DNA of 63,904 bases, the filler included, from Craspedostauros australis (taxonomy: Eukaryota): the NCBI GenBank assembly GCA_030167865.1. It is 11 parts of 11 records of this genome, joined end to end, with 100 filler letters (N's around TTAATTAATTAA, not from the genome) between each part and the next. Parts side by side here need not be neighbours in the genome. Positions count along the whole stretch, not along the records: positions 21,420 to 28,743 come from JALAGF010003455.1; 10 more parts are not named here. One strand, given 5' to 3'. A program made the position numbers and the translations under genes. This document shows positions 1 through 63,904 of the stretch, one piece after another. Below the pieces are notes generated by a model. That model saw only the letters and a list, made by a program, of their open reading frames with translations. It had not been told where the DNA came from and did no database searches. Each line of letters begins with the position of its first letter. Within the stretch, counting starts at the first letter, position 1.

Positions 1-51
1 TATTGCTGTTGGCACTGGTACAGGTGCAGGTACGTGCGGAATGATGCTCTC

Positions 52-3000
52 TCATGCTTCCTCATCTGATGATCCGTCATACATTGACAGCGGTTGCTTC
101 GTGCCGGGCGGTTGGATGTCGCTGACCATCTTCCACGGGCTATGCTCCATCAATGCCGCATCCTGCGTCGCTGCTCCCTTCCTCATGAGTGCGAAGGACA
201 TTTGGTGCATCACACCATCCACGTAGCACTTACCCAGCGACAGCGTTGAGAACACACCGTAATGACCAGTGATGATACCCTCGTCCACCACAGCTCCATC
301 AGCAAATGTCACCAGCGGAGCTTCGTAGATGCGAAAACCGAAGTACAGCATCTTTCCTTGGATAGTCGCCCCTCTGAATTGCAGCAGAGCGTTCATCATT
401 GGTGTGCCCCAAAGAATGGATTCGAAGGACCATTCCTCGAAGAAGAAGCCGTAGGACATGTACGCCGAGTACAGCGAAACGGACCATGGCTCTCCACGTT
501 GGACGCCTCCGATAAGCGAGATAACCTCGATCACACGAAGGAGAACGAGCCAGACGATGGCCTGGACGACAATGGACACAACGACGATGACGGGGGCCGC
601 GGCCAGTGGTGCTTCTGTTTTCATCATGATTGACATCAGCTCATATGACGGGATGAGGCTCGCCGCCACTATCACCACCATGATGGCATGCGCCAGCGTG
701 TTGTTGACGGTCATGAGTGCCAATCTCCACGTGGGGAGAGGCACGTTGCTTGGATGGTGGTCCTCGTTGATCATATCACTCGTGACGTGCGTACTCGGCA
801 ACACCAACGATCTGTCGATGGTCACGCCAGGGCCGCATGTCAGCGCCATGCCAACGCTGCTATCCGTGACCTTGGTTCTCTTGTACTGACCGCCCTCCTC
901 GACATCGAAGTCGCAAAAGGAGATGAAGGATCGTCGGACCGTGATCAGATCCAGCTTCGATGGAGGGAAGGTAGTCACTCCCGCCCTCGATCTCATGTCG
1001 ATATCCATGCCGTGTGCCATCAGGACGAGGTTCCACAGTTGCGAGTAGAATGTCAGGTCGAGGAGCAACATTGTTCCGACGAAGAAGTGGAAGTTGCATG
1101 CCCAGTCGGCGAACTTGGAGAACGTTCCTGTTCGTGCTGCACCCGGCCGTTTCTTGCCGATCAGCACCCACTTGAGGATGACGCTGGTGATCACGAAGAA
1201 GATGGACGTCAGGCCAAAGAGCGCGATCCTGTAGATGATAGGGGAGTATCTCCATTCCGGAAGCTTATTCCCGACCAACTGATCGGCAGCCACGAAGCAA
1301 CTGAAGGCGAAGTACAGCTCGATGGCGAGCCACATGACTTTCATCATTCCCAACACGGTCGATGAACCGGTGGATGTAGCGGATGTCATGTCCTCACTCG
1401 CTGTTTCGATTGCGGATTCTTCATCGCCATCTGGGAGGGCTGCCGAAGGAGCATCGACGAATGCTGGGTTGCCCTTGATTGTGGTGTTCGGGGGTGCCTG
1501 AGCGCCTTCCACCAGCACCGACACGCGCTGTACCTGGCAGCCGGAGCCGATGCTAGTTCCAGGGAGCAAGGCGCCATCGACTGTGGCGTCTGATCCAACC
1601 TGAATCTTGCGGAACTTCACGCTGGGACCTTGCTGCTCATTTCTCCATGGGCCGAACACACGGCATCGGATGTTCATGTTGATCGTGGCGTTTGCACCAA
1701 TCTTCACCAAATCGAACTCTCGGATGGTCCCGTTCACGCTGGCTGACCTGTGGATGTTGGCACCCATCAGGTAGTAGAACATCATCATCAAAGGCGTGCC
1801 GGCGATGATGCAGCCAACGAAGCGTTCCCATACATGCACCAACCGATCGACGAACCACCATCTGATGAAGTAAATATTGGTCTGATTGGCGTATCCTTCT
1901 GCGTATCTGCCAATGACGATCCACTTCGAGAGGACGATCGCGGAGGTGAACGCAATGGCCCAGACTGGAACGATCAAAGGGAACAGCACCCACTCAAGAC
2001 CGGGGAGGACGTTGGAGTCGGCGATGGCCTTTCCAACTTCATACGCTGGGATGATGGGGAGCGCGAAGATGACGAGCATGATGAACGCGCCGATGGCTTG
2101 GGTGATGGCGACGGCGGCTTGAGAGAGTGGCTTCTCGTTGGGGAAAGTCACAAGCCTCTTGAGGGTTGGGAGGTTGGTTGGTAGAGGCAGCCCCGTTGAT
2201 GCCTCAAGGAAGGCTCTTAGATCCACAACTTTTGGAAACAGTTGGAAGACGTTTGAAGGGAGGACTTTGTTGTATCGTTGAGAGAGGGACTGGCGGAGCT
2301 CCAACTCCATCATGGAGGACAGTCCAACATCCTTCCATTCATCGTCGGGGTGGACGCCTGATCTCGTGACGTTCTCGATGATCTCATGGAAGTCCATGTC
2401 GTTGATGTTCCAGTCTTCCATCGCGGACTTCCTCAACGATAGGTGCGAGGATTGAGCTGCCGTGCCAACATCGTGCGCGCTGAAAAAGTGCGATGTCCCG
2501 GCCACATCTAGCACTATCTTCTGCGTTCCATCATGAAGGCGCTGGCGGTTGTGGCGTCTCTGGATCTTGCCGCTTGTTGTTTTGGAGATGGTCCGTTCCT
2601 CCACAGCGACGACTGATGCCGGTGTCAACCCGATCTGGTCAACGACGGCCTTCTTGATCTGTTGGCAGATGCTTTCGACGTCATCTGTATCTGCTGAACG
2701 GATCTCAAACACGATCTCCAACTGCCCATCGTTGTCGGTGTCGTCGGATGAAAAAGCAGCGATGCAGCCTGGACGGACAGCAGATGATGCATCTTCCACA
2801 GCTTGTTCGATGTCTTGCGGGTAGTAGTTGACACCATTGACGATTATGATGTCCTTCTTGCGGCCGCAGATGTAGAGATAATCGTCTTGGTAGAATCCGT
2901 AGTCACCTGTTCGCAAGTATACCTTGCTATCGGCATCTGCATCGGATGGTGTGGTCTCCTGCAGTCTGCCTTGGAATGTTTCGGCAGTGAGCTGTGGCTG

Positions 3001-4620
3001 ATTGTAGTATCCAGCGGCAACGGATGCTCCCGCGATCCAGATCTCTCCCGTGACGTTGTCAGAGACCTGCGAGCAGGTGTCCGGGTCCACAATGATGATG
3101 TCTACCAAACTGTGCAGATTGCTGCGTTGGGCGATGGCCACAAATGGGTGGAGATCTTCATCTGGTCGGACGGTCGACAGATGGAATCCAAAATTGAAGC
3201 TTGCTCCAACCACGTTCTCGGCCAGACCGTATCCAGCCATGAACCAGTCCTCGCACAACCCGTGCGGGCAGAAGGCCTTCGAGAATGATTCGTTCGTATC
3301 AAGCCGGATTGGCTCCGCGGCATTTTGCAGCTCGAATATACTTGAGAGATCAAGGTTGGGGATGGGATTGGACTTGCCATGTTTTGCTCGTGTCTTCGCC
3401 TCGTTGAACTTGCGGACGACCAGTCGAAACGCGAAGTCGGGGGCGGCGCTGAAATGGCACTTGTGCTGTGACATGAGATCGACCCAGAGCAATGGGTTGC
3501 GGATGAAGGAAACCGGCGAAATCATGTGGACTCTCGAACTCGATGCCAGTGGCGCAATCACCATTTGGATGAGGCCCATGTCATGATACTGCGGCAGCCA
3601 TGAAAATGTGGAGAACCGCTCCGGAAGTTGCTTGCCGCTTGTACCCTTGTCGAAGCAAGTGAGCCAACTGCTGTGCAGCAGCTCGATGTTGGCCCTCACT
3701 GCGTCATATGTCACCATCACACCCTTCGGGTTGCCGGTGCTTCCAGACGTGTACTGAAGGAAAGCCAGATCCGAGCCTTGGATGTTCGGCTCATCAAAGG
3801 AAGGTGGTGGCGACGACGAGCGGCCAGACAGGAGGCTGGACAGGAATCCTTTCTTTGCCTGCTTGGGGCCGGCCTTGCTCTTGCCGCTTCTCCTGTCGAC
3901 CAAGAACGGATCATGATGGATGACGCGATCGGTCACTTGGTACTTCACCCCGCTTGGCCACATGGATCGGCTCTTGGATGCCGGATTTGCGCGATCGGCG
4001 AGACGCAGCAGGTTGATGGTCGTCTGGGTGAGAATGACTGCCGGGGAGCAATCCTCGATCACCTTGTTCATCTTCGCGAGTGACTTGACGAGCGGTGGTC
4101 CTGGAGGATAGACCAACACAGCAGTCACGCCTGCGCGGAGGCATCCCAGAAAGATGGCGAAGAAGTGCAGTCCGAAGTCGTAGCAGAGCACGACGCGATC
4201 GCCTTTCTTGACGTCCCACTTGTTGCGGAGGAGATGGGCGCATTGTCCCGCTTCATCCCAGAGCTGCTGGAAGGTGTAGTTGTTGATTGCCTTTCCCTTG
4301 TCGTTGTACCAAGTGGAGAAGACGGTGTCGGACTTGAGTTCGACGATGAACTTGAGATGGTCGATGAAAGAGTTGTCCTTGATGGATTGTTGGATGATTT
4401 CGTGCTCAGTGGCGTTGGTGTTAGCGGTAGGCCTAGCTGTGCGGTTAGCTGCGGCGTTGCTGGTGCCAGTCTCGATGTCATCGACAGCGGCGTCGTTGTT
4501 TTGGTGCTTGGAATGGTTGGCCTTTGCTGGAGGCGCACTCATAGGGATGGCATTGCCGACAACGTCGATGGTGGCGGCGCTTCGGACGCCGGAGGAATGA
4601 GTTGAGGTAGTCACGTCCAT
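52..4620 (-). CDS. NRPS-like membrane synthetase: fatty acyl-AMP ligase (FAAL)-type adenylation domain, phosphopantetheine carrier domain and Pls/TIGR02353-like C-terminal region with transmembrane and beta-helix repeats
   Basis: Single intronless ORF, first ATG at 4620 (MDVTTS). Adenylation motifs FLQYTSGSTGNPKG, WLPQYHDMGLI, NAAEPI, GYGLAEN, YLRTGD, GRKKDIII and KTTSGKIQR. Carrier motif WKDVGLSSM. Three hydrophobic helix pairs follow, each with a beta-helix-like segment (LMGANIH...DLVKIG, AHGMDID...DLITV, FRGATIQ...ITGH). Confidence 0.85.
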   Translation of the reverse strand: MDVTTSTHSSGVRSAATIDVVGNAIPMSAPPAKANHSKHQNNDAAVDDIETGTSNAAANRTARPTANTNATEHEIIQQSIKDNSFIDHLKFIVELKSDTVFSTWYNDKGKAINNYTFQQLWDEAGQCAHLLRNKWDVKKGDRVVLCYDFGLHFFAIFLGCLRAGVTAVLVYPPGPPLVKSLAKMNKVIEDCSPAVILTQTTINLLRLADRANPASKSRSMWPSGVKYQVTDRVIHHDPFLVDRRSGKSKAGPKQAKKGFLSSLLSGRSSSPPPSFDEPNIQGSDLAFLQYTSGSTGNPKGVMVTYDAVRANIELLHSSWLTCFDKGTSGKQLPERFSTFSWLPQYHDMGLIQMVIAPLASSSRVHMISPVSFIRNPLLWVDLMSQHKCHFSAAPDFAFRLVVRKFNEAKTRAKHGKSNPIPNLDLSSIFELQNAAEPIRLDTNESFSKAFCPHGLCEDWFMAGYGLAENVVGASFNFGFHLSTVRPDEDLHPFVAIAQRSNLHSLVDIIIVDPDTCSQVSDNVTGEIWIAGASVAAGYYNQPQLTAETFQGRLQETTPSDADADSKVYLRTGDYGFYQDDYLYICGRKKDIIIVNGVNYYPQDIEQAVEDASSAVRPGCIAAFSSDDTDNDGQLEIVFEIRSADTDDVESICQQIKKAVVDQIGLTPASVVAVEERTISKTTSGKIQRRHNRQRLHDGTQKIVLDVAGTSHFFSAHDVGTAAQSSHLSLRKSAMEDWNINDMDFHEIIENVTRSGVHPDDEWKDVGLSSMMELELRQSLSQRYNKVLPSNVFQLFPKVVDLRAFLEASTGLPLPTNLPTLKRLVTFPNEKPLSQAAVAITQAIGAFIMLVIFALPIIPAYEVGKAIADSNVLPGLEWVLFPLIVPVWAIAFTSAIVLSKWIVIGRYAEGYANQTNIYFIRWWFVDRLVHVWERFVGCIIAGTPLMMMFYYLMGANIHRSASVNGTIREFDLVKIGANATINMNIRCRVFGPWRNEQQGPSVKFRKIQVGSDATVDGALLPGTSIGSGCQVQRVSVLVEGAQAPPNTTIKGNPAFVDAPSAALPDGDEESAIETASEDMTSATSTGSSTVLGMMKVMWLAIELYFAFSCFVAADQLVGNKLPEWRYSPIIYRIALFGLTSIFFVITSVILKWVLIGKKRPGAARTGTFSKFADWACNFHFFVGTMLLLDLTFYSQLWNLVLMAHGMDIDMRSRAGVTTFPPSKLDLITVRRSFISFCDFDVEEGGQYKRTKVTDSSVGMALTCGPGVTIDRSLVLPSTHVTSDMINEDHHPSNVPLPTWRLALMTVNNTLAHAIMVVIVAASLIPSYELMSIMMKTEAPLAAAPVIVVVSIVVQAIVWLVLLRVIEVISLIGGVQRGEPWSVSLYSAYMSYGFFFEEWSFESILWGTPMMNALLQFRGATIQGKMLYFGFRIYEAPLVTFADGAVVDEGIITGHYGVFSTLSLGKCYVDGVMHQMSFALMRKGAATQDAALMEHSPWKMVSDIQPPGTKQPLSMYDGSSDEEA

Positions 4621-5469
4621 GTTGCTAATGTGCGGGAAGTTGTGCAGATTCTGATGCTGTTGGTCTATGTTGACGAATATGTTGATAGTTGTGGTTGAGC
4701 ACTTGTGGTTTGTTGATTTTGTGAGCTGACGGTGTGTCGTTTCCAAATTCCCAGGTGGCAAACACGATGATCAGCGATCACCATCAAACGGCAGAGCATT
4801 GATTGCGTGCTACTCATCCGAGTACGGCATAGAGTACTTCATCGTGATCGTGCGTAGTGTACCAACAAGGAAGTCCAGCACGCATGCACACGGATGTATT
4901 CGTATTCATTTTCGTGCTCGTAGTCGTAGTCGTACTCATCTGAGCTATGCATTGGTATGTCGCTGGTGCAATCGTCGGCGCGCGCTGTTTGCGCTTCATA
5001 ATCCTGACATGCGCTTGATTGGATTTCCGTGAAGGCGCCGAAAACATCCCCGGTCACTGCTTTTGAATCAAGAAGGCCCATTCGTCCCTTGGAGTCACAC
5101 TGGTACAATCATGCTGTCGCCGATCTCGGATGGGGCTCCCAAGACATCGGATAGAATAGTCGGAGAGTGGGCGCTGCATATGGCAGCTCAACAGGAGTCA
5201 CACTGGTTGTCACTTCGAAGTTGTGACCGTGGCATCCGTCCTGTGACTAGTTTCGCGTTTGTGTTTATTGGGCCTTTTCGTTGTGGTGACTAGTGAACTT
5301 CCCAAGTGCCAAATGTTTCGGCAAATATCACGATGCGGTAGATTCAAGGTTGTTCTCACTGGTCGCTCCAACCACCAAATCATGGTTTTTGTTTGTTTGC
5401 CGCAGCTTTGTCTACGGTCGTGGTGGTTGTTCGTTCGTGTGGGCGGGCACAGCGGGAAGCATGAAATCG

Positions 5470-5569
5470 NNNNNNNNNNNNNNNNNNNNNNNNNNNNNNN
5501 NNNNNNNNNNNNNTTAATTAATTAANNNNNNNNNNNNNNNNNNNNNNNNNNNNNNNNNNNNNNNNNNNN
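5470..5569. other. Artificial contig linker (N-run, TTAATTAATTAA, N-run). The same linker occurs at 9419-9518, 13506-13605, 21320-21419, 28744-28843, 46749-46848, 50315-50414, 55155-55254, 58159-58258 and 60000-60099
   Basis: Identical 100-nt blocks with stops in all six frames. ORFs are cut abruptly at these blocks. Confidence 0.98.
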
Positions 5570-8500
5570 GCAGCCTCAACAACCGCAACCGGGTCCAGAA
5601 GCCCAGCGCAGAGAACAGAACCATCGTCGCGACGGTCATTTCTTTGTTGCCGTGGCACAACTACTTCGTGAACCTCCTGCCGGAGGACATCGACCCGATT
5701 TACATCGTCATTCGCAGCAACTGCGGTGTCGAGTACACGTTCCTCATCACGGGTCCCGATGTGTCCTACCTGGGCAACGGCGACTTCCATGACACTGAAT
5801 GGGATGCGTACGAGGTTAAGACCACATTCTCCCCATTCGAAGGAAGCGACTGCCAGAACTCTCTCTACATGTACCCAACCTCGGAGTTCCATAGCACATA
5901 TATCACCGACAAGCCCATCATCTACACTGTCGGTGTGATCATAGGCCTCTCCATCACGGCGCTTGTCTTCGTCATCTACGACTGCACCGTGAAACGCCGG
6001 CAGGACAAGGTCATGACGACAGCCACGAGATCCACCGCCATCGTCAGCTCGCTGTTCCCCCGGAACGTGCAGGACCGGCTGATGGAAGATGCTGCAGCAC
6101 GAGAAGAGGAGGAGCAGAAGCAAGCGAATCTGAACCGAGCCAAGAACCCTGTCACCGAGCTGCTTGGAAGGTACGACAAGAACAAGGACGCGTTCCGCAT
6201 GGCGAATCGGGCGTCGGATTCTGCGGCATCTTGCGGTCCCGTCACAGTCATGAAATCGCAGCACTCGTTGGGACCCTTTTCTCCAAGCAGCGGGCACAAC
6301 GGCGACGGCCATCAAACCAGCTTTGTTGGGGCGAGCCCTCAACGCAGCGCAGGAATGGGATTGGACGGCGGATACAGTCAACACAGCCACTCTGTGACGG
6401 AGGCATCGATGAGTCGGAAGCTGTCCATGGCGTCTATTATCCCAGCCTCATCGATGCACCAGAACAGCAAACCAATTGCGGATCTGTTCCTGAACGCCTC
6501 GGTCTTGTTTGCGGACATCGTTGGCTTCACTGCTTGGTCATCCGTGCGAGAACCGACGCAGGTGTTCATTCTGTTGGAGGGCATTTACAACGCCTTCGAT
6601 AAGCTGGCAAGGAAGCGTGGCGTCTTCAAGGTGGAGGTGAGTACGGTTACATATGATATGATACTAAACTGGTATTCCATCACGCGACGATGGATGGGCA
6701 GTGTGCAAATGCTGATTGCTATGCCCACTGATCACCCAGAAACCTTGCTCATTCTCCCACTCATCACAAACTGTTTTCAATTCCACGTTCCCGCCACTCG
6801 TAAATGCCTACTGCTGCTGCCTCACTCACTCACTCACTCTTTATCACACGTACGAGTAGACCATCGGTGACTGCTATGTAGCCGCAACTGGCCTTCCCGA
6901 ACAGCAGGAGCACCATGCTCTCATCATGGCCAAGTTCGCACGCGATTGCTTGGCGAAGATGTCCAGCGTCCTCAGGCGCCTTGAGGTGTCGCTCGGTCCT
7001 GACACAGTCGAGCTGGGCATGCGCGTTGGCATCAACTCTGGCCCAGTCACTGCGGGCGTCCTGCGTGGAGAGAAGTCCAGATTCCAGCTCTTCGGTGACA
7101 CAGTCAACACGGCGGCGCGGATGGAGTCCACCGGCAAGAAGCACAAGATTCACCTCTCCGCGTCCGCCGCAACCAGCATTACCGCATCCATGGAGGCATC
7201 CGAGAAAACTCAGAACATATGGATTATGCCACGCAACGAGCCAATCGATGTCAAGGGCAAGGGGCAGATGGAGACGTTCTGGTTGGCGTACGGGTCACTG
7301 AGCACGGGGTCTGCGACGTCCAGCACTGTTGGAGGCACACCGCAAATCCAAAAACGAAAGTTCCCTCAACGCCGCCTCAGCGGATTGGGAGGTGTATCGG
7401 AACATGAGCCGCTGACGCAGCCAATAGATGATGGCAGTGCGCCAGCTCCACTTCAACAGAAAACACTTTCGATGAAACCAAGCTCCTCCAACGGAAGCCT
7501 CAGCAGCTTCGGTGACAGCGTCGACGCAGTCTCAACAACTCGCTCGTCGTACGGCTCACAAGCGAATCGAAGTACGAGTACGGATGACGACGATGACAGC
7601 AGCAGCGAGTCTGCAGAGATGCCCGAGTTTCTTCGGGAGAGTGTCATCGACAGACGAGAACGCTTGATCGATTGGAACGTCGACGTGCTGCGTGAGTTGC
7701 TCCAGAAGATCGTGGCCATGCGACGTGGCCATTCCAACAATAGCACCACGTCGCTGCAAGCCACAGTCCAGCAGCAGGCAGAGCTTCGGGACCTGGAGAA
7801 GGAACATCACGATTCCATCAAGTACAGCATCCTCGACGAGGTTCAGGAGATTATCGAACTCCCCAACAAGCCAGCGAAGTACGGCACCGACCCACAGTCC
7901 GTCCACCTGGATGATGCCGTCGTGGCGGAGTTGCGAGACTTCGTGTCGAGGATCTGCTACATGTACCGCGACAACAGCTTCCATTGCTTTGAGCATGCCA
8001 GGTGAGTATTGGCATCATGCTATGCTATACGTATGGTCGTTTTGTGTTATTGTTTTGTTCAGGTCTTGGAGATGGCAACGGCACAGATGGCGGCAGTGAT
8101 GACTGTTCAATCTTGTGGCAACTCCACTCATGCCCGTACATCTCACTCTTGTCATGCCTGCTTGATCGACGAATCGTTTTGTGCTACGTTGCCCTTTTCT
8201 GCTCCACTCCGTCCGCAATGCTCAAATCGTTCCACCATGCACTGTATGAACATCCGCACACCTCAGCCACGTGACGCAATCTGTGATCAAGTTGATTCAC
8301 AGAGTCGTCACGCCGGACTCCATTGATTACAAGAAGATGGCATACACGAAGACCGCTACGAAGACGTTGCACCAGTACACGTACGGTATCACATCCGATC
8401 CATTGACGCAGTTCTCCGTTGCCCTCTCGGCCTTGATCCATGACGTGGATCATCCTGGCGTCCCCAACGCACAGCTGTGCAAGGAACGCGATCCCGACGC

Positions 8501-9418
8501 CGTGCGCTACAAGTTTCAGAGCGTCGCCGAGCAGAACTCGATCGACCTTGGCTGGGACTTGCTGATGGCGCCCCAGTACGAGGCCCTGCGTGCTTGCATC
8601 TACAGTAATTGCGAAGAATTCAACCGCTTCCGCCAGCTGATCGTCAACACCGTCATGGCCACGGACATCGTGGACAAGGAGCTCGGCTTGCTCCGTAAGA
8701 AGCGCTGGGAGACGGCCTTCGCCAATGTCCAACCCAAGCACCCTGGTTCGGCACCGGCAACGCCCGTCCCGCCCAAGAAGAAGATCTTGAAGAAGCACAG
8801 CAAGCAATTCAAAACGCCATCTCCGGTCAAGCCCGGCGGCGTGAGATCGTCGGTGACAAGCATCGACTTTTCCGGCAAAATGACCGAGACCATCTTGCAG
8901 AAGGTGCCGCATCTGGATCTGCGAAGCCCAATCAAACACAACACCATCAACGTCCATGGCAACGGCAACGGCAACGGCAACAGCGCTAACCCCAATAAGG
9001 CCGACAACAACAAAGACAACCTCCTGCTATCACCCATCACCATCCCGAAGTCCATGTCCTCACTGAATCCATCCAACCACACCAACGTCTCCGAAACGAC
9101 GCGCAACGACATGAACCGCAAGGCCACCGTCGTGATCGAGCATCTGATCCAAGCCTCCGACGTGTCGCATACGATGCAGCATTGGCACGTGTACTTGAAA
9201 TGGAACGAGCGTTTCTTCGAGGAATGCGCCATGGCGTACAAGGAAGGCCGCGCAGGACGCGATCCTGCCAAGAATTGGTACACGGGCGAGCTTGGATTCT
9301 TCGATCATTACATCATCCCGCTGGCCAAGAAGCTGAAGGATTGCGGCGTGTTTGGCGTGGCGTCGGACGAGTACCTGAACTACGCGACGGCGAATCGCAA
9401 GGAGTGGGAAGCGAAAGG
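5570..9418 (+). CDS. Receptor-type class III nucleotide cyclase fused to a class I cyclic-nucleotide phosphodiesterase, partial at both ends; exons <5570-6636, 6860-8001, 8267->9418
   Basis: TM helix (IIYTVGVIIGLSITALVFVIYD), then cyclase motifs SVLFADIVGFTAWSS, FKVE|TIGDCYVA and FQLFGDTVNTAARMES. PDE motifs FHCFEHAS|HV, ALIHDVDHPGVPN, MATDI and LIQASDVSH. GT-AG introns at 6637-6859 and 8002-8266 restore the split motifs. Confidence 0.92.
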
Positions 9419-9518
9419 NNNNNNNNNNNNNNNNNNNNNNNNNNNNNNNNNNNNNNNNNNNNTTAATTAATTAANNNNNNNNNNNNNNNNNNNNNNNNNN
9501 NNNNNNNNNNNNNNNNNN

Positions 9519-12500
9519 CCCCCTCCAGCAGCGGGGAACAACAGAACGGGTATCTTCAACGAAGATCGCAGCAACGGATTGGTAGAAGACGATCAATTCA
9601 ATCCAAATGAAGAGGTCGTCTATCCATATGACATCGCATTCGCGCCGATCATGGAATTCACCAGACATGGCATCAACTTCAGAAACGATGCGATTCCACG
9701 ACTAACGGCAACTGTGGAGATCATGCAACGACAACTCATCCACAACGCTGTAATGACGGCAGGCATGCGCTTGTACTCAGATGATGACGACGCAGGAGAG
9801 CGACACCTGTGGGTGTGCACGGCAGCAACCACGCTGTGCGACAACTTCTGGTCCATCAAAGAGATTCTCGCCAATGGACCGGTCATCAACCGATTGTTGG
9901 GGGAATACAACAACGATCCAATTCCCGACATGGCGTTGCACTACATCCTGGGAGGATGCATGCACGTGCTCCTGCGCGAGCGACCACGCGTCATGCCATA
10001 CGATCCGGTGACTGGACTTCATCAAGACAGCACAACCCCAGTTGTGCCCGCAGAACCGTACTACGACGGTGTGACCTACCACAGAATGGACGATGGGAAC
10101 GACGATCCCAACAACAATGACTACAAAGACGACATGGCAGCGGCTGCCATGGAACAGCTCCACGAACTGAGCACCAAATACAAGGACAAGGTCAACAAGG
10201 ACATCTGGCTTGCCAACAGCGGAGTTTCGTGTCACATCGTGAATTCAGATGCCGCCCTCTTCTTCGTGCGGCACATCAAGTCATTCGTTCAAGTGGGAGA
10301 CAGCACAACACTGGACTCTCCCAAGATTGGCTCCATCAAACTGCAGATCAAGTAACAAGACAACACAGGCCACACCATCTGGCTTGATGATGTGAAGTAC
10401 ACACCCAAGATGACAGTGAACCTTTTCTCTACAAACAAGGCCCTGTACAACAGTTACCAGATCGGTAACAACGGCATTCTGATGGACATCATCAACAGAG
10501 CTGGGAAGAGGATCATCTTTGATTGGATCTTTCCCACCTCCAACGGATTCATCACAGGAGTGCAGATGCATCCCATCATGCCAACTGAGGACGACAAGAC
10601 TTCCACAGCCATCATCAAGAGCCCATCCAAGGAGGTGAGCGCGGTGGAATTGCATCGAATGCTCGGCCACGCGCCACTCAAGACCATGAAGTGGACAGCC
10701 GCTCAATATGGATGGAAGATCATTGGCGAGATGCCGGTACGTTGCGACTGCGCGGTCGCGAACGCTAGAATGAAGAACATCTCGAAGGCGACGATCCCAA
10801 GAGCAACTCGCCGTGGCAAACGTCTCTTCATTGACATTAGTTACACTAAACACATAAGCTTTGGAGATAAACGTTACTGGACTCTGAATGTGGACAACTG
10901 CACAGACTACTGCTGGAGCTTCTTTCTGAAGAACAAAAGTGATCAATGAGGATACATCAGGCGATTCGTGCAAACAATCAAATTACTGACAGGTGACCAA
11001 CAAATCATCTTCCAAGGAGACAACAACGGAGAGAACAAATCCACGCAGGATATTCTCATCGATGCTGGACTGAACACGAAATTCGAGTTCACGGTATCCA
11101 ACACGCCACAGCAGAATGGTAGAGTAGAACGCAAGTTTGCGTATCTCTACACCAAGATTCGCTCCATGCTCAATAGAGCACAACTCAACGACGAGTACAG
11201 GCATGGCCTGTGGGCAGCAGCCGTGAGCACTGCCACTGTCATCGCCAACATCACCGTAGCGAAGAATCAGAAGGAGTCACCACATTGCCAGTTCTTCAAC
11301 AATGATCCACCATATGCAGATGCACTCCGCACATTTGGAGAGGTGGGTGTTGTGAAGACTACCTATGGTGGGACCACTGCAAACTCAAGAATAGAGGAGA
11401 AGAGATGGTGTTCATTGGATATGCACACCAACATGCATCAGGAGTGTACAACATGTACAGACCATCAACCAAGTCATTGGTCTGTTCTCGCGACATCAAG
11501 TGGCTCAACCAATCATACGGACAGTTCTGTGGCGGGGTGCCAGAACCAAACATATCCAACAAAGCAGGAACAACGGATGCAGACGGCTTCACAACCATTG
11601 GATGGAAGGGAACAATGCCAAGTACGGCAATGCGTCCAACATCAGAAGTGAAGAGAGTATCTTTCGCTGACACGAACAAGTATCACATCCTATCAGACAG
11701 TGATGATGAAGATGATGAGGACAATGGAGCAGCGACTCAACAAATCAACAACGACGAGGAAGATCGGAACAAATCCAATCATGAGGATGACCAGATCCAA
11801 CCATGCAGCAACGAAGCCGATGATAACAGAGGCATCACTCCTCCAAACACACCAGCGAGGTCTGCGCATGGCGCACCATTGAGACCTCCACCGACTAAAC
11901 CAAGCAAGCGTGACATAAACAGAAAGGAGAGAATCCGACATCATGAAGCACAAGGCAGGAAGGGAGATGTTTATCCCAAGCCAACTACAGGGAAGAGTAT
12001 TCCCAGAGCTCTGCGTGAGCTTGCAGACTTCAACGAACGAGGTCGAAAGGAAGAAGGTTACAAGAGCGAGTCATCATCCAATGAAGATAGTGACAAACTT
12101 AGTAACGAGGTAACTGACAAATCCAACAACGAAACTACAGACGATGAGGAAATCGCAGACGAAGAAGAAGAGATCGAGATCACTCACCATAGCACAACAG
12201 GACTATACAGAATGAATGCAATCATTACCGAGACACCAGCGATTGATATCAGATTTTCGATGCAGGACCAGAACGAAGAATCCGAGAAGCACATCAAGCC
12301 AACGACATTCGATGGAGCCTTCAATCACCCAGATCCCATCCATCGGAAGGGATATCGAGCAGCCATCAAAAAGGAGTTCAACTCAATGGATACACGCAAG
12401 GTGTATAGCAAGATCAAACAAGACGCCATCCCACACGGCCGCAGATGCTGCAAATGCAAATGGGTCTTCAAGTTGAAGCGCGACGGCACACATCGAGCGC

Positions 12501-13505
12501 GGCTCGTTGCATGTGGCTATTCGCAAGTCGCAGGAGTAGACTTCCAAGAGCATTACTCACCTGTCATCCATGAGATGACCTATCGAGTCATGATGGTGAT
12601 CATGCTGATCAAGAAGATGGACTGCGCACTCGTCGATGTCGTAACGGCATTCCTACACAGAGACCTCGACAAGGAGATCTACATGAACTGTCCCAATGGG
12701 ATGGATCATCAACCAGACGAAGCCCTGACCCTATACAAGCCAATCTATGGACTTGTGCAGAGCGCCAGGCAATGGTTCAAGATGTTGGTGTCGACCCTCA
12801 AGAATATCAACTTTGAGCAGAGCGCGGCAGATCCGTGCCTGTTCTACAGGAAGACGGACGAAGGACGTATGATCGTGGCCATCTACATGGACGACTGCTT
12901 CTGCTGTGGAGACTCCAAGGCATTGGAGACATTCCTGAAGGACATCCAAGGCAGCAAATTCAAGGGAACAATCGAGCACAGACTTGGAGATTACCTCAGT
13001 TGCAACATCGAAATGAACCACAACAAGACAAGAGCAACGTTGCGTCAACCACATCTCATCCGACATCTCATCGAAGAGTTCGGAACCAAGGTTGAGAAGA
13101 TGCAGCGCTATGGGACACCGGGAACCCCGGGTCAAATCATCGCATGACCATCCGACAATAACAGACTACAGAAGGTTGGACCGGAAGAACATGCCGAATA
13201 CCGCCGAGGCGTCGGTATGCTACTCTTCCTCATCAAGCACTCGCGACCAGATATCGCAAACCCTGTGAGGGAACTCTCCAAGGTATTGATCGGGCCCACC
13301 AAGGCCGCAATGAAGGAGATGTATCAGATCATCAAGTATGTGATCGATACAAAGGACTATGGATTGAAGATCCATCCAGCACGTCCAGACGACGACAGCT
13401 GGGACATGGAGCTCTTCTGCAATAGCGAATACGCAGGGGACAAGAACACGAGAATCAGCGTAGGAGGGTTCATCCTATACCTGTGCAAGGTACCAACCTG
13501 TTGGC
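9519..13505 (+). mobile_element. Degenerate Ty1/Copia LTR retrotransposon internal region (protease, GAG-pre-integrase, integrase, RT, RNase H start)
   Basis: Copia domain order: WLANSGVSCH, LHRMLGH...CDC, TPQQNGRVERKF, CKWVFKLKRDG...RARLVACGYSQVAGVDF, YGLVQSARQW, IYMDD, HSRPDIA, NSEYAGD. In-frame stops at 10353, 10947 and 13145, and a frameshift near 11370. Confidence 0.95.
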
Positions 13506-13672
13506 NNNNNNNNNNNNNNNNNNNNNNNNNNNNNNNNNNNNNNNNNNNNTTAATTAATTAANNNNNNNNNNNNNNNNNNNNNNNNNNNNNNNNNNNNNNN
13601 NNNNNCTAGGTGTATACCTTTGCATGATGTAATGCTGTGTTTGTAATGCATAATGTAATAATATCCCAATCC

Positions 13673-16600
13673 TTAATCGATGTCAGTCAGCACAGAGAGA
13701 TCATCATCATCGAGGCCCACGGAACCATCCAGACCATCCCCAAGCTCCGATCCGAGCACGAGCGCGTTGCCGTGACCATCTCCACCCTTGCTACGATCGG
13801 TGAATACGTTAAGCTCGGTGCATCTCGAGGTGATCGCTCCAGTGAAGGTGTCCCGGGTGATCCCGAAGAGGTAGTTGCCATTGCCGTCGGCTGTGAGGCC
13901 CTCTGGACGCTGACGGTTCGGATCATTGAGAGTCTTCAAGTACTTCTTGCGCCGCTGCTTGATATCGGTCACCTTGCTCTTGCCGCCCCACGCCGCATAG
14001 TAGTCAACGGCGTGCACGAAGTAGTCGCCAACCATTTCCTTGGAGCCGTGCTCGATAAAGTGCTCTCCTGCCATCTCATTGGTGAGGGCAGCATCATGGA
14101 TGCAGCCGGCCTTGGTTGCTGCGATGATCGCAAGGTTGTAGGCATGCTGGATCCTGGGGCTCTGCTTGTTCTTGAGGGTGATCGCGAGCTCTTCTGCCTC
14201 CATCATGAGTACATGGTGTATCCAGAATTGGCCTCTGGCCTTGGTGACGTCTCTCAGCTTCTTAGTCAGCTTGCGCAGGGTCGTGAGATAGCTGCGTTTT
14301 CCTGTCTCTCGGAACCTGGCGGCGGAAACCAGTCCTGTGATGAAGCACTCTGCGACGATGTACTGGAATGACACCTCGCCATGGCTGATGAGGACGGAGT
14401 TGCGGATCAGTCGTTCCGAAAGTTCGTACTGCCGATGGAACAAGGTCAGAACAGCCCGGGTGTAGAAGAGCATCGAATCGAAGATGAGCTCAGATTGGTC
14501 CAGAGTCTCCGTCGTGACGTCGCGCTTGGACGAGGCCTCCAACTCAGGCCAGTTGACCGGCTCTTCTTCTCGGAAGTTTGCGAATATGACCCGGAGATGC
14601 ACGGCGATGCCGCTGTATGCCGTGATCTTGTATGCCGCCATCTGATCAAGGGCTGCATCAGCCGCCTTGAGCAGCGGTCCCACCTCCAGCCCTGAGAGCA
14701 TTCCCGCGAAGATGGCACCTTGATAATTTAGGAGGCCGATATCGAACTCTCCGACCTCCAGAGAATCCAGATAGCCTCTCCTGAAATGCCGCAGCAGATC
14801 TGGGAAAGGACGGCTGAAGGGGATGATGTACCAGGATGTCAGAAATCGGACGTTGCCTTGGATAGTTTTCCCGTCAATCCGATCGAGGATATCGTGTGAG
14901 ATCTCTGCGCAACGTTCTGCCGTGGCTTGGTCCCCCATACCGCCAATGACGAGGCCGTAGGTGATGAAAGCGCTGGCCGATTCCTTGCAGATGCCGTACT
15001 TGATGGCGGTGGACAGCATCTTGCCAAGGTTGAGGATCACCAGGAGCATGTTGTTCGTCGACTTCGCGCGCATGGCGAAATCGGCGGCAACCTTCATGGC
15101 GAAGAGCTTCTTTGGGTCCGTCATCAGTGGCCTTGAGAGGATCTCCTCGTTGGTGTTCTTCTTCAGGAAGGACTTGATCTTCATCATGCATCTCATGATG
15201 TGAAGCGCGTACCAACGCTTGGGAAAGGTCTTCAGTGATCGGAGTAGACGCAGCTCCACGTCCAAGGCTTCTGCGTGACGGTCCTGTCGGGCTAAAGCTC
15301 TTCCCATGGAGAGGTAAGTCGCCATCTTGTCCTCCAACGAGCGGGCTCTCTCCAGCACTTCGTCGCACAGCTTGTAGCCGACCTCGTAGCTGCCCAGCGA
15401 AAGCTCAACGTCAGCGCGCGCGCAGTAGACCCGCAGGCAGAGATCGTAGTGCTCATCGCTGTCCCAGATTGACGGGCTGGCAGCGGCCTGGCTTTTGGCA
15501 GATCCCTTGGTCTTGGTGGAGATCGTCGCAGGTGCGCTGCTTCTCACAAGCTGCAACGAAGCATGTGCCTTCTGAAGATACCCGACAGCAGATTCAAGGG
15601 CTGCCATCTCCAGGGCCTTCTCACCCACCTCCATGTTCATGGTGGCAGAGAAGATATGGTCCTTGGTTGGCACGCTGTTCAAGTGGTCCGCGGCCACGAA
15701 CAGGAGACCGTCATCTACCTCGGAAGTGGTGAAGGTCGAAGTGAACGTTTCGCCTGACGTTGTCGAATGCGTAGATTGAGAAGACATGTTGATCTTGTCT
15801 TCGGCTTCCGTCCCGCTCGCCTTCTTGTGCCTATGGTTGATCCCGTGAGGCTCTTCACAGTCCTCCTCGTGTTCATGCTGAAGACGAACCTGCATACGTC
15901 GGTACAGCTTCAGCAAGCAGTGACCGATCCGCACGCGCAGCTTGTCACGGGCCTCGCCGGCTGGGATCATGCCGTGTGCTGCCTGCTGAATGCGATCGTG
16001 CGCGAAGTGGTACTTGGTACCTCCGATGGGATTAGAAACCAGCCGCTCCAGAACCGCATTTTCCAGCATGTCAGAAAGCTCTTGGGTGGTCGATATGCCG
16101 TCCATGGTATCGATCTGGCCATCCACGTGTTTGCACTCATTCTCGAGCACCCGATGCAGCACTGAGATGTCGAACATCGATCGGATGTAGGCCGCAACGG
16201 ATAACATCTGCTGCAGCTGCATGGGAAGGTCTCGCAGCTTGGATTCGATGATGCCGATGATGTTGTCGCTGATGGGCAGCTGGGCGCTACCGGCGTTGCT
16301 TCTATCGTCATCCCCTGGGTTGGAAAGACTCCATTCCCATCGGTGAGAGATTGGACTGAAGACGAGGATGTCCTTCCTTTCAAGTTCTTCGAGAGCTTGC
16401 AGGGTGAAGAAGACGTTTCCGTCTGTCTTCGCATGAAGCTTCTCGGATAGAGTCTCGATGTCGTTGCAGTCCAGCATGCTCGAGAGCCACGCGGTCATGT
16501 CATCCAGAGTGAGGTTGGTGATCGTGATCTGCTGGAGGGTTCGCGGATGACGGCGCTTCCCGGCTTGAGACAATGATGCGATTGCGGACGGGGTTGATCC

Positions 16601-17857
16601 ATCATCAGGGCCTCCTGCCTTTTGGTTGCTGTCATTGGCAGTATCTTCTGCTGACAACGGCGTGACGAGGCACCGTGCCAGCGGGTGGTCGGGGGTGAGA
16701 TCCAGTGGTTCGTCAGTATGCGGGTTGGTGTCCTGGCGGATGGCACCGAGTAAGAGGAAGTTCTTGAGCCCTGGATCAGCCACCATTTGGGCGATCAGGT
16801 TGAGGCCAACCTCGGCAGACCACTGCAGATCGTCGAGGAACATGTAAATGGGCCGTTCCTTCGTCGAAATTGCCTTGATGAACTGTACGAAGATGTATTG
16901 GAGCTGGTTCCATGCGTTATCGGTGATTGCTCCATCTGCCTCCGGTGAAGACGATTCACCGTTGAGTTGGCTGCCGTGCATACTCATGCTGTAGTTCTCA
17001 GGGTGGCTAACAGACTGACTCGTGACGGAGGCGTCGCCTCGTGTGGACTTCGACGTCAGGATGGAAAGAGATGGAACTACTTTCACCAAAGGACGATATC
17101 CATCGGTGGGGAATGCCACTCGCACACATTCGCAGACACGATCGAGTTCTTCCTTGGGTCCGTTCTTGAGCTGGGTCGTGAAGTCTTGGATGGCTTGGAC
17201 GATGGCCGAGAATGGGTCACTCTGACCCGTGTACTCGTCGTACTTTCCACGCAGGACGTAGCAGCAGGAGCAAGATGGCGCTGTCGCTGCCTGTTCGTTG
17301 CTCTGCTGCTGCTGCTGCTGCTTCTGGTCGACGCCAGTGTTGCAGATGCAGCACGTGTCGAGGAAGTGATCAACGAGGGCGGACTTTCCGGTACCGCTGA
17401 CACCCCAGACCAGTGCTGCTGGATGCACATCGAGTCTCTTGCCAGGTTTTGCTATGGGTGTCGTTGGAGGCGGCGGCGTTGCCTTGCCCTCATCAGTCGA
17501 TGACTCCTGTGAGGAAGTAGTAGTGGCATCTCTCTTGTGTTCTCCGATGACCTTGTCCTTCAGAGCTTTGAGCTGCTCGAGCTCCGCCTCTCGACCAAGG
17601 AATTGCGATGTATCCTTCCACGGAGCGACGCCACTTGATGGGCCAACTACACCAGTTTCGCCGTCGTTCGTGGTGTTGGTGTCAGGGTTGGCGTCGTCTT
17701 TGGCCATGCCAGATCCATCGTTGATGGAAGAGAAGGAGGTGCTGGCGTTCTGTTCTCCTTCCTCCTCTGCCTCCGTGGAGGAGTATCCGTCCTTTCGGAA
17801 CTCTCCGATAGACGCCGGGAGGCTGTCAAAACAGATTTGGGCTTGTTGGATCTCCAT
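13673..17857 (-). CDS. STAND-like AAA ATPase (AAA_16/COG3899-type) with long C-terminal helical (TPR-like) region
   Basis: ATG at 17857 (MEIQQ). Motifs FLGREAEL, Walker A GVSGTGKS, Walker B MFLDDLQW, KTDGNVFF and FAHDRIQQAA, followed by helical repeats. No kinase domain is recognisable. Confidence 0.85.
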   Translation of the reverse strand: MEIQQAQICFDSLPASIGEFRKDGYSSTEAEEEGEQNASTSFSSINDGSGMAKDDANPDTNTTNDGETGVVGPSSGVAPWKDTSQFLGREAELEQLKALKDKVIGEHKRDATTTSSQESSTDEGKATPPPPTTPIAKPGKRLDVHPAALVWGVSGTGKSALVDHFLDTCCICNTGVDQKQQQQQQSNEQAATAPSCSCCYVLRGKYDEYTGQSDPFSAIVQAIQDFTTQLKNGPKEELDRVCECVRVAFPTDGYRPLVKVVPSLSILTSKSTRGDASVTSQSVSHPENYSMSMHGSQLNGESSSPEADGAITDNAWNQLQYIFVQFIKAISTKERPIYMFLDDLQWSAEVGLNLIAQMVADPGLKNFLLLGAIRQDTNPHTDEPLDLTPDHPLARCLVTPLSAEDTANDSNQKAGGPDDGSTPSAIASLSQAGKRRHPRTLQQITITNLTLDDMTAWLSSMLDCNDIETLSEKLHAKTDGNVFFTLQALEELERKDILVFSPISHRWEWSLSNPGDDDRSNAGSAQLPISDNIIGIIESKLRDLPMQLQQMLSVAAYIRSMFDISVLHRVLENECKHVDGQIDTMDGISTTQELSDMLENAVLERLVSNPIGGTKYHFAHDRIQQAAHGMIPAGEARDKLRVRIGHCLLKLYRRMQVRLQHEHEEDCEEPHGINHRHKKASGTEAEDKINMSSQSTHSTTSGETFTSTFTTSEVDDGLLFVAADHLNSVPTKDHIFSATMNMEVGEKALEMAALESAVGYLQKAHASLQLVRSSAPATISTKTKGSAKSQAAASPSIWDSDEHYDLCLRVYCARADVELSLGSYEVGYKLCDEVLERARSLEDKMATYLSMGRALARQDRHAEALDVELRLLRSLKTFPKRWYALHIMRCMMKIKSFLKKNTNEEILSRPLMTDPKKLFAMKVAADFAMRAKSTNNMLLVILNLGKMLSTAIKYGICKESASAFITYGLVIGGMGDQATAERCAEISHDILDRIDGKTIQGNVRFLTSWYIIPFSRPFPDLLRHFRRGYLDSLEVGEFDIGLLNYQGAIFAGMLSGLEVGPLLKAADAALDQMAAYKITAYSGIAVHLRVIFANFREEEPVNWPELEASSKRDVTTETLDQSELIFDSMLFYTRAVLTLFHRQYELSERLIRNSVLISHGEVSFQYIVAECFITGLVSAARFRETGKRSYLTTLRKLTKKLRDVTKARGQFWIHHVLMMEAEELAITLKNKQSPRIQHAYNLAIIAATKAGCIHDAALTNEMAGEHFIEHGSKEMVGDYFVHAVDYYAAWGGKSKVTDIKQRRKKYLKTLNDPNRQRPEGLTADGNGNYLFGITRDTFTGAITSRCTELNVFTDRSKGGDGHGNALVLGSELGDGLDGSVGLDDDDLSVLTDID

Positions 17858-19343
17858 GGCGCGGTGTGGGGTTGTGTTGTGTTGGGATGTATTGTAGAAT
17901 ATGTTCGATGATACGCAGAAGCTTGTGATCGATTTCGGTCGCAATGGCAATGTTATGGCTTCCGAACTTCTCTTGCGCAGCGATCATCCACCTTTGAGCA
18001 AAGCGGTCCGTGGATTGCCACGAGATTGTTGCGAGATTGGCAGGGAGTCGGGAGTGCAGGGGGCTGGAATGCCGTGTTCCCCGGTTGCTCTTGGTGGCAT
18101 GTGATGCTGCCGACTGCGAGACGGAAAAGCGTGGTGATACTTCCTTGCTTGCTTGATTGTTTGTTTTTGGTTTGGTGTTCTGTTGGCCGCAATTCGTGAG
18201 GAGGCGAACATCTCGCATCTGGTGCCCAAAAAAGCATCGCCTCTCTCGGTTTGCCCTCGCTGCTCTGCCAATCAACATGCTGCATCCGACACGCGCTCCG
18301 CAACACATCCCCCTTGGCCTGCAGGCGACTGAGCAGGCATGCTGCTGAAGTCGGGAACGAGAGACATCAAAGTCAAGACGGGACAGGTGACGAAGTTGTG
18401 CCATCGACACGTTGTCCTATCGTGCATGGGTGCGGCCATTTCCTGTTTCGGCTCTTCTGTCGGTGTCATGGTCAGTGTCTGGTTGGAGCGACTCTCTTTG
18501 TGTGAAACAAAGCATGTCCAGTCATGAAGAAACGCACGCGCCATTTTGTCTGGAACAACAACGAGGACGCTTTTGGTGTTTCGGCAAAAAGACCATTCAG
18601 TCTTGACTCCATCTTCCGTTTCTTTTTGGAGCAACTGTGCCCCAAGACAGTTCTCGTTTCGTATCAACAGTCATGTTGCTTCATGCCGCTCACGAATGAA
18701 ACATGTGACATTTTGTTGACGCATCTTTTCTCCTTTCCTTGGGGTCTGCGGTTTATTGTCTATAAGATACTATTGCAGATTGATCTCAATCAACACAAAG
18801 AGACCAGTCTCCAATTAAATCTAGAGAGAAAGGTTCGACTGGATGACAACACACGAACATGTCGATGAGAACGAACGGCTTGTGCGGTTCGCCTCCTTGG
18901 GGGATGATCGCTCCTTGGTGACCTCTCGTTTGGGGTGCTATGCTATGATCTGCCATGATCCGCACATACTCGTGCACGGCACAAGAACTTGTCACGCAAC
19001 CATTCGACATCATTCACGTCCCCCGCTCACACGAGCTACGAGCACTCATCGATCCACCGATGGAAGGCCAAGTTCGAAAGGAATTGCCTTCCACCCTGTC
19101 TCAGCAGAGAGGCTTGTCGCATGGTTCGAAGGCGACAAAGGAGCCGCAGGGCAGGCTTTGGCGGCGTCCGAGCACGATGAATTGATTTACTCGTGTTGTA
19201 ACTACTGCCGTTACGATTACTGCTACTACTATTAATACTATCACCATTACCATCATCCTGCTGTTGCTGTGCGTGCTGATTCCTCAATCTGCGAACAGTG
19301 AAAGGAAGATAAATCACTTCCACCGAATGTTCACACATATCCC

Positions 19344-21319
19344 TTATGCAATGTCCGTGAGGACGGAGAGCTCATCGTCGTCGAGGCCCACAGATCCCTC
19401 CACGCCATCTCCGAGCTCCGATCCGAAGACGAGCACTCCAGCAGCTTCCCCGGGGCCGTCTTTCGCATCGATGAAGGCTTCGATCTCAGTTCCCCTTGTG
19501 GTGATCGCTCCTGTGAAGGTGTCGCGGGTGATTCCAAAGAGGTAGTTGCCTTTGCCGTCGTCGGTGAGGCCCTCTGGACGTTTGCGGTTCGGATCGTTGA
19601 CATTCTTGAGGAACTTCTTGCGGCGCTGCATGAGGTCGTCCACCTTGATCTTGCAACCCCACGCCTTGTAGTAGTCGACGGCGTGCACGAAGTAGTCACC
19701 AACCATATCCTTGGAACCGCACTGGAGGTAGTGCTCTCCTGCTATCTCGCTGACCATGGCAGCATCCTGGATGCATCCAGCTCGGATTGCTGCGAGGATC
19801 GCGATGTCGTAGGCATGCTGGATCTTGGAGTGCCGTTTGTTCTTTATGGTGACAGCGAGGTCTTCGGCTTCAAGGATGAGCACCAGATGGATCCAGATTC
19901 GTCCTCTGGCTTTGATGATCTTCTTCAGTTTCTTGGTTTTCTTGCGCAAGATTGTTAAGTGTTGCCGATTCCCTGTCTCCCTGTATCGTTCCGCATTGAT
20001 AATGCCCAAGATGTACAACCCAGCGAGTATGCTCATGCACGATGGATCTCCCCTAGTGAGGAACATGAAGGTGGAGAACAAAGAATCTGCCATCGCATAC
20101 CGCCGATAGATGAATGCCAAGAATCCTCTGGTGTAGAGAATCATGCAATCCTTGAGAGAGTCAGATTGATCGAACTTGTCCACAGTGGGATCGCGACGGG
20201 ATAAAGCTGTAATTGCATCCCAATCGATTGGATCTTCTTTCAACATGACCCCGAATAGGTATCGATAGCTGTCTGACAATCCGATGTAAGCGCTGACTTT
20301 GAAAGTGTCCAGCTGGTCAAGTGCTTCCTCGTTTGCCTTGTTTAGCGACTTCAGTTCCAACCCACTGATGAACCCTCGCATGACGCAGCTTTGGTAATTA
20401 AGGATACCGATGCCAAATTCCCCAACCTCCATCGAGCGGTGATACCCTTTCTTGTGATCCCGCATGACATCTTCGAAAGTGAAGCTGAATGGGTTGACGT
20501 AGTTCGCCGACGTGAATCGGAACATGCCTTCCAGATGCCTTCCATCTGTCTGCGCGAGGATCAGGTCACCGATCTTCATGCATCGTTCGGCCAGAGCTTG
20601 CTCTGCCATGGCGCTAAGCACAATTCCATATGCACCGAAGGCGCTCACAGATTCTGCGCAGATGCCGTACTTGATAGATGTGCACAGCATCTTGCACAAG
20701 TTCATGATCAGCAAAACTGTGCTATTGGTGGCATTGGTGCACATTCCAAAGTCTGCACCAATGGTCATGGCGGCGAGCTTCTTCTTATCCGTCATCCAAG
20801 GCCTCGCGAGGATCTCTTCGTTGGTGTTGCTCTTCAGGAAGCGCTTGATCTTCATCATGCTCTTTATAGTGTGCAGCGAGTACCATCGCTTGGGGAATGC
20901 ATTCAATGATTGGAGCATCTCCAGCTCCATGTTGAGAGCTGCCATATGGCGATCCTGCCTGGTCAAGGCTCTGGCCATGGAGAAGTGAGTTGGTATCTTC
21001 CCTTCCATGGATCTGGCTTTCTCAAGCACCTCGTCGCACAGCTTGTAGCCGACCTCGTAGTTGCCAATAGACAACTCGACATCAGCACGAGTGCTGTAGA
21101 CCTGCAAGCAAAGAGCGTAGTGCTCATCACTGTCCCAGATCGATGTACTGGCAGCAACGTCGCTTGTTGCTGTTCCTTGATTTTTGGGAGGGAGATTGGG
21201 GGATCTCTTGCTTCGGACACGCTGCAATGCGCCGTGTGCCTTTTCGAGATATGTTGCAGCTGCTTCAAGGGCTGCCATCTCCAAGGCCTTCTCGCCAACC
21301 TCCAGATTCATGATGACGG
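19344..21319 (-). CDS. 5'-truncated tandem paralogue of the STAND-like ATPase gene (helical region only)
   Basis: Collinear with the C-terminal half of 13673-17857 (EVGEKALEMAALE, SIWDSDEHY, GNYLFGITRDTFTGAIT). Runs into the linker. Confidence 0.88.
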
Positions 21320-22963
21320 NNNNNNNNNNNNNNNNNNNNNNNNNNNNNNNNNNNNNNNNNNNNTTAATTAATTAANNNNNNNNNNNNNNNNNNNNNNNNN
21401 NNNNNNNNNNNNNNNNNNNATGATTGCGGATAGCACAGAAGTGCAGCAGCGCGATCGTGATGCAATCCGTTCCCGTCACGCCTGATACCTTGTTGGCTTG
21501 CTCAGTTGCTTAGTTGGTTGGTTGGTTTTGTGGCCTTGCCGAGATTATGAGAAGAGTCAGACCTGCGATCGCAGAGCTCTGGTGTTGTTTCGGAGGGTAC
21601 GGGCAGTGTGCATTCTGCTTGTACTCGTTCCTGTAGTGTGTGTTGGCATTCCGCTCCGCCTATTTGATGTGGCGAAGTGAGTTGTGTTTTCGCTTGTGCA
21701 AATTGAAAAGATGAGCACAGAGGACCACAACACGTTGAGTTGTGCTGCGTTGTGCTGTGTTGCAGCGCGACGTTGCGTGGTGAGGAGTAGTACGATTGCC
21801 GATCTGGTGGGAGATGTTGTGGTGACTGGTCCACATCGGGAATGACTGTCGGCGATGTGGAACTCGTGCCTTGAGAGGAAACGCCTCGCCAACTTTCACT
21901 GACTTCGGTGCCTTTTGAGCTGCTCTGATCGCTCGATTGTTGACATTCATTCCCAAGTCTCAACAAAAGTCAATGGCCAACGAAAAGACCCACTCTCCGC
22001 ACTCATCGATGTCAACAGATAACGCCATTTCGCCATCCGTGGAGGTTCTCACCAAACGGATGCAAAAGCTCGTACAGTATGGTACATAAAGTGAGGACTA
22101 AATTTCTTTTCCACCAGTGCGCACCAAGTGCTTTCTTACGGCTGGTGCGTAAGCAGGTCACTGAAGCATCGTTCGTGTTCACCATTCCGGATGAGACACA
22201 CGAGAAAGTCAGAGACTGAAAGAACAAACAATTTCCAACACACGAACGACATGACATTTCCCAAACGTTATCAGTTTTCTATCATAGAGTTAATAATGAC
22301 TCTCTTTGCGAAAACTCGATAAGCAATGCAGGAACTCACGACATTCTGGACAAACAACGAGCATTCTCCATCGTCTTTACACTTTCGATGGGATTGGTGG
22401 TCCGTTTTTCAGTCATCGCGGCAGATCATCACGCAGCAGCTCGAATTCCGCGATTGCGACCGCGGAATGCCTGGGATGTGGAATTGTGTTCCGGATTGTC
22501 ATCTGCACAACAACTGTCGGAGTGGAGCTATTCCAAGTGAGCAAGCAATGATCAAGCGGTCGATGGCAGCAGTAATAGAACTATTCTCTTGCTCCATCTC
22601 CATGACGTCGCGCGCGACCGAGCTATGGAGCATTGGCGTTGTTCGAGAGCAAAGTACGAGGCACATGTACTCTGTGCTATTCCCTCTTCACACGCAGCCT
22701 GTCATCGCAATCAGACAAGGCAAGGTCTCCAGAAGTACTCGATTCTTACCCAATCGCGAATCTTCACAATGCTGCAGTGATGTGGACTGTTAACTTGATC
22801 AAAGCAGCTTGGAATCAATGATTTCCAAATCTGCTCACAGGGTACCGCCAGATTGCCTCCACTTGACGGATACACTTCGTCCTCCTCGTTGTCCTCCTCC
22901 AACGGCAGCTGGGATATCTCCTCTTTGTCATGCTGCTCGTCTTTCGCATCGCAATCAATGGCA

Positions 22964-24976
22964 TCAATCCCCAAAAATGAATGAAGGAACTGCTTTGAAC
23001 CATCCTGGCAGTCTTGCATTCGTGCATTTCCATTTGCAGAGGCCGGCCGCACCGATTGTGCCGTACACCGCCACGATGACGAAGATTGCCGCCTCCAATT
23101 GCTGCGAAGTCAGCTTGCTCTTGAACAGGGTGGCATTGTCCGTACCATCCACGATCAGACCCAAGATTCCCAAACAGAACACAAGCCGGCTATTCACGAC
23201 AACACCAACCCATGTCGTTGATGGAAAGACCATCAAGCATCCGTGCGTCCAGCTTTCGACTGCCCTCACAGTGAAGCTATCAAGTGTGTGCCTGCCCCAC
23301 CGACTTGCCACCTCAAAGTGCCTTGCAACCGATGTCACGTCCCGAGCAAGGAGGGAGAGGCAGACGAAGTGTACACTCCACCATAATGACGCATTGGTGA
23401 CCCTCGTTAGTTGTGCCAGTTGGAAGATAGAGACGAACAACCACATGTTGCGAATGTGCGTATCTCCATCCAAGAAGTCCGAGACAGTGCTGAATCGTCC
23501 CACAGCGACGAACGCCCAGAAGCCAGTGATTGTAAGTGTGATCCCAATGACGAATGCGACCGACAAGGATGGCTCTGATTATTTGTACCAGAGACGAGCG
23601 CTGACAATGGTAATGGGAGTGTGACACACAATGCAATCCCTGGTGATCTGGAACGTTGGATGTCATTGACCCACCTTGTCCCATCTTCATTCGTTCGACT
23701 ATCCCTGTGTCCACGAGAGCCGCAATTGACTGGCGAATTAACAGGTGTATCGTTGATCATCGAGAGTTGGCTCCACTTGGTCGTTTCCTTTGTATCGACA
23801 TCCATGGACACGGCTGCATATCCCTCGAGCTTGAATTGATGCGATGCATGGAAAGTGCCTTCACCATACAAATCATTGATCAATTGCATATCCTTCATGT
23901 CCTTGAACATCATCTGTGGCATCGCTGCTGTGCACCATAATGCACCATCGATCGGCTGGAGCATCCGCGGGCGACTCGCGATCTAGCCTCTGCTTGGAAG
24001 CTCCGCAGTGCCCGCAGACAAATACAACCCCAATCGCTGGTTATCATCTCGCCCTTCCTGATTTGCCTGGAAACATACATCATTCGCAGCGATAGGGACA
24101 ATGTTGCCTGCGTCGCGATATTCGTCAAGGACACGATGTCGCTCTTCGTCGCCGAGGAACCCCATTGGGTGCATCTTCCCTATGAGTCCTTGCCGGGATC
24201 CTCATCAAGCCACATTTTTGCACCAGGCACGTACGTCGCCATTGTCCCGTCTGGCAGCGGCACGCGGTACGGATTTGTGCTACACCTGCTAGAGCGCTTC
24301 TCCTCCTTTGCCTTGGCGTGCCATTCCCTGACTGTGTCTAACAGGAAACTGGTGTGGTCAGTCTCCCCAACGTAGCGATCTCCCACGCCGCCGCCCATCG
24401 AGCTGGAAGAGGAATCTGACTAAGGATGTAGTGGATCGTAACCCGTGTCGGATGGTAGATGAGAGATGCCGGAGGACATCCGACGGAGAAGACAGCGAGA
24501 AAGTACATGAGAATGTGTGCCACAGCGCAGTGGATCTTGGTGTTGCATGATTCTGGCCATGCCTTCTTGGCGGAGAATGGATTGACTGCACAGCTGTTGC
24601 CATCGCTGTCGACATCACTGTCTCCGCCATCGTCATCGTCGTCGTCGCTATGATTGTTGTATCTTGTTTGATCCCTGCCAATGCCTTTTATCGCGATGGT
24701 GATAGTACTTGCCTTGCGACTGGAACAAGGCACGATGATGCACCAGAGCAGCAGAAAGCAAGTGGCCAGTACCGCCCAGCCGGTCCCGCATCATTCCATA
24801 TCGGCCTGTCCCGCGGACCATCCCAGAAAGGCGATGATGAAGCCATTGAAGGTGATGCTGCAGAACCAGCAGGAACAACGAATCAAGTTGCAAGGTGTGT
24901 ACTTGCAGAGGCCACGTTTGTTGCGTGCAACACTGCCAACATGACCGATGCTGTCACTGTTGCTGATTGGGCTCAT
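22964..24976 (-). pseudogene. Possible decayed multi-pass membrane protein gene with an intervening SET-domain-like fragment
   Basis: Hydrophobic segments in 24976-24338 lie in one frame broken by a TGA at 24791-24793, and more occur in 23566-22964. Between them, 24174-23640 reads RLGLYL...SQLSMINDTPVNSPVNC with an in-frame TAG. Confidence 0.3.
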
Positions 24977-25230
24977 CTCGTTGTGGGACGTCCCATGATC
25001 GGACTGCGTCTTCGTGTGGCTGGTAGTGGTAGTGGTAGTGGTAGCGGTACGGCTGTAGAATAGATTAGTAGTGTTGTATTGCACATTATTGCCTGGTACA
25101 CAGATGATGGTGCGAGTAAAAAGAACGGAAAGGTTTAGAATGATGCTGTTGCGATCGCGCTTGCATTGCTCTGCGTGCGAAGGTGGATGGTTTGCCGCTC
25201 TGCCGCTACAGCTATTGCTCCTGCTGCTCA

Positions 25231-25758
25231 TAATAGAGCCCAAACGTAATGGCTGTTGTCTTGTTGGCTGTTCTTTAGCTGTAGGCAGAGGCTTGACTGG
25301 CAAGCGGTCCAAACGTGAGTCTTCTGTTCCACAAGTAGTCAATTGAGAATACTGGTAGATGGTGAAGAAACGTGCGGATTATGAGATTAGTGCTATGGTT
25401 CTTCCCTTCGGGGAGGATCTCCTGTGGTGTCCTGGATGACAATGCATGTAAGTTGTGTAGCTCAAGTACCGTGGGTCGAGATCCGTTGTCTGAGTTCTGT
25501 GAGAGACAATGGGCGATGATGCGCGTTGCTGGGGCCTTGGTTCCGTGTGTCGGCGTTTTGGCGATGGTGGGTGTCAGAAACTTGGTTATCGGAACCCCAT
25601 TGGTTCCCTGACACGAATTCCGAAGATCCGCTTCAAGGTTCTGGATCTGTCTCCAAACGTGGGGGTCGGCGAAGTGTCCGTGCGACCTACTGGAATACTG
25701 ACAAGTCAGATGATTCGTAGTCTCTCTCACTAAGATGGTTACTAGTTTAGCTCTATTA
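25231..25758 (-). repeat. 3' LTR (528 bp) of the Copia element at 25231-28743
   Basis: Bounded by a perfect 9-bp inverted repeat, TAATAGAGC (25231-25239) and GCTCTATTA (25750-25758). Directly abuts a polypurine tract. Confidence 0.8.
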
Positions 25759-25770
25759 CTCCCCTTCATC
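25759..25770 (-). promoter_or_regulatory. Polypurine tract (plus-strand primer site) of the LTR retrotransposon
   Basis: Minus strand reads GATGAAGGGGAG immediately before the LTR start TAATAGAGC, about 90 nt after the ORF stop. Confidence 0.8.
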
Positions 25771-25856
25771 TCACGTTGAAACGTGAGTTGACTGAAAGCA
25801 AGAAAGCTAATCGTAGTGTGGTTTGTTCCGCCGCCCAAGATGGCGGCGAGCGGGCT

Positions 25857-28742
25857 TCATTCGTGCTGCTCGTTGTTGTCGTTGTAGCCGCGGCCTTGGT
25901 GGCGGTTGGTGAGCATGAGTTCCAATGCCTCATTCAGCGAAGAAGTGATGCTGACCTGCTGGACCTGGTTGATGTGGTCAAGCCCTCCGCGAAAAAGGAT
26001 ATCGGCGAGGGTTTGGATGACCAGAGGTGTTCTTTCGTCGTTTTGGAGGACGGCCTCGATCTGAGCTGTGGGGTCGAGGGACATCTGAAAGATGGGTGGT
26101 TGCATCATCGTTGGTCCTCGGTTGCTGGACATGATGTATCCGGACCGAAGGCGTCGGGGTGACGGGTATGCGATCGCTGGTTGGGGCTCCGTTCGAGCTC
26201 TCTTGTTAGCGTTGCTGGTCTCCGGAGTGTCGGGGGTCGATGGTAGGGGATGGTTCAAGACGCGGAATTGGCGGGTGTTGATGTTCGCATACTCATTGCG
26301 GTTCACGGGTGCCGGGTACGCGGTTGCTACCGGTACGTCATCATCGGTTGGTTCCTCCGGTAGTGTGGGGACCTTTGGCTGTTCATCCTGGGTTATGAGG
26401 GGCGCTGGTTCTACCGCCTCGGTAGGTTTTTCTGCGGCCGGAGTGGGAGCTCTTTTCGTGTTGATGGTCCCACCTGTGGATTTCTTGGCGGATCTGACTT
26501 GTTTGATCATCTTGATTCCCGACATTCCCGAAGAAATGGTTGAGTCCTCAGATTCATCGAAGAGCCCCTTTCTCTTGGGGCGGTTGCTTTGCTTGCTGCT
26601 GGCTCCAGAGCTGGGTCGTCGCGATGCCTGGTTCCGGTTGATTGAGTTGTCTTCTGGTCGGAAGATGGACCCAGAATCGTCACTGTCACCGGGCTCTGGG
26701 GCGGACGCGCTGTCCACGGAATGGTCGGCTGGGATCACGGGCTTTGGTCGTACCTTGTCGGTATACCCTTGTCCATCTCGCGTGACTGTCAAGATTTTGG
26801 ACGCCGGTGATGGTCGTGAGGATCGCCTGACGGGGGGTCTGGGGTGGCTGATTACCGCTCCACTTGCGATCTCTGCTTCCACGTCAATCACGCTTCCTGG
26901 GTCCTGCGAATCTTGATCTTCATCGTGATACGCCTCTGGCTCAGACTCCTGGTGGCTGGCTTCTTCTGCGGTCATCTTCTTGTCGAAGTATCCATCAGGG
27001 ATCTCATCCAAGAACCTGCTCTCTGGTGTCTCTCCCTCTTCGAGACTGGGTCTGGCGTCTTCGAGGGATGGTATTCCGTCGACCATCTCATCCTCGTCGG
27101 TGGGGGGAATGGGTTCATCCGCGAGTGCATTCTTCTCTCGTGTGAGGTTGGCGGCGAGGGTGTCACTTAGTTTTCGGACTGCTCGTGCCTTCCTTGCGCG
27201 TGCGAGGATGATAGGGATCCGGTTCTTCCTCACCTTGAAGAAGTGAAATATGGACGGTTTCCGCATGGTTGCGCGGAACTCGTTGGGTGGTTCGCCCCAT
27301 GCGCCGTCTTCAGGGGAGTAGAAGCACTGTCCATCGGCTATGGCGATGCTGAGGACCCCGTTGGTTTGGAGGCTGTTGTCCATATATTCGGAGAGGGTGA
27401 GAGGGTAGATGGATTGTTTTTCTATGAAGGTAACAAGGCCGGTTGGTGCCTTATTGTTTCCCTTCGTGCAGTAGATTCGGACTCTGCGGCCACTGTACCC
27501 AACGACGATTCCTTGGAAGGTTCCCTTCTTCCCTGCAGGATATAGCACCCTGGTTCCGGGGACGGGACAATGGGTGCCATGGTAGAATGGGTTGTACTTT
27601 GGGAATGTCATCTTGCGTGTCCTCGTCTGGAATGGGGAGAGGTTGTGTCCGGGGTCCTGGTTGTGGCGGCTCCGTTTTTGTGGTGATGGCATGTTCATGT
27701 CGCGTAATGCAAAAGAAGGTGCGGTCGCGTTCCGTGCCAGGTCTTCTTGGAGATCAGCAATCAGCATGTCGCACCTGTATGTTTTGTGCTCAGGTGTGAC
27801 GAAAGCCCGAGGTGTCAGGCCCGTGTGGAAGGAAGTTTCACAGTTACCTTCTCTGATGGCTGGCATGGTGGCTCCAGGCGGCGGTTTCCGGAACTTGGTT
27901 GATGTGGCGACGTGTGATTGGTTGGTTGGCATGATGGGCCCTGTCTCCAGCATGTCTCTTGGGTAGTAGAGGACGTCGCTTCCACATGAGGGGTTGATAC
28001 TCGAGAATGTGCTGAATTCGTCGGTGAGGGCTGATGGTGGTGTGTCGCCACGCCGGATCAAGAATTTGTCGGTTGGCGCGCCAGCTGGCTCGTGGTTCTG
28101 ATTCGTAGTACGGTTGTCGGTCATGTCGTATACGACACTGGAATTTCGCGTCTGTTGGCGGTTGGGCGAGGCCGGTGTGCTTTTGGTGCGCTTGATGGTT
28201 CTGGGTGATTTCCTTTGTGCCATTTCGAGGGGATTCGGTTCTCGTTGGGTTCTGGTTAGCCGAAGGGTTTTCGATGTCGGGCTGTACTTCATGGAGGTCT
28301 GTTGGTACCTTGCCATGTTCACGCTCATAGTGTGTTCTTCCTTCGGTGGTGGTGGTTCTTGCGTCTCCGTGGCCATTAGATCGGGATCATCGTCTGCTCT
28401 GGTCGTCCTGCTCTGTGTTATAGCCTGTGATATGGCTTCGCTGTGGTATCCGGACTCATGGATTGAGTTCCGGAATATCGTTCTTGACGTGATGTGGTGG
28501 AATGGTGTTTTGGAAAGAGGTTTGGTTAGTATGTCTGCGATGTTGTCAACTGACGCAATGTGGGCAAACACGATGATTCCAGCGGCGATGCATTCCCGGA
28601 TTTGGTGGAAAGCCAATGAGCAGTGTTTCTTCTTCAGTGTCGAGGATGGGACCGTAGTGTTGAGTACCACCGCTTTGTTGTCTCCGAGCATGATTGCGGG
28701 TCCGTCGATGGGGACTCCGAGGTCTCTCAGCATGTAGCGCAG
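25857..28742 (-). CDS. Copia Pol C-terminus (RNase H) with about 870 aa of in-frame extension of unknown function; 5'-truncated
   Basis: Uninterrupted ORF of 958+ codons. Only the first ~90 aa are recognisable as RNase H. Confidence 0.75.
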   Translation of the reverse strand: MRYMLRDLGVPIDGPAIMLGDNKAVVLNTTVPSSTLKKKHCSLAFHQIRECIAAGIIVFAHIASVDNIADILTKPLSKTPFHHITSRTIFRNSIHESGYHSEAISQAITQSRTTRADDDPDLMATETQEPPPPKEEHTMSVNMARYQQTSMKYSPTSKTLRLTRTQREPNPLEMAQRKSPRTIKRTKSTPASPNRQQTRNSSVVYDMTDNRTTNQNHEPAGAPTDKFLIRRGDTPPSALTDEFSTFSSINPSCGSDVLYYPRDMLETGPIMPTNQSHVATSTKFRKPPPGATMPAIREGNCETSFHTGLTPRAFVTPEHKTYRCDMLIADLQEDLARNATAPSFALRDMNMPSPQKRSRHNQDPGHNLSPFQTRTRKMTFPKYNPFYHGTHCPVPGTRVLYPAGKKGTFQGIVVGYSGRRVRIYCTKGNNKAPTGLVTFIEKQSIYPLTLSEYMDNSLQTNGVLSIAIADGQCFYSPEDGAWGEPPNEFRATMRKPSIFHFFKVRKNRIPIILARARKARAVRKLSDTLAANLTREKNALADEPIPPTDEDEMVDGIPSLEDARPSLEEGETPESRFLDEIPDGYFDKKMTAEEASHQESEPEAYHDEDQDSQDPGSVIDVEAEIASGAVISHPRPPVRRSSRPSPASKILTVTRDGQGYTDKVRPKPVIPADHSVDSASAPEPGDSDDSGSIFRPEDNSINRNQASRRPSSGASSKQSNRPKRKGLFDESEDSTISSGMSGIKMIKQVRSAKKSTGGTINTKRAPTPAAEKPTEAVEPAPLITQDEQPKVPTLPEEPTDDDVPVATAYPAPVNRNEYANINTRQFRVLNHPLPSTPDTPETSNANKRARTEPQPAIAYPSPRRLRSGYIMSSNRGPTMMQPPIFQMSLDPTAQIEAVLQNDERTPLVIQTLADILFRGGLDHINQVQQVSITSSLNEALELMLTNRHQGRGYNDNNEQHE

Positions 28743-28863
28743 ANNNNNNNNNNNNNNNNNNNNNNNNNNNNNNNNNNNNNNNNNNNNTTAATTAATTAAN
28801 NNNNNNNNNNNNNNNNNNNNNNNNNNNNNNNNNNNNNNNNNNNAATCGCATCTGCAACCACAG

Positions 28864-30134
28864 GAAAGTCCACCACCACTGGTCACTTGATCTACAAGTG
28901 CGGAGGTATTGACAAGCGTACCATCGAGAAGTTCGAGAAGGAAGCCGCCGAGCTCGGAAAGGGATCCTTCAAGTATGCCTGGGTCCTTGACAACCTCAAG
29001 GCCGAGCGCGAGCGTGGTATCACCATCGATATCGCCCTCTGGAAGTTCGAGTCTCCAAAGTACTCCTTCACCGTCATCGACGCCCCAGGACACCGTGATT
29101 TCATCAAGAACATGATCACCGGTACCTCCCAGGCCGATGTCGCCGTCCTCGTCATTGACTCCTCCCAGGGAGGATTCGAGGCCGGTATCTCCAAGGACGG
29201 ACAGACCCGCGAGCACGCTCTCCTCGCCTACACTCTCGGAGTGAAGCAGATGATCGTCGCCATGAACAAGATGGACGACAAGACCGTCAAGTACGCCGAG
29301 TCCCGTTACAAGGAGATCAAGTCCGAGGTCTTCACCTACCTCAAGAAGGTCGGCTACAAGCCAATGAAGATCCCATTCGTCCCAATCTCCGGATGGGAGG
29401 GTGACAACATGATCGACAAGTCCACCAACATGCCTTGGTACAAGGGCCCATACCTCCTTGAGGCCCTCGACAACGTCAACCCACCAAAGCGCCCAACCGA
29501 CAAGGCCCTCCGTCTCCCACTCCAGGATGTCTACAAGATCGGTGGTATCGGAACCGTTCCAGTCGGACGTGTTGAGACCGGTATCATCAAGCCAGGTATC
29601 CATGCCATGTTCGCCCCAGCCGGCATCGTGGCCGAAATCAAGTCCGTCGAGATGCACCACGAGTCCCTTCCACAGGCCGTCCCAGGTGACAACGTCGGAT
29701 TCAACGTGAAGAACGTCGCCGTCAAGGACCTCCGGCGTGGATTCGTCGCCTCCGACTCCAAGTCCAGCCCAGCCGCTGGTGCCTCTAGCTTCGAGGCTCA
29801 GGTCATCGTCATGAACCACCCAGGACAGATCTCCAACGGATACTCCCCAGTCTTGGATTGCCACACCGCCCACGTCGCCTGCAAGTTCAAGCACATCAAG
29901 GAGAAGATGGACCGTCGTTCCGGAAAGGTCCTTGAGGCCGATCCAAAGTTCGTCAAGACCGGAGATGCCTGCATCGTCGAGCTCGAGCCAACCAAGCCAC
30001 TTTGCGTCGAGACCTTCACCGACTTCCCACCGCTCGGCCGCTTCGCCGTCCGTGACATGCGTCAAACCGTCGCTGTCGGTGTGATCAAGAAGGTCACCAA
30101 GGGTGAGCTCACCGCAAAGAAGGGCAAGAAATGA
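28864..30134 (+). CDS. EEF1A: Translation elongation factor 1-alpha, last exon (5' exon lost at the linker)
   Basis: Acceptor CAG at 28861-28863, then [40 protein letters not shown] and [10 protein letters not shown]. Strong C-ending codon bias. Confidence 0.99.
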
Positions 30135-31297
30135 ATCATTGACAATGAGAAGACAACAGCCAAGCAGCAGATGACTGAACCGCGCTGCGTGGCGATGGAG
30201 GTTCCCAGATACAGCAACACCATAACAATCGGGCCAAGTGGGTTCTGGTTGGATGTTGTGCGCAAGGGAACACGAAGAATACAACGGCCCTTTGTTTTGT
30301 AAGGGGTACCGTGATGAGTCCAATGATCTCGTTCAAACAACAACTAAGAGCATAGGGAGGCTGTGCCAACAACCAAATAACTTCTGTCAATTGTGCTCTA
30401 TCGTGCATGTATGCACTTGTGTATTGGATTTGCTGTGTCTGTAAATCGAGTGCTCGAACGTTTGGCGCAACCGTAGTGGACATCGTTGGTGTTGCTGGTG
30501 AAACATCCTGCGCCTTGACTCAACTCAAACGATGGATACCTAACAATCAACCGTATCTTCGGAATACTCTCCGATCGGCAACGATGACACGTTTGCTGTC
30601 CTATCAGATGCCAGGCGCCTCCAGAGCTGGTACCAGTGCTGGTGTTGGTGCTCCACGGTTTGGGTTGGCTGTCCACCGTGCCTCTGAAGGGCGAGAGCCT
30701 CATTCGTTGGGATAGGGGTTCGCAATCGCGTTCCATCTTTATCTTTGGCGGAGGGTATCTTTGCACGAGCGCGAGCTCTGGGGGCTCTGCGCCATAACCC
30801 AGTCGCCACTGCGCCGTCGCAGGAGCACAGAAGACAACACCGTGGGGTTACGAGCCATACAACCTGGAGGTGCATGAAATTCATCGGAAGATTCGTCGAG
30901 TCGGATCATTGCGTCACACATTTTGCCACGTGCCACAAACCAGAAGGAAGGAACGAGAGGAACGGTCATGTCCACATCCCTCCAGAGCCACACAAAGCGG
31001 TCGTGCCCAAATGACCGTCATTGCTTTGGGCATCAAAGAAGGGAGATGGGGGATGTTGTCCTTGACATGCATTCGCCAAAGTGTGCAGCCGTCAAATATC
31101 CGCAATCGTCTCGACCTACTTTTGGCATGCGTCGATGTGGCTGGTAGCTGGTCACTCCGCCAGATATAGTACATGCTCGTTGAGACGTGTGGTGTGGTGG
31201 TCATCTGTTATGATTTTGTAATAGAATTGTTTACTTCGTTACTCTATGTCTGGTCTGATCTGGTATGTTGTGGTGTGATGTGGTATGTGTGCTGTAG

Positions 31298-32988
31298 CTA
31301 TGTTATTGTGTGGCGTCGGAGTCTGCGATAGGGCAGGTCATCCGTGGGGGAGAATGGAGAGTTGGGATCATTGGGATCGATGTTGTCCAAATCAATGGGC
31401 GCGCCCGCCTCCGTCACTGGATCGGCGTCTTGATCCATGCTATCAACGTTGGCTGGTTGTCCAACGATTGCGACAGCAGCTGTTTTGGATGTTGCAGCAG
31501 GCTTTGCTGGCTTGGTGTTGGCAACCTTCTGCTCTGTGGATCGCTTGACGAATCTTCCCTTGACTCTCAGCCTGCGATCTGCGAGATTCTTGCGGCAGTT
31601 GTAACGAATGCGCTTGTTCCAGACGCGTCTGGTGCGCTTGTCGTGGAAGCGAGCGATAATAGCAGCTCGCTCGGCAGGTGTGTAGATCCCGATGCGCCCA
31701 TTCTTATTGTAGACCTGTATTCAATTATGGTAGGGAGCGGGGGAGTGGTAGAGTGGCATGAGATGAAAGAGAGGGTGAGAGAGTAGAAGAGAGGGCAGGA
31801 TGGTGTGAGTGAGTGAATGAGGGTTCATCACAATACGATAGTACAATGCCATCATAAGATGTCTCCTTTCACATGTGCGCATGCGTGTCGCAAACGATTG
31901 AATGCCATTGAATACCAGAGGACGGCGTGACTTGGCGCGACACGAGTGGAACTCACATTCTTGTACTTCGCGAGCGAATGTGGCAGCGCGACGGCCCCCT
32001 TGTCTCCGGAGATGCTGCCCTCACTGAGATCCTCCAGCAACCTCGATCGCGCTCTGCGGAGGAGCTGTTCATGCGTGAGCTGGGATTCTTCCTCCTCGAG
32101 GGCCTTCCTGCGTTCCTTTTCCGCCATCGCCTCGACGGCGGAGTTGGCTTCCGCCAGTTCCTTCTCCAGGATGGGCTCCGGAAGGATGAATTGGACCCGG
32201 TTCCTGCGTGGCTTCCAGCGTTGCAAGCCCTCCGGGTTGGACATGCTGCGCCGGCGGTATCCCTTGGTGCGCTCAGCGGTGTTCGTGGCGACCTCGGAAT
32301 CCGATGAATCTGGAGTGGACGTCGAGGGGGTGGACGCTCCAGAGATGGGGATGGCGGGCGGTGGCATCTGCGATCGCAGCTGCTGCTGTTGGTGCGAGAA
32401 GGACGATGGAGGCGTCATTGTTGTTGCAGTTGCCGGCGGTGGCAGCGGCGAAGATGAGGCCGACCTGGAGGAGGATGTGACGAAGGACGGCACTCCAGGG
32501 ATGATGATGTCGTCAACGAATCTCGTCTGCTTGATGATGGTGGTCGATTGGGAGGCGTTGATCGTCGCCTGCTCCTTGGTTGCCAAGAAGGCGAGGGCGT
32601 CAAGACCTGCGGAGCCGGAACGGCTCCGGCGTCGGCTCCTGCCGAGCATCATCATGAAGGAGGTGTCCGATGCTGACGATGAGCCGAACGAGGTGGAGAG
32701 GGAGGCTGTCTCGGCCGTGTCAACGTCCGATATGCTGCGGATGGCCTTGCCTCCACCAAAGTGGATGTGCTGCTTGGGGATTGGCAGAGGCAGTACATTT
32801 CTGGCGCCAACGTGCTGGCCAACGCCTCGATTGGCTGTTGATGAGGACTTGATGAGCGAAGCAGAGGAAGAAGACGATGACGAGGGTGGTGACACGCCCA
32901 GCAATGCCCTGGCGGCGTCCAGTCTGTCACTGAGCTCGGTCGTCTGCGGGTCCGTCAAGAGGCTTTGTGGCAGTGTCGATAGCGTCAT
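31298..32988 (-). CDS. CCT-domain protein; exons 32988-31957 and 31714-31298
   Basis: GT-AG intron 31956-31715 joins AKYKN to VYNKNGRIGIYTPAERAAIIARFHDKRTRRVWNKRIRYNCRKNLADRRLRVKGRFVK (CCT motif). Ends PYRRLRRHTIT-stop. Exon 2 is absent from the ORF track. Confidence 0.92.
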
Positions 32989-33498
32989 TGTGTCTCTTTG
33001 CGTTGGGTTCTGCTGTACCACGGGCTGCTCGTAGTATGGTGTTGCACTGCACAAAGTTGTGGCACGGGTACGTGTGCAAGTACGTGCGAAAGTACGTGCG
33101 AAGTTGTGTCGGAAGGAGAAAATGGCCCACGCGAAAACAGCGAGTCTGGGAATTCGAGAGTGTGCTTCGCCTGTTGTTGTTGGTGGTGGTGGTGTTGAGA
33201 TGGGAGGTTGGTTGGTGTCGATGTCGTCTCCTGTGTTGTGTCTTCCCTCTGTTCGAATGAAAGAGGAAGGATGAATCAGACAGTGAATCAATCGATGAAT
33301 CGAATCAACCAGCGAATCAATAGGGGCACCCTGTTCCGCGAATGATTGCAACGAGATTCGCAACGTGGGAGCTCAAGCGGCCGGTTGGATGGTTTGTTCG
33401 ATTGTAATGCAATGCAATGCAATGCGATTGAAAGTGAATGGAATGAGATGCCGATGCTTTCCTCCACTCGGATGGCCTTGTTGATGTGAGTATGAGTA

Positions 33499-33588
33499 CG
33501 GCTGTGGATGTGGCTGTTGATGTGGCTGTTGATGTGGCTGTTGATGTGGCTGTTGATGTGGCTGTTGATGTGACTGTGGATGTGACTG
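33499..33588. repeat. 12-bp minisatellite (GATGTGGCTGTT)n, about 7 copies
   Basis: Direct tandem copies with degenerate flanking units. Confidence 0.9.
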
Positions 33589-33732
33589 CGAGAGTATCAA
33601 TGTTGATGCCGCTCCGAGTAGATGGTGGAGTCCAGCGGTGGTCAGTGTTGTTTGTCGTGGGTGGTGAAGGGGCGGAGGTGATGGCTCTGGCTATTTGTGC
33701 GGTTGTGAGGTGATGTGGTTATGTTCGTACTG

Positions 33733-33757
33733 TATCGTATCGTATCGTATCGTATCG
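33733..33757. repeat. (TATCG)5 microsatellite
   Basis: Visible perfect pentamer run. Confidence 0.9.
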
Positions 33758-36020
33758 TGTTGCGGTTGAGGTTGTAGATGTGTTGTCCTCTGTTGTGTTC
33801 CTGTGTGCCGCCCAACTGTCGAGCCAAGACAGATGACGTTGTTTGGTCCTGTGCGGAACAGTGAGTGATTCTGCTGCCGTTGGTGCTGCCGCCTTGTGAC
33901 GCCAAAGTTGAAGGAAGCTGGAACCAACTTCTCGTGTTGCGGCGTCCTTGTTTGTTGGAGCTTTGCAACACATGCTCGTGGTGCCACAGAGGACGCGCAT
34001 TTTGTTGGGCTTCACTTTGCACGTACTTTGGAGGCAAACTGCTTTGGGCAGACACTCCCACGAAAGGAAGGGACGCATTTTATTGCTACGCACGCGTTCT
34101 GTGTGTGTGGGATCGTGCTCGTGCTTCGCACAAATCGTGTCATGTCTTTGGCTTTCTCCACTGTACGACGAAGTACGTGTGCATACTCCTACCTCGCACA
34201 ATTGTATCGTGTTTCCGCATTTCCAACCGAACACGACACAGCCCCGTCAGTGTCATCGCGGTGTCCCTCCATGACTGTGTCACGTTTTGGCGCGTCAAGC
34301 CCCCTTGCTCTCATACAGTCACGCCATCAACGCTGCCATCGTTCTCCACACGCTCTATCGCCAGCAAGGGCACCGTACTCTTTGGTGCTTTTATACTCCC
34401 ACTGATAGCAGCACAGCCATAAGTAATTCAAAAGTACTGCAAAGTACCTTTCTCTGCGCTGGACGAACTATACGTACTATTTTTGATGAGCAAGAGTTAC
34501 GACAAGTGCCTCGTTTTGCTTCCGACTCAAGAATTGGAAACTTGATGTCGGAAGCAGAACCGAATCTTGCAGCCAACCAAATCGCGATCAGGGTGCCTGC
34601 CGACCATCCAATCAGCGATCAGTAATCAACAAAACCAATTCCGTGTCTGTGATGTTGGCTTCGTCTGTACGTCATCCGGTCCAACGTCAACCACTCCCAC
34701 AACCAACAGCCCAAAACAGGATTGCCTTCAATACGGTTCTCCTTCGCTTCGTTGTGGGACCAACACGACGCGACAGGCAGACAGGTCATTCGTTGGTGTT
34801 TCAGAACACGATAGAACGTGTTCCGTAGCAGGCCCAAAACCAACTGCCATCTGCTTGTGACGTCGAATGCGACATGTCTTCAAGTCAGAACTTTGGCGGG
34901 TGAGTGCCAGACGGTGGACATAGTATTGTCAATCACGGACAAATGGAGACACGGATAGATGAACGTTTGCCGAACGTTAGAAGATGACCGAAAGGCGGCG
35001 TCTGGCGATACTCCATGACCAACCCATTTGATGGCACATTAATGTGTATTATGTTTTTAATATATTAATATTAATTGCATGTGTGTCACACATGCCGTGG
35101 CGGTCTTGGAAAATGTGCGCGCAACCCCTTCACTCGCAGAAAAGTGATGCCTGGCGAGACGGCGAGTGAAACTTGGTGATTGCGCGCAGCGCCGCACAAA
35201 CCTCAATGAGCACGCTCCGCGCATTGTGCTTCTCAGTGCTTGTTGATGTTTGTCGGTGGCCACGGTGTTCAACAATACCACAGACAACAACCAAAAGGCG
35301 GAAAGCAGAGAGGAAGGAGACAAGAGGAAGAAGACGATCGGCGCGTGAGAACATTCCAGAGAGTGGAGCACATCGCATCACATCACATCACATCGTGGAT
35401 TGTGCATGTGGAAGCATCAGACTGCATAACACCGAACAGCGCATCAGTTGCACCATCTTGGGAACACCGCAAAGAAGGCGCAAAGCAACACTTGCAACGC
35501 GGAGCCCCACCTTTGTCCATTGTCGAAGTCCTCCTTGCCTTGTGCATCAGCATCAGCATCGACACAGGTGTTGTTCTCAGTTGCTCTGGGAAAGGCTCAC
35601 ACGAATCAGAAGAGGACAACAGCAACTGCACAGCGCCAGGCAACAACACCGTCCTCATTCGTGTTTGACTGCCATCTTCAAGTCTACGAACAGAAAGCGG
35701 AGGACGGGAGGAATTGAATCAAGCGGGAGATCAGCGGTTGGCAGACGCGATTCCAAGAGCGCGGCTACGGACTTGCGACGAGGAAACCTCTCTATTTGCC
35801 GCAATACGTCCATTTACAATTGCTGTACGTGTCGAGAAGGAGTTCAAACGAGAGAAAGGGATCAGACAAGGTTGAGGCAGGCAGTACCTACAGCATTGCA
35901 CCGCATCGCACCGCATCGCATTGGATCACTTCGCACACACACACAGGATCTCGACAGCGCATCTTCACCGACATCACCACCGACATCCACATTCACATTG
36001 GTCTTGACGTTGAGTGGATA

Positions 36021-39000
36021 ATGCAAAGCAAGATCACGCCACTGAACTCATCAAAATCCATGACAGCACCCATGACGATGACCATGCCCCTGCCAATTGC
36101 TGAGGACAAGGTCGCCATGCATGGCAGCAGAGGATTCTCGCGCTTGTTATTATCAGCTGTGGACGATCATTCATGCTCCTCGTCGACCTTCCCATCACCA
36201 ACCAATTCCATCATTACAGGGTTCTCAACCGCGACGGTAGCCACCACGACCACAGTTGCTTCCAAGACCATTCGGAAGGCACCGTCAACGTGGTCAGAAA
36301 CTCAATCAACGTGTACTGCGACAACTTCTGTCGTGCATGCGCCAACAGCGCCGACAGCAACAGCAACGGTCCCTTCATCATCAACGCAACAGCACGTCAG
36401 AATTGCAGCAGTGCCATCATCAACCGACGAAACCTACCTAATGTCCAAAGCCGCATCAACAACAACCATGAATGCGCGTACAATGACATCGACAGCATCG
36501 AGAACACATCAAATGCGTCATTCACAACCACATCAGCAGCACCAACATATGCAGCAGCAACATATGCAGCACCAACATTCGCGGCTACAGCATCCGCAAC
36601 AACGACAGTCACGGCATTCCAATCATTCCACCCATCCAGTTCATGCGAGTTCACATGATTATTCACATTCGTCTCACGCACCAGGTCGACCATCGCATTC
36701 CGGGCAAACAGCAAACACGGGAAGAGTCCCACCACCGGCTCCGCAATCGCGCAGCGGAAGATCCAGACGAAGCAGACACGCACACTACAGGCACCATCGC
36801 CAGCATGCAAAAACGTCTGTCGTTAGCGTACCCTTGGAGAAGAAGATCGTCTACGCATCGCCTAGAATCGACAATGATGATGACAACCTCTTCCCGTCCA
36901 AACAGAACAACGAGGATCTGCATCCATCATCGAATGCCCGTTGGAACAGCATCTCGCAGCAAGCTGGCGATCACAAGCAGGACGGTTCGGAGCTCAACAT
37001 CACCAGGGGCATGGCCCCGCTCGCACTCAAGGCGGGTGTCACGCCCGCAGTCGCCTCGCGTGTGCGCCGTCTCACCCTCAACCTCGATCCGGCTGAAGAT
37101 ATCCTGCCCGAGTGGATGGACGTCATCTCGGCCATGTTCTTCGACCTCGAACACATCACCATCGTCTCTGGCGTCACGTCGTCGGAACAGGAAACTGTAA
37201 GCGCCCGCATGAGACGTCTCTACCTCCTCTATCGTTTCCCCCACCTCATCAGCATCGATGGCACCAAAGTCACGCAGGACGAACGCCGATTGGCGAGGCC
37301 CAACGATCCCAACGGGGAGCGCGTGGAACGTCAAGAGTGGGTCACCAGCGACTCCCTCCTCGACGTCTGCAGCAATGACGATGATGAAGATCCTGCGGAT
37401 CACGCGGACCATGCCAATCATCGCAGTCAAGAACGTGATGATGACCACGAACGCAAAAACGAAAGGGAACACGATCGTGCGCAAGGCCAATACCATTCAA
37501 CCACCAAACACCGCCGTATCATTGGCAACGGCTCCAACGTGGACCGTGCGTACGAGGATGATGCGAACCACGCTGGCGATGACTATGAAACCATACGTTT
37601 TAGCCAGGACATGTCCAGCCCCACCGGAGCGTCCTTCGATCACCACCAGTGCTGCAACGTGTTCGGCGACGCTTCTCTACCCGACCTGAATTCTTATGGT
37701 AGCACAACATCTCTCCATCACTCATCATCTTCCAATGACAGCAACAACAACAACAGCAACAGAAATAACAACAAGCACGAGCAGATCATTGCAAGCACCA
37801 ACTCGAGCCGCTCCCTATCTCCGATGAGACCCAACAACAACAACAACACTACCAACAGTAGCAGCAACAGCAGCAGCAACAGCAGCAAAGGTGGCAACGA
37901 CCGTCGAAATCGCGATCGCAATCAAAACCGTGGCTCATCCATGTCAAGGCCAAGAGGACCCTCAGGAGCATCGCTGTCCCATAGACGCCACAGCATAAGC
38001 GAACGAGGATTCATGGAGAAGAAGATCCACGGCGACGCTCTTGAGGTGGACTTGTCAGGATCAGTGAAGACCGTTCGGCTGGAAACGCCTCGAGTCGTCG
38101 TGCCGCTCATAGATCTACTCGAGGATGGATCCGAATCTACAGCTGGAGCATCCGCAACGGACAGCGAACGGGCGGCCGCCCGCAGACGCACCAGTAGAAG
38201 AAGCGACAATCTCACCCAAGACGGGCATGCTTCGATGCGATCGTCCTCCCTGGATTCGCCCAGGTCCATCCGGCAGTCAGACACGCTGGAGATCGTGTCT
38301 GTGTCCAGCGACTGTCACGAATACAGCAGCCCGCTCTGCGGCATTTCGTTCGGTCGCTTTGGTTGCGCCAACCGCCTCACCTGCGGAACCCGCATCAAGA
38401 AAGGGACCGGAAAGAGCAGACGTGATAATAGCAGCCAAGGAAAGAAGAAAGGCGCACCATCCTCAGCCAGCAGACGCGGCAGCACAGGCAATGCCAATAG
38501 CAGTAGCAATGGAAGTAGAAATAACGGGAAGAATCGCAACCAGCGACAGCAGCGAAAGATGAAACCATCGTCTCCGATCTATCAGCCGAACCCAGCCAGA
38601 CGAACCACTCTGTTCGCCCAGCACCGACTGAACCAGCAGCAGAACCTCCTCAGCGCAGCCGTCACGGCCGGAAGGCAGCAGCTCATGAATTGGACGCCTC
38701 CACGTTCCCGCGACGGATCTGCAATCTCCAACAACAAGAAGTTGTCTCCATCCAAATCGTTGACGTCTCCATTCCCGATGCAATTCAGGGACCGTGTCTC
38801 CGCAGTCGCCAACGGCGCTGCTGCTCCCCCCAACAAGAGACTCTCGAAGGATCTAAGACTTACCAGCAGCAGCAGCGGTGGTGCAAGCGGCAGCGGTAGT
38901 GGTAAAGGCAGAAGCAACAGCAGTAGCAACAAAGGCAGCAGCAGCAGAGTCGGAACCCACTTGATGAAACCGGCGCCGTTCACACGTGCTGTGTCATTCC

Positions 39001-39479
39001 GAGGAACGACCAGAGCACCAGGGCGGGAGAACACGGCGCCTATAGTGGTGCCAGCATCAGCAACATCGCCGGCGATGGAGACCATCTCCACACCGATCCA
39101 GCTCGATCGCATCGTGTCATCTCCGCCGAGGATCGCCGTCAGTCCACGTTCGAATTCCAAGCGAGGTGATCTCCCGCCGCCATGTCCGAGCAACAACCAA
39201 CGTCGCAAGTCGCTGGCCGCCGCCGCGATGACCGCAATGAGTCCGTTGCGATCCAAGAAGGCCAAGCGGATGTTCCGCCAACGCAAGAATGCCCGTGCTA
39301 CGTCTGTCATGAACTTTGACGAGGACGAGGACTGTGACGACGAGGACAGTTGTGACAGCCGTGACGACGACTTGGTCGACACGGACTCGGAAGAAGACCT
39401 GATTGTGGAGGAAGGATTTTCAAGCAGACATGATTCCTTCCACATCGTCGGAGCCATGAGCGAGGAGGCGAGCGCATGA
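36021..39479 (+). CDS. Large low-complexity protein with an LRRcap-like motif
   Basis: Long ORF, probable ATG at 36021 (MQSKIT). RRLYLLYRFPHLISIDGTKVTQDERR resembles the U2A'/ANP32 LRR cap. The rest is S/T/Q/N/R-rich. Confidence 0.75.
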   Translation: MQSKITPLNSSKSMTAPMTMTMPLPIAEDKVAMHGSRGFSRLLLSAVDDHSCSSSTFPSPTNSIITGFSTATVATTTTVASKTIRKAPSTWSETQSTCTATTSVVHAPTAPTATATVPSSSTQQHVRIAAVPSSTDETYLMSKAASTTTMNARTMTSTASRTHQMRHSQPHQQHQHMQQQHMQHQHSRLQHPQQRQSRHSNHSTHPVHASSHDYSHSSHAPGRPSHSGQTANTGRVPPPAPQSRSGRSRRSRHAHYRHHRQHAKTSVVSVPLEKKIVYASPRIDNDDDNLFPSKQNNEDLHPSSNARWNSISQQAGDHKQDGSELNITRGMAPLALKAGVTPAVASRVRRLTLNLDPAEDILPEWMDVISAMFFDLEHITIVSGVTSSEQETVSARMRRLYLLYRFPHLISIDGTKVTQDERRLARPNDPNGERVERQEWVTSDSLLDVCSNDDDEDPADHADHANHRSQERDDDHERKNEREHDRAQGQYHSTTKHRRIIGNGSNVDRAYEDDANHAGDDYETIRFSQDMSSPTGASFDHHQCCNVFGDASLPDLNSYGSTTSLHHSSSSNDSNNNNSNRNNNKHEQIIASTNSSRSLSPMRPNNNNNTTNSSSNSSSNSSKGGNDRRNRDRNQNRGSSMSRPRGPSGASLSHRRHSISERGFMEKKIHGDALEVDLSGSVKTVRLETPRVVVPLIDLLEDGSESTAGASATDSERAAARRRTSRRSDNLTQDGHASMRSSSLDSPRSIRQSDTLEIVSVSSDCHEYSSPLCGISFGRFGCANRLTCGTRIKKGTGKSRRDNSSQGKKKGAPSSASRRGSTGNANSSSNGSRNNGKNRNQRQQRKMKPSSPIYQPNPARRTTLFAQHRLNQQQNLLSAAVTAGRQQLMNWTPPRSRDGSAISNNKKLSPSKSLTSPFPMQFRDRVSAVANGAAAPPNKRLSKDLRLTSSSSGGASGSGSGKGRSNSSSNKGSSSRVGTHLMKPAPFTRAVSFRGTTRAPGRENTAPIVVPASATSPAMETISTPIQLDRIVSSPPRIAVSPRSNSKRGDLPPPCPSNNQRRKSLAAAAMTAMSPLRSKKAKRMFRQRKNARATSVMNFDEDEDCDDEDSCDSRDDDLVDTDSEEDLIVEEGFSSRHDSFHIVGAMSEEASA

Positions 39480-39975
39480 ACGAAATGGCATACTCGTCAT
39501 GGCTGGCATGTTATCATTGCTGAACAAATTGGTTTGCATGGGGTGGCAGGTGGAGGAACGACATGGCCTTCATGGAATGTTGTAAAGGTGGTGTTGTACC
39601 GTAATACTGTAATGAGAGCAGAGCTTCGTTTTTTTTTCACAACTGTAATACGATGACTTGACTATTCGCACTTTACATCAATCCAAACATTGATCTAACG
39701 TTTGTCAGTGCAACACGACGTTAGAACATATTATATGATGTGAATATGTATATGAATGTTTGCTATCATGTATCTATTGTGTGTACCATACAAGTATGAG
39801 GACAAGTTCCACCAAATCATCTTGGTCAATACGTGAATTCGGACCTGATGCTACCCACACTCTCTCGTTGGTTCGGTTCGTTCGAAAGAGGGGACATACT
39901 ACCATAGAAAGAGTACGAGAGCAAGCACTCTGCTCTGGCCATGCTCTTGAGTGTTGTACTCCACTCTGCTGCACT

Positions 39976-40542
39976 CTACTCGAAGGCGGTGTTGACCTCG
40001 TTCTCTCCGATGCCCATGAGCATGTTGAGCTGGATCCGCTTGATGGCCATGTGGGACTCTGGGACGCGCGTGACCTCGTGCAACCAATCGTCCGCCACTT
40101 GCTCGCGCTCTTCCAGAATCATCTCGACGATCCGAAGGGGATCCACCATGGCGGTGTGTTCATCCTGTACCTGCACGCGGGTGGGACCTGCCAGGAGCAG
40201 CTGCTCGAGAAAGTCATCCGCGCGGCCGTACCACTGCGAGCCTGTGAAGTGCGTTCCGACGCGTTGACTGTAGAAGTTGCCGAGGTAGGTGACCTCGGCG
40301 GGCGCACGGGCTGCCGCGTCGGCGCTGTTGAGGATGCGATGGATGCTTTCCTGTGTCGTCAGCAGGGTTAGGAGGTCGAAGTTACCCTTGCGCAACGGCG
40401 ATGGGCAGTAGTCGTTGGAGTTATCCGGTGACATTTCGAGGAAGAGGAGATTGGCGCGTTGGAATGTGCTCTCTGGGGATGGGGTTGCCATGTCCACTTC
40501 AGCGTCTGCGCTGGCTTTTGGAGCGGCACCGGCCCCCTCCTC

Positions 40543-40573
<31 letters not shown>

Positions 40574-41403
40574 CGCTCCCAGTAGACATCCATCATCTGA
40601 CCACCCATGTCCGCGATGACGTCAAGATCCTTTCTCCATTCTCGTGCGATCTGCTCACGGACGCTGATCAGACGGCTGCAGATGGATGCTGGGTTGATTT
40701 CCAGTTCGTAGTTAGGTACGAACCGGCTGCTGGACTCGATGGTGTACGACGCGGTCGGTTCCTGAAGGAGTTGCTCGAAGTAGGTCTCCCAGGTGGGGAA
40801 CTTGGTCGTGTTGCCCAATCCCAGCCCGTGGTAGGACAGCATCTTGATTTCGACATTGCCTGTCTCCGAGTCATGGGTGGACGATTGGCCGGAGGAATCC
40901 GACGATGCAGAATCTACGCCCCCTGCCGATTGCTGGTTGAGCATGGGTGATGCTGAAGTATCGGCGTGGCCGGTGGCTGTCTTGGCGGCCTTGGCCATGG
41001 TGGAGATGGCATGGTCGCGCCCCGTACTTTCCTTTTCACGACGGTGGAACACGGGCTCGGAGAACTCCTCCAGCCAAAGGGCCGTCTGACGATCTCGCAG
41101 CGAATTCATGAGGAAGACCAAGGACTGGGCGGCGCATTGGTTGAGGAAGGTCTGGAAGTCGTTGTGGCATGCCCATCGCGAGTCCGTGATTGGGAGGCTG
41201 CTGGTACCCCGACGACCGTGGATGTCGCCTTCACCATCAGAGGAGGATGCTGAAAAGGCATCCAATCGTGAAGTCGCAGCTCGCGATGCGCCATCGTGCG
41301 ATCTGGCCAACCCCGCATGGGCTGAAAATGCCGCCACGTCGTGGTGTGACCCGACGTGAATGGCTGTCAGAAGCAGGAGCTGGGCGATGGAAGGCAGTTT
41401 CAT
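39976..41403 (-). CDS. Hypothetical protein with predicted bipartite plastid-targeting presequence
   Basis: Hydrophobic N-terminus ending VAA-F (ASAFAP-type cleavage motif), then an S/A/R-rich transit-like segment and a globular remainder (SPLRKGNFDLL). Confidence 0.8.
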
Positions 41404-42012
41404 TGTTTACGGATATTGTGTGATTGTATGATTATGTGACTGTATGATAGCTCGTGGAGTGTCAGTCTCTCTCTCTCTCTCTGTGTGGGTGTTGCTCTTG
41501 TCCTGCAAGCGTCTTGGATTGCTTCTTCAACCTCCCGGTGATGTCCTGCTTGATGTCCTGCTTGATGTTCTGACTTGGTTTGATCTTGTTCTTGATTTTA
41601 TGATGGCCTGTTGATTCACCGTGGGGTTCCCTGAGTTCCTCTATCGTCTGATCTCTTGTGATCTCTTGCGATCTGCCGCTGAGAACGAATTCTGTGCCGC
41701 TGATGTGGGTTGATGAAACAATGATGACAGCTGCTCCTTTGTTCTGATCTTGCGACTACTACTATGTATCTGCATGTGTCTCCATCTCTGCTGGTGGATT
41801 GCACTGTCCCATGCCTCTCTTCGTCGCTGTGTTCGCCTCGCCGACTCTGCTCCCTCTCACTCGCCCTGTCCCACACCGCGGAGCGTCCTTAGCCAATGAC
41901 CCGGCCCCTTTTGCCTTCTCCTTCCGATTGAAGTTCTTGATGTGAAAAAGAACAAAAGGCAGAAGATTTGGCGTCCAAACATGATCCCCTTCGACATCGC
42001 ATCAGCCAACCA

Positions 42013-42074
42013 CCAATGAGATCGTGCGATCACGTGCTGACGTCAACAAGCAGATTGCTGACGTCGCAACGTCA
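42013..42074. promoter_or_regulatory. Cluster of CCAAT, G-box and TGACGT motifs upstream of the plastid-targeted gene
   Basis: CCAAT at 42013, CACGTG at 42031, TGACGTCA at 42038, TGACGT at 42059 and ACGTCA at 42069. Confidence 0.45.
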
Positions 42075-42500
42075 TCACTGAAAAGTTCTGTGATGTTCTC
42101 ATCGAATCCAATCCCGTTAAAAGCGAACACAATGGTATCCGTCAATTGGGTCCACTTGGTCCGTTGTCCATCGTTCCCCGATTAAGTCGAATCAATCGGA
42201 GACGAACAGCCTGGAATTCTCATTCCGTGAGGTCTTTTGTGATGGATCCTGTGCCATCTTCGCCGCAGCCGCCTCTGTGCCCCCATTCACGCCATCGTCG
42301 TCGTCCAAAAAGGGGTCTGCGACCACCCTCGCAGCAAGGCACGGGAAAAACGTTGAAAGTGGGTCCGGACGACGTACAGACTGCTCCGAACAGACATGTT
42401 CGGTTTGTCGCATCTGTGGGCTCCATCGAGTCAACCGCTGAGCAATGGAAGACGGTGAATACAACGTTAAGTAGACGTTATAAGCGTTAACGTCGATTTT

Positions 42501-42700
42501 ATTACTTTCATTGAAACGCTATTACTTTCATTGAAACGCTATTACTTTCATTGAAACGTTATTACTTTCATTGAAACACTATTACTTTCATTGAAACGTT
42601 ATTACTTTCATTGAAACGTTATTACTTTCATTGAATCGTGATTACTTTCATTGAATCGTGATTACTTTCATTGAATCGTGATTACTTTCATTGAAACGTC
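42501..42700. repeat. Tandem array of ten 20-bp units with consensus ATTACTTTCATTGAAACGYT and internal palindrome TTTCA-T-TGAAA
   Basis: Units start exactly every 20 nt from 42501 to 42681. The first 15 nt are invariant and the last 5 vary. No spacers. Confidence 0.97.
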
Positions 42701-42963
42701 ATCGTGACACTTCCATTGAGTGATCGTTGCAGTCCATGTATTCGATTTACGTCACACAGAGCGATTCGTGTTTCGTTCCAGGCTTCACGCACGTGTTGAT
42801 CACACGAACACAAATCACAATGTAAGCATGCAATGCACGAGTATTGTCCACAGCAATTCAACAAATACTCTCCAACTCGGTCAAGGATTTGTCAGAAACA
42901 GCCAAGGTAGGCTTACAGATACCTATTATATTATTAACAGGACATCTGTTAGTATCGCTGTCA

Positions 42964-43437
42964 TCATTTTGCCTTCTTTTTGTCCTTCCTCCGTTGTTGC
43001 CAATACAACGACTCGTACTTCCATCGCTTTGCTGCATGAAAATGCTTCCTAAATTGTTCCATTGGGAACTCTTGATAGCACGGTCTCCTTTGGTACAGCT
43101 GTCTGGGGGTGAGAGACTTCAATAGTTCATCTTTGAAGTCGCTTCTCATCATGTTCTGTGCTTCAGAACCATCCCATCTCAGTTTGCCAGTCGGCTTCAA
43201 AGTAATTGTCATTTTCTTGAAAGCAGCGAGTGCTTTCTCTGCATCGGCAGCATCTGCTTCATTTTGCTTCCACTTTTTCCGAAGGCGATTCAAATTGCTG
43301 CGAAAGTTGGTGTAGCTCACATTTGCAAATTCAGCGTGGCTTTCGTAGATCTCCTTTGGTTTCATTTCTTGTGTAATGGTCCCTGCCTTCAATTCCTCCT
43401 CCAGGATCTTTTTTGCATCAGCCCATTTGAACGGCAT
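42964..43437 (-). CDS. Small basic protein of two tandem ~50-aa helical repeats; candidate transposon-associated DNA-binding protein
   Basis: ATG at 43437 (MPFKW). Repeat 1 is [12 protein letters not shown]...PKEIY...EF...NFRSNL and repeat 2 is [14 protein letters not shown]...PRQLY...EF...QFRKHF. The tail is K/R-rich. Confidence 0.65.
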
Positions 43438-43439
43438 CT

Positions 43440-44045
43440 TTGTTGATGTTGATGTTGATGCTGATGCTGATGCTGATGCCGATGCGGATGCGGATGCTGA
43501 TACTGATGCGGATGCTGATACGGCGGCGGATGCGGATGCTGATGCCGATGTTGATGCTGCTGCGGCCGTTTCTGATACCGATGCTGATACCGATGCTGAT
43601 ACCAATGCTGATACCGATGCTGATACCGATGCTGATACGGATGCCGATGCGGATGCTGATACGGATGTGGATGCTGATACTGATGCGGATGCAGATACCA
43701 ATGCGGATGCTGATACGTCGGCGGATGCGGATGCTGATGCTGATGCCAAAGCTGATGCCGATGTTGATGCTGCTGCGGCTGTTTCTGATACCGATGCGGA
43801 TGCTGATACGGATGCGGATGCTGATACCGATGTGGATGCTGATACCAATGCGGATGCTGTTACGGATGCTGATGCGGATGATGATACGGATGCTGATACC
43901 GATGCGGATGCCAATGCGGATGCTTATGCAGATGCTGATGCAGATGCAGCCGTTGGAGATGCCGCTGCTATTGCCGCTGATGATGATGCTGCTGATACCG
44001 TCGCTGTTGCTGATACCGTCGCTGTTGCTGATACCATCGCTGATT
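43440..44045. repeat. Degenerate hexamer repeat (GATGCT/GATGCG/GATACC)n with internal block duplication
   Basis: About 600 nt of GATGCN/GATACN units. The block GATGCCGATGTTGATGCTGCTGCGGC-GTTTCTGATACCGATGC occurs near 43540 and again near 43755. Confidence 0.9.
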
Positions 44046-44622
44046 CTGCGGCAAAGCTCCTTCAGGCGTTACCACATGCGCTGATACGAATGCTGGTATG
44101 TAGTGTTGTGGAAGTTGTTGTGGCGGATACTGTTGTCATTGCCGTGGTCTCGTTGTTATCTGTTGATGTGCAAGTTGAGCTGTGTTCAGTTGTGTCGGAT
44201 GAGACAGTCATGCCCTGCTCGCCGCCTCCCTGTTGCAAATGGGTCCTCTGCTGTCCCTGTTGCTGTTACCATCAGCATTGCCATTGGTTTGGGTCCGCGT
44301 GGCTTGTATTCCGCAGTTGATTGATCTATTAATTGACTCATCGAGGGCTGCCGTTGCCTGCGGTGTTCTCAGAATCTCTTGTTTGTAGTTGTTGCCGTTG
44401 CAGTGTTCGTTTGTTGTTCTAAATTGGTGGGACTGTGGCTGTGCTCATCCTCGACTGTGGGAGATTGTGTGGAATTGCCATGAGTTTCGTCCTTGGGTGT
44501 TGTGTGTGTGTGTGTCGCGAGGCTTCGGCAATGACGCCACCTATCTCGATTGGTCGTGTGAGTTCGCCCAAAATGGAAAATGTGTGTTCGCCCTTCATCC
44601 GTCGTCACAAAACAAAACAAGG

Positions 44623-45729
44623 ATGAGCAACCAAGCCACCAACACCACTGCTTCTGGTACTCCTGGATCGCGTCTCCCTCGTGGAGCAACTCCCACACGC
44701 TCAAATTCAAAATCGATGCGACCGGAAGTCGACATCGCCATCTTGGACTTCCTCCTTGGCGCAAGGCGCTTCGATACATTCAAACGGCACTGTGACGAGT
44801 TTGAACATCTCCTCGGCAAGGCTGGTTCTGCGCAGCGAGACGCCAGCAGACAACGAAAGTACTACCTTCAAAAGTACCTCGACAAGGCAGGGCTACAAGC
44901 ATTGCGGACAACTCTGCAACAATCATTGAGTGGGAATGGTCCGAAACCAACATGTGCAGCCACAACACCCAACACAAACTCAAAAGCTGCAGCTCTCATA
45001 ACCCCATCAACATCGACATCCACGCTCTCGCCACAACGACAACGCAAAATCCTCTTCTCTGCTGAGACCAAAATGACGACCAATGACGAAACCAGCACAA
45101 GTGTCACCGAAATCGAAGAAGGTGAACACTACAACATCGACCTCGATCGTCCATTCCACCATGTGGAAAGCACCATGATCTACCAAATGGATGATGTGAT
45201 CCTCGAAGGTCGATCATTTGACTGTCTCGTCATCCGCAAGTTGTTCGTCGACAAAGACGATATCGAGGAAATCAAGGCCTCCATCTGTGAGGGCGGCACT
45301 TGCATCAAGATAAAGGAACCAGCAATCCCATCGTTGATGCTGGAGACGAGCACAGACGCCATGTTCGGCCAGAAGAAGGGGGTGCCCGATGCCAACCTTG
45401 CAAGGGAGAAGCTCCTTTTCCACAAGTTGGTCAACCGCGAGACCACGAGGGGAGTCGGCTCGAAGTATACATACTTCCATTGCCCAGAAGGAATGACCCT
45501 CTCCGCCAACTTCTTTCAAAATGAGGCTGAGTGCCTCACGAAGACATACTGCCCAACACCAAAGGTGTTGGTTCACAAGGCAACAAAGGCGCAGCTCAAG
45601 ATTCCAACAAATGTGGTCTGCTGGAGAGTTGCCATCGATGGATTTCATGGCAGGGTTGGTCTCAGCAGCAATGACACCGAGAATGTTGATGACGCATTCT
45701 TTGGCATGTTGACTACCACTGGTGAGTAG
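44623..45729 (+). CDS. Hypothetical protein, probably transposon-associated
   Basis: ATG at 44623 (MSNQAT) after an AAAAC-rich leader. 368 codons, with a helical N-domain (HCDEFEHLLGKAGSAQRDASRQRK) and a beta-rich C-domain. Confidence 0.7.
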   Translation: MSNQATNTTASGTPGSRLPRGATPTRSNSKSMRPEVDIAILDFLLGARRFDTFKRHCDEFEHLLGKAGSAQRDASRQRKYYLQKYLDKAGLQALRTTLQQSLSGNGPKPTCAATTPNTNSKAAALITPSTSTSTLSPQRQRKILFSAETKMTTNDETSTSVTEIEEGEHYNIDLDRPFHHVESTMIYQMDDVILEGRSFDCLVIRKLFVDKDDIEEIKASICEGGTCIKIKEPAIPSLMLETSTDAMFGQKKGVPDANLAREKLLFHKLVNRETTRGVGSKYTYFHCPEGMTLSANFFQNEAECLTKTYCPTPKVLVHKATKAQLKIPTNVVCWRVAIDGFHGRVGLSSNDTENVDDAFFGMLTTTGE

Positions 45730-45879
45730 CCATCAAGATCACCGACTCCCTTTCAATTTACTTGCATTGAGTATGATCATGCTGAATCAACTAATACTCA
45801 CTACTGTAGACGACCTACTAACAATCCACACTGATTCTGTCTCTTCTACTTCGTCCAAACAACTCAACACATAGCAAAC

Positions 45880-46482
45880 ATGACCATCGGGGCTAGCAGT
45901 TGCGATACCATGGACGTCGAGGCCCCAACACCGTCCACAGCTCGTTCTAGCATCACTACCAACAAACCTGTTGCATACGGAGGGGAAGCCGTGACCCCTT
46001 GCATGGTCGAGAGCAACCATGGGGTTGTGCACAACCTAAATCCTCTCCCAGCGGTTCAGGATCCCGGATTGGACGGGCTGAACTACCCGGACGTCCCAAA
46101 GTCTGCATTGGACGTTCCCCTCCCTGGTCAGGATGGATTGGATGAGTTGAACTTTCCTGATGTCCCATCATCCGCGGTGGACCTTGTTGATTCCAACCTG
46201 CTTGTCTTGGCCACAGGCGCAACAATCCATCGCGAAGTTGTTGCTTGTGCTGGTCCTCCAGATGCTGCTGCCCTCGTGGTTCATGCAAATGACGCTGTCA
46301 TGGGCGACGAAGGCCATCACCTGAAGCGCGCAACACTTGGGACCAGCGGAAGCACCCCAAAGAAGATGAAGTCTGCAGCAGATGGCGAGCCAACGATCGC
46401 AGATGGACCTGACCTGGAGCAGTCACCAGATTCCTATGATTTCGATGACAGCGCCGATGATCCTCTCTCTGAGTACTTCTAA
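45880..46482 (+). CDS. Hypothetical acidic/proline-rich protein
   Basis: 200-codon ATG-initiated ORF with an internal duplicated motif (LDGLNYPDVP / LDELNFPDVP). Converges on the transposase end. Confidence 0.45.
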   Translation: MTIGASSCDTMDVEAPTPSTARSSITTNKPVAYGGEAVTPCMVESNHGVVHNLNPLPAVQDPGLDGLNYPDVPKSALDVPLPGQDGLDELNFPDVPSSAVDLVDSNLLVLATGATIHREVVACAGPPDAAALVVHANDAVMGDEGHHLKRATLGTSGSTPKKMKSAADGEPTIADGPDLEQSPDSYDFDDSADDPLSEYF

Positions 46483-46544
46483 GATGGCAATATTGACAGA
46501 TAAGAGTACAGGAATGACTTGCTCTAATAGTATTTAGGAATGAT

Positions 46545-46748
46545 TCATATCTCAAATATTGGATGCCCGTTGTCCAGCTCGTATTGAATCAATACACAGC
46601 AGGCTTCAAAAACACATTGATGCTTCTCAATATCATTCCGATAGTCATGCACCAGCGCCTTGAAGTTCTTTATTCTCCCATTAAAACTCTCGTGTCGAGC
46701 CCTTGCTCGATTCTTGAACTTTTTCACAGCAGCAGAATCGAGTGGATT
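46545..46748 (-). mobile_element. C-terminus of a PIF/Harbinger-superfamily (DDE_Tnp_4-type) transposase, truncated by the linker
   Basis: KKFKNRARARHESFNGRIKNFKAL...YRN...H...FEACCVLIQY matches the R-x-x-x-E-x-x-x-G-R-x-K-x-F catalytic-Glu region of this family. Confidence 0.75.
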
Positions 46749-46892
46749 NNNNNNNNNNNNNNNNNNNNNNNNNNNNNNNNNNNNNNNNNNNNTTAATTAA
46801 TTAANNNNNNNNNNNNNNNNNNNNNNNNNNNNNNNNNNNNNNNNNNNNCTTCGTTTCGGGTGGGTGTTTTCTTTAGTTGCGTTTCTTCTCGG

Positions 46893-47887
46893 TTAGGCCT
46901 TGCCCAGGGATGCAAGCTTCTTGGCCTCCTCGACAGCCATGGCCTTGGCACGCTTCTCAAGCTTGGCCTGTGTCTTGAGACCCATGATACCACCTCCCCA
47001 CTTGCGGAGGTTGTCTGGGTTGTTGTTGTACTTCTCCATGGCGAGGTCCTGGAGGAGCTTGAGCTGCGAGGAGTCCTGCTTCCCCACGGTGGTGAGGCAG
47101 GCGCAGGCGGAGACCTTCTGGTGGACGAGGGCACCGAGGCGGGCCTTGTCCTTAACGATCATGTACGGAACGTCCATCTTGCGGCACAGGGCTGGCATCC
47201 ACATGACGAGTTCGATTGGGTCGACGTCGCAGGCGATGAGGACCAGGGAGGCCTTCTTCTCCTCGATCAGGGTGGTGACGTGCTTGAGACCGAACTTGAC
47301 GACGTCTGGTGCGTCCTCGTCCTCATCCTTACCCTCGGCGGCATCGGCAGCGGTCTCCTTGAGACGCTGCTTCTTGGCGGCTGGAGTCTCTGGGCGGTAC
47401 TTGTTGAAGAGGGTGAAGACGGTCATGGCCTCATTCTTGCTCAAGGTCTTGGTGAACTGGTTGATTGAAGGTGGAACCTTGAGACGCTGGTAGAGCACGG
47501 CACGCTGGCGCTGGATGCGCACGTACTTTGGCCATCGCACGAATCGGGAGAGGTCGCGTCCGGCTGGGCGGATGGCTCCTCCGATCTGGTACGTGCGAGC
47601 ACGCGATGGGAAGAGTGGGTCGGCGGCCTTGGCAACCTTAGGCTTGGAGTCCTTGCTCTTCTTTCCTTTTCCCTTTGGTGCCTGTCGGAGGGAGAGCGGG
47701 GGGAGGGATTGGGGTGGAAATGTTGGACGCAGTTGTCAGTATCGCATTCGTGAAGATGCATCACACCGCCAAGGAGATGGTGTGCATTGTGGGCCGTATT
47801 CCGTACTCCATACTCTATACTCCGTGCTGCTGAAGCCTCGCTGCCATCGTCCCACACGTTTCATCATCGCGCCGTTCCACTCACCAT
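46893..47887 (-). CDS. RPL7A: 60S ribosomal protein L7a (eL8); exons 47887-47885 (ATG only) and 47681-46893
   Basis: RDLSRFVRWPKYVRIQRQR, LKVPPSINQF, DVDPIELV and WGGGIMG. GT-AG intron 47884-47682 directly after the ATG. Confidence 0.98.
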
Positions 47888-48562
47888 CTTGAAAGTCCTG
47901 AATTTGGTGTGTTTTTGATGTGTTGTGTTGATACGTTGATGATGGAGTTGTCGAAGAGCAACCCCCAATTCGTTGGCTGCGGAGGTCGCAGGACAACAGG
48001 GAAACGGGAAGCGGTGACTGTTTGGCCATGGTCATCAACTCAAAATCAGACGAAGTATCATGTGAGCGGTAACATGGGCGACAGAAGGACAGACCCCACC
48101 TGAGCCACTTAACGCTAAGAAAGTACTATGCATCTGCCAACGACCACTATGACCAAATCATCACAGAAATTGGCCAGCCTCGACGCTTGCGACTCACTTG
48201 ATCATTTGAACCGAAACAATTTTGCTCACAATTTTGTGATGCGGCTTGGACTTCGCGACGAAATCGGCCATGGTGACCATGTTGCCACCGCCAAATCTCT
48301 TGCCGACACCTTCCCGTTTTGACGGGATCACATCTTGCGACGGAGAGTGGCCATGAAGCAAAGCCGCATGATCTTACTCGGAAAGTCGATCCTGGACGGG
48401 CAGTACGATACAAGCCATTGAGTACCTGCACTTGAGCATCACTTGATGTCGTTTTTCCATCGCTGCCTCCGCACACACAAATCGCATCCACAACCAATCT
48501 GAGCTCCTTTCGTTTCATTCTCATCGAGTACAGACATACATCATCTCAAAGCAACGTGAAAG

Positions 48563-49462
48563 ATGAAGTTCCTCCATTCCTCCAAGCTTCTCGTCGCCAC
48601 CGCCGCCGCCGCTGGCATCACGATGGCCTCTGCGGATTCAGTGCCACTGTCGGCAGACATCACGATGGAATCATCCTCATTGCGATCGCCCCTCATCATT
48701 GGCGAAGACCTGTGCTCGTGCACACCGCATGTTTACGAATTCAAGTTGGACTTCACATCAACCTGCGATGATATGGAAGCGATCGCAGACCGATCGACAT
48801 CGTCGTCGTCCTCAGCATCACCATCGACAACAAGGCGGTTGTCATCACCAAGGACAGGGGCAACATCCACCGCATCCACAAGAGATGAACGAACAGTATT
48901 GCCCATCATGGAGGACAATTTCGGATTGGATGGACACGCCTGCGCTGTGGGTCCGTTCGGGGAGGAGAATCGCGCCGGAGACGACCTGGTTCCAGATACC
49001 ATCCACGCCGTCACATTCACAGAGCTGGATCGCAACCTCAATGTGCTGACGCAGGAGACGCACGAAAGCCTGTACATGCAGCATGGCGACATCCTGACCT
49101 ACGAATCCTTCTCGAACACACCGGAAGAGATCGACAGCGTCGCCGACTTGCCACGGGCCCTGCAGATCAACGTGGTGGGCACCAACCAGCATGGCGAGGG
49201 TGTGACGAACGTCGCCTTGATCACGTTCACGAATGACTGCACCTTCTTCCCGGTTGTGCAACCGCGGCACACCGTCGGTTGGCTGACGGTGACATCCGTC
49301 GTGGATCCCATCCCGCAGCTCTGTCCGGCAGCTCCTGCAATCAAGCCGCGCGCATCCAAGCCACCTCATCCTCGCCGGCATCATCACAGAACCCACAATG
49401 AATTTGACGAACACCCCGCCGCATCGGCTCCGACGCGGGACATGCATCGCCAGTCCCAGTGA
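48563..49462 (+). CDS. Secreted cysteine-containing hypothetical protein
   Basis: Signal-peptide-like N-terminus (MKFLHSSKLLVATAAAAGITMASA), CSCTPHVYEFKLDFTSTC and ITFTNDCTFFPV motifs, P/H/R-rich tail. Confidence 0.75.
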   Translation: MKFLHSSKLLVATAAAAGITMASADSVPLSADITMESSSLRSPLIIGEDLCSCTPHVYEFKLDFTSTCDDMEAIADRSTSSSSSASPSTTRRLSSPRTGATSTASTRDERTVLPIMEDNFGLDGHACAVGPFGEENRAGDDLVPDTIHAVTFTELDRNLNVLTQETHESLYMQHGDILTYESFSNTPEEIDSVADLPRALQINVVGTNQHGEGVTNVALITFTNDCTFFPVVQPRHTVGWLTVTSVVDPIPQLCPAAPAIKPRASKPPHPRRHHHRTHNEFDEHPAASAPTRDMHRQSQ

Positions 49463-49926
49463 GGAAGCAGGTTGGCTGGCTGAAAACTGATGCACTCTAT
49501 CGAAAACCGAAATCTGCTGCCTAAGTGGAACGTGAGCTGGCATGAGAGCGATCCTGGTCGAGCACTCGTGCTCACGCCACGTTGTAAACTAACTTACTCC
49601 GAGTAATGCACGTCATGACGAAATGCAGATGCAATTATATTGATCTTCTCGGCCGTCATTGCCAACCATTGTCCAGGCCGACGCCCACATTTTGAATAGA
49701 ATCATGAAATGACAGAAACTCCCAACGAATGAACTGGGGCAACGCCGTGTGCTGGTTTCGCACATCGGAGCACGTGCCGAGTATGGCGTGCCCGCATTGC
49801 CACGTATACGAGTACGCACAGATACACGTGGAGTATTATGACCCCGGTCAGTGAAAATAGTACACCTTTCTCGGGAAGTCCTCTCAGATTTCCCTATAAA
49901 TTTAATATGATGTTCCTCTCTATGAG

Positions 49927-50025
49927 NNNNNNNNNNNNNNNNNNNNNNNNNNNNNNNNNNNNNNNNNNNNNNNNNNNNNNNNNNNNNNNNNNNNNNNNNN
50001 NNNNNNNNNNNNNNNNNNNNNNNNN
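49927..50025. other. Intra-scaffold assembly gap (plain N run)
   Basis: 99 N without the TTAATTAATTAA core. Confidence 0.95.
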
Positions 50026-50598
50026 TTTTTAGCTTTCGATCGGACATGGATGCGACTCGTCATTGTCTTCAAGTTGGACGTCGGCGAGCGGCGAAAATGT
50101 TCTTTTTTCCTCTCTCAGACGGACTCACAGCAAGGCACTCGAAGCCGCCCTCAAACGTGCCTACAGTCGTGTGAATGGGCCCACATTTCGACTGTTTTTG
50201 GCCCCAATTGATTGAACGCAGTTTCTCGCAGTGGACTTGGAACAGGCGTGGAGGAGCAAAACTGCATCAGAATGCGATGGAACGTACGCGCACTGCGCTG
50301 TACCATACGACATTNNNNNNNNNNNNNNNNNNNNNNNNNNNNNNNNNNNNNNNNNNNNTTAATTAATTAANNNNNNNNNNNNNNNNNNNNNNNNNNNNNN
50401 NNNNNNNNNNNNNNGTGTTTGTGGTTCTGAAGTGATGTCTCTATTGTATTACTCTAGTATTGTATTATGTGGCATGGTGTATGGTGTATGGTACGCTATG
50501 GGAACTGGCGCGCGTGTGATTGGCTCGTCTGCTCGTATTTTCCGCTGCGTGGAGACTGCAATCGAATGTCGTTGCAATACTGTGAGCGGTGCGCTCCT

Positions 50599-51319
50599 TC
50601 AGGCTGCCTTTCCAACGAGCAATCTGATCGGACCCATGCGTGGTTTGCTCGTCTTTCTCGACATCATGGATGATGAAGAAGAAGATGATGGTGACGATGA
50701 CGACGATGATGGCATCAACAGCTGCGAGAGTTTGGAGATACCTGGTAGACGTTTCTTGGGAGAAACGCCGGATGGGAAGGTGCTGTTCTGGTGGTTGTTT
50801 TGGCTGCCTCCAGTCATGCTCTCCGTCTCCGGTGCCTGTGAACCTTCGCTGATGGACGAAAGAGAGAGGTACGATGAAGATGCCGTGGAAGCGGTGTCAT
50901 CATCGCCCTTGAGTGAATTTAGCTGCCTCGCAACCTGCTCATCGAGCATGCCGCGGAGTCCGGCCTGTCGCTGTGAACCTTCGCAGACCTCGGCGTACAT
51001 TTCCGCCATGTACTGCACATCGCAATCCCCTTCCCTGCGCTGGTCGGACTGTTCATCGAGAACGACAGCCCTGGCCTCGTTCTTCAATGCGGCCCTGCGC
51101 TTGGATGCCGCCTTGGTGCGGAACTCTAGACCACGTTGCATCGGCAGCTTGCCGGCCTGGATGTCCAAGATGGTGGAGCGGATGTCGTCGCGCGTGGCCA
51201 TCATCTCCTCCCTTGTCATCCACGTCGCGACTCTCTCTTCCTCTGTGAAGTCGTTGTGGTGCAGGGAGAACTTGCAGCGCACGCGTTCGTTGAAGGACAC
51301 GCGGCGCTTGTTGTTGTTG

Positions 51320-51351
<32 letters not shown>

Positions 51352-51363
51352 GGTAGTAGCCAT
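50599..51363 (-). CDS. Hypothetical protein with RVxF-like and RGLE motifs, paralogue A
   Basis: ATG at 51363 (MATTT). KRRVSFNERVRCKF, QRGLEFRT, VLDEQ. Ends GPIRLLVGKAA. Confidence 0.82.
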
Positions 51364-53958
51364 CGTGAATTTGTTGTGTTGGTTGTGCTGGCTGTTTTTG
51401 ATCTTTGGTTTTGGGTTGTGATCGGTTTGATTTTGTGAGAACAACAAACAAACTACCGAAGAAGGGAGAAGAGCGGTCGCAGTGATGCCGCAGTTACGGG
51501 TACTTTGCACCGCGAGCTGCGCCCAACACACTTGCGTCGTTTTGCGTGAGCGTTTGTGTTGTGGCTACCAGTTCTCCTCACGGGATTCCGTGATGTTCGT
51601 GGCATCGTTTTCGAAAGCTCCGTGGGAAATCGAATTGCGCTGTGGCGAATGACAGCGCGCACAAACTGGTGTCCATTCGATCGTGCACAGTCATCCGTGG
51701 GGTCATTTGGATGAAGGGTTGAATGGCCTGTGTTGTGGCGTGTGATGAAGACGCGTATTTCCCTTGCCTGTCCATGTGTAATTATGCTCTTTCTGTTGTT
51801 CCGCACAATTTATATTCTCCTTCTGCGCATTCCAAAGAACACGAAAGTGGTTCAGAGAGGCAGTTTTGCTAAGTTTCTGAAGGTGTGACATGAAGCGAGA
51901 GATGAAAGATATGCCGAGGATGGCATACTTGTGACAACTATCCCACCGCATTGTTGCAGGCATTGATCACAAAAAGAGGATCGGACCAACAGATAACCAC
52001 GGAAGAACGGCGGTGGTGAAGAACGGGACAGCCAGGTGGCGGATGCAACACGAAGCCCAGTTCCGCCACTCAGCCAATTGTTGACACTCCTCGCCGCCAT
52101 CGATACCTCTTTCGTCAGAAACCAGCACTTTCCGAAAATAGATGGATCCGTTTGGTGTTGTTCATCATGATTGTGGCATTGGTATCATCGTTGTTGTCGC
52201 ACTTGATGTCATCCACAGCCACACCAGCCATACCCGTGCCACATCCCAAGATCTATGGTCTTGGTTTCTCTGTGGGGACCAAAATGCGCGGACTCCAGGC
52301 CCCTGATGTGAGGAACAGTTTGGCAAAAGGTCGTGAGCAGGAGACACACATACGAACTGTAAGATCACGCAAGCAGCGGCTTCGGGTTCATCAGTGGGCG
52401 ACATTGGGGTGCTTCTCCTCTTGGAGTAGTATGACGATGTTGGCCCTCGGATTTGGACGCGGATGTGATTGTATAATGTCTATGAAAATATTATATGTGG
52501 TTGGAGGCGCTGGTGGTGACGACGTGGATGCGGGTGGATGGCGGCGGTGTCACCAACTCAGATGTGCTCATTCTTCTCTGTTCCGCGAGTTGGTGCACCA
52601 CTTGCTCTCGATTTCTTTCCTCCTCTCCTTCTGTCCTTTGGCCATCCATGTATCCACGAGCATCGCCGAAGCACTGGTAGATTTGCTGGTGCGGCTGATT
52701 GAAGCCTTTGCGTGCAGGTATGGTGGCGCATAGTAGCCCGCAGCTTGCAAGATGCTGCGACCTCTCTCCGTCTCTTCAGGGTCGCCACCAACCAAAGATT
52801 GAACCTTCGATGAGAACGTCCCCTGGCCGGTCACAGGTTCTGTTTTGGTGCTCACCTGCTGTCATCATCGTCGTCGTCGGCTTCATGCTCATAGCGCCCA
52901 ATGATATTATCATACACTCGGGTCTGCCCCGTTGTTCATGAATCTGCATTTGCTGAAACCTTCATTGTGCACCAGTCATGCAATGGAAACGTGGTGATTG
53001 GCATTTCCGCGTACCACACATACATGCCTTTGATCTTCGATCCGGCATCCTCGTCTTTCCTCTTGATGTCACCCACACCGCTGTTTCCTCCTTGCGCTTC
53101 TACTTCAGACTTGGATTCGAATTGCACTCTTATCTATTGGCCTCGGTGTCAGCCCGTGGTGGATTGGAATCTCCTCCACATCTGCGAGCATGGCACCAGA
53201 CATGTCTGTGAGGTTGCTTTCAGCTTCTGTGAGTCTCTGTGGAGTCTCTGTGGAGTCTCTGTGAGATGATGACCTCGTTGTGCTGATCTTGCCAGCAGAC
53301 GTGCACACCAACGATGGAACTGACACAGGGATCCACAGCACGCGCAGACACAGAGAGAGAGAGAGGCAAGGAGATCAAAGTGCGCCCGTCACGATGATCG
53401 TACGTACAGTTGCTCACAGCGACCTTGATGATCCTGTGCGCAGACGTGGACTTCGTCCTTGCAGTTCCAAAATGAGGAATGTCAGGTTCGGTCGATGTCG
53501 CTCTGTGTACGATCTAATCTAATCTACTCCTGTTCTGTGCTGCGGTTACTTGCACCATACCTCGCGTTCGAGCAAATGAGACGAGGAAGATGCGAGCACC
53601 AAAGCAAATCAAAGAGGATGTGGGGTGAGAGGAAGGAAAATCGATCAGTCGCTTGACGCAACAATACCTCTGAAAGTCTCGTCACCGACGCTGTGGCAAA
53701 GACGGTCATGGAATCAGGTGCGAGTACATGGCATAGTCGTACTACTATTATAGTGTTGTGCCAAGTGCATTTCGTCGTGTAGAGCAATCGCATTGTGATA
53801 AGTTCTATGGTAGTTGTGATTGTGTCTGTGTGTTTGTGTCTGTTTGTCTATCTCTATTTTGTGTTTCTATGTGTATGTACACCCCCTTCCCCATCAAGCT
53901 GCCCACGGCATTGACTTGTTTATAGCGTATTGATACCAATGCATGGTCCATTCGGTGC

Positions 53959-54552
53959 TTAGGCTGCCTTGCCGATGAACATGCGAATGGGACCAACTGC
54001 CAACGACTTCAATGGCTTGATTGGGTTCGATCTCAGCTTGGAAGCAAGCGAGATGGTCTTTGGAGAATATGACTCGCAGTCTGGATGCGATTGCGATCTC
54101 TGTTGGCGGCTGATGATGTCCTCGCCTCTGATCATCTCGGCCTCCTCTTCATCCATCTTTCCGCGCATGGCGGCAGCCTTCTGGCTCTTCTTGCTGACCT
54201 GCTGGTACATGGAGGCGATGAAGTCAGGATCGTGATCACCGGCGACCTTCTGGTCTGCCTGTTCGTCCAGGACGGTGGTTCTGGCACAGTGCTTCAGAGC
54301 CGAGCGCCGTTCCGAGGCCTCCCTCGTGCGCGATTCCAAGCCGCGCTGCATTGGCATGGTGCCATCGTTGATGGCTCTCAGCGTGGATCGGATGTCGGCC
54401 TTGATGGCCTGCATGTCTTCGTGGCTCATGAAGGCGTTGCTGTGCTCTTCCTCTGTGTAGTTCTTGTTGTGAAGCACGAACTTGCATCGCACGCTCTCGT
54501 TGAACCTGACTGTCTTCTTGGTGTTATTCTTGGTGGTGGTGGTGGTGTTCAT
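53959..54552 (-). CDS. Hypothetical protein with RVxF-like and RGLE motifs, paralogue B
   Basis: KKTVRFNESVRCKF, QRGLESRT, VLDEQ. Ends GPIRMFIGKAA. Collinear with paralogue A. Confidence 0.85.
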   Translation of the reverse strand: MNTTTTTKNNTKKTVRFNESVRCKFVLHNKNYTEEEHSNAFMSHEDMQAIKADIRSTLRAINDGTMPMQRGLESRTREASERRSALKHCARTTVLDEQADQKVAGDHDPDFIASMYQQVSKKSQKAAAMRGKMDEEEAEMIRGEDIISRQQRSQSHPDCESYSPKTISLASKLRSNPIKPLKSLAVGPIRMFIGKAA

Positions 54553-55254
54553 CTTTGCTGTCGTTGATTGTATTTGAGTGTGTTTGTGGTGCTGACTGTG
54601 CTGACTGTGCTGGCTGTGTTGGTCGTTGGCTCTGAAGTTGTGAGAATGTTGGTTTTATGAGGAGGAGAATGTGATGGGACAACTGTCACAAAGAACATAC
54701 TGAACACAGCGCTGTGCTGGAGCAGTTGTCTGGTGAAGACGTGTTTTGAACAACAACAACGCACCAAACGGGCCAAACGCCAACGAAGCACAGAAAACGG
54801 CGATGGAAGAATCCATAAAGAAGGGTACTAGTTCTTCCGCCTTTCTCTCTACGTACAGCGCTTGTTCTTCGTACCAAAGAAGTCCATCGGAATTATTCCG
54901 CGATTCGCCATAGACGCGGCGATGTTGTTTGTGTCCAAATGCAACTATTTGTGACCGAAAATTCGCCGCGCCTTCGCCATCTCCGTCATTTTGTGACGCC
55001 GAAGCCATCACACACCACAAAGTCGGAGAAAGTTTGTGAAACCAACCCAACCTCAACCACAAAAAAGGAGATGGATACCGCCTCCGCTCAGCTCAGCTGG
55101 ATGATCCATCAACTCAAATCAGGCGCCACGCTGTCCAGCACTGCCACTCAATCANNNNNNNNNNNNNNNNNNNNNNNNNNNNNNNNNNNNNNNNNNNNTT
55201 AATTAATTAANNNNNNNNNNNNNNNNNNNNNNNNNNNNNNNNNNNNNNNNNNNN

Positions 55255-57216
55255 TCGTCTCAGATCCGTGGTGGAGAGGAGACTGACACGGCGCGGCAGG
55301 GACTGCAGCAGTTGCGATCCTGTGTTCATGGCACCTGGCGCAGCCGCCGACAACGCGTTGGCCAATTCCAGCGTGGCAACTTCTTCACTGGCCAACCGCT
55401 GGTGCGCGGCGACGATGGCGGCCTGCTGGCGGATGTACTGCTCACGTTGCTGAGCCTGCTGCATCTGTCGTTGCGTGGCGATCATGAGCTGCGTCGTCTC
55501 CTGTGCGTCATGGAGCTGCTTGGCGACGAGCTTTTGCAGCTCATCCTTGTCGCGGATCTGTTGGCTTGTTTTCTGTGGGTTGGTAGAGGGTACAGGATAT
55601 GTGATTGATCGGAAGAGATGCAATGGAAGGAGAAGAGGTGTGAGATTTGATCAAGCGTGATAGAACAATAGCAATGATAGGCATTAGCCCCAACTGAGAC
55701 GGGAACGTACCTCAAAGGCGATGTGATCGCCGACCTCATACCACAGGGCATCTTCCTTCTGCTTGAGGAATCGACCACCCTGCGATCGGATGATGCGCAC
55801 GACCTTGCGAGACACCATCGGCTTGTCCTTCTTCTTGGCCTTGAAGTAGACCGTGCGGAACTGGTCGATGAGGCGTCTGTACTTCTGGTTGCCGGGGTGC
55901 TTCGTCATGGCGCCGCCGCGTCCGCACAAGATGTCATCGCTTGTGTAGTGGGCGATGCCGTCCGTGGACGCCGGAACGGGCTTGATGTCCTCGGCGTCGC
56001 TGAATGTGGTGACATCGTTGGCCTGTGCCAGTGCTTGCTGTTGCATCTGTGCCTGCATGGTGACGTTGGTGTTGTTGGTGGCGCTCAGGACCATCGGCAT
56101 GGAGATTGGCGCAGTGATCGTTGCTGCTGCTGCTTGCGGAGCGGCTTGCATCTGCGGGTGGGATGCCAGCGCCTTCTGGAGTTGGCTTGCGCTGTTGATC
56201 ATGGCGTAGCTGCTCATGCTGACGCTTCGACTCCTGTGGTTGCTAACCGATGCCGTGGCGCTGTGGTTGCTGCCACCGCCCAAACTCGCATCGCTGTTGC
56301 TTCTGATGTTGCTTCTGATCTTGCTTCTGATCTTGCTGGCGTTGGTGATGGCCGTGGCCTCCTGGATCTCACGCAGCATACTGTGCGTGATATCGTGATG
56401 CGAGGGCGCCTGGCCGTTCCTTGGGTACTTGCCGTTGACCTGCCCGCCGTGCGCCATCTCCATCTTGGCCTTGAATCGCTTGCACTCGTCGATCTCATCG
56501 CGAAAGACGGTGCGCATCTGCTGCGAGGTCTTATCGAGCGCGGCCGCATCCGAGATCTCATGCCACAGACCTGACTGCGCATTCTGCTTGAGGAAGCGGC
56601 CGCCGGTGGACTGGATGAGACGCACGATGCCACGCGAGATCTCCGGCTTCTCGTTCTTGCGTGCGCGCAGGTAGGCCGATCGGTACTTGGCCACGAGCTC
56701 GCGGAAGTGTCGGTTGCCGCTGTGGAAGGGGATCTTGCCGCCTCTGCCGCACAGGACGTCGTTGTCTGTGGGGTCGGCGACGCCCTCGTCGGTCTTCTGC
56801 TTCGTCTTGGTTGCATGTGCGTCTGCTGCGGATGAAGATGAAGACAGAGTTGACGAGGATGAAGACAAGGTCGATGAGGAGGAGGATGATGATGGTGTGG
56901 GAGATGCTGCGGTCTTGCGGGCTCTCTTGGATGGTCCTTGCGATGTCTTCTTGGTCTTGCGCTTCTTGACAGTCTTCTTCTTGTTGTCTGTTGATGTGGC
57001 TGTGGATGTGGCACTCTTGAGACTGCTGGATGACAAGCCAAGGAGGCCCTCGAGTGCCTGAGACTGCTGCTTCTCTTCATTGTCTTCGGCTGCACTCTTC
57101 ATCTGCTTCATCTGCTTGACCTGCTTCTGTTTGCTCTGTTTCGATTGTTTGTTGCATGATGACATGATGGTGGATGGCGAAGCAACGTTCATCTTTGAGA
57201 GGTTCGATGTGTTCAT
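55255..57216 (-). CDS. Protein with two DUF6824 domains, 3'-truncated; exons 57216-55711 and 55572-<55255
   Basis: DVLCGRGG...HSGNRHFR...GGRFLK...KTSQQMR, and DILCGRGG...HPGNQKYR...GGRFLK...AFE|KTSQQIR across GT-AG intron 55710-55573. Confidence 0.9.
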
Positions 57217-58258
57217 ACTGATTGTGTTATAACACTTTGCAATGTTAGAGTACTTGTCTTGTGATGAGTGTGACTTGGGTTTGCTCTCAATTTGGTTTTA
57301 TGAGGATGTTTGTTGGATGGATGTGAAGAATGAAAATGAAAGACAACAAAGTGAGCGCGTGCACACATGGTACAAATGCTACGCCAGCCACGCACACATC
57401 CACGGTTCATGTCCATGTTGGCTTCTCAGCACAGAGAGGTCTCTCGTCGATACAAGTGTTACAACATCGCAACATCCGATCATCATCTTCATCCACGCGA
57501 AGCAGCACAATTACAATTACTTCACCACACACAACGCAAGACAACACAAGAGTCCATGTTGGTGGCGGCTTTTCTGCAACCGTTGTGCATCTACTCGTGA
57601 CAACAACACAAAGCGCACAAACAACACGCACAAACAACACGGAATCGTGGAACGCAAGATGAATGACCGAAATAGCACTCCAGAAACTTCACGACAAGCA
57701 CGGCACATGATTCACAAAGCCAAAATTCCGCCGTCGGTTGAAGAACTTTCAAACGTCACGAAGATTGCTAGAACTCCAAAGCGTATCATTTGTGAACGCA
57801 GGGGTTAGATTCAAACGCCCTCTTGTACGTCATCCTTAACCCTACCACCAAACCGTGCACTTTCACGATCCAACATAACATTTCGCGACACTCGACAATC
57901 AGCGATGATAAGTGTCCATGAACCACTCATTATCGATCGGAAGAGCCATTTATCTTCTGCTGCACCACGTACTATTCGCTGTTCGTCCAGATGGTCCGAC
58001 TTGAGAAGCGTTCGGCCTTGGCGAGTGTCGCCAGGCTTCCTTCTTGGGTGCGTTTTGGGGCTTGGATGATCGCCTCTTCGATGGTTGCCATAAATGTCGA
58101 TTCTTCTCCGTGAGCCAGCAATAATGCTTGCGGACTTGTGTGGAGGCAATTCCACCGCNNNNNNNNNNNNNNNNNNNNNNNNNNNNNNNNNNNNNNNNNN
58201 NNTTAATTAATTAANNNNNNNNNNNNNNNNNNNNNNNNNNNNNNNNNNNNNNNNNNNN

Positions 58259-59999
58259 TCTTCGTATCCTTTTCCTGTGGCGTCCTTGGCGTACCCCGCA
58301 CTCATCTCTAGGATGTTGTCGTCGAACCAATCGTCTGTGGATTCGTTGATCTCCGTTCTGCATCGGATGGCGATGGAGTTGAGGACGTTTTTGGCTTGAT
58401 CGTAGCGGTCGTCGAATGCGACTATGCTGAGTGCGTCTTCGTCTCCGTCGATCATGTGCGTGGTGCTGACATCATGGATGAACGGATTTCCTTCTGGCGT
58501 TTGTTGTTGGCTGAGGAACTCTCGCAGGGTGGTTGTCCCTGTGCGCCCATCTTTGGTGTCCAGCATTACATCGCCGTCCAGTCGGAACCGTTTGAGCTGC
58601 TTGACATAGCGTTGGTGCTTTCGTGTCATCTTTCTGAGCTTCGTCGCGGTGTCGGCGCCAATGGTAGCTGTTCCTGGGTTCGGTACGAACCTGTAGTTCA
58701 GCCCCCCTCGGTCGGCTCCTTTCGTGTTGAACACCTTGCCCAGAGCTTTCGCCACTTTCCGGGCATGCGTGGTATTCGCATGGAGATGTAAGGCCACCCA
58801 TGGAGTGTTTATCCATGTGCCTCCGTTCTTTTTGTGTTCTTCTCTTGCTTCGTCTGATACCTGTCCTAGGAATTTGGTCCTTCCTCCTACCTTCAACTTG
58901 GGCTGGATTTTCTCCAGGAGTTTGTTGATCACCCCGATGGTCTGCTTTGCGTTGGTGAAGTTTCCTGAGTATGCTAGAAAGCCCACATCGGTGATGTTCT
59001 CCGCATCCTTCAGGTCTCTGATGTACGCGTATTCCCCTGTTGCGTATCCTCCCTCCATCTCCGCTCGTCGACTGGTGAGTGCATTCAGGTTCTGACTGCC
59101 GCCCAGTTTCAGTTGCATGTAGACGTCTGTCTCTTTTGGGTTGGGTTTCGCTCGGCATACAAACTTCTTGAGTTCGTCCCAGTTCGTGGGAATTGGCTCG
59201 CTGTCTGAGATAGTGCCTGCGGACTTGTGTCTTTTGTACCAAGGGTATATGACCAGCTTTGGTTCGATGGTCAGAGCGTGGTCGAACCAAAGTTCAAACC
59301 TGGATTGGAAGTCTCGGATTGGCGTGGATGAGTTTTTTGGAATGGTCAGCCGGAGGTCGAATCGTTCATTGAACTTCCTTTTTGGGGTTGCCATCATCTG
59401 TACAGAGGAAGCTCTCACGCGAACCCAAGGTTCCTTGTTGGTGGGGTCCTTGTCTTCTGGTGCTGCCGTGTTGGATGTTTCATCTGGTGCTATCACCCTC
59501 ACTTTGTGTTTTGGGGGCGTCTTGACCACGTGTTGGGTGAGCGATGTCTGCCTTGTCCGTTTGACCAGTATCGATTCCAGTTGGATTCCGTCCATGTCGT
59601 CGTCGCTATCCGAAGATGCTTCTTGTGCCATGACGACATCGGAGAATTGGCATCCCATGTATCGTACCGCCGCTGCCCACGCCAGTGTCATTTGGTTACG
59701 CGCCATGGATTTGCCGTCTGTGTGCATCTCCATCTTGAAGCATTCGGCCGGGTCTGTTTTGGAGAGGTCCGCCACCAATTGCTTGATTTTTACCCGTTGG
59801 GGAGCGTCCTGAGCCACTCGGTGTGTGCCGAATTTGTTCGTTCGCCCGTCCATCACCTTCTGGAAGAATTCCGCGAGTTCCTGCGTGCTTGGCATGTGTG
59901 CCGACGCTTTGGCCTTGTCCTTCCCTTCCCACTCCGCTTTCTGGATGTACATCCGTTTGGCTCTGTCGTGCAGGGAGGATGGACCCTCGTCGTAGACGT
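58259..59999 (-). CDS. Partial hypothetical protein, possibly ORF1 of a diatom non-LTR (LINE/Ambal-like) retrotransposon
   Basis: Reading frame open across essentially the whole contig. Motifs LVIYPW, DVGFLAYSG and YRFVP resemble diatom LINE ORF1 sequences from recall. No RT or endonuclease lies on this contig. Confidence 0.45.
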
Positions 60000-60099
60000 N
60001 NNNNNNNNNNNNNNNNNNNNNNNNNNNNNNNNNNNNNNNNNNNTTAATTAATTAANNNNNNNNNNNNNNNNNNNNNNNNNNNNNNNNNNNNNNNNNNNN

Positions 60100-63000
60100 C
60101 AACGTGCCACCAACAACCGCAAACGCCTCACTGCCGGAGATGCAGATGACGCTGAAGGAGACGATGGTGAGCAGTCTCCGTACTCGATACAGACAGTCGA
60201 GAAGATACCGCCGGAGCTGTTCGAGAAGTATTCCGGCATCATCGTCCACCACGCTCTGCTCGTCGCGAGTCATGAGCTCGACAAGGCCGTCATGGCGGCG
60301 AAGCGCATCTGCGAGCTCAGAATCGATGTTGCCGTGCACGAACGATGCTGGGCGCACATCTGGGACATCCTCGAATACTACGGCCACATCTTCGTCGATG
60401 GGCACGACGCGCGTGACTTGGCTCCAATGCCCTACATCAAAACCAAGGCGAAATCCAAGCGCAAATTCGTGCTCGACATCATGGCCACCAACCTGGGCAG
60501 CTACGGATTTCGGTTCATGGAGGCCTACTTGACGGATGTCGTGCGGGACGTATGGGAGAACCCCAACGCGACAGAGGAAGAGAAGAACAACGTCCTCCTT
60601 GCTGCGCAGAAGACCGCCTTGCGCATGTGCTGCCAGTGCATCAAGACGACGACCGTGCGTGGAATCATGTCGTACATCGATATTGACTGGAAGCACACGC
60701 GCCGAGAGGGACCGCCGCAGCCTCCTTTCAAGCCGGCATCGCCCTACGACATCATCGACAGCCAGCAAGAGAAGGTGTTGGATCAGTGGGCAACCGCTTT
60801 CCTGGTGTACAGCAACCCCATTCCGCCTTCCTTGTTGGATGGCGACGTGTTGGACATTCACCGGTACATCAAGCGTGCCGAGCAACCAGAAGAACTCGAC
60901 GAGGATGTGCTTGCCACAGACGTGGCACAAGAACAGACGGAAGAAGCCGATGGGCCGGCTGCCGCTAATGTGGACGATGTTCTTGTCCAGGGATCTGAAG
61001 CTGCGCACGAGTTGGAGCAGGAGGACGAGTACATCGATGATGGCGAGGCACAACAGCATGTTGCTGCTAGCGATGATGATGATGATGATGATATTGTCGA
61101 AGTGACAGAAATCATCGACTCCGACGATGACATGGTGGTCCAGGGTCTCCCACAAGAGTACATTCAGCAACAGGCACCTGCGCAAATGACATACCAGTAC
61201 GGCGATGCCGTTGAAGGCCAGTACGGTTACGTCGATGCCGCGGGCCAACCGATGTACGCTGAAGAAGACGGTGCCTACGATTCCGGCGCATATGACGACG
61301 ATGACGGCGAAGAAATTGAAGAGGACGACGCAGGAGCGCAGTTTGAAGACACTGATGAAATGGAGATGCAAGATGGCATGGAGGCTTTGCCACCGCTGCG
61401 AAATAGAGCTTCGGTATCTGCCATCGATTTCTCCGCAGAACAAGCCGACGAGGCCATGGAGATGGCATACGAAGGTCAGTTCCCATCCAGCAGCAAGGAT
61501 GATGATGATGCCGACGACGACGACGACGATGATGTCATTGAGGTCGTCCAAACCGAGCCCACGAAAGATGTTGCAAACGATGAGGAAGAGGAGGTTACGT
61601 ATGATGCCAATACAGCGGATTCCGACCAGCAGCAGTACAAAGGAGAAGATGAAGACGAGGAAGAAGAAGAGGAAGAAGAACAAGATGATGATGATGACGA
61701 AGACGACGACGACAATGGCATTGACAACAACGATAATGATGACGACGTCGCTGTTGCTGACGACGACGTGGTTGCTGACGAGATGCAACCACAGCAGGTG
61801 TACGAGACTGACGCATCAGTCGCTATCAAGACCGGCGTCGCGAGCGAGGCGACCGATGACGAAGCAGAACACAACTTGATGGTCGAGAAGGCCGAAACCG
61901 ACGTTGCAGATGTTGGGGAAGACATTGAAGCGACAACGGACGAGGAACGCGACGTCGACTTGCGTAGTACAGGTATTTCTGGGGCTGGCAGCACCGTGGT
62001 TGGCAGCGACGTGGAGAACGATCATGCACCACGGCAGATGGGAGCAGCATCGATGGACGACGATACCATGGGAGCTCCTGACGACGATGTCAAGACCGAC
62101 GGAGCCGACAAGGGTGTGATGGGATCTGGTGCCAACGCAGCTGAGACTGGCGGTGATGCCACTGGGAATGGAAACCAGGCGAATCGTCAAGCACAGCTCG
62201 CGCGAGACGCCGATCGGCGCAAGACATCGCAGTACGGATACACGTCTCAGCTCGAAGATGGGTACGAGCCAGAAGACACCCACGGATACACTGAGGAGGA
62301 GGTTTCCGAGGCCATCCACACAGAGGACGAAGAAGAAGAACGCCGCCAGAAGAAGGCTCGCGAAACCATGCTCAACCTGGATCAGCAACCGGCCGATGAA
62401 GATCCTGTGCTGCCGGTCGAGGAAGCGAAGATCGTTCAAATCCGAGCGTCTGACAACCTTGCACATTCCTCAGATGATATGGACGCGGCTGACGAGCACA
62501 CGGAGCAAGAAGAAGACTTGGGCAACGAGTCGTCAGAGCTCGAAGAGGCGCCAGAGCAAGATCCCCCGATGGAAACTGAGAATGAGGGACCGGAAAGCCA
62601 GGCCGAGGCAGGTTCCCTCGTGGCATTCGCACGACGTACGCAACAGCAGGATGAAAGCCGCGTCCGCGAGAACCGAAGGGCTCGTGAAGCCCTGGAAATG
62701 GACATGGAGAAGGCAAAGACACACGAAGGTGCCGACACGAAGCAGGATGATCCGATTGTGGACGCGGCAGCTCGTGCGGACCGAGATATCTCACGCGACA
62801 TGCATGGGGCCATGAGCAGCAACACCGAGACGACGTTCGATCAACCCACCTCCCTGCCAGCTCAACAGGCGGCGGTATCGGCTTCGAATGTGGAGGGGGG
62901 TGGCGCCATTGCCGAAAGTCCCGGTGCATCCTCGGTACCAGCATCTGTGGTTGCAGACGATGCCGCTGCCGCGGTTCTCGAAGCGGACCAACCAGCTCAC

Positions 63001-63904
63001 ACCTTGGGCGCAATGGATGGTGCTGCAGAAGGACTCGCTGTGGATGTTAGCGCGTCTCTCCCGTCGCACCTGCAATCAAGCGGGCGCGAAGAGGTCGTTG
63101 ACATGCCTACAACACAGATCCTGCCCGAAGCCAGAGTTGAAGGCGACTCTCGTGGCGGGCCAGGCTCCAGGCCGATGGTCAGATCGAGATCCAAACAAGA
63201 AGGTGGAACAGGCGATATGCTTCCCCCCGATTCGAAGGAGCAAGAATCGATGGTCGCGGGACCAGTGGACGGTGCGTCCGAGGCCTACGACGAAAAGGGG
63301 GCGGGCTCTGAAACGTCTGCTGAGGATCCTGTGACAGAAACCGATCAGGAGCCATCCATCGAGATCATTGGTCACGGTCGTGGCAGCAGAGAGGAGGAAG
63401 AAGCCTCCTTGCACAACCTCGAGTCGATGAATTCGGCCACGGAGGCTCACGACGAATCGAGTGCGATGGATGTCGAGGATAACCACACGGAGGGACACAC
63501 CGACGCAGACGTTGATGTCGAGGCAGACATCGATGAAGATGGTGAAGCAAACGGCGGTGCGGAGGCCAACGCGGACGTTGTGGAAGATGTCGAGGCGGAT
63601 GTCAAGGCTGACGCAACTGTCGTGGCAGACGCTGCAGTTGAACTTGAGGCTCAGCAAGTTCATGACAGCAATGAAGCCATGGAGGGACAAGACGCAGATG
63701 TGGGTGGAACAGGTGCGACTGTTGCTGTCGCCATCGACGTGGACGACGATGCAAGCAATGGCGATGATGTGGAAATTGCCGATGCCAATAATGAGATTGC
63801 AACTGAAGACGCCGCTGAAGATGTGGACGTTGATGTTGATGCAGGCAATGGCGATGGCGATGATATGGAAGTTGCTGATGCCGCGGAAAGCATGGAAGTT
63901 GACG
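60100..63904 (+). CDS. Very large Asp/Glu-rich protein, partial at both ends; missing from the ORF track
   Basis: The frame starting at 60100 (QRATNNRKRL...KIPPELFEKYSGIIVHHALL...CWAHIWDILEYYG) shows no stop through 63904. About 260 aa of helical-looking sequence precede about 1,000 aa dominated by D/E/A. Confidence 0.85.

Follow-up and report, generated by a model that had tools for sequence, protein, structure and literature searches.

Organization of the contig 5 element

The window, meaning the whole 63.9-kb stretch of DNA that was analysed, consists of 11 contigs of 1.7-18 kb each, joined by N44-TTAATTAATTAA-N44 spacers. The minus strand of contig 5 (21420-28743) carries a single open frame of 961 aa, which enters at the contig end (28742) and closes with a TGA stop at 25859-25857. 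Residues 1-91 of this frame belong to the C-terminus of a Ty1/Copia RNase H (..NIADILTKPL..IFR), and residues 92-961 form an extension, called the tail below, that is joined to the RNase H directly and without a stop (Table 1). The contig breaks inside the RNase H; about 91 aa of Pol are present, and Gag-PR-INT-RT and the 5' LTR are absent from the contig. In this copy the frame of RT-RNase H continues directly into the tail, which forms its C-terminal extension. An earlier sequence-only reading had described an open frame of about 870 aa after the RNase H that stops just before the polypurine tract (PPT), and its coordinates match those found here. No stop occurs over the 862 tail codons tested, against 13-37 stops in the other five frames and a mean of 28 (minimum 14) in 2000 composition-preserving shuffles, which excludes a chance ORF of a T-poor strand.

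Table 1. Features of the contig 5 element, in positions of the window
Feature	Position	Strand	Basis
C-terminal 91 aa of Copia RNase H (..GDN..VPSS.LKKKH..NIADILTKPL..IFR), cut by contig end 28743	28470..28742	-	49-65% identity to 13 polyproteins
870-aa in-frame Pol extension, orphan accessory coding region	25860..28469	-	open frame, no homologue, no Pfam family, element-like third positions
Beta-rich core, P0001 aa 383-452 (G396-TRVLYPAG-KKG-TFQG-IVV..RVRIYC..GLVTFI)	27387..27596	-	predicted strands, pLDDT 43
Strongly basic segment aa 500-535, predicted helical	27138..27245	-	charge scan and AF2 model
Acidic, probably disordered stretch aa 536-615	26898..27137	-	charge scan, adjoining 40-aa windows having net charges of -12 and -11
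Less polar module at the C-terminus, aa 880-947, probably helical and reaching almost to the stop	25902..26105	-	composition
TGA stop of the Pol-extension frame	25857..25859	-	sequence
Polypurine tract GAGATGAAGGGGAG	25759..25772	-	same RRAGGGGAG motif downstream of Pol in relatives
3' LTR start (TAATAGAG.. at 25758) and probable LTR/3' region, far end undefined	24870..25758	-	similarity and skew

Downstream of the stop, the LTR begins after 98 nt, at a RRAGGGGAG/TA.. junction of PPT and 3' LTR that is shared by the lineage. The motif RRAGGGGAGTAR (25756-25767, minus) occurs once in the 63.9-kb window, with 0.01 occurrences expected. Among 79 related loci (see below), 20 carry the PPT/LTR-start motif, all 21 matches being on the Pol strand, and in one of them (L068) a repeat-defined 3' LTR begins directly after GGGGAG. 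When the downstream region was compared with the related loci, the sole nucleotide similarity was found at nt 92-125 after the stop. The sense-strand skew (A>T, C>G) extends to about 24870, and no second LTR copy was found in the 63.9-kb window. Because this lineage-typical junction comes after the stop, the tail lies inside the element, as had been proposed from the sequence.

Affiliation with Ty1/Copia and length of Pol in relatives

The RNase H part of contig 5, with its ..ADILTKPL.. block, is homologous to Copia polyproteins, 13 of which carry PF07727 and were compared with it directly. The fragment holds all 35 invariant columns of an 11-row alignment (A1), which it does by definition since it is row 1. 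By the sequence of these parts, the contig 5 element is a Ty1/Copia element of a CoDi-like lineage. A set of relatives was assembled in which 233 were confirmed by tblastn and 79 metagenomic loci were kept; 69 closed loci were used for measuring the end of Pol. After the TKPL motif, Pol continues for 9-67 aa in all 69 closed loci and for 17-140 aa in 13 of 13 related polyproteins, in agreement with the expectation that Copia Pol normally ends soon after ADILTKPL. The contig 5 frame continues for 885 residues after the motif, and no relative among these loci and polyproteins has a tail anywhere near that size. The sole relative with a long open tail, L018 (138 aa to the contig end), was set aside, since the segment was read by eye as a protease-like part of another element.

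The intact frame had also been contrasted with a decayed Copia element on contig 3. The tail frame is indeed open, but the contrast weighs little because the contig 3 element comes from a different lineage, its RT having 22-24% identity to the relatives of the contig 5 element.

Composition and layout of the tail

The tail is rich in P/S/T/E/R, with a less polar core at about aa 380-530. Kyte-Doolittle scanning with 19-aa windows placed the five top windows of the frame in the RNase H part, tail windows reaching at most 1.46, and detected no TM-like, signal-like or env-like segment in the tail of the kind known from SIRE1/Athila-type accessory ORFs. Composition and hydropathy therefore agree with the original description of a polar protein with a less polar core and no TM segment. 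The tail opens with a polar linker of ~290 aa. A beta-rich core (70-130 aa) comes next, followed by a helix that is strongly basic, an acidic stretch and several short basic clusters, and a helical module closes the tail. The basic segment has a net charge of +10 in the 40-aa window 496-535, and its predicted helix (147-170 of the modelled fragment) reaches a pLDDT of about 73 in the best block. Internal repeats were sought and discarded as a feature of the tail, self-blastp giving the self match alone and TRF only short arrays of 1.9-2.0 copies.

A stands at third codon positions with a frequency of 0.26 (tail), 0.27 (RNase H part of the same frame) and 0.28 (contig 3 Copia), compared with 0.10-0.18 in eight ORFs, Pfam-annotated or Pfam-less, that were taken as host genes. 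In this respect the tail resembles the RNase H to which it is joined and differs from the ORFs taken as host genes.

These data bear on the suspicion that contig 5 is a mis-assembly, in which an RNase H fragment was joined to unrelated coding DNA. The assembly is fragmented into contigs of the sizes given above, and contig 5 ends inside a repeat-prone element. Against this, the sequences on either side of the tail are of one Copia lineage and lie on the same strand, the upstream one being RNase H and the downstream one the lineage-specific PPT/LTR start, and frame and composition continue across the junction of RNase H and tail; a chimeric contig is accordingly considered very improbable. The tail is, with high though not full confidence, a real accessory coding region internal to the element.

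Searches for homologues and domains

No homologue of the tail was found in a search of 5.8 billion clusters at near length, in scans of metagenome, viral and prokaryote-genome contigs, or by phmmer against 1.84 billion representatives, where a host homologue was likewise absent. With tblastn, the 79 related loci gave no homologue (best E 4.3), and the other ten contigs gave neither a second copy nor a host homologue. The best match among PDB sequences (E 0.35, a stretch of IP3 receptor) was taken as chance. No Pfam family was matched by the whole tail or by five pieces of it at E 10, the C-terminal module included; the sub-threshold rows QTMAN_N and DUF6175 were dismissed as chance. A duplication within Gag or Pol was rejected as the source of the tail after hhalign against an alignment of the 13 polyproteins returned a probability of 0.05%. 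Across the window and the collections searched, the tail was seen in one copy, in an element that is truncated on its 5' side.

An orphan of this kind might be a captured host coding sequence, a transduction-like cargo with no role in the element cycle, whose frame is still open as the capture or the copy is young. The tail is unrelated to the related polyproteins and loci, and captured sequences are described in one or few copies in the portion of the literature source cited here (PMC7264820). Nevertheless, the third positions of the tail are like those of the RNase H part and not like those of the ORFs taken as host genes, a host homologue is absent from both the phmmer collection and the other ten contigs, and an exact in-frame junction with Pol together with an end just before the PPT is not expected of random capture. 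Host capture is therefore regarded as unlikely.

A small KOW-barrel ORF in the pol-PPT interval of relatives

The distance between the Pol stop and the PPT ranges from 68 to 1369 nt in 16 distinct related loci. In 11 of the 69 related loci (7 distinct: L031/33, L039/42, L044/45/57, L053, L054, L063 and L068; proteins P0015-P0023), this interval holds a separate small ORF, here called ORF3, that encodes a Spt5-type KOW barrel. ORF3 measures 108-274 aa stop-to-stop and ends just before the PPT, within a few tens of nt. Pfam recognises PF00467 in 6 of the 7 members with a best E of 7.4e-6, and one member scores 24.1 bits against the Pfam cut-off of 22.3. The barrel was modelled by AF2 with pLDDT >90, and among solved structures SPT5 KOW domains come nearest to it (8p4e_Z, E 9e-4, rmsd 0.9 over 49 columns). 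The pol-PPT interval is thus variable in the CoDi-like lineage and holds an accessory gene in some families.

Only one of the seven distinct ORF3s shares the frame of Pol, the others being out of frame; since ORF3 is separate from Pol in the relatives, the fusion on contig 5 is atypical. In the exception, L039/L042, ORF3 follows a single TAA in the frame of Pol, so that one substitution would fuse the two. The tail could accordingly be a normally separate third ORF, a sense accessory ORF (aORF), that was fused only here or in a subfamily through a lost Pol stop and coinciding frames. In addition to the L039/L042 arrangement and the separate ORF3 of relatives, this reading can draw on the position of the next in-frame Met of the tail, the first beyond the zone in which Pol of relatives ends (9-67 aa past TKPL), which lies at aa 124 of the frame and may be a former start. 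However, a separate ORF of ~840 aa would have 3-8 times the length of the ORF3s seen, no similarity of the tail to the ORF3s of relatives reaches significance, and a trace of a former Pol stop cannot be shown from one sequence. Such a fusion is judged a minority reading, perhaps one chance among several. The first interpretation had left the choice between a novel accessory function and a fused separate ORF: the small ORF of relatives favours an accessory slot and makes a fused ORF3 a serious option, but neither alternative is singled out.

The beta-rich core compared with the KOW barrel

Structure prediction had been suggested earlier for the extension; a single-sequence AF2 model of the core predicts strands, but with a pLDDT of 43 it is unusable for a fold search. 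Atlas leads for the core are, going by their names, mostly small Tudor/Agenet/SH3-type families; their scores of 0.78-0.84 fall below the reliability level of the tool, in a range where a third of shuffled proteins score. No chromo, Tudor or Agenet family model was matched by the tail in Pfam, and no confident fold was obtained. An SH3-type (KOW/Tudor-like) barrel in the core is accordingly put forward as a lead only.

In location the tail is like ORF3, being sense-oriented, placed between Pol and the PPT and ending just upstream of the PPT. A KOW motif was not detected in it by Pfam at E 10, and a profile of the 7 KOW-ORF3 members gave nothing against the tail with hmmsearch, even at E 1000. 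The only hhalign alignments between KOW-ORF3 and the tail fall in the core and are non-significant (probability 0.06%). The core is also the window of the whole extension most similar to the KOW-ORF3 set, with a shuffle p of 0.006 for the summed score and of 0.16 for the best single pair. These comparisons make a likeness between the beta-rich core and the KOW barrel suggestive at most.

Proposed role of the tail

From its make-up of linker, core, basic, acidic and helical parts, the tail is proposed to be a largely disordered adaptor. Such an adaptor would link nucleic acid or a nuclear factor of the host with the reverse-transcription or pre-integration complex, or with the RNA of the element, and would be analogous to the KOW-barrel ORF3 of relatives and to the chromodomain tails of integrases. 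This mechanism is offered tentatively, its probability being rather low. The explanation as a whole, in which the tail is genuine coding sequence on the sense strand within a CoDi-like Ty1/Copia element and acts as an adaptor, appears about evenly balanced between right and wrong. Integration targeting, anti-silencing and particle scaffolding, the functions named at first, have no direct support.

A bolder version can be formulated. The lineage may have turned the pol-PPT interval into an accessory slot, most users of which would carry a free Spt5-like KOW protein. The contig 5 family would instead have grown an 870-aa Pol-fused adaptor, with a degenerate KOW/Tudor-like barrel and with basic clusters by which the RT-RNase H/cDNA complex, or the transcript, is docked to the transcription-elongation or chromatin machinery of the host. 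In this full form the scenario is speculative and improbable.

Comparison with known systems

Sense aORFs between pol and the 3' LTR (aORF-3S) have the gag-pol orientation and often lack a recognisable domain, according to the sections of PMC7264820 and PMC9289625 used here. The tail shares with them, and with the env-like ORFs of SIRE1-type Copia and Athila-type Gypsy elements, the position after pol and before the PPT/3' LTR and the same orientation. Unlike them, it is fused in frame to RNase H, lacks a TM- or signal-like segment and has no similar deposited protein among those searched; the host of contig 5 is probably a diatom-like alga and not a plant. In the part of PMC9289625 considered here, 4,811 consensus sequences of plant Copia elements are reported to have shown no domain gain when screened. 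Against this report of rare domain or gene gain in Copia-type elements, a recurrent accessory slot after pol is found here, in a lineage from probable diatom-like algae. In one family an orphan protein of very large size, continuous with RNase H, occupies the slot; several more carry a small Spt5-type KOW protein there. Among the papers retrieved by literature searches, no title or abstract opening describes a Pol-fused orphan tail or a Copia KOW ORF3.

Another parallel is the KOW-barrel ORF3 itself, which occupies the same slot between Pol stop and PPT and whose small beta module, polar linker and C-terminal helices are mirrored in the tail, although for the terminal helices the analogy is one of position only. 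The pattern G-x2-V-x-[VY]-x2-G..G-x-[IV] of ORF3 can be read by eye in the tail core. The two differ in that ORF3 (108-274 aa) is separate from Pol and the 870-aa tail is fused to it, with no statistically supported similarity besides the summed-score p of 0.006. Superposition on the KOW domain of Spt5/NusG is shown for the barrel of ORF3 and not for the tail; an NGN domain and other Spt5 features are absent from both.

If the tail is conserved among copies, it would offer a tractable case of retroelements inventing accessory proteins, and would also count as a candidate for a new mechanism of targeting or expression among algae of ecological importance, a group whose Copia elements are stress-activated according to the part of PMC2806351 cited here. 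For targeting, a known example is the integrase C-terminal chromodomain of CoDi-A diatom Copia elements, which is thought to guide integration, as stated in the excerpt of PMC2774666 used here. The tail is like the chromodomain of CoDi-A and of Ty3/Gypsy chromoviruses in being, as proposed, a small reader/adaptor module carried by one of the Pol enzymes in an LTR element. The attachment differs, as the chromodomain is joined to integrase and the tail, in which no chromo/Tudor family was detected, to RNase H; none of the 13 related polyproteins has a chromodomain by Pfam at E 0.01. Given the gene order of Copia elements, integrase would be accompanied by a tail placed after RNase H only if the polyprotein stayed uncleaved. 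A Pol-fused docking adaptor, if true, would represent a new route to the control of targeting or expression in Copia elements, independent of the integrase chromodomains.

Anatomy of the tail

The in-frame extension of the contig 5 Pol, here called the tail, is with good confidence a real coding region that is internal to the element, occupies the lineage's post-pol slot and reads in frame with RNase H. The 11 contigs of the window are separated by N44-TTAATTAATTAA-N44 spacers and are not one continuous DNA stretch. Contig 5 itself breaks inside RNase H; Gag, protease, integrase and reverse transcriptase are absent from the sequence, and the element is seen as its 3' part. The sequence-only reading had described an extension that keeps its frame open, is mostly P/S/T/E/R-rich and shows no obvious TM helix, and its coordinates were matched. 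The open frame was recovered, with 0 stops in 862 codons tested and 13-37 stops in the other five frames of the region. Shuffles of the same bases (n=2000) had a mean of 28 stops and a minimum of 14, compared with 0 in the tail frame; since shuffles always kept at least 14, the T-poor strand composition is not the cause of the open frame.

Coordinates of the contig 5 element and of other features in the window
Feature	Position	Strand	Remarks
Contig 5	21420-28743		Copia Pol-tail frame reads on minus strand
Frame P0001	contig end 28742 to TGA at 25859-25857	-	961 aa, single open frame
RNase H C-terminal end	P0001 residues 1-91	-	Ty1/Copia, ends ..NIADILTKPL..IFR
Extension (tail)	28469-25860	-	remaining 870 residues of P0001
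Pattern RRAGGGGAGTAR	25756-25767	-	one occurrence in whole window, 0.01 expected
(TGGTAG)4.8 microsatellite	25021-25049		within probable LTR/3' region; ACC/ACT-rich on element's sense strand
Contig 3 Copia	9519-13505	+	different lineage
Contig 3 ORF	11306-13144	+	INT SH3-like and RVT_2; several shorter ORFs upstream
1268-aa open frame	60100-63903	+	no Pfam family
1253-aa open frame	35718-39476	+	no Pfam family
579-aa open frame	58261-59997	-	no Pfam family
Host-type gene	55687-57297	-	protein with two DUF6824 stretches
Host-type guanylate-cyclase ORF, then PDE ORF	5572-9419	+	one contig

P, S, T and E are indeed abundant in the tail, as are R, D, N and Q, with less polar stretches at about aa 380-530 and 880-947. 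No TM-like segment is present in it, the top five hydrophobic 19-aa windows of P0001 all falling within the RNase H part. A charge scan gave a net charge of +10 over aa 496-535, a predicted basic helix, and net charges of -12 and -11 in consecutive windows of an acidic stretch; RPKRK and KRAR are among the basic clusters. The inferred architecture comprises a polar linker, a beta-rich core (aa 383-452), the basic helix, the acidic stretch, the basic clusters and a terminal helical module. On account of this architecture, it is tentatively proposed that the tail could act as a mostly disordered adaptor binding either nucleic acid or a host nuclear factor, a role we regard as possible but far from likely.

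Position and composition

The claim that the extension lies inside the element was borne out by a polypurine tract (PPT)/LTR-start motif shared across the lineage: 98 nt past the tail stop stands GAGATGAAGGGGAG, followed by TAATAGAG. The pattern RRAGGGGAGTAR was found in 20 of the 79 related metagenomic Copia loci, with 21/21 matches on the Pol strand. In the related locus L068, whose LTR is defined by a direct repeat, the 3' LTR starts exactly after GGGGAG. When the 4.4 kb downstream of the tail stop was compared with the related loci, nucleotide similarity was confined to nt 92-125, the PPT/LTR junction. An excess of A over T and of C over G on the sense strand persists to about position 24870, as far as the probable LTR/3' region is traced from this single copy.

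At third codon positions the frequency of A is 0.26 for the tail, 0.27 for the RNase H part of the same frame and 0.28 for the unrelated contig 3 Copia, compared with 0.10-0.18 for eight ORFs that were assumed to be host genes (EF-1alpha, an AMP-binding enzyme, an AAA/TPR protein, the cyclase, the PDE, the DUF6824 protein and two without a Pfam family). Because the other third-position frequencies also closely track the RNase H part, the tail has the element's compositional signature. Captured host cargo without function would be an improbable explanation, as a third-position composition like the element's argues against recent capture. Mis-assembly is less probable still, the signature shared by tail and RNase H speaking against a chimeric join.

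Pol ends in relatives

The sequence-only reading had stated that Copia Pol normally ends soon after the TKPL motif, and this holds in both sets of relatives. Among proteins >1682 aa, the RNase H part as query retrieved 13 Copia polyproteins of 1722-2553 aa (49-65% identity to the RNase H part, PF07727 in 13/13), whose great length is due to long Gag and INT-RT spacer regions and which stop 17-140 aa past TKPL, or 2-125 aa past the xFR motif. Metagenome contigs were scanned with an RNase H alignment, by which 233 relatives were confirmed and 79 loci kept. The TKPL block was matched by motif pattern in 72/79 loci, and the frame left the contig in 3 of the 72; in the remaining 69, the length after TKPL is 9-67 aa (median 28), compared with 885 aa in the contig 5 element. 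An 870-residue tail is unusual by these two independent sequence comparisons.

One locus, L018 (2433-2801), was rejected as a counterpart of the tail: it stays open for 138 aa past RNase H to the contig end, and by eye this segment reads like Copia protease (..GANVSIVGKGW..ISEYQVRE..) from another element, so that L018 may be recombinant or permuted. Three other loci (L001, L005 and L021) carry identical 111-nt repeats at both contig ends and are probably circular-looking assemblies in which an element was collapsed, either on its LTR or through an overlap of k-mers. Between integrase and RT, the 13 polyproteins share a conserved W..V..I..HR...V.W.....W....L..DP...YA block (about columns 1400-1480 of P0002). 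By eye it is chromodomain-like, resembling what PMC2774666 reports for the CoDi-A Copia elements of diatoms, a chromodomain on integrase; Pfam gave no Chromo match at E 0.01 in the 13 polyproteins.

A KOW-barrel ORF in the post-pol slot

The interval from Pol stop to PPT varies in this lineage and is filled by an ORF in several families; a slightly different PPT pattern was matched in 20 loci (16 distinct), 68-1369 nt past the Pol stop. Five such ORFs, termed ORF3, were made into a profile, which was searched in 69 loci and found ORF3 in 11, of which 7 are distinct (L031/33, L039/42, L044/45/57, L053, L054, L063 and L068), two of them newly found at E 6e-13 and 1e-9. The protein collection adds nine ORF3 proteins of 75-213 aa (P0015-P0023). 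Between the end of ORF3 and the PPT lie a few tens of nt. The KOW motif (PF00467) was matched in 6/7 members, with a best E of 7.4e-6, and one member passed the curated cut-off (24.1 vs 22.3 bits). The AlphaFold model of one protein, P0021 (12-row alignment), has a five-stranded barrel with pLDDT >90, a disordered linker and two C-terminal helices. Foldseek matched the barrel to SPT5 KOW domains, with 8p4e_Z as the top match (E 9e-4; 49 columns superposed at rmsd 0.9 Å) and many DSIF/NusG entries below it; the top match alone passed E 0.001.

A normally separate ORF3 could have been fused in this copy through loss of the Pol stop, a scenario that we hold to be rather doubtful. ORF3 is normally separate from Pol and lies in its frame in 1 of 7 distinct cases (L039/42, directly after a single TAA), which is the chance expectation. 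An hmmsearch of the tail with a 7-member barrel profile gave nothing even at E 1000, hhalign gave a probability of 0.06%, and for the best Smith-Waterman pair the shuffle p was 0.16. The two hhalign alignments, neither of them significant, are placed at tail aa 396-400 and 415-426 and are co-linear with the barrel, and the 70-aa window with the highest summed similarity to nine barrels is the beta-rich core. Its summed score was exceeded by 6 of 1000 shuffles, with the nine barrels mutually related and the window chosen after inspection. Taken together, the alignments give a weak hint that the tail may derive from ORF3.

Homologue, domain and fold searches

The tail had no match in 8000 scored candidates of similar length, in 1.84 billion representatives searched by phmmer, or in scans of metagenome, viral and prokaryote contigs, and the related loci contained no counterpart. 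Pfam gave no family at E 10 for the whole tail or five pieces of it, PDB sequences gave no credible match, and no internal repeats were found. Duplication of a Gag or Pol segment was rejected as the source, as hhalign against the 13-polyprotein alignment gave a probability of 0.05%. Single-sequence AlphaFold of aa 365-535 predicted several strands and a long basic helix at an unusable pLDDT of 43. A language-model Atlas returned the KIF2A N-terminal domain, DUF3104, Tudor-knot, Tudor_3/Agenet, SH3_1 and Tudor_5 with scores of 0.78-0.84, a level reached by a third of shuffled proteins; these predicted matches, mostly small Tudor/Agenet/SH3-type families by name, may serve as a lead only.

Contig 5 has no nucleotide or protein similarity to the other ten contigs of the window. 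The RT of the contig 3 Copia is only 22-24% identical to CoDi-like relatives. Host-type genes such as the DUF6824 protein and the cyclase and PDE ORFs are associated with a diatom or stramenopile-like host. The sense strands of the 1268-, 1253- and 579-aa frames are A-rich, and in the first of them 54% of first codon positions are G; these frames may encode repetitive or TE-related proteins.

Comparison with known systems

Among the titles and abstract openings searched, no KOW ORF or RNase H extension was found described in Copia elements, and a C-terminal extension is not mentioned in the searched passages of PMC2806351, on diatom Copia elements. PMC9289625 documents domain gains in Gypsy elements and reports none in Copia from one plant screen, and according to PMC7264820 additional sense-strand ORFs in the interval from pol to the 3' LTR are an established category in LTR elements of plants and insects. 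The tail is represented by one truncated copy. Compared with the known sense post-pol accessory regions, it is unusually large, an orphan and fused to RNase H.
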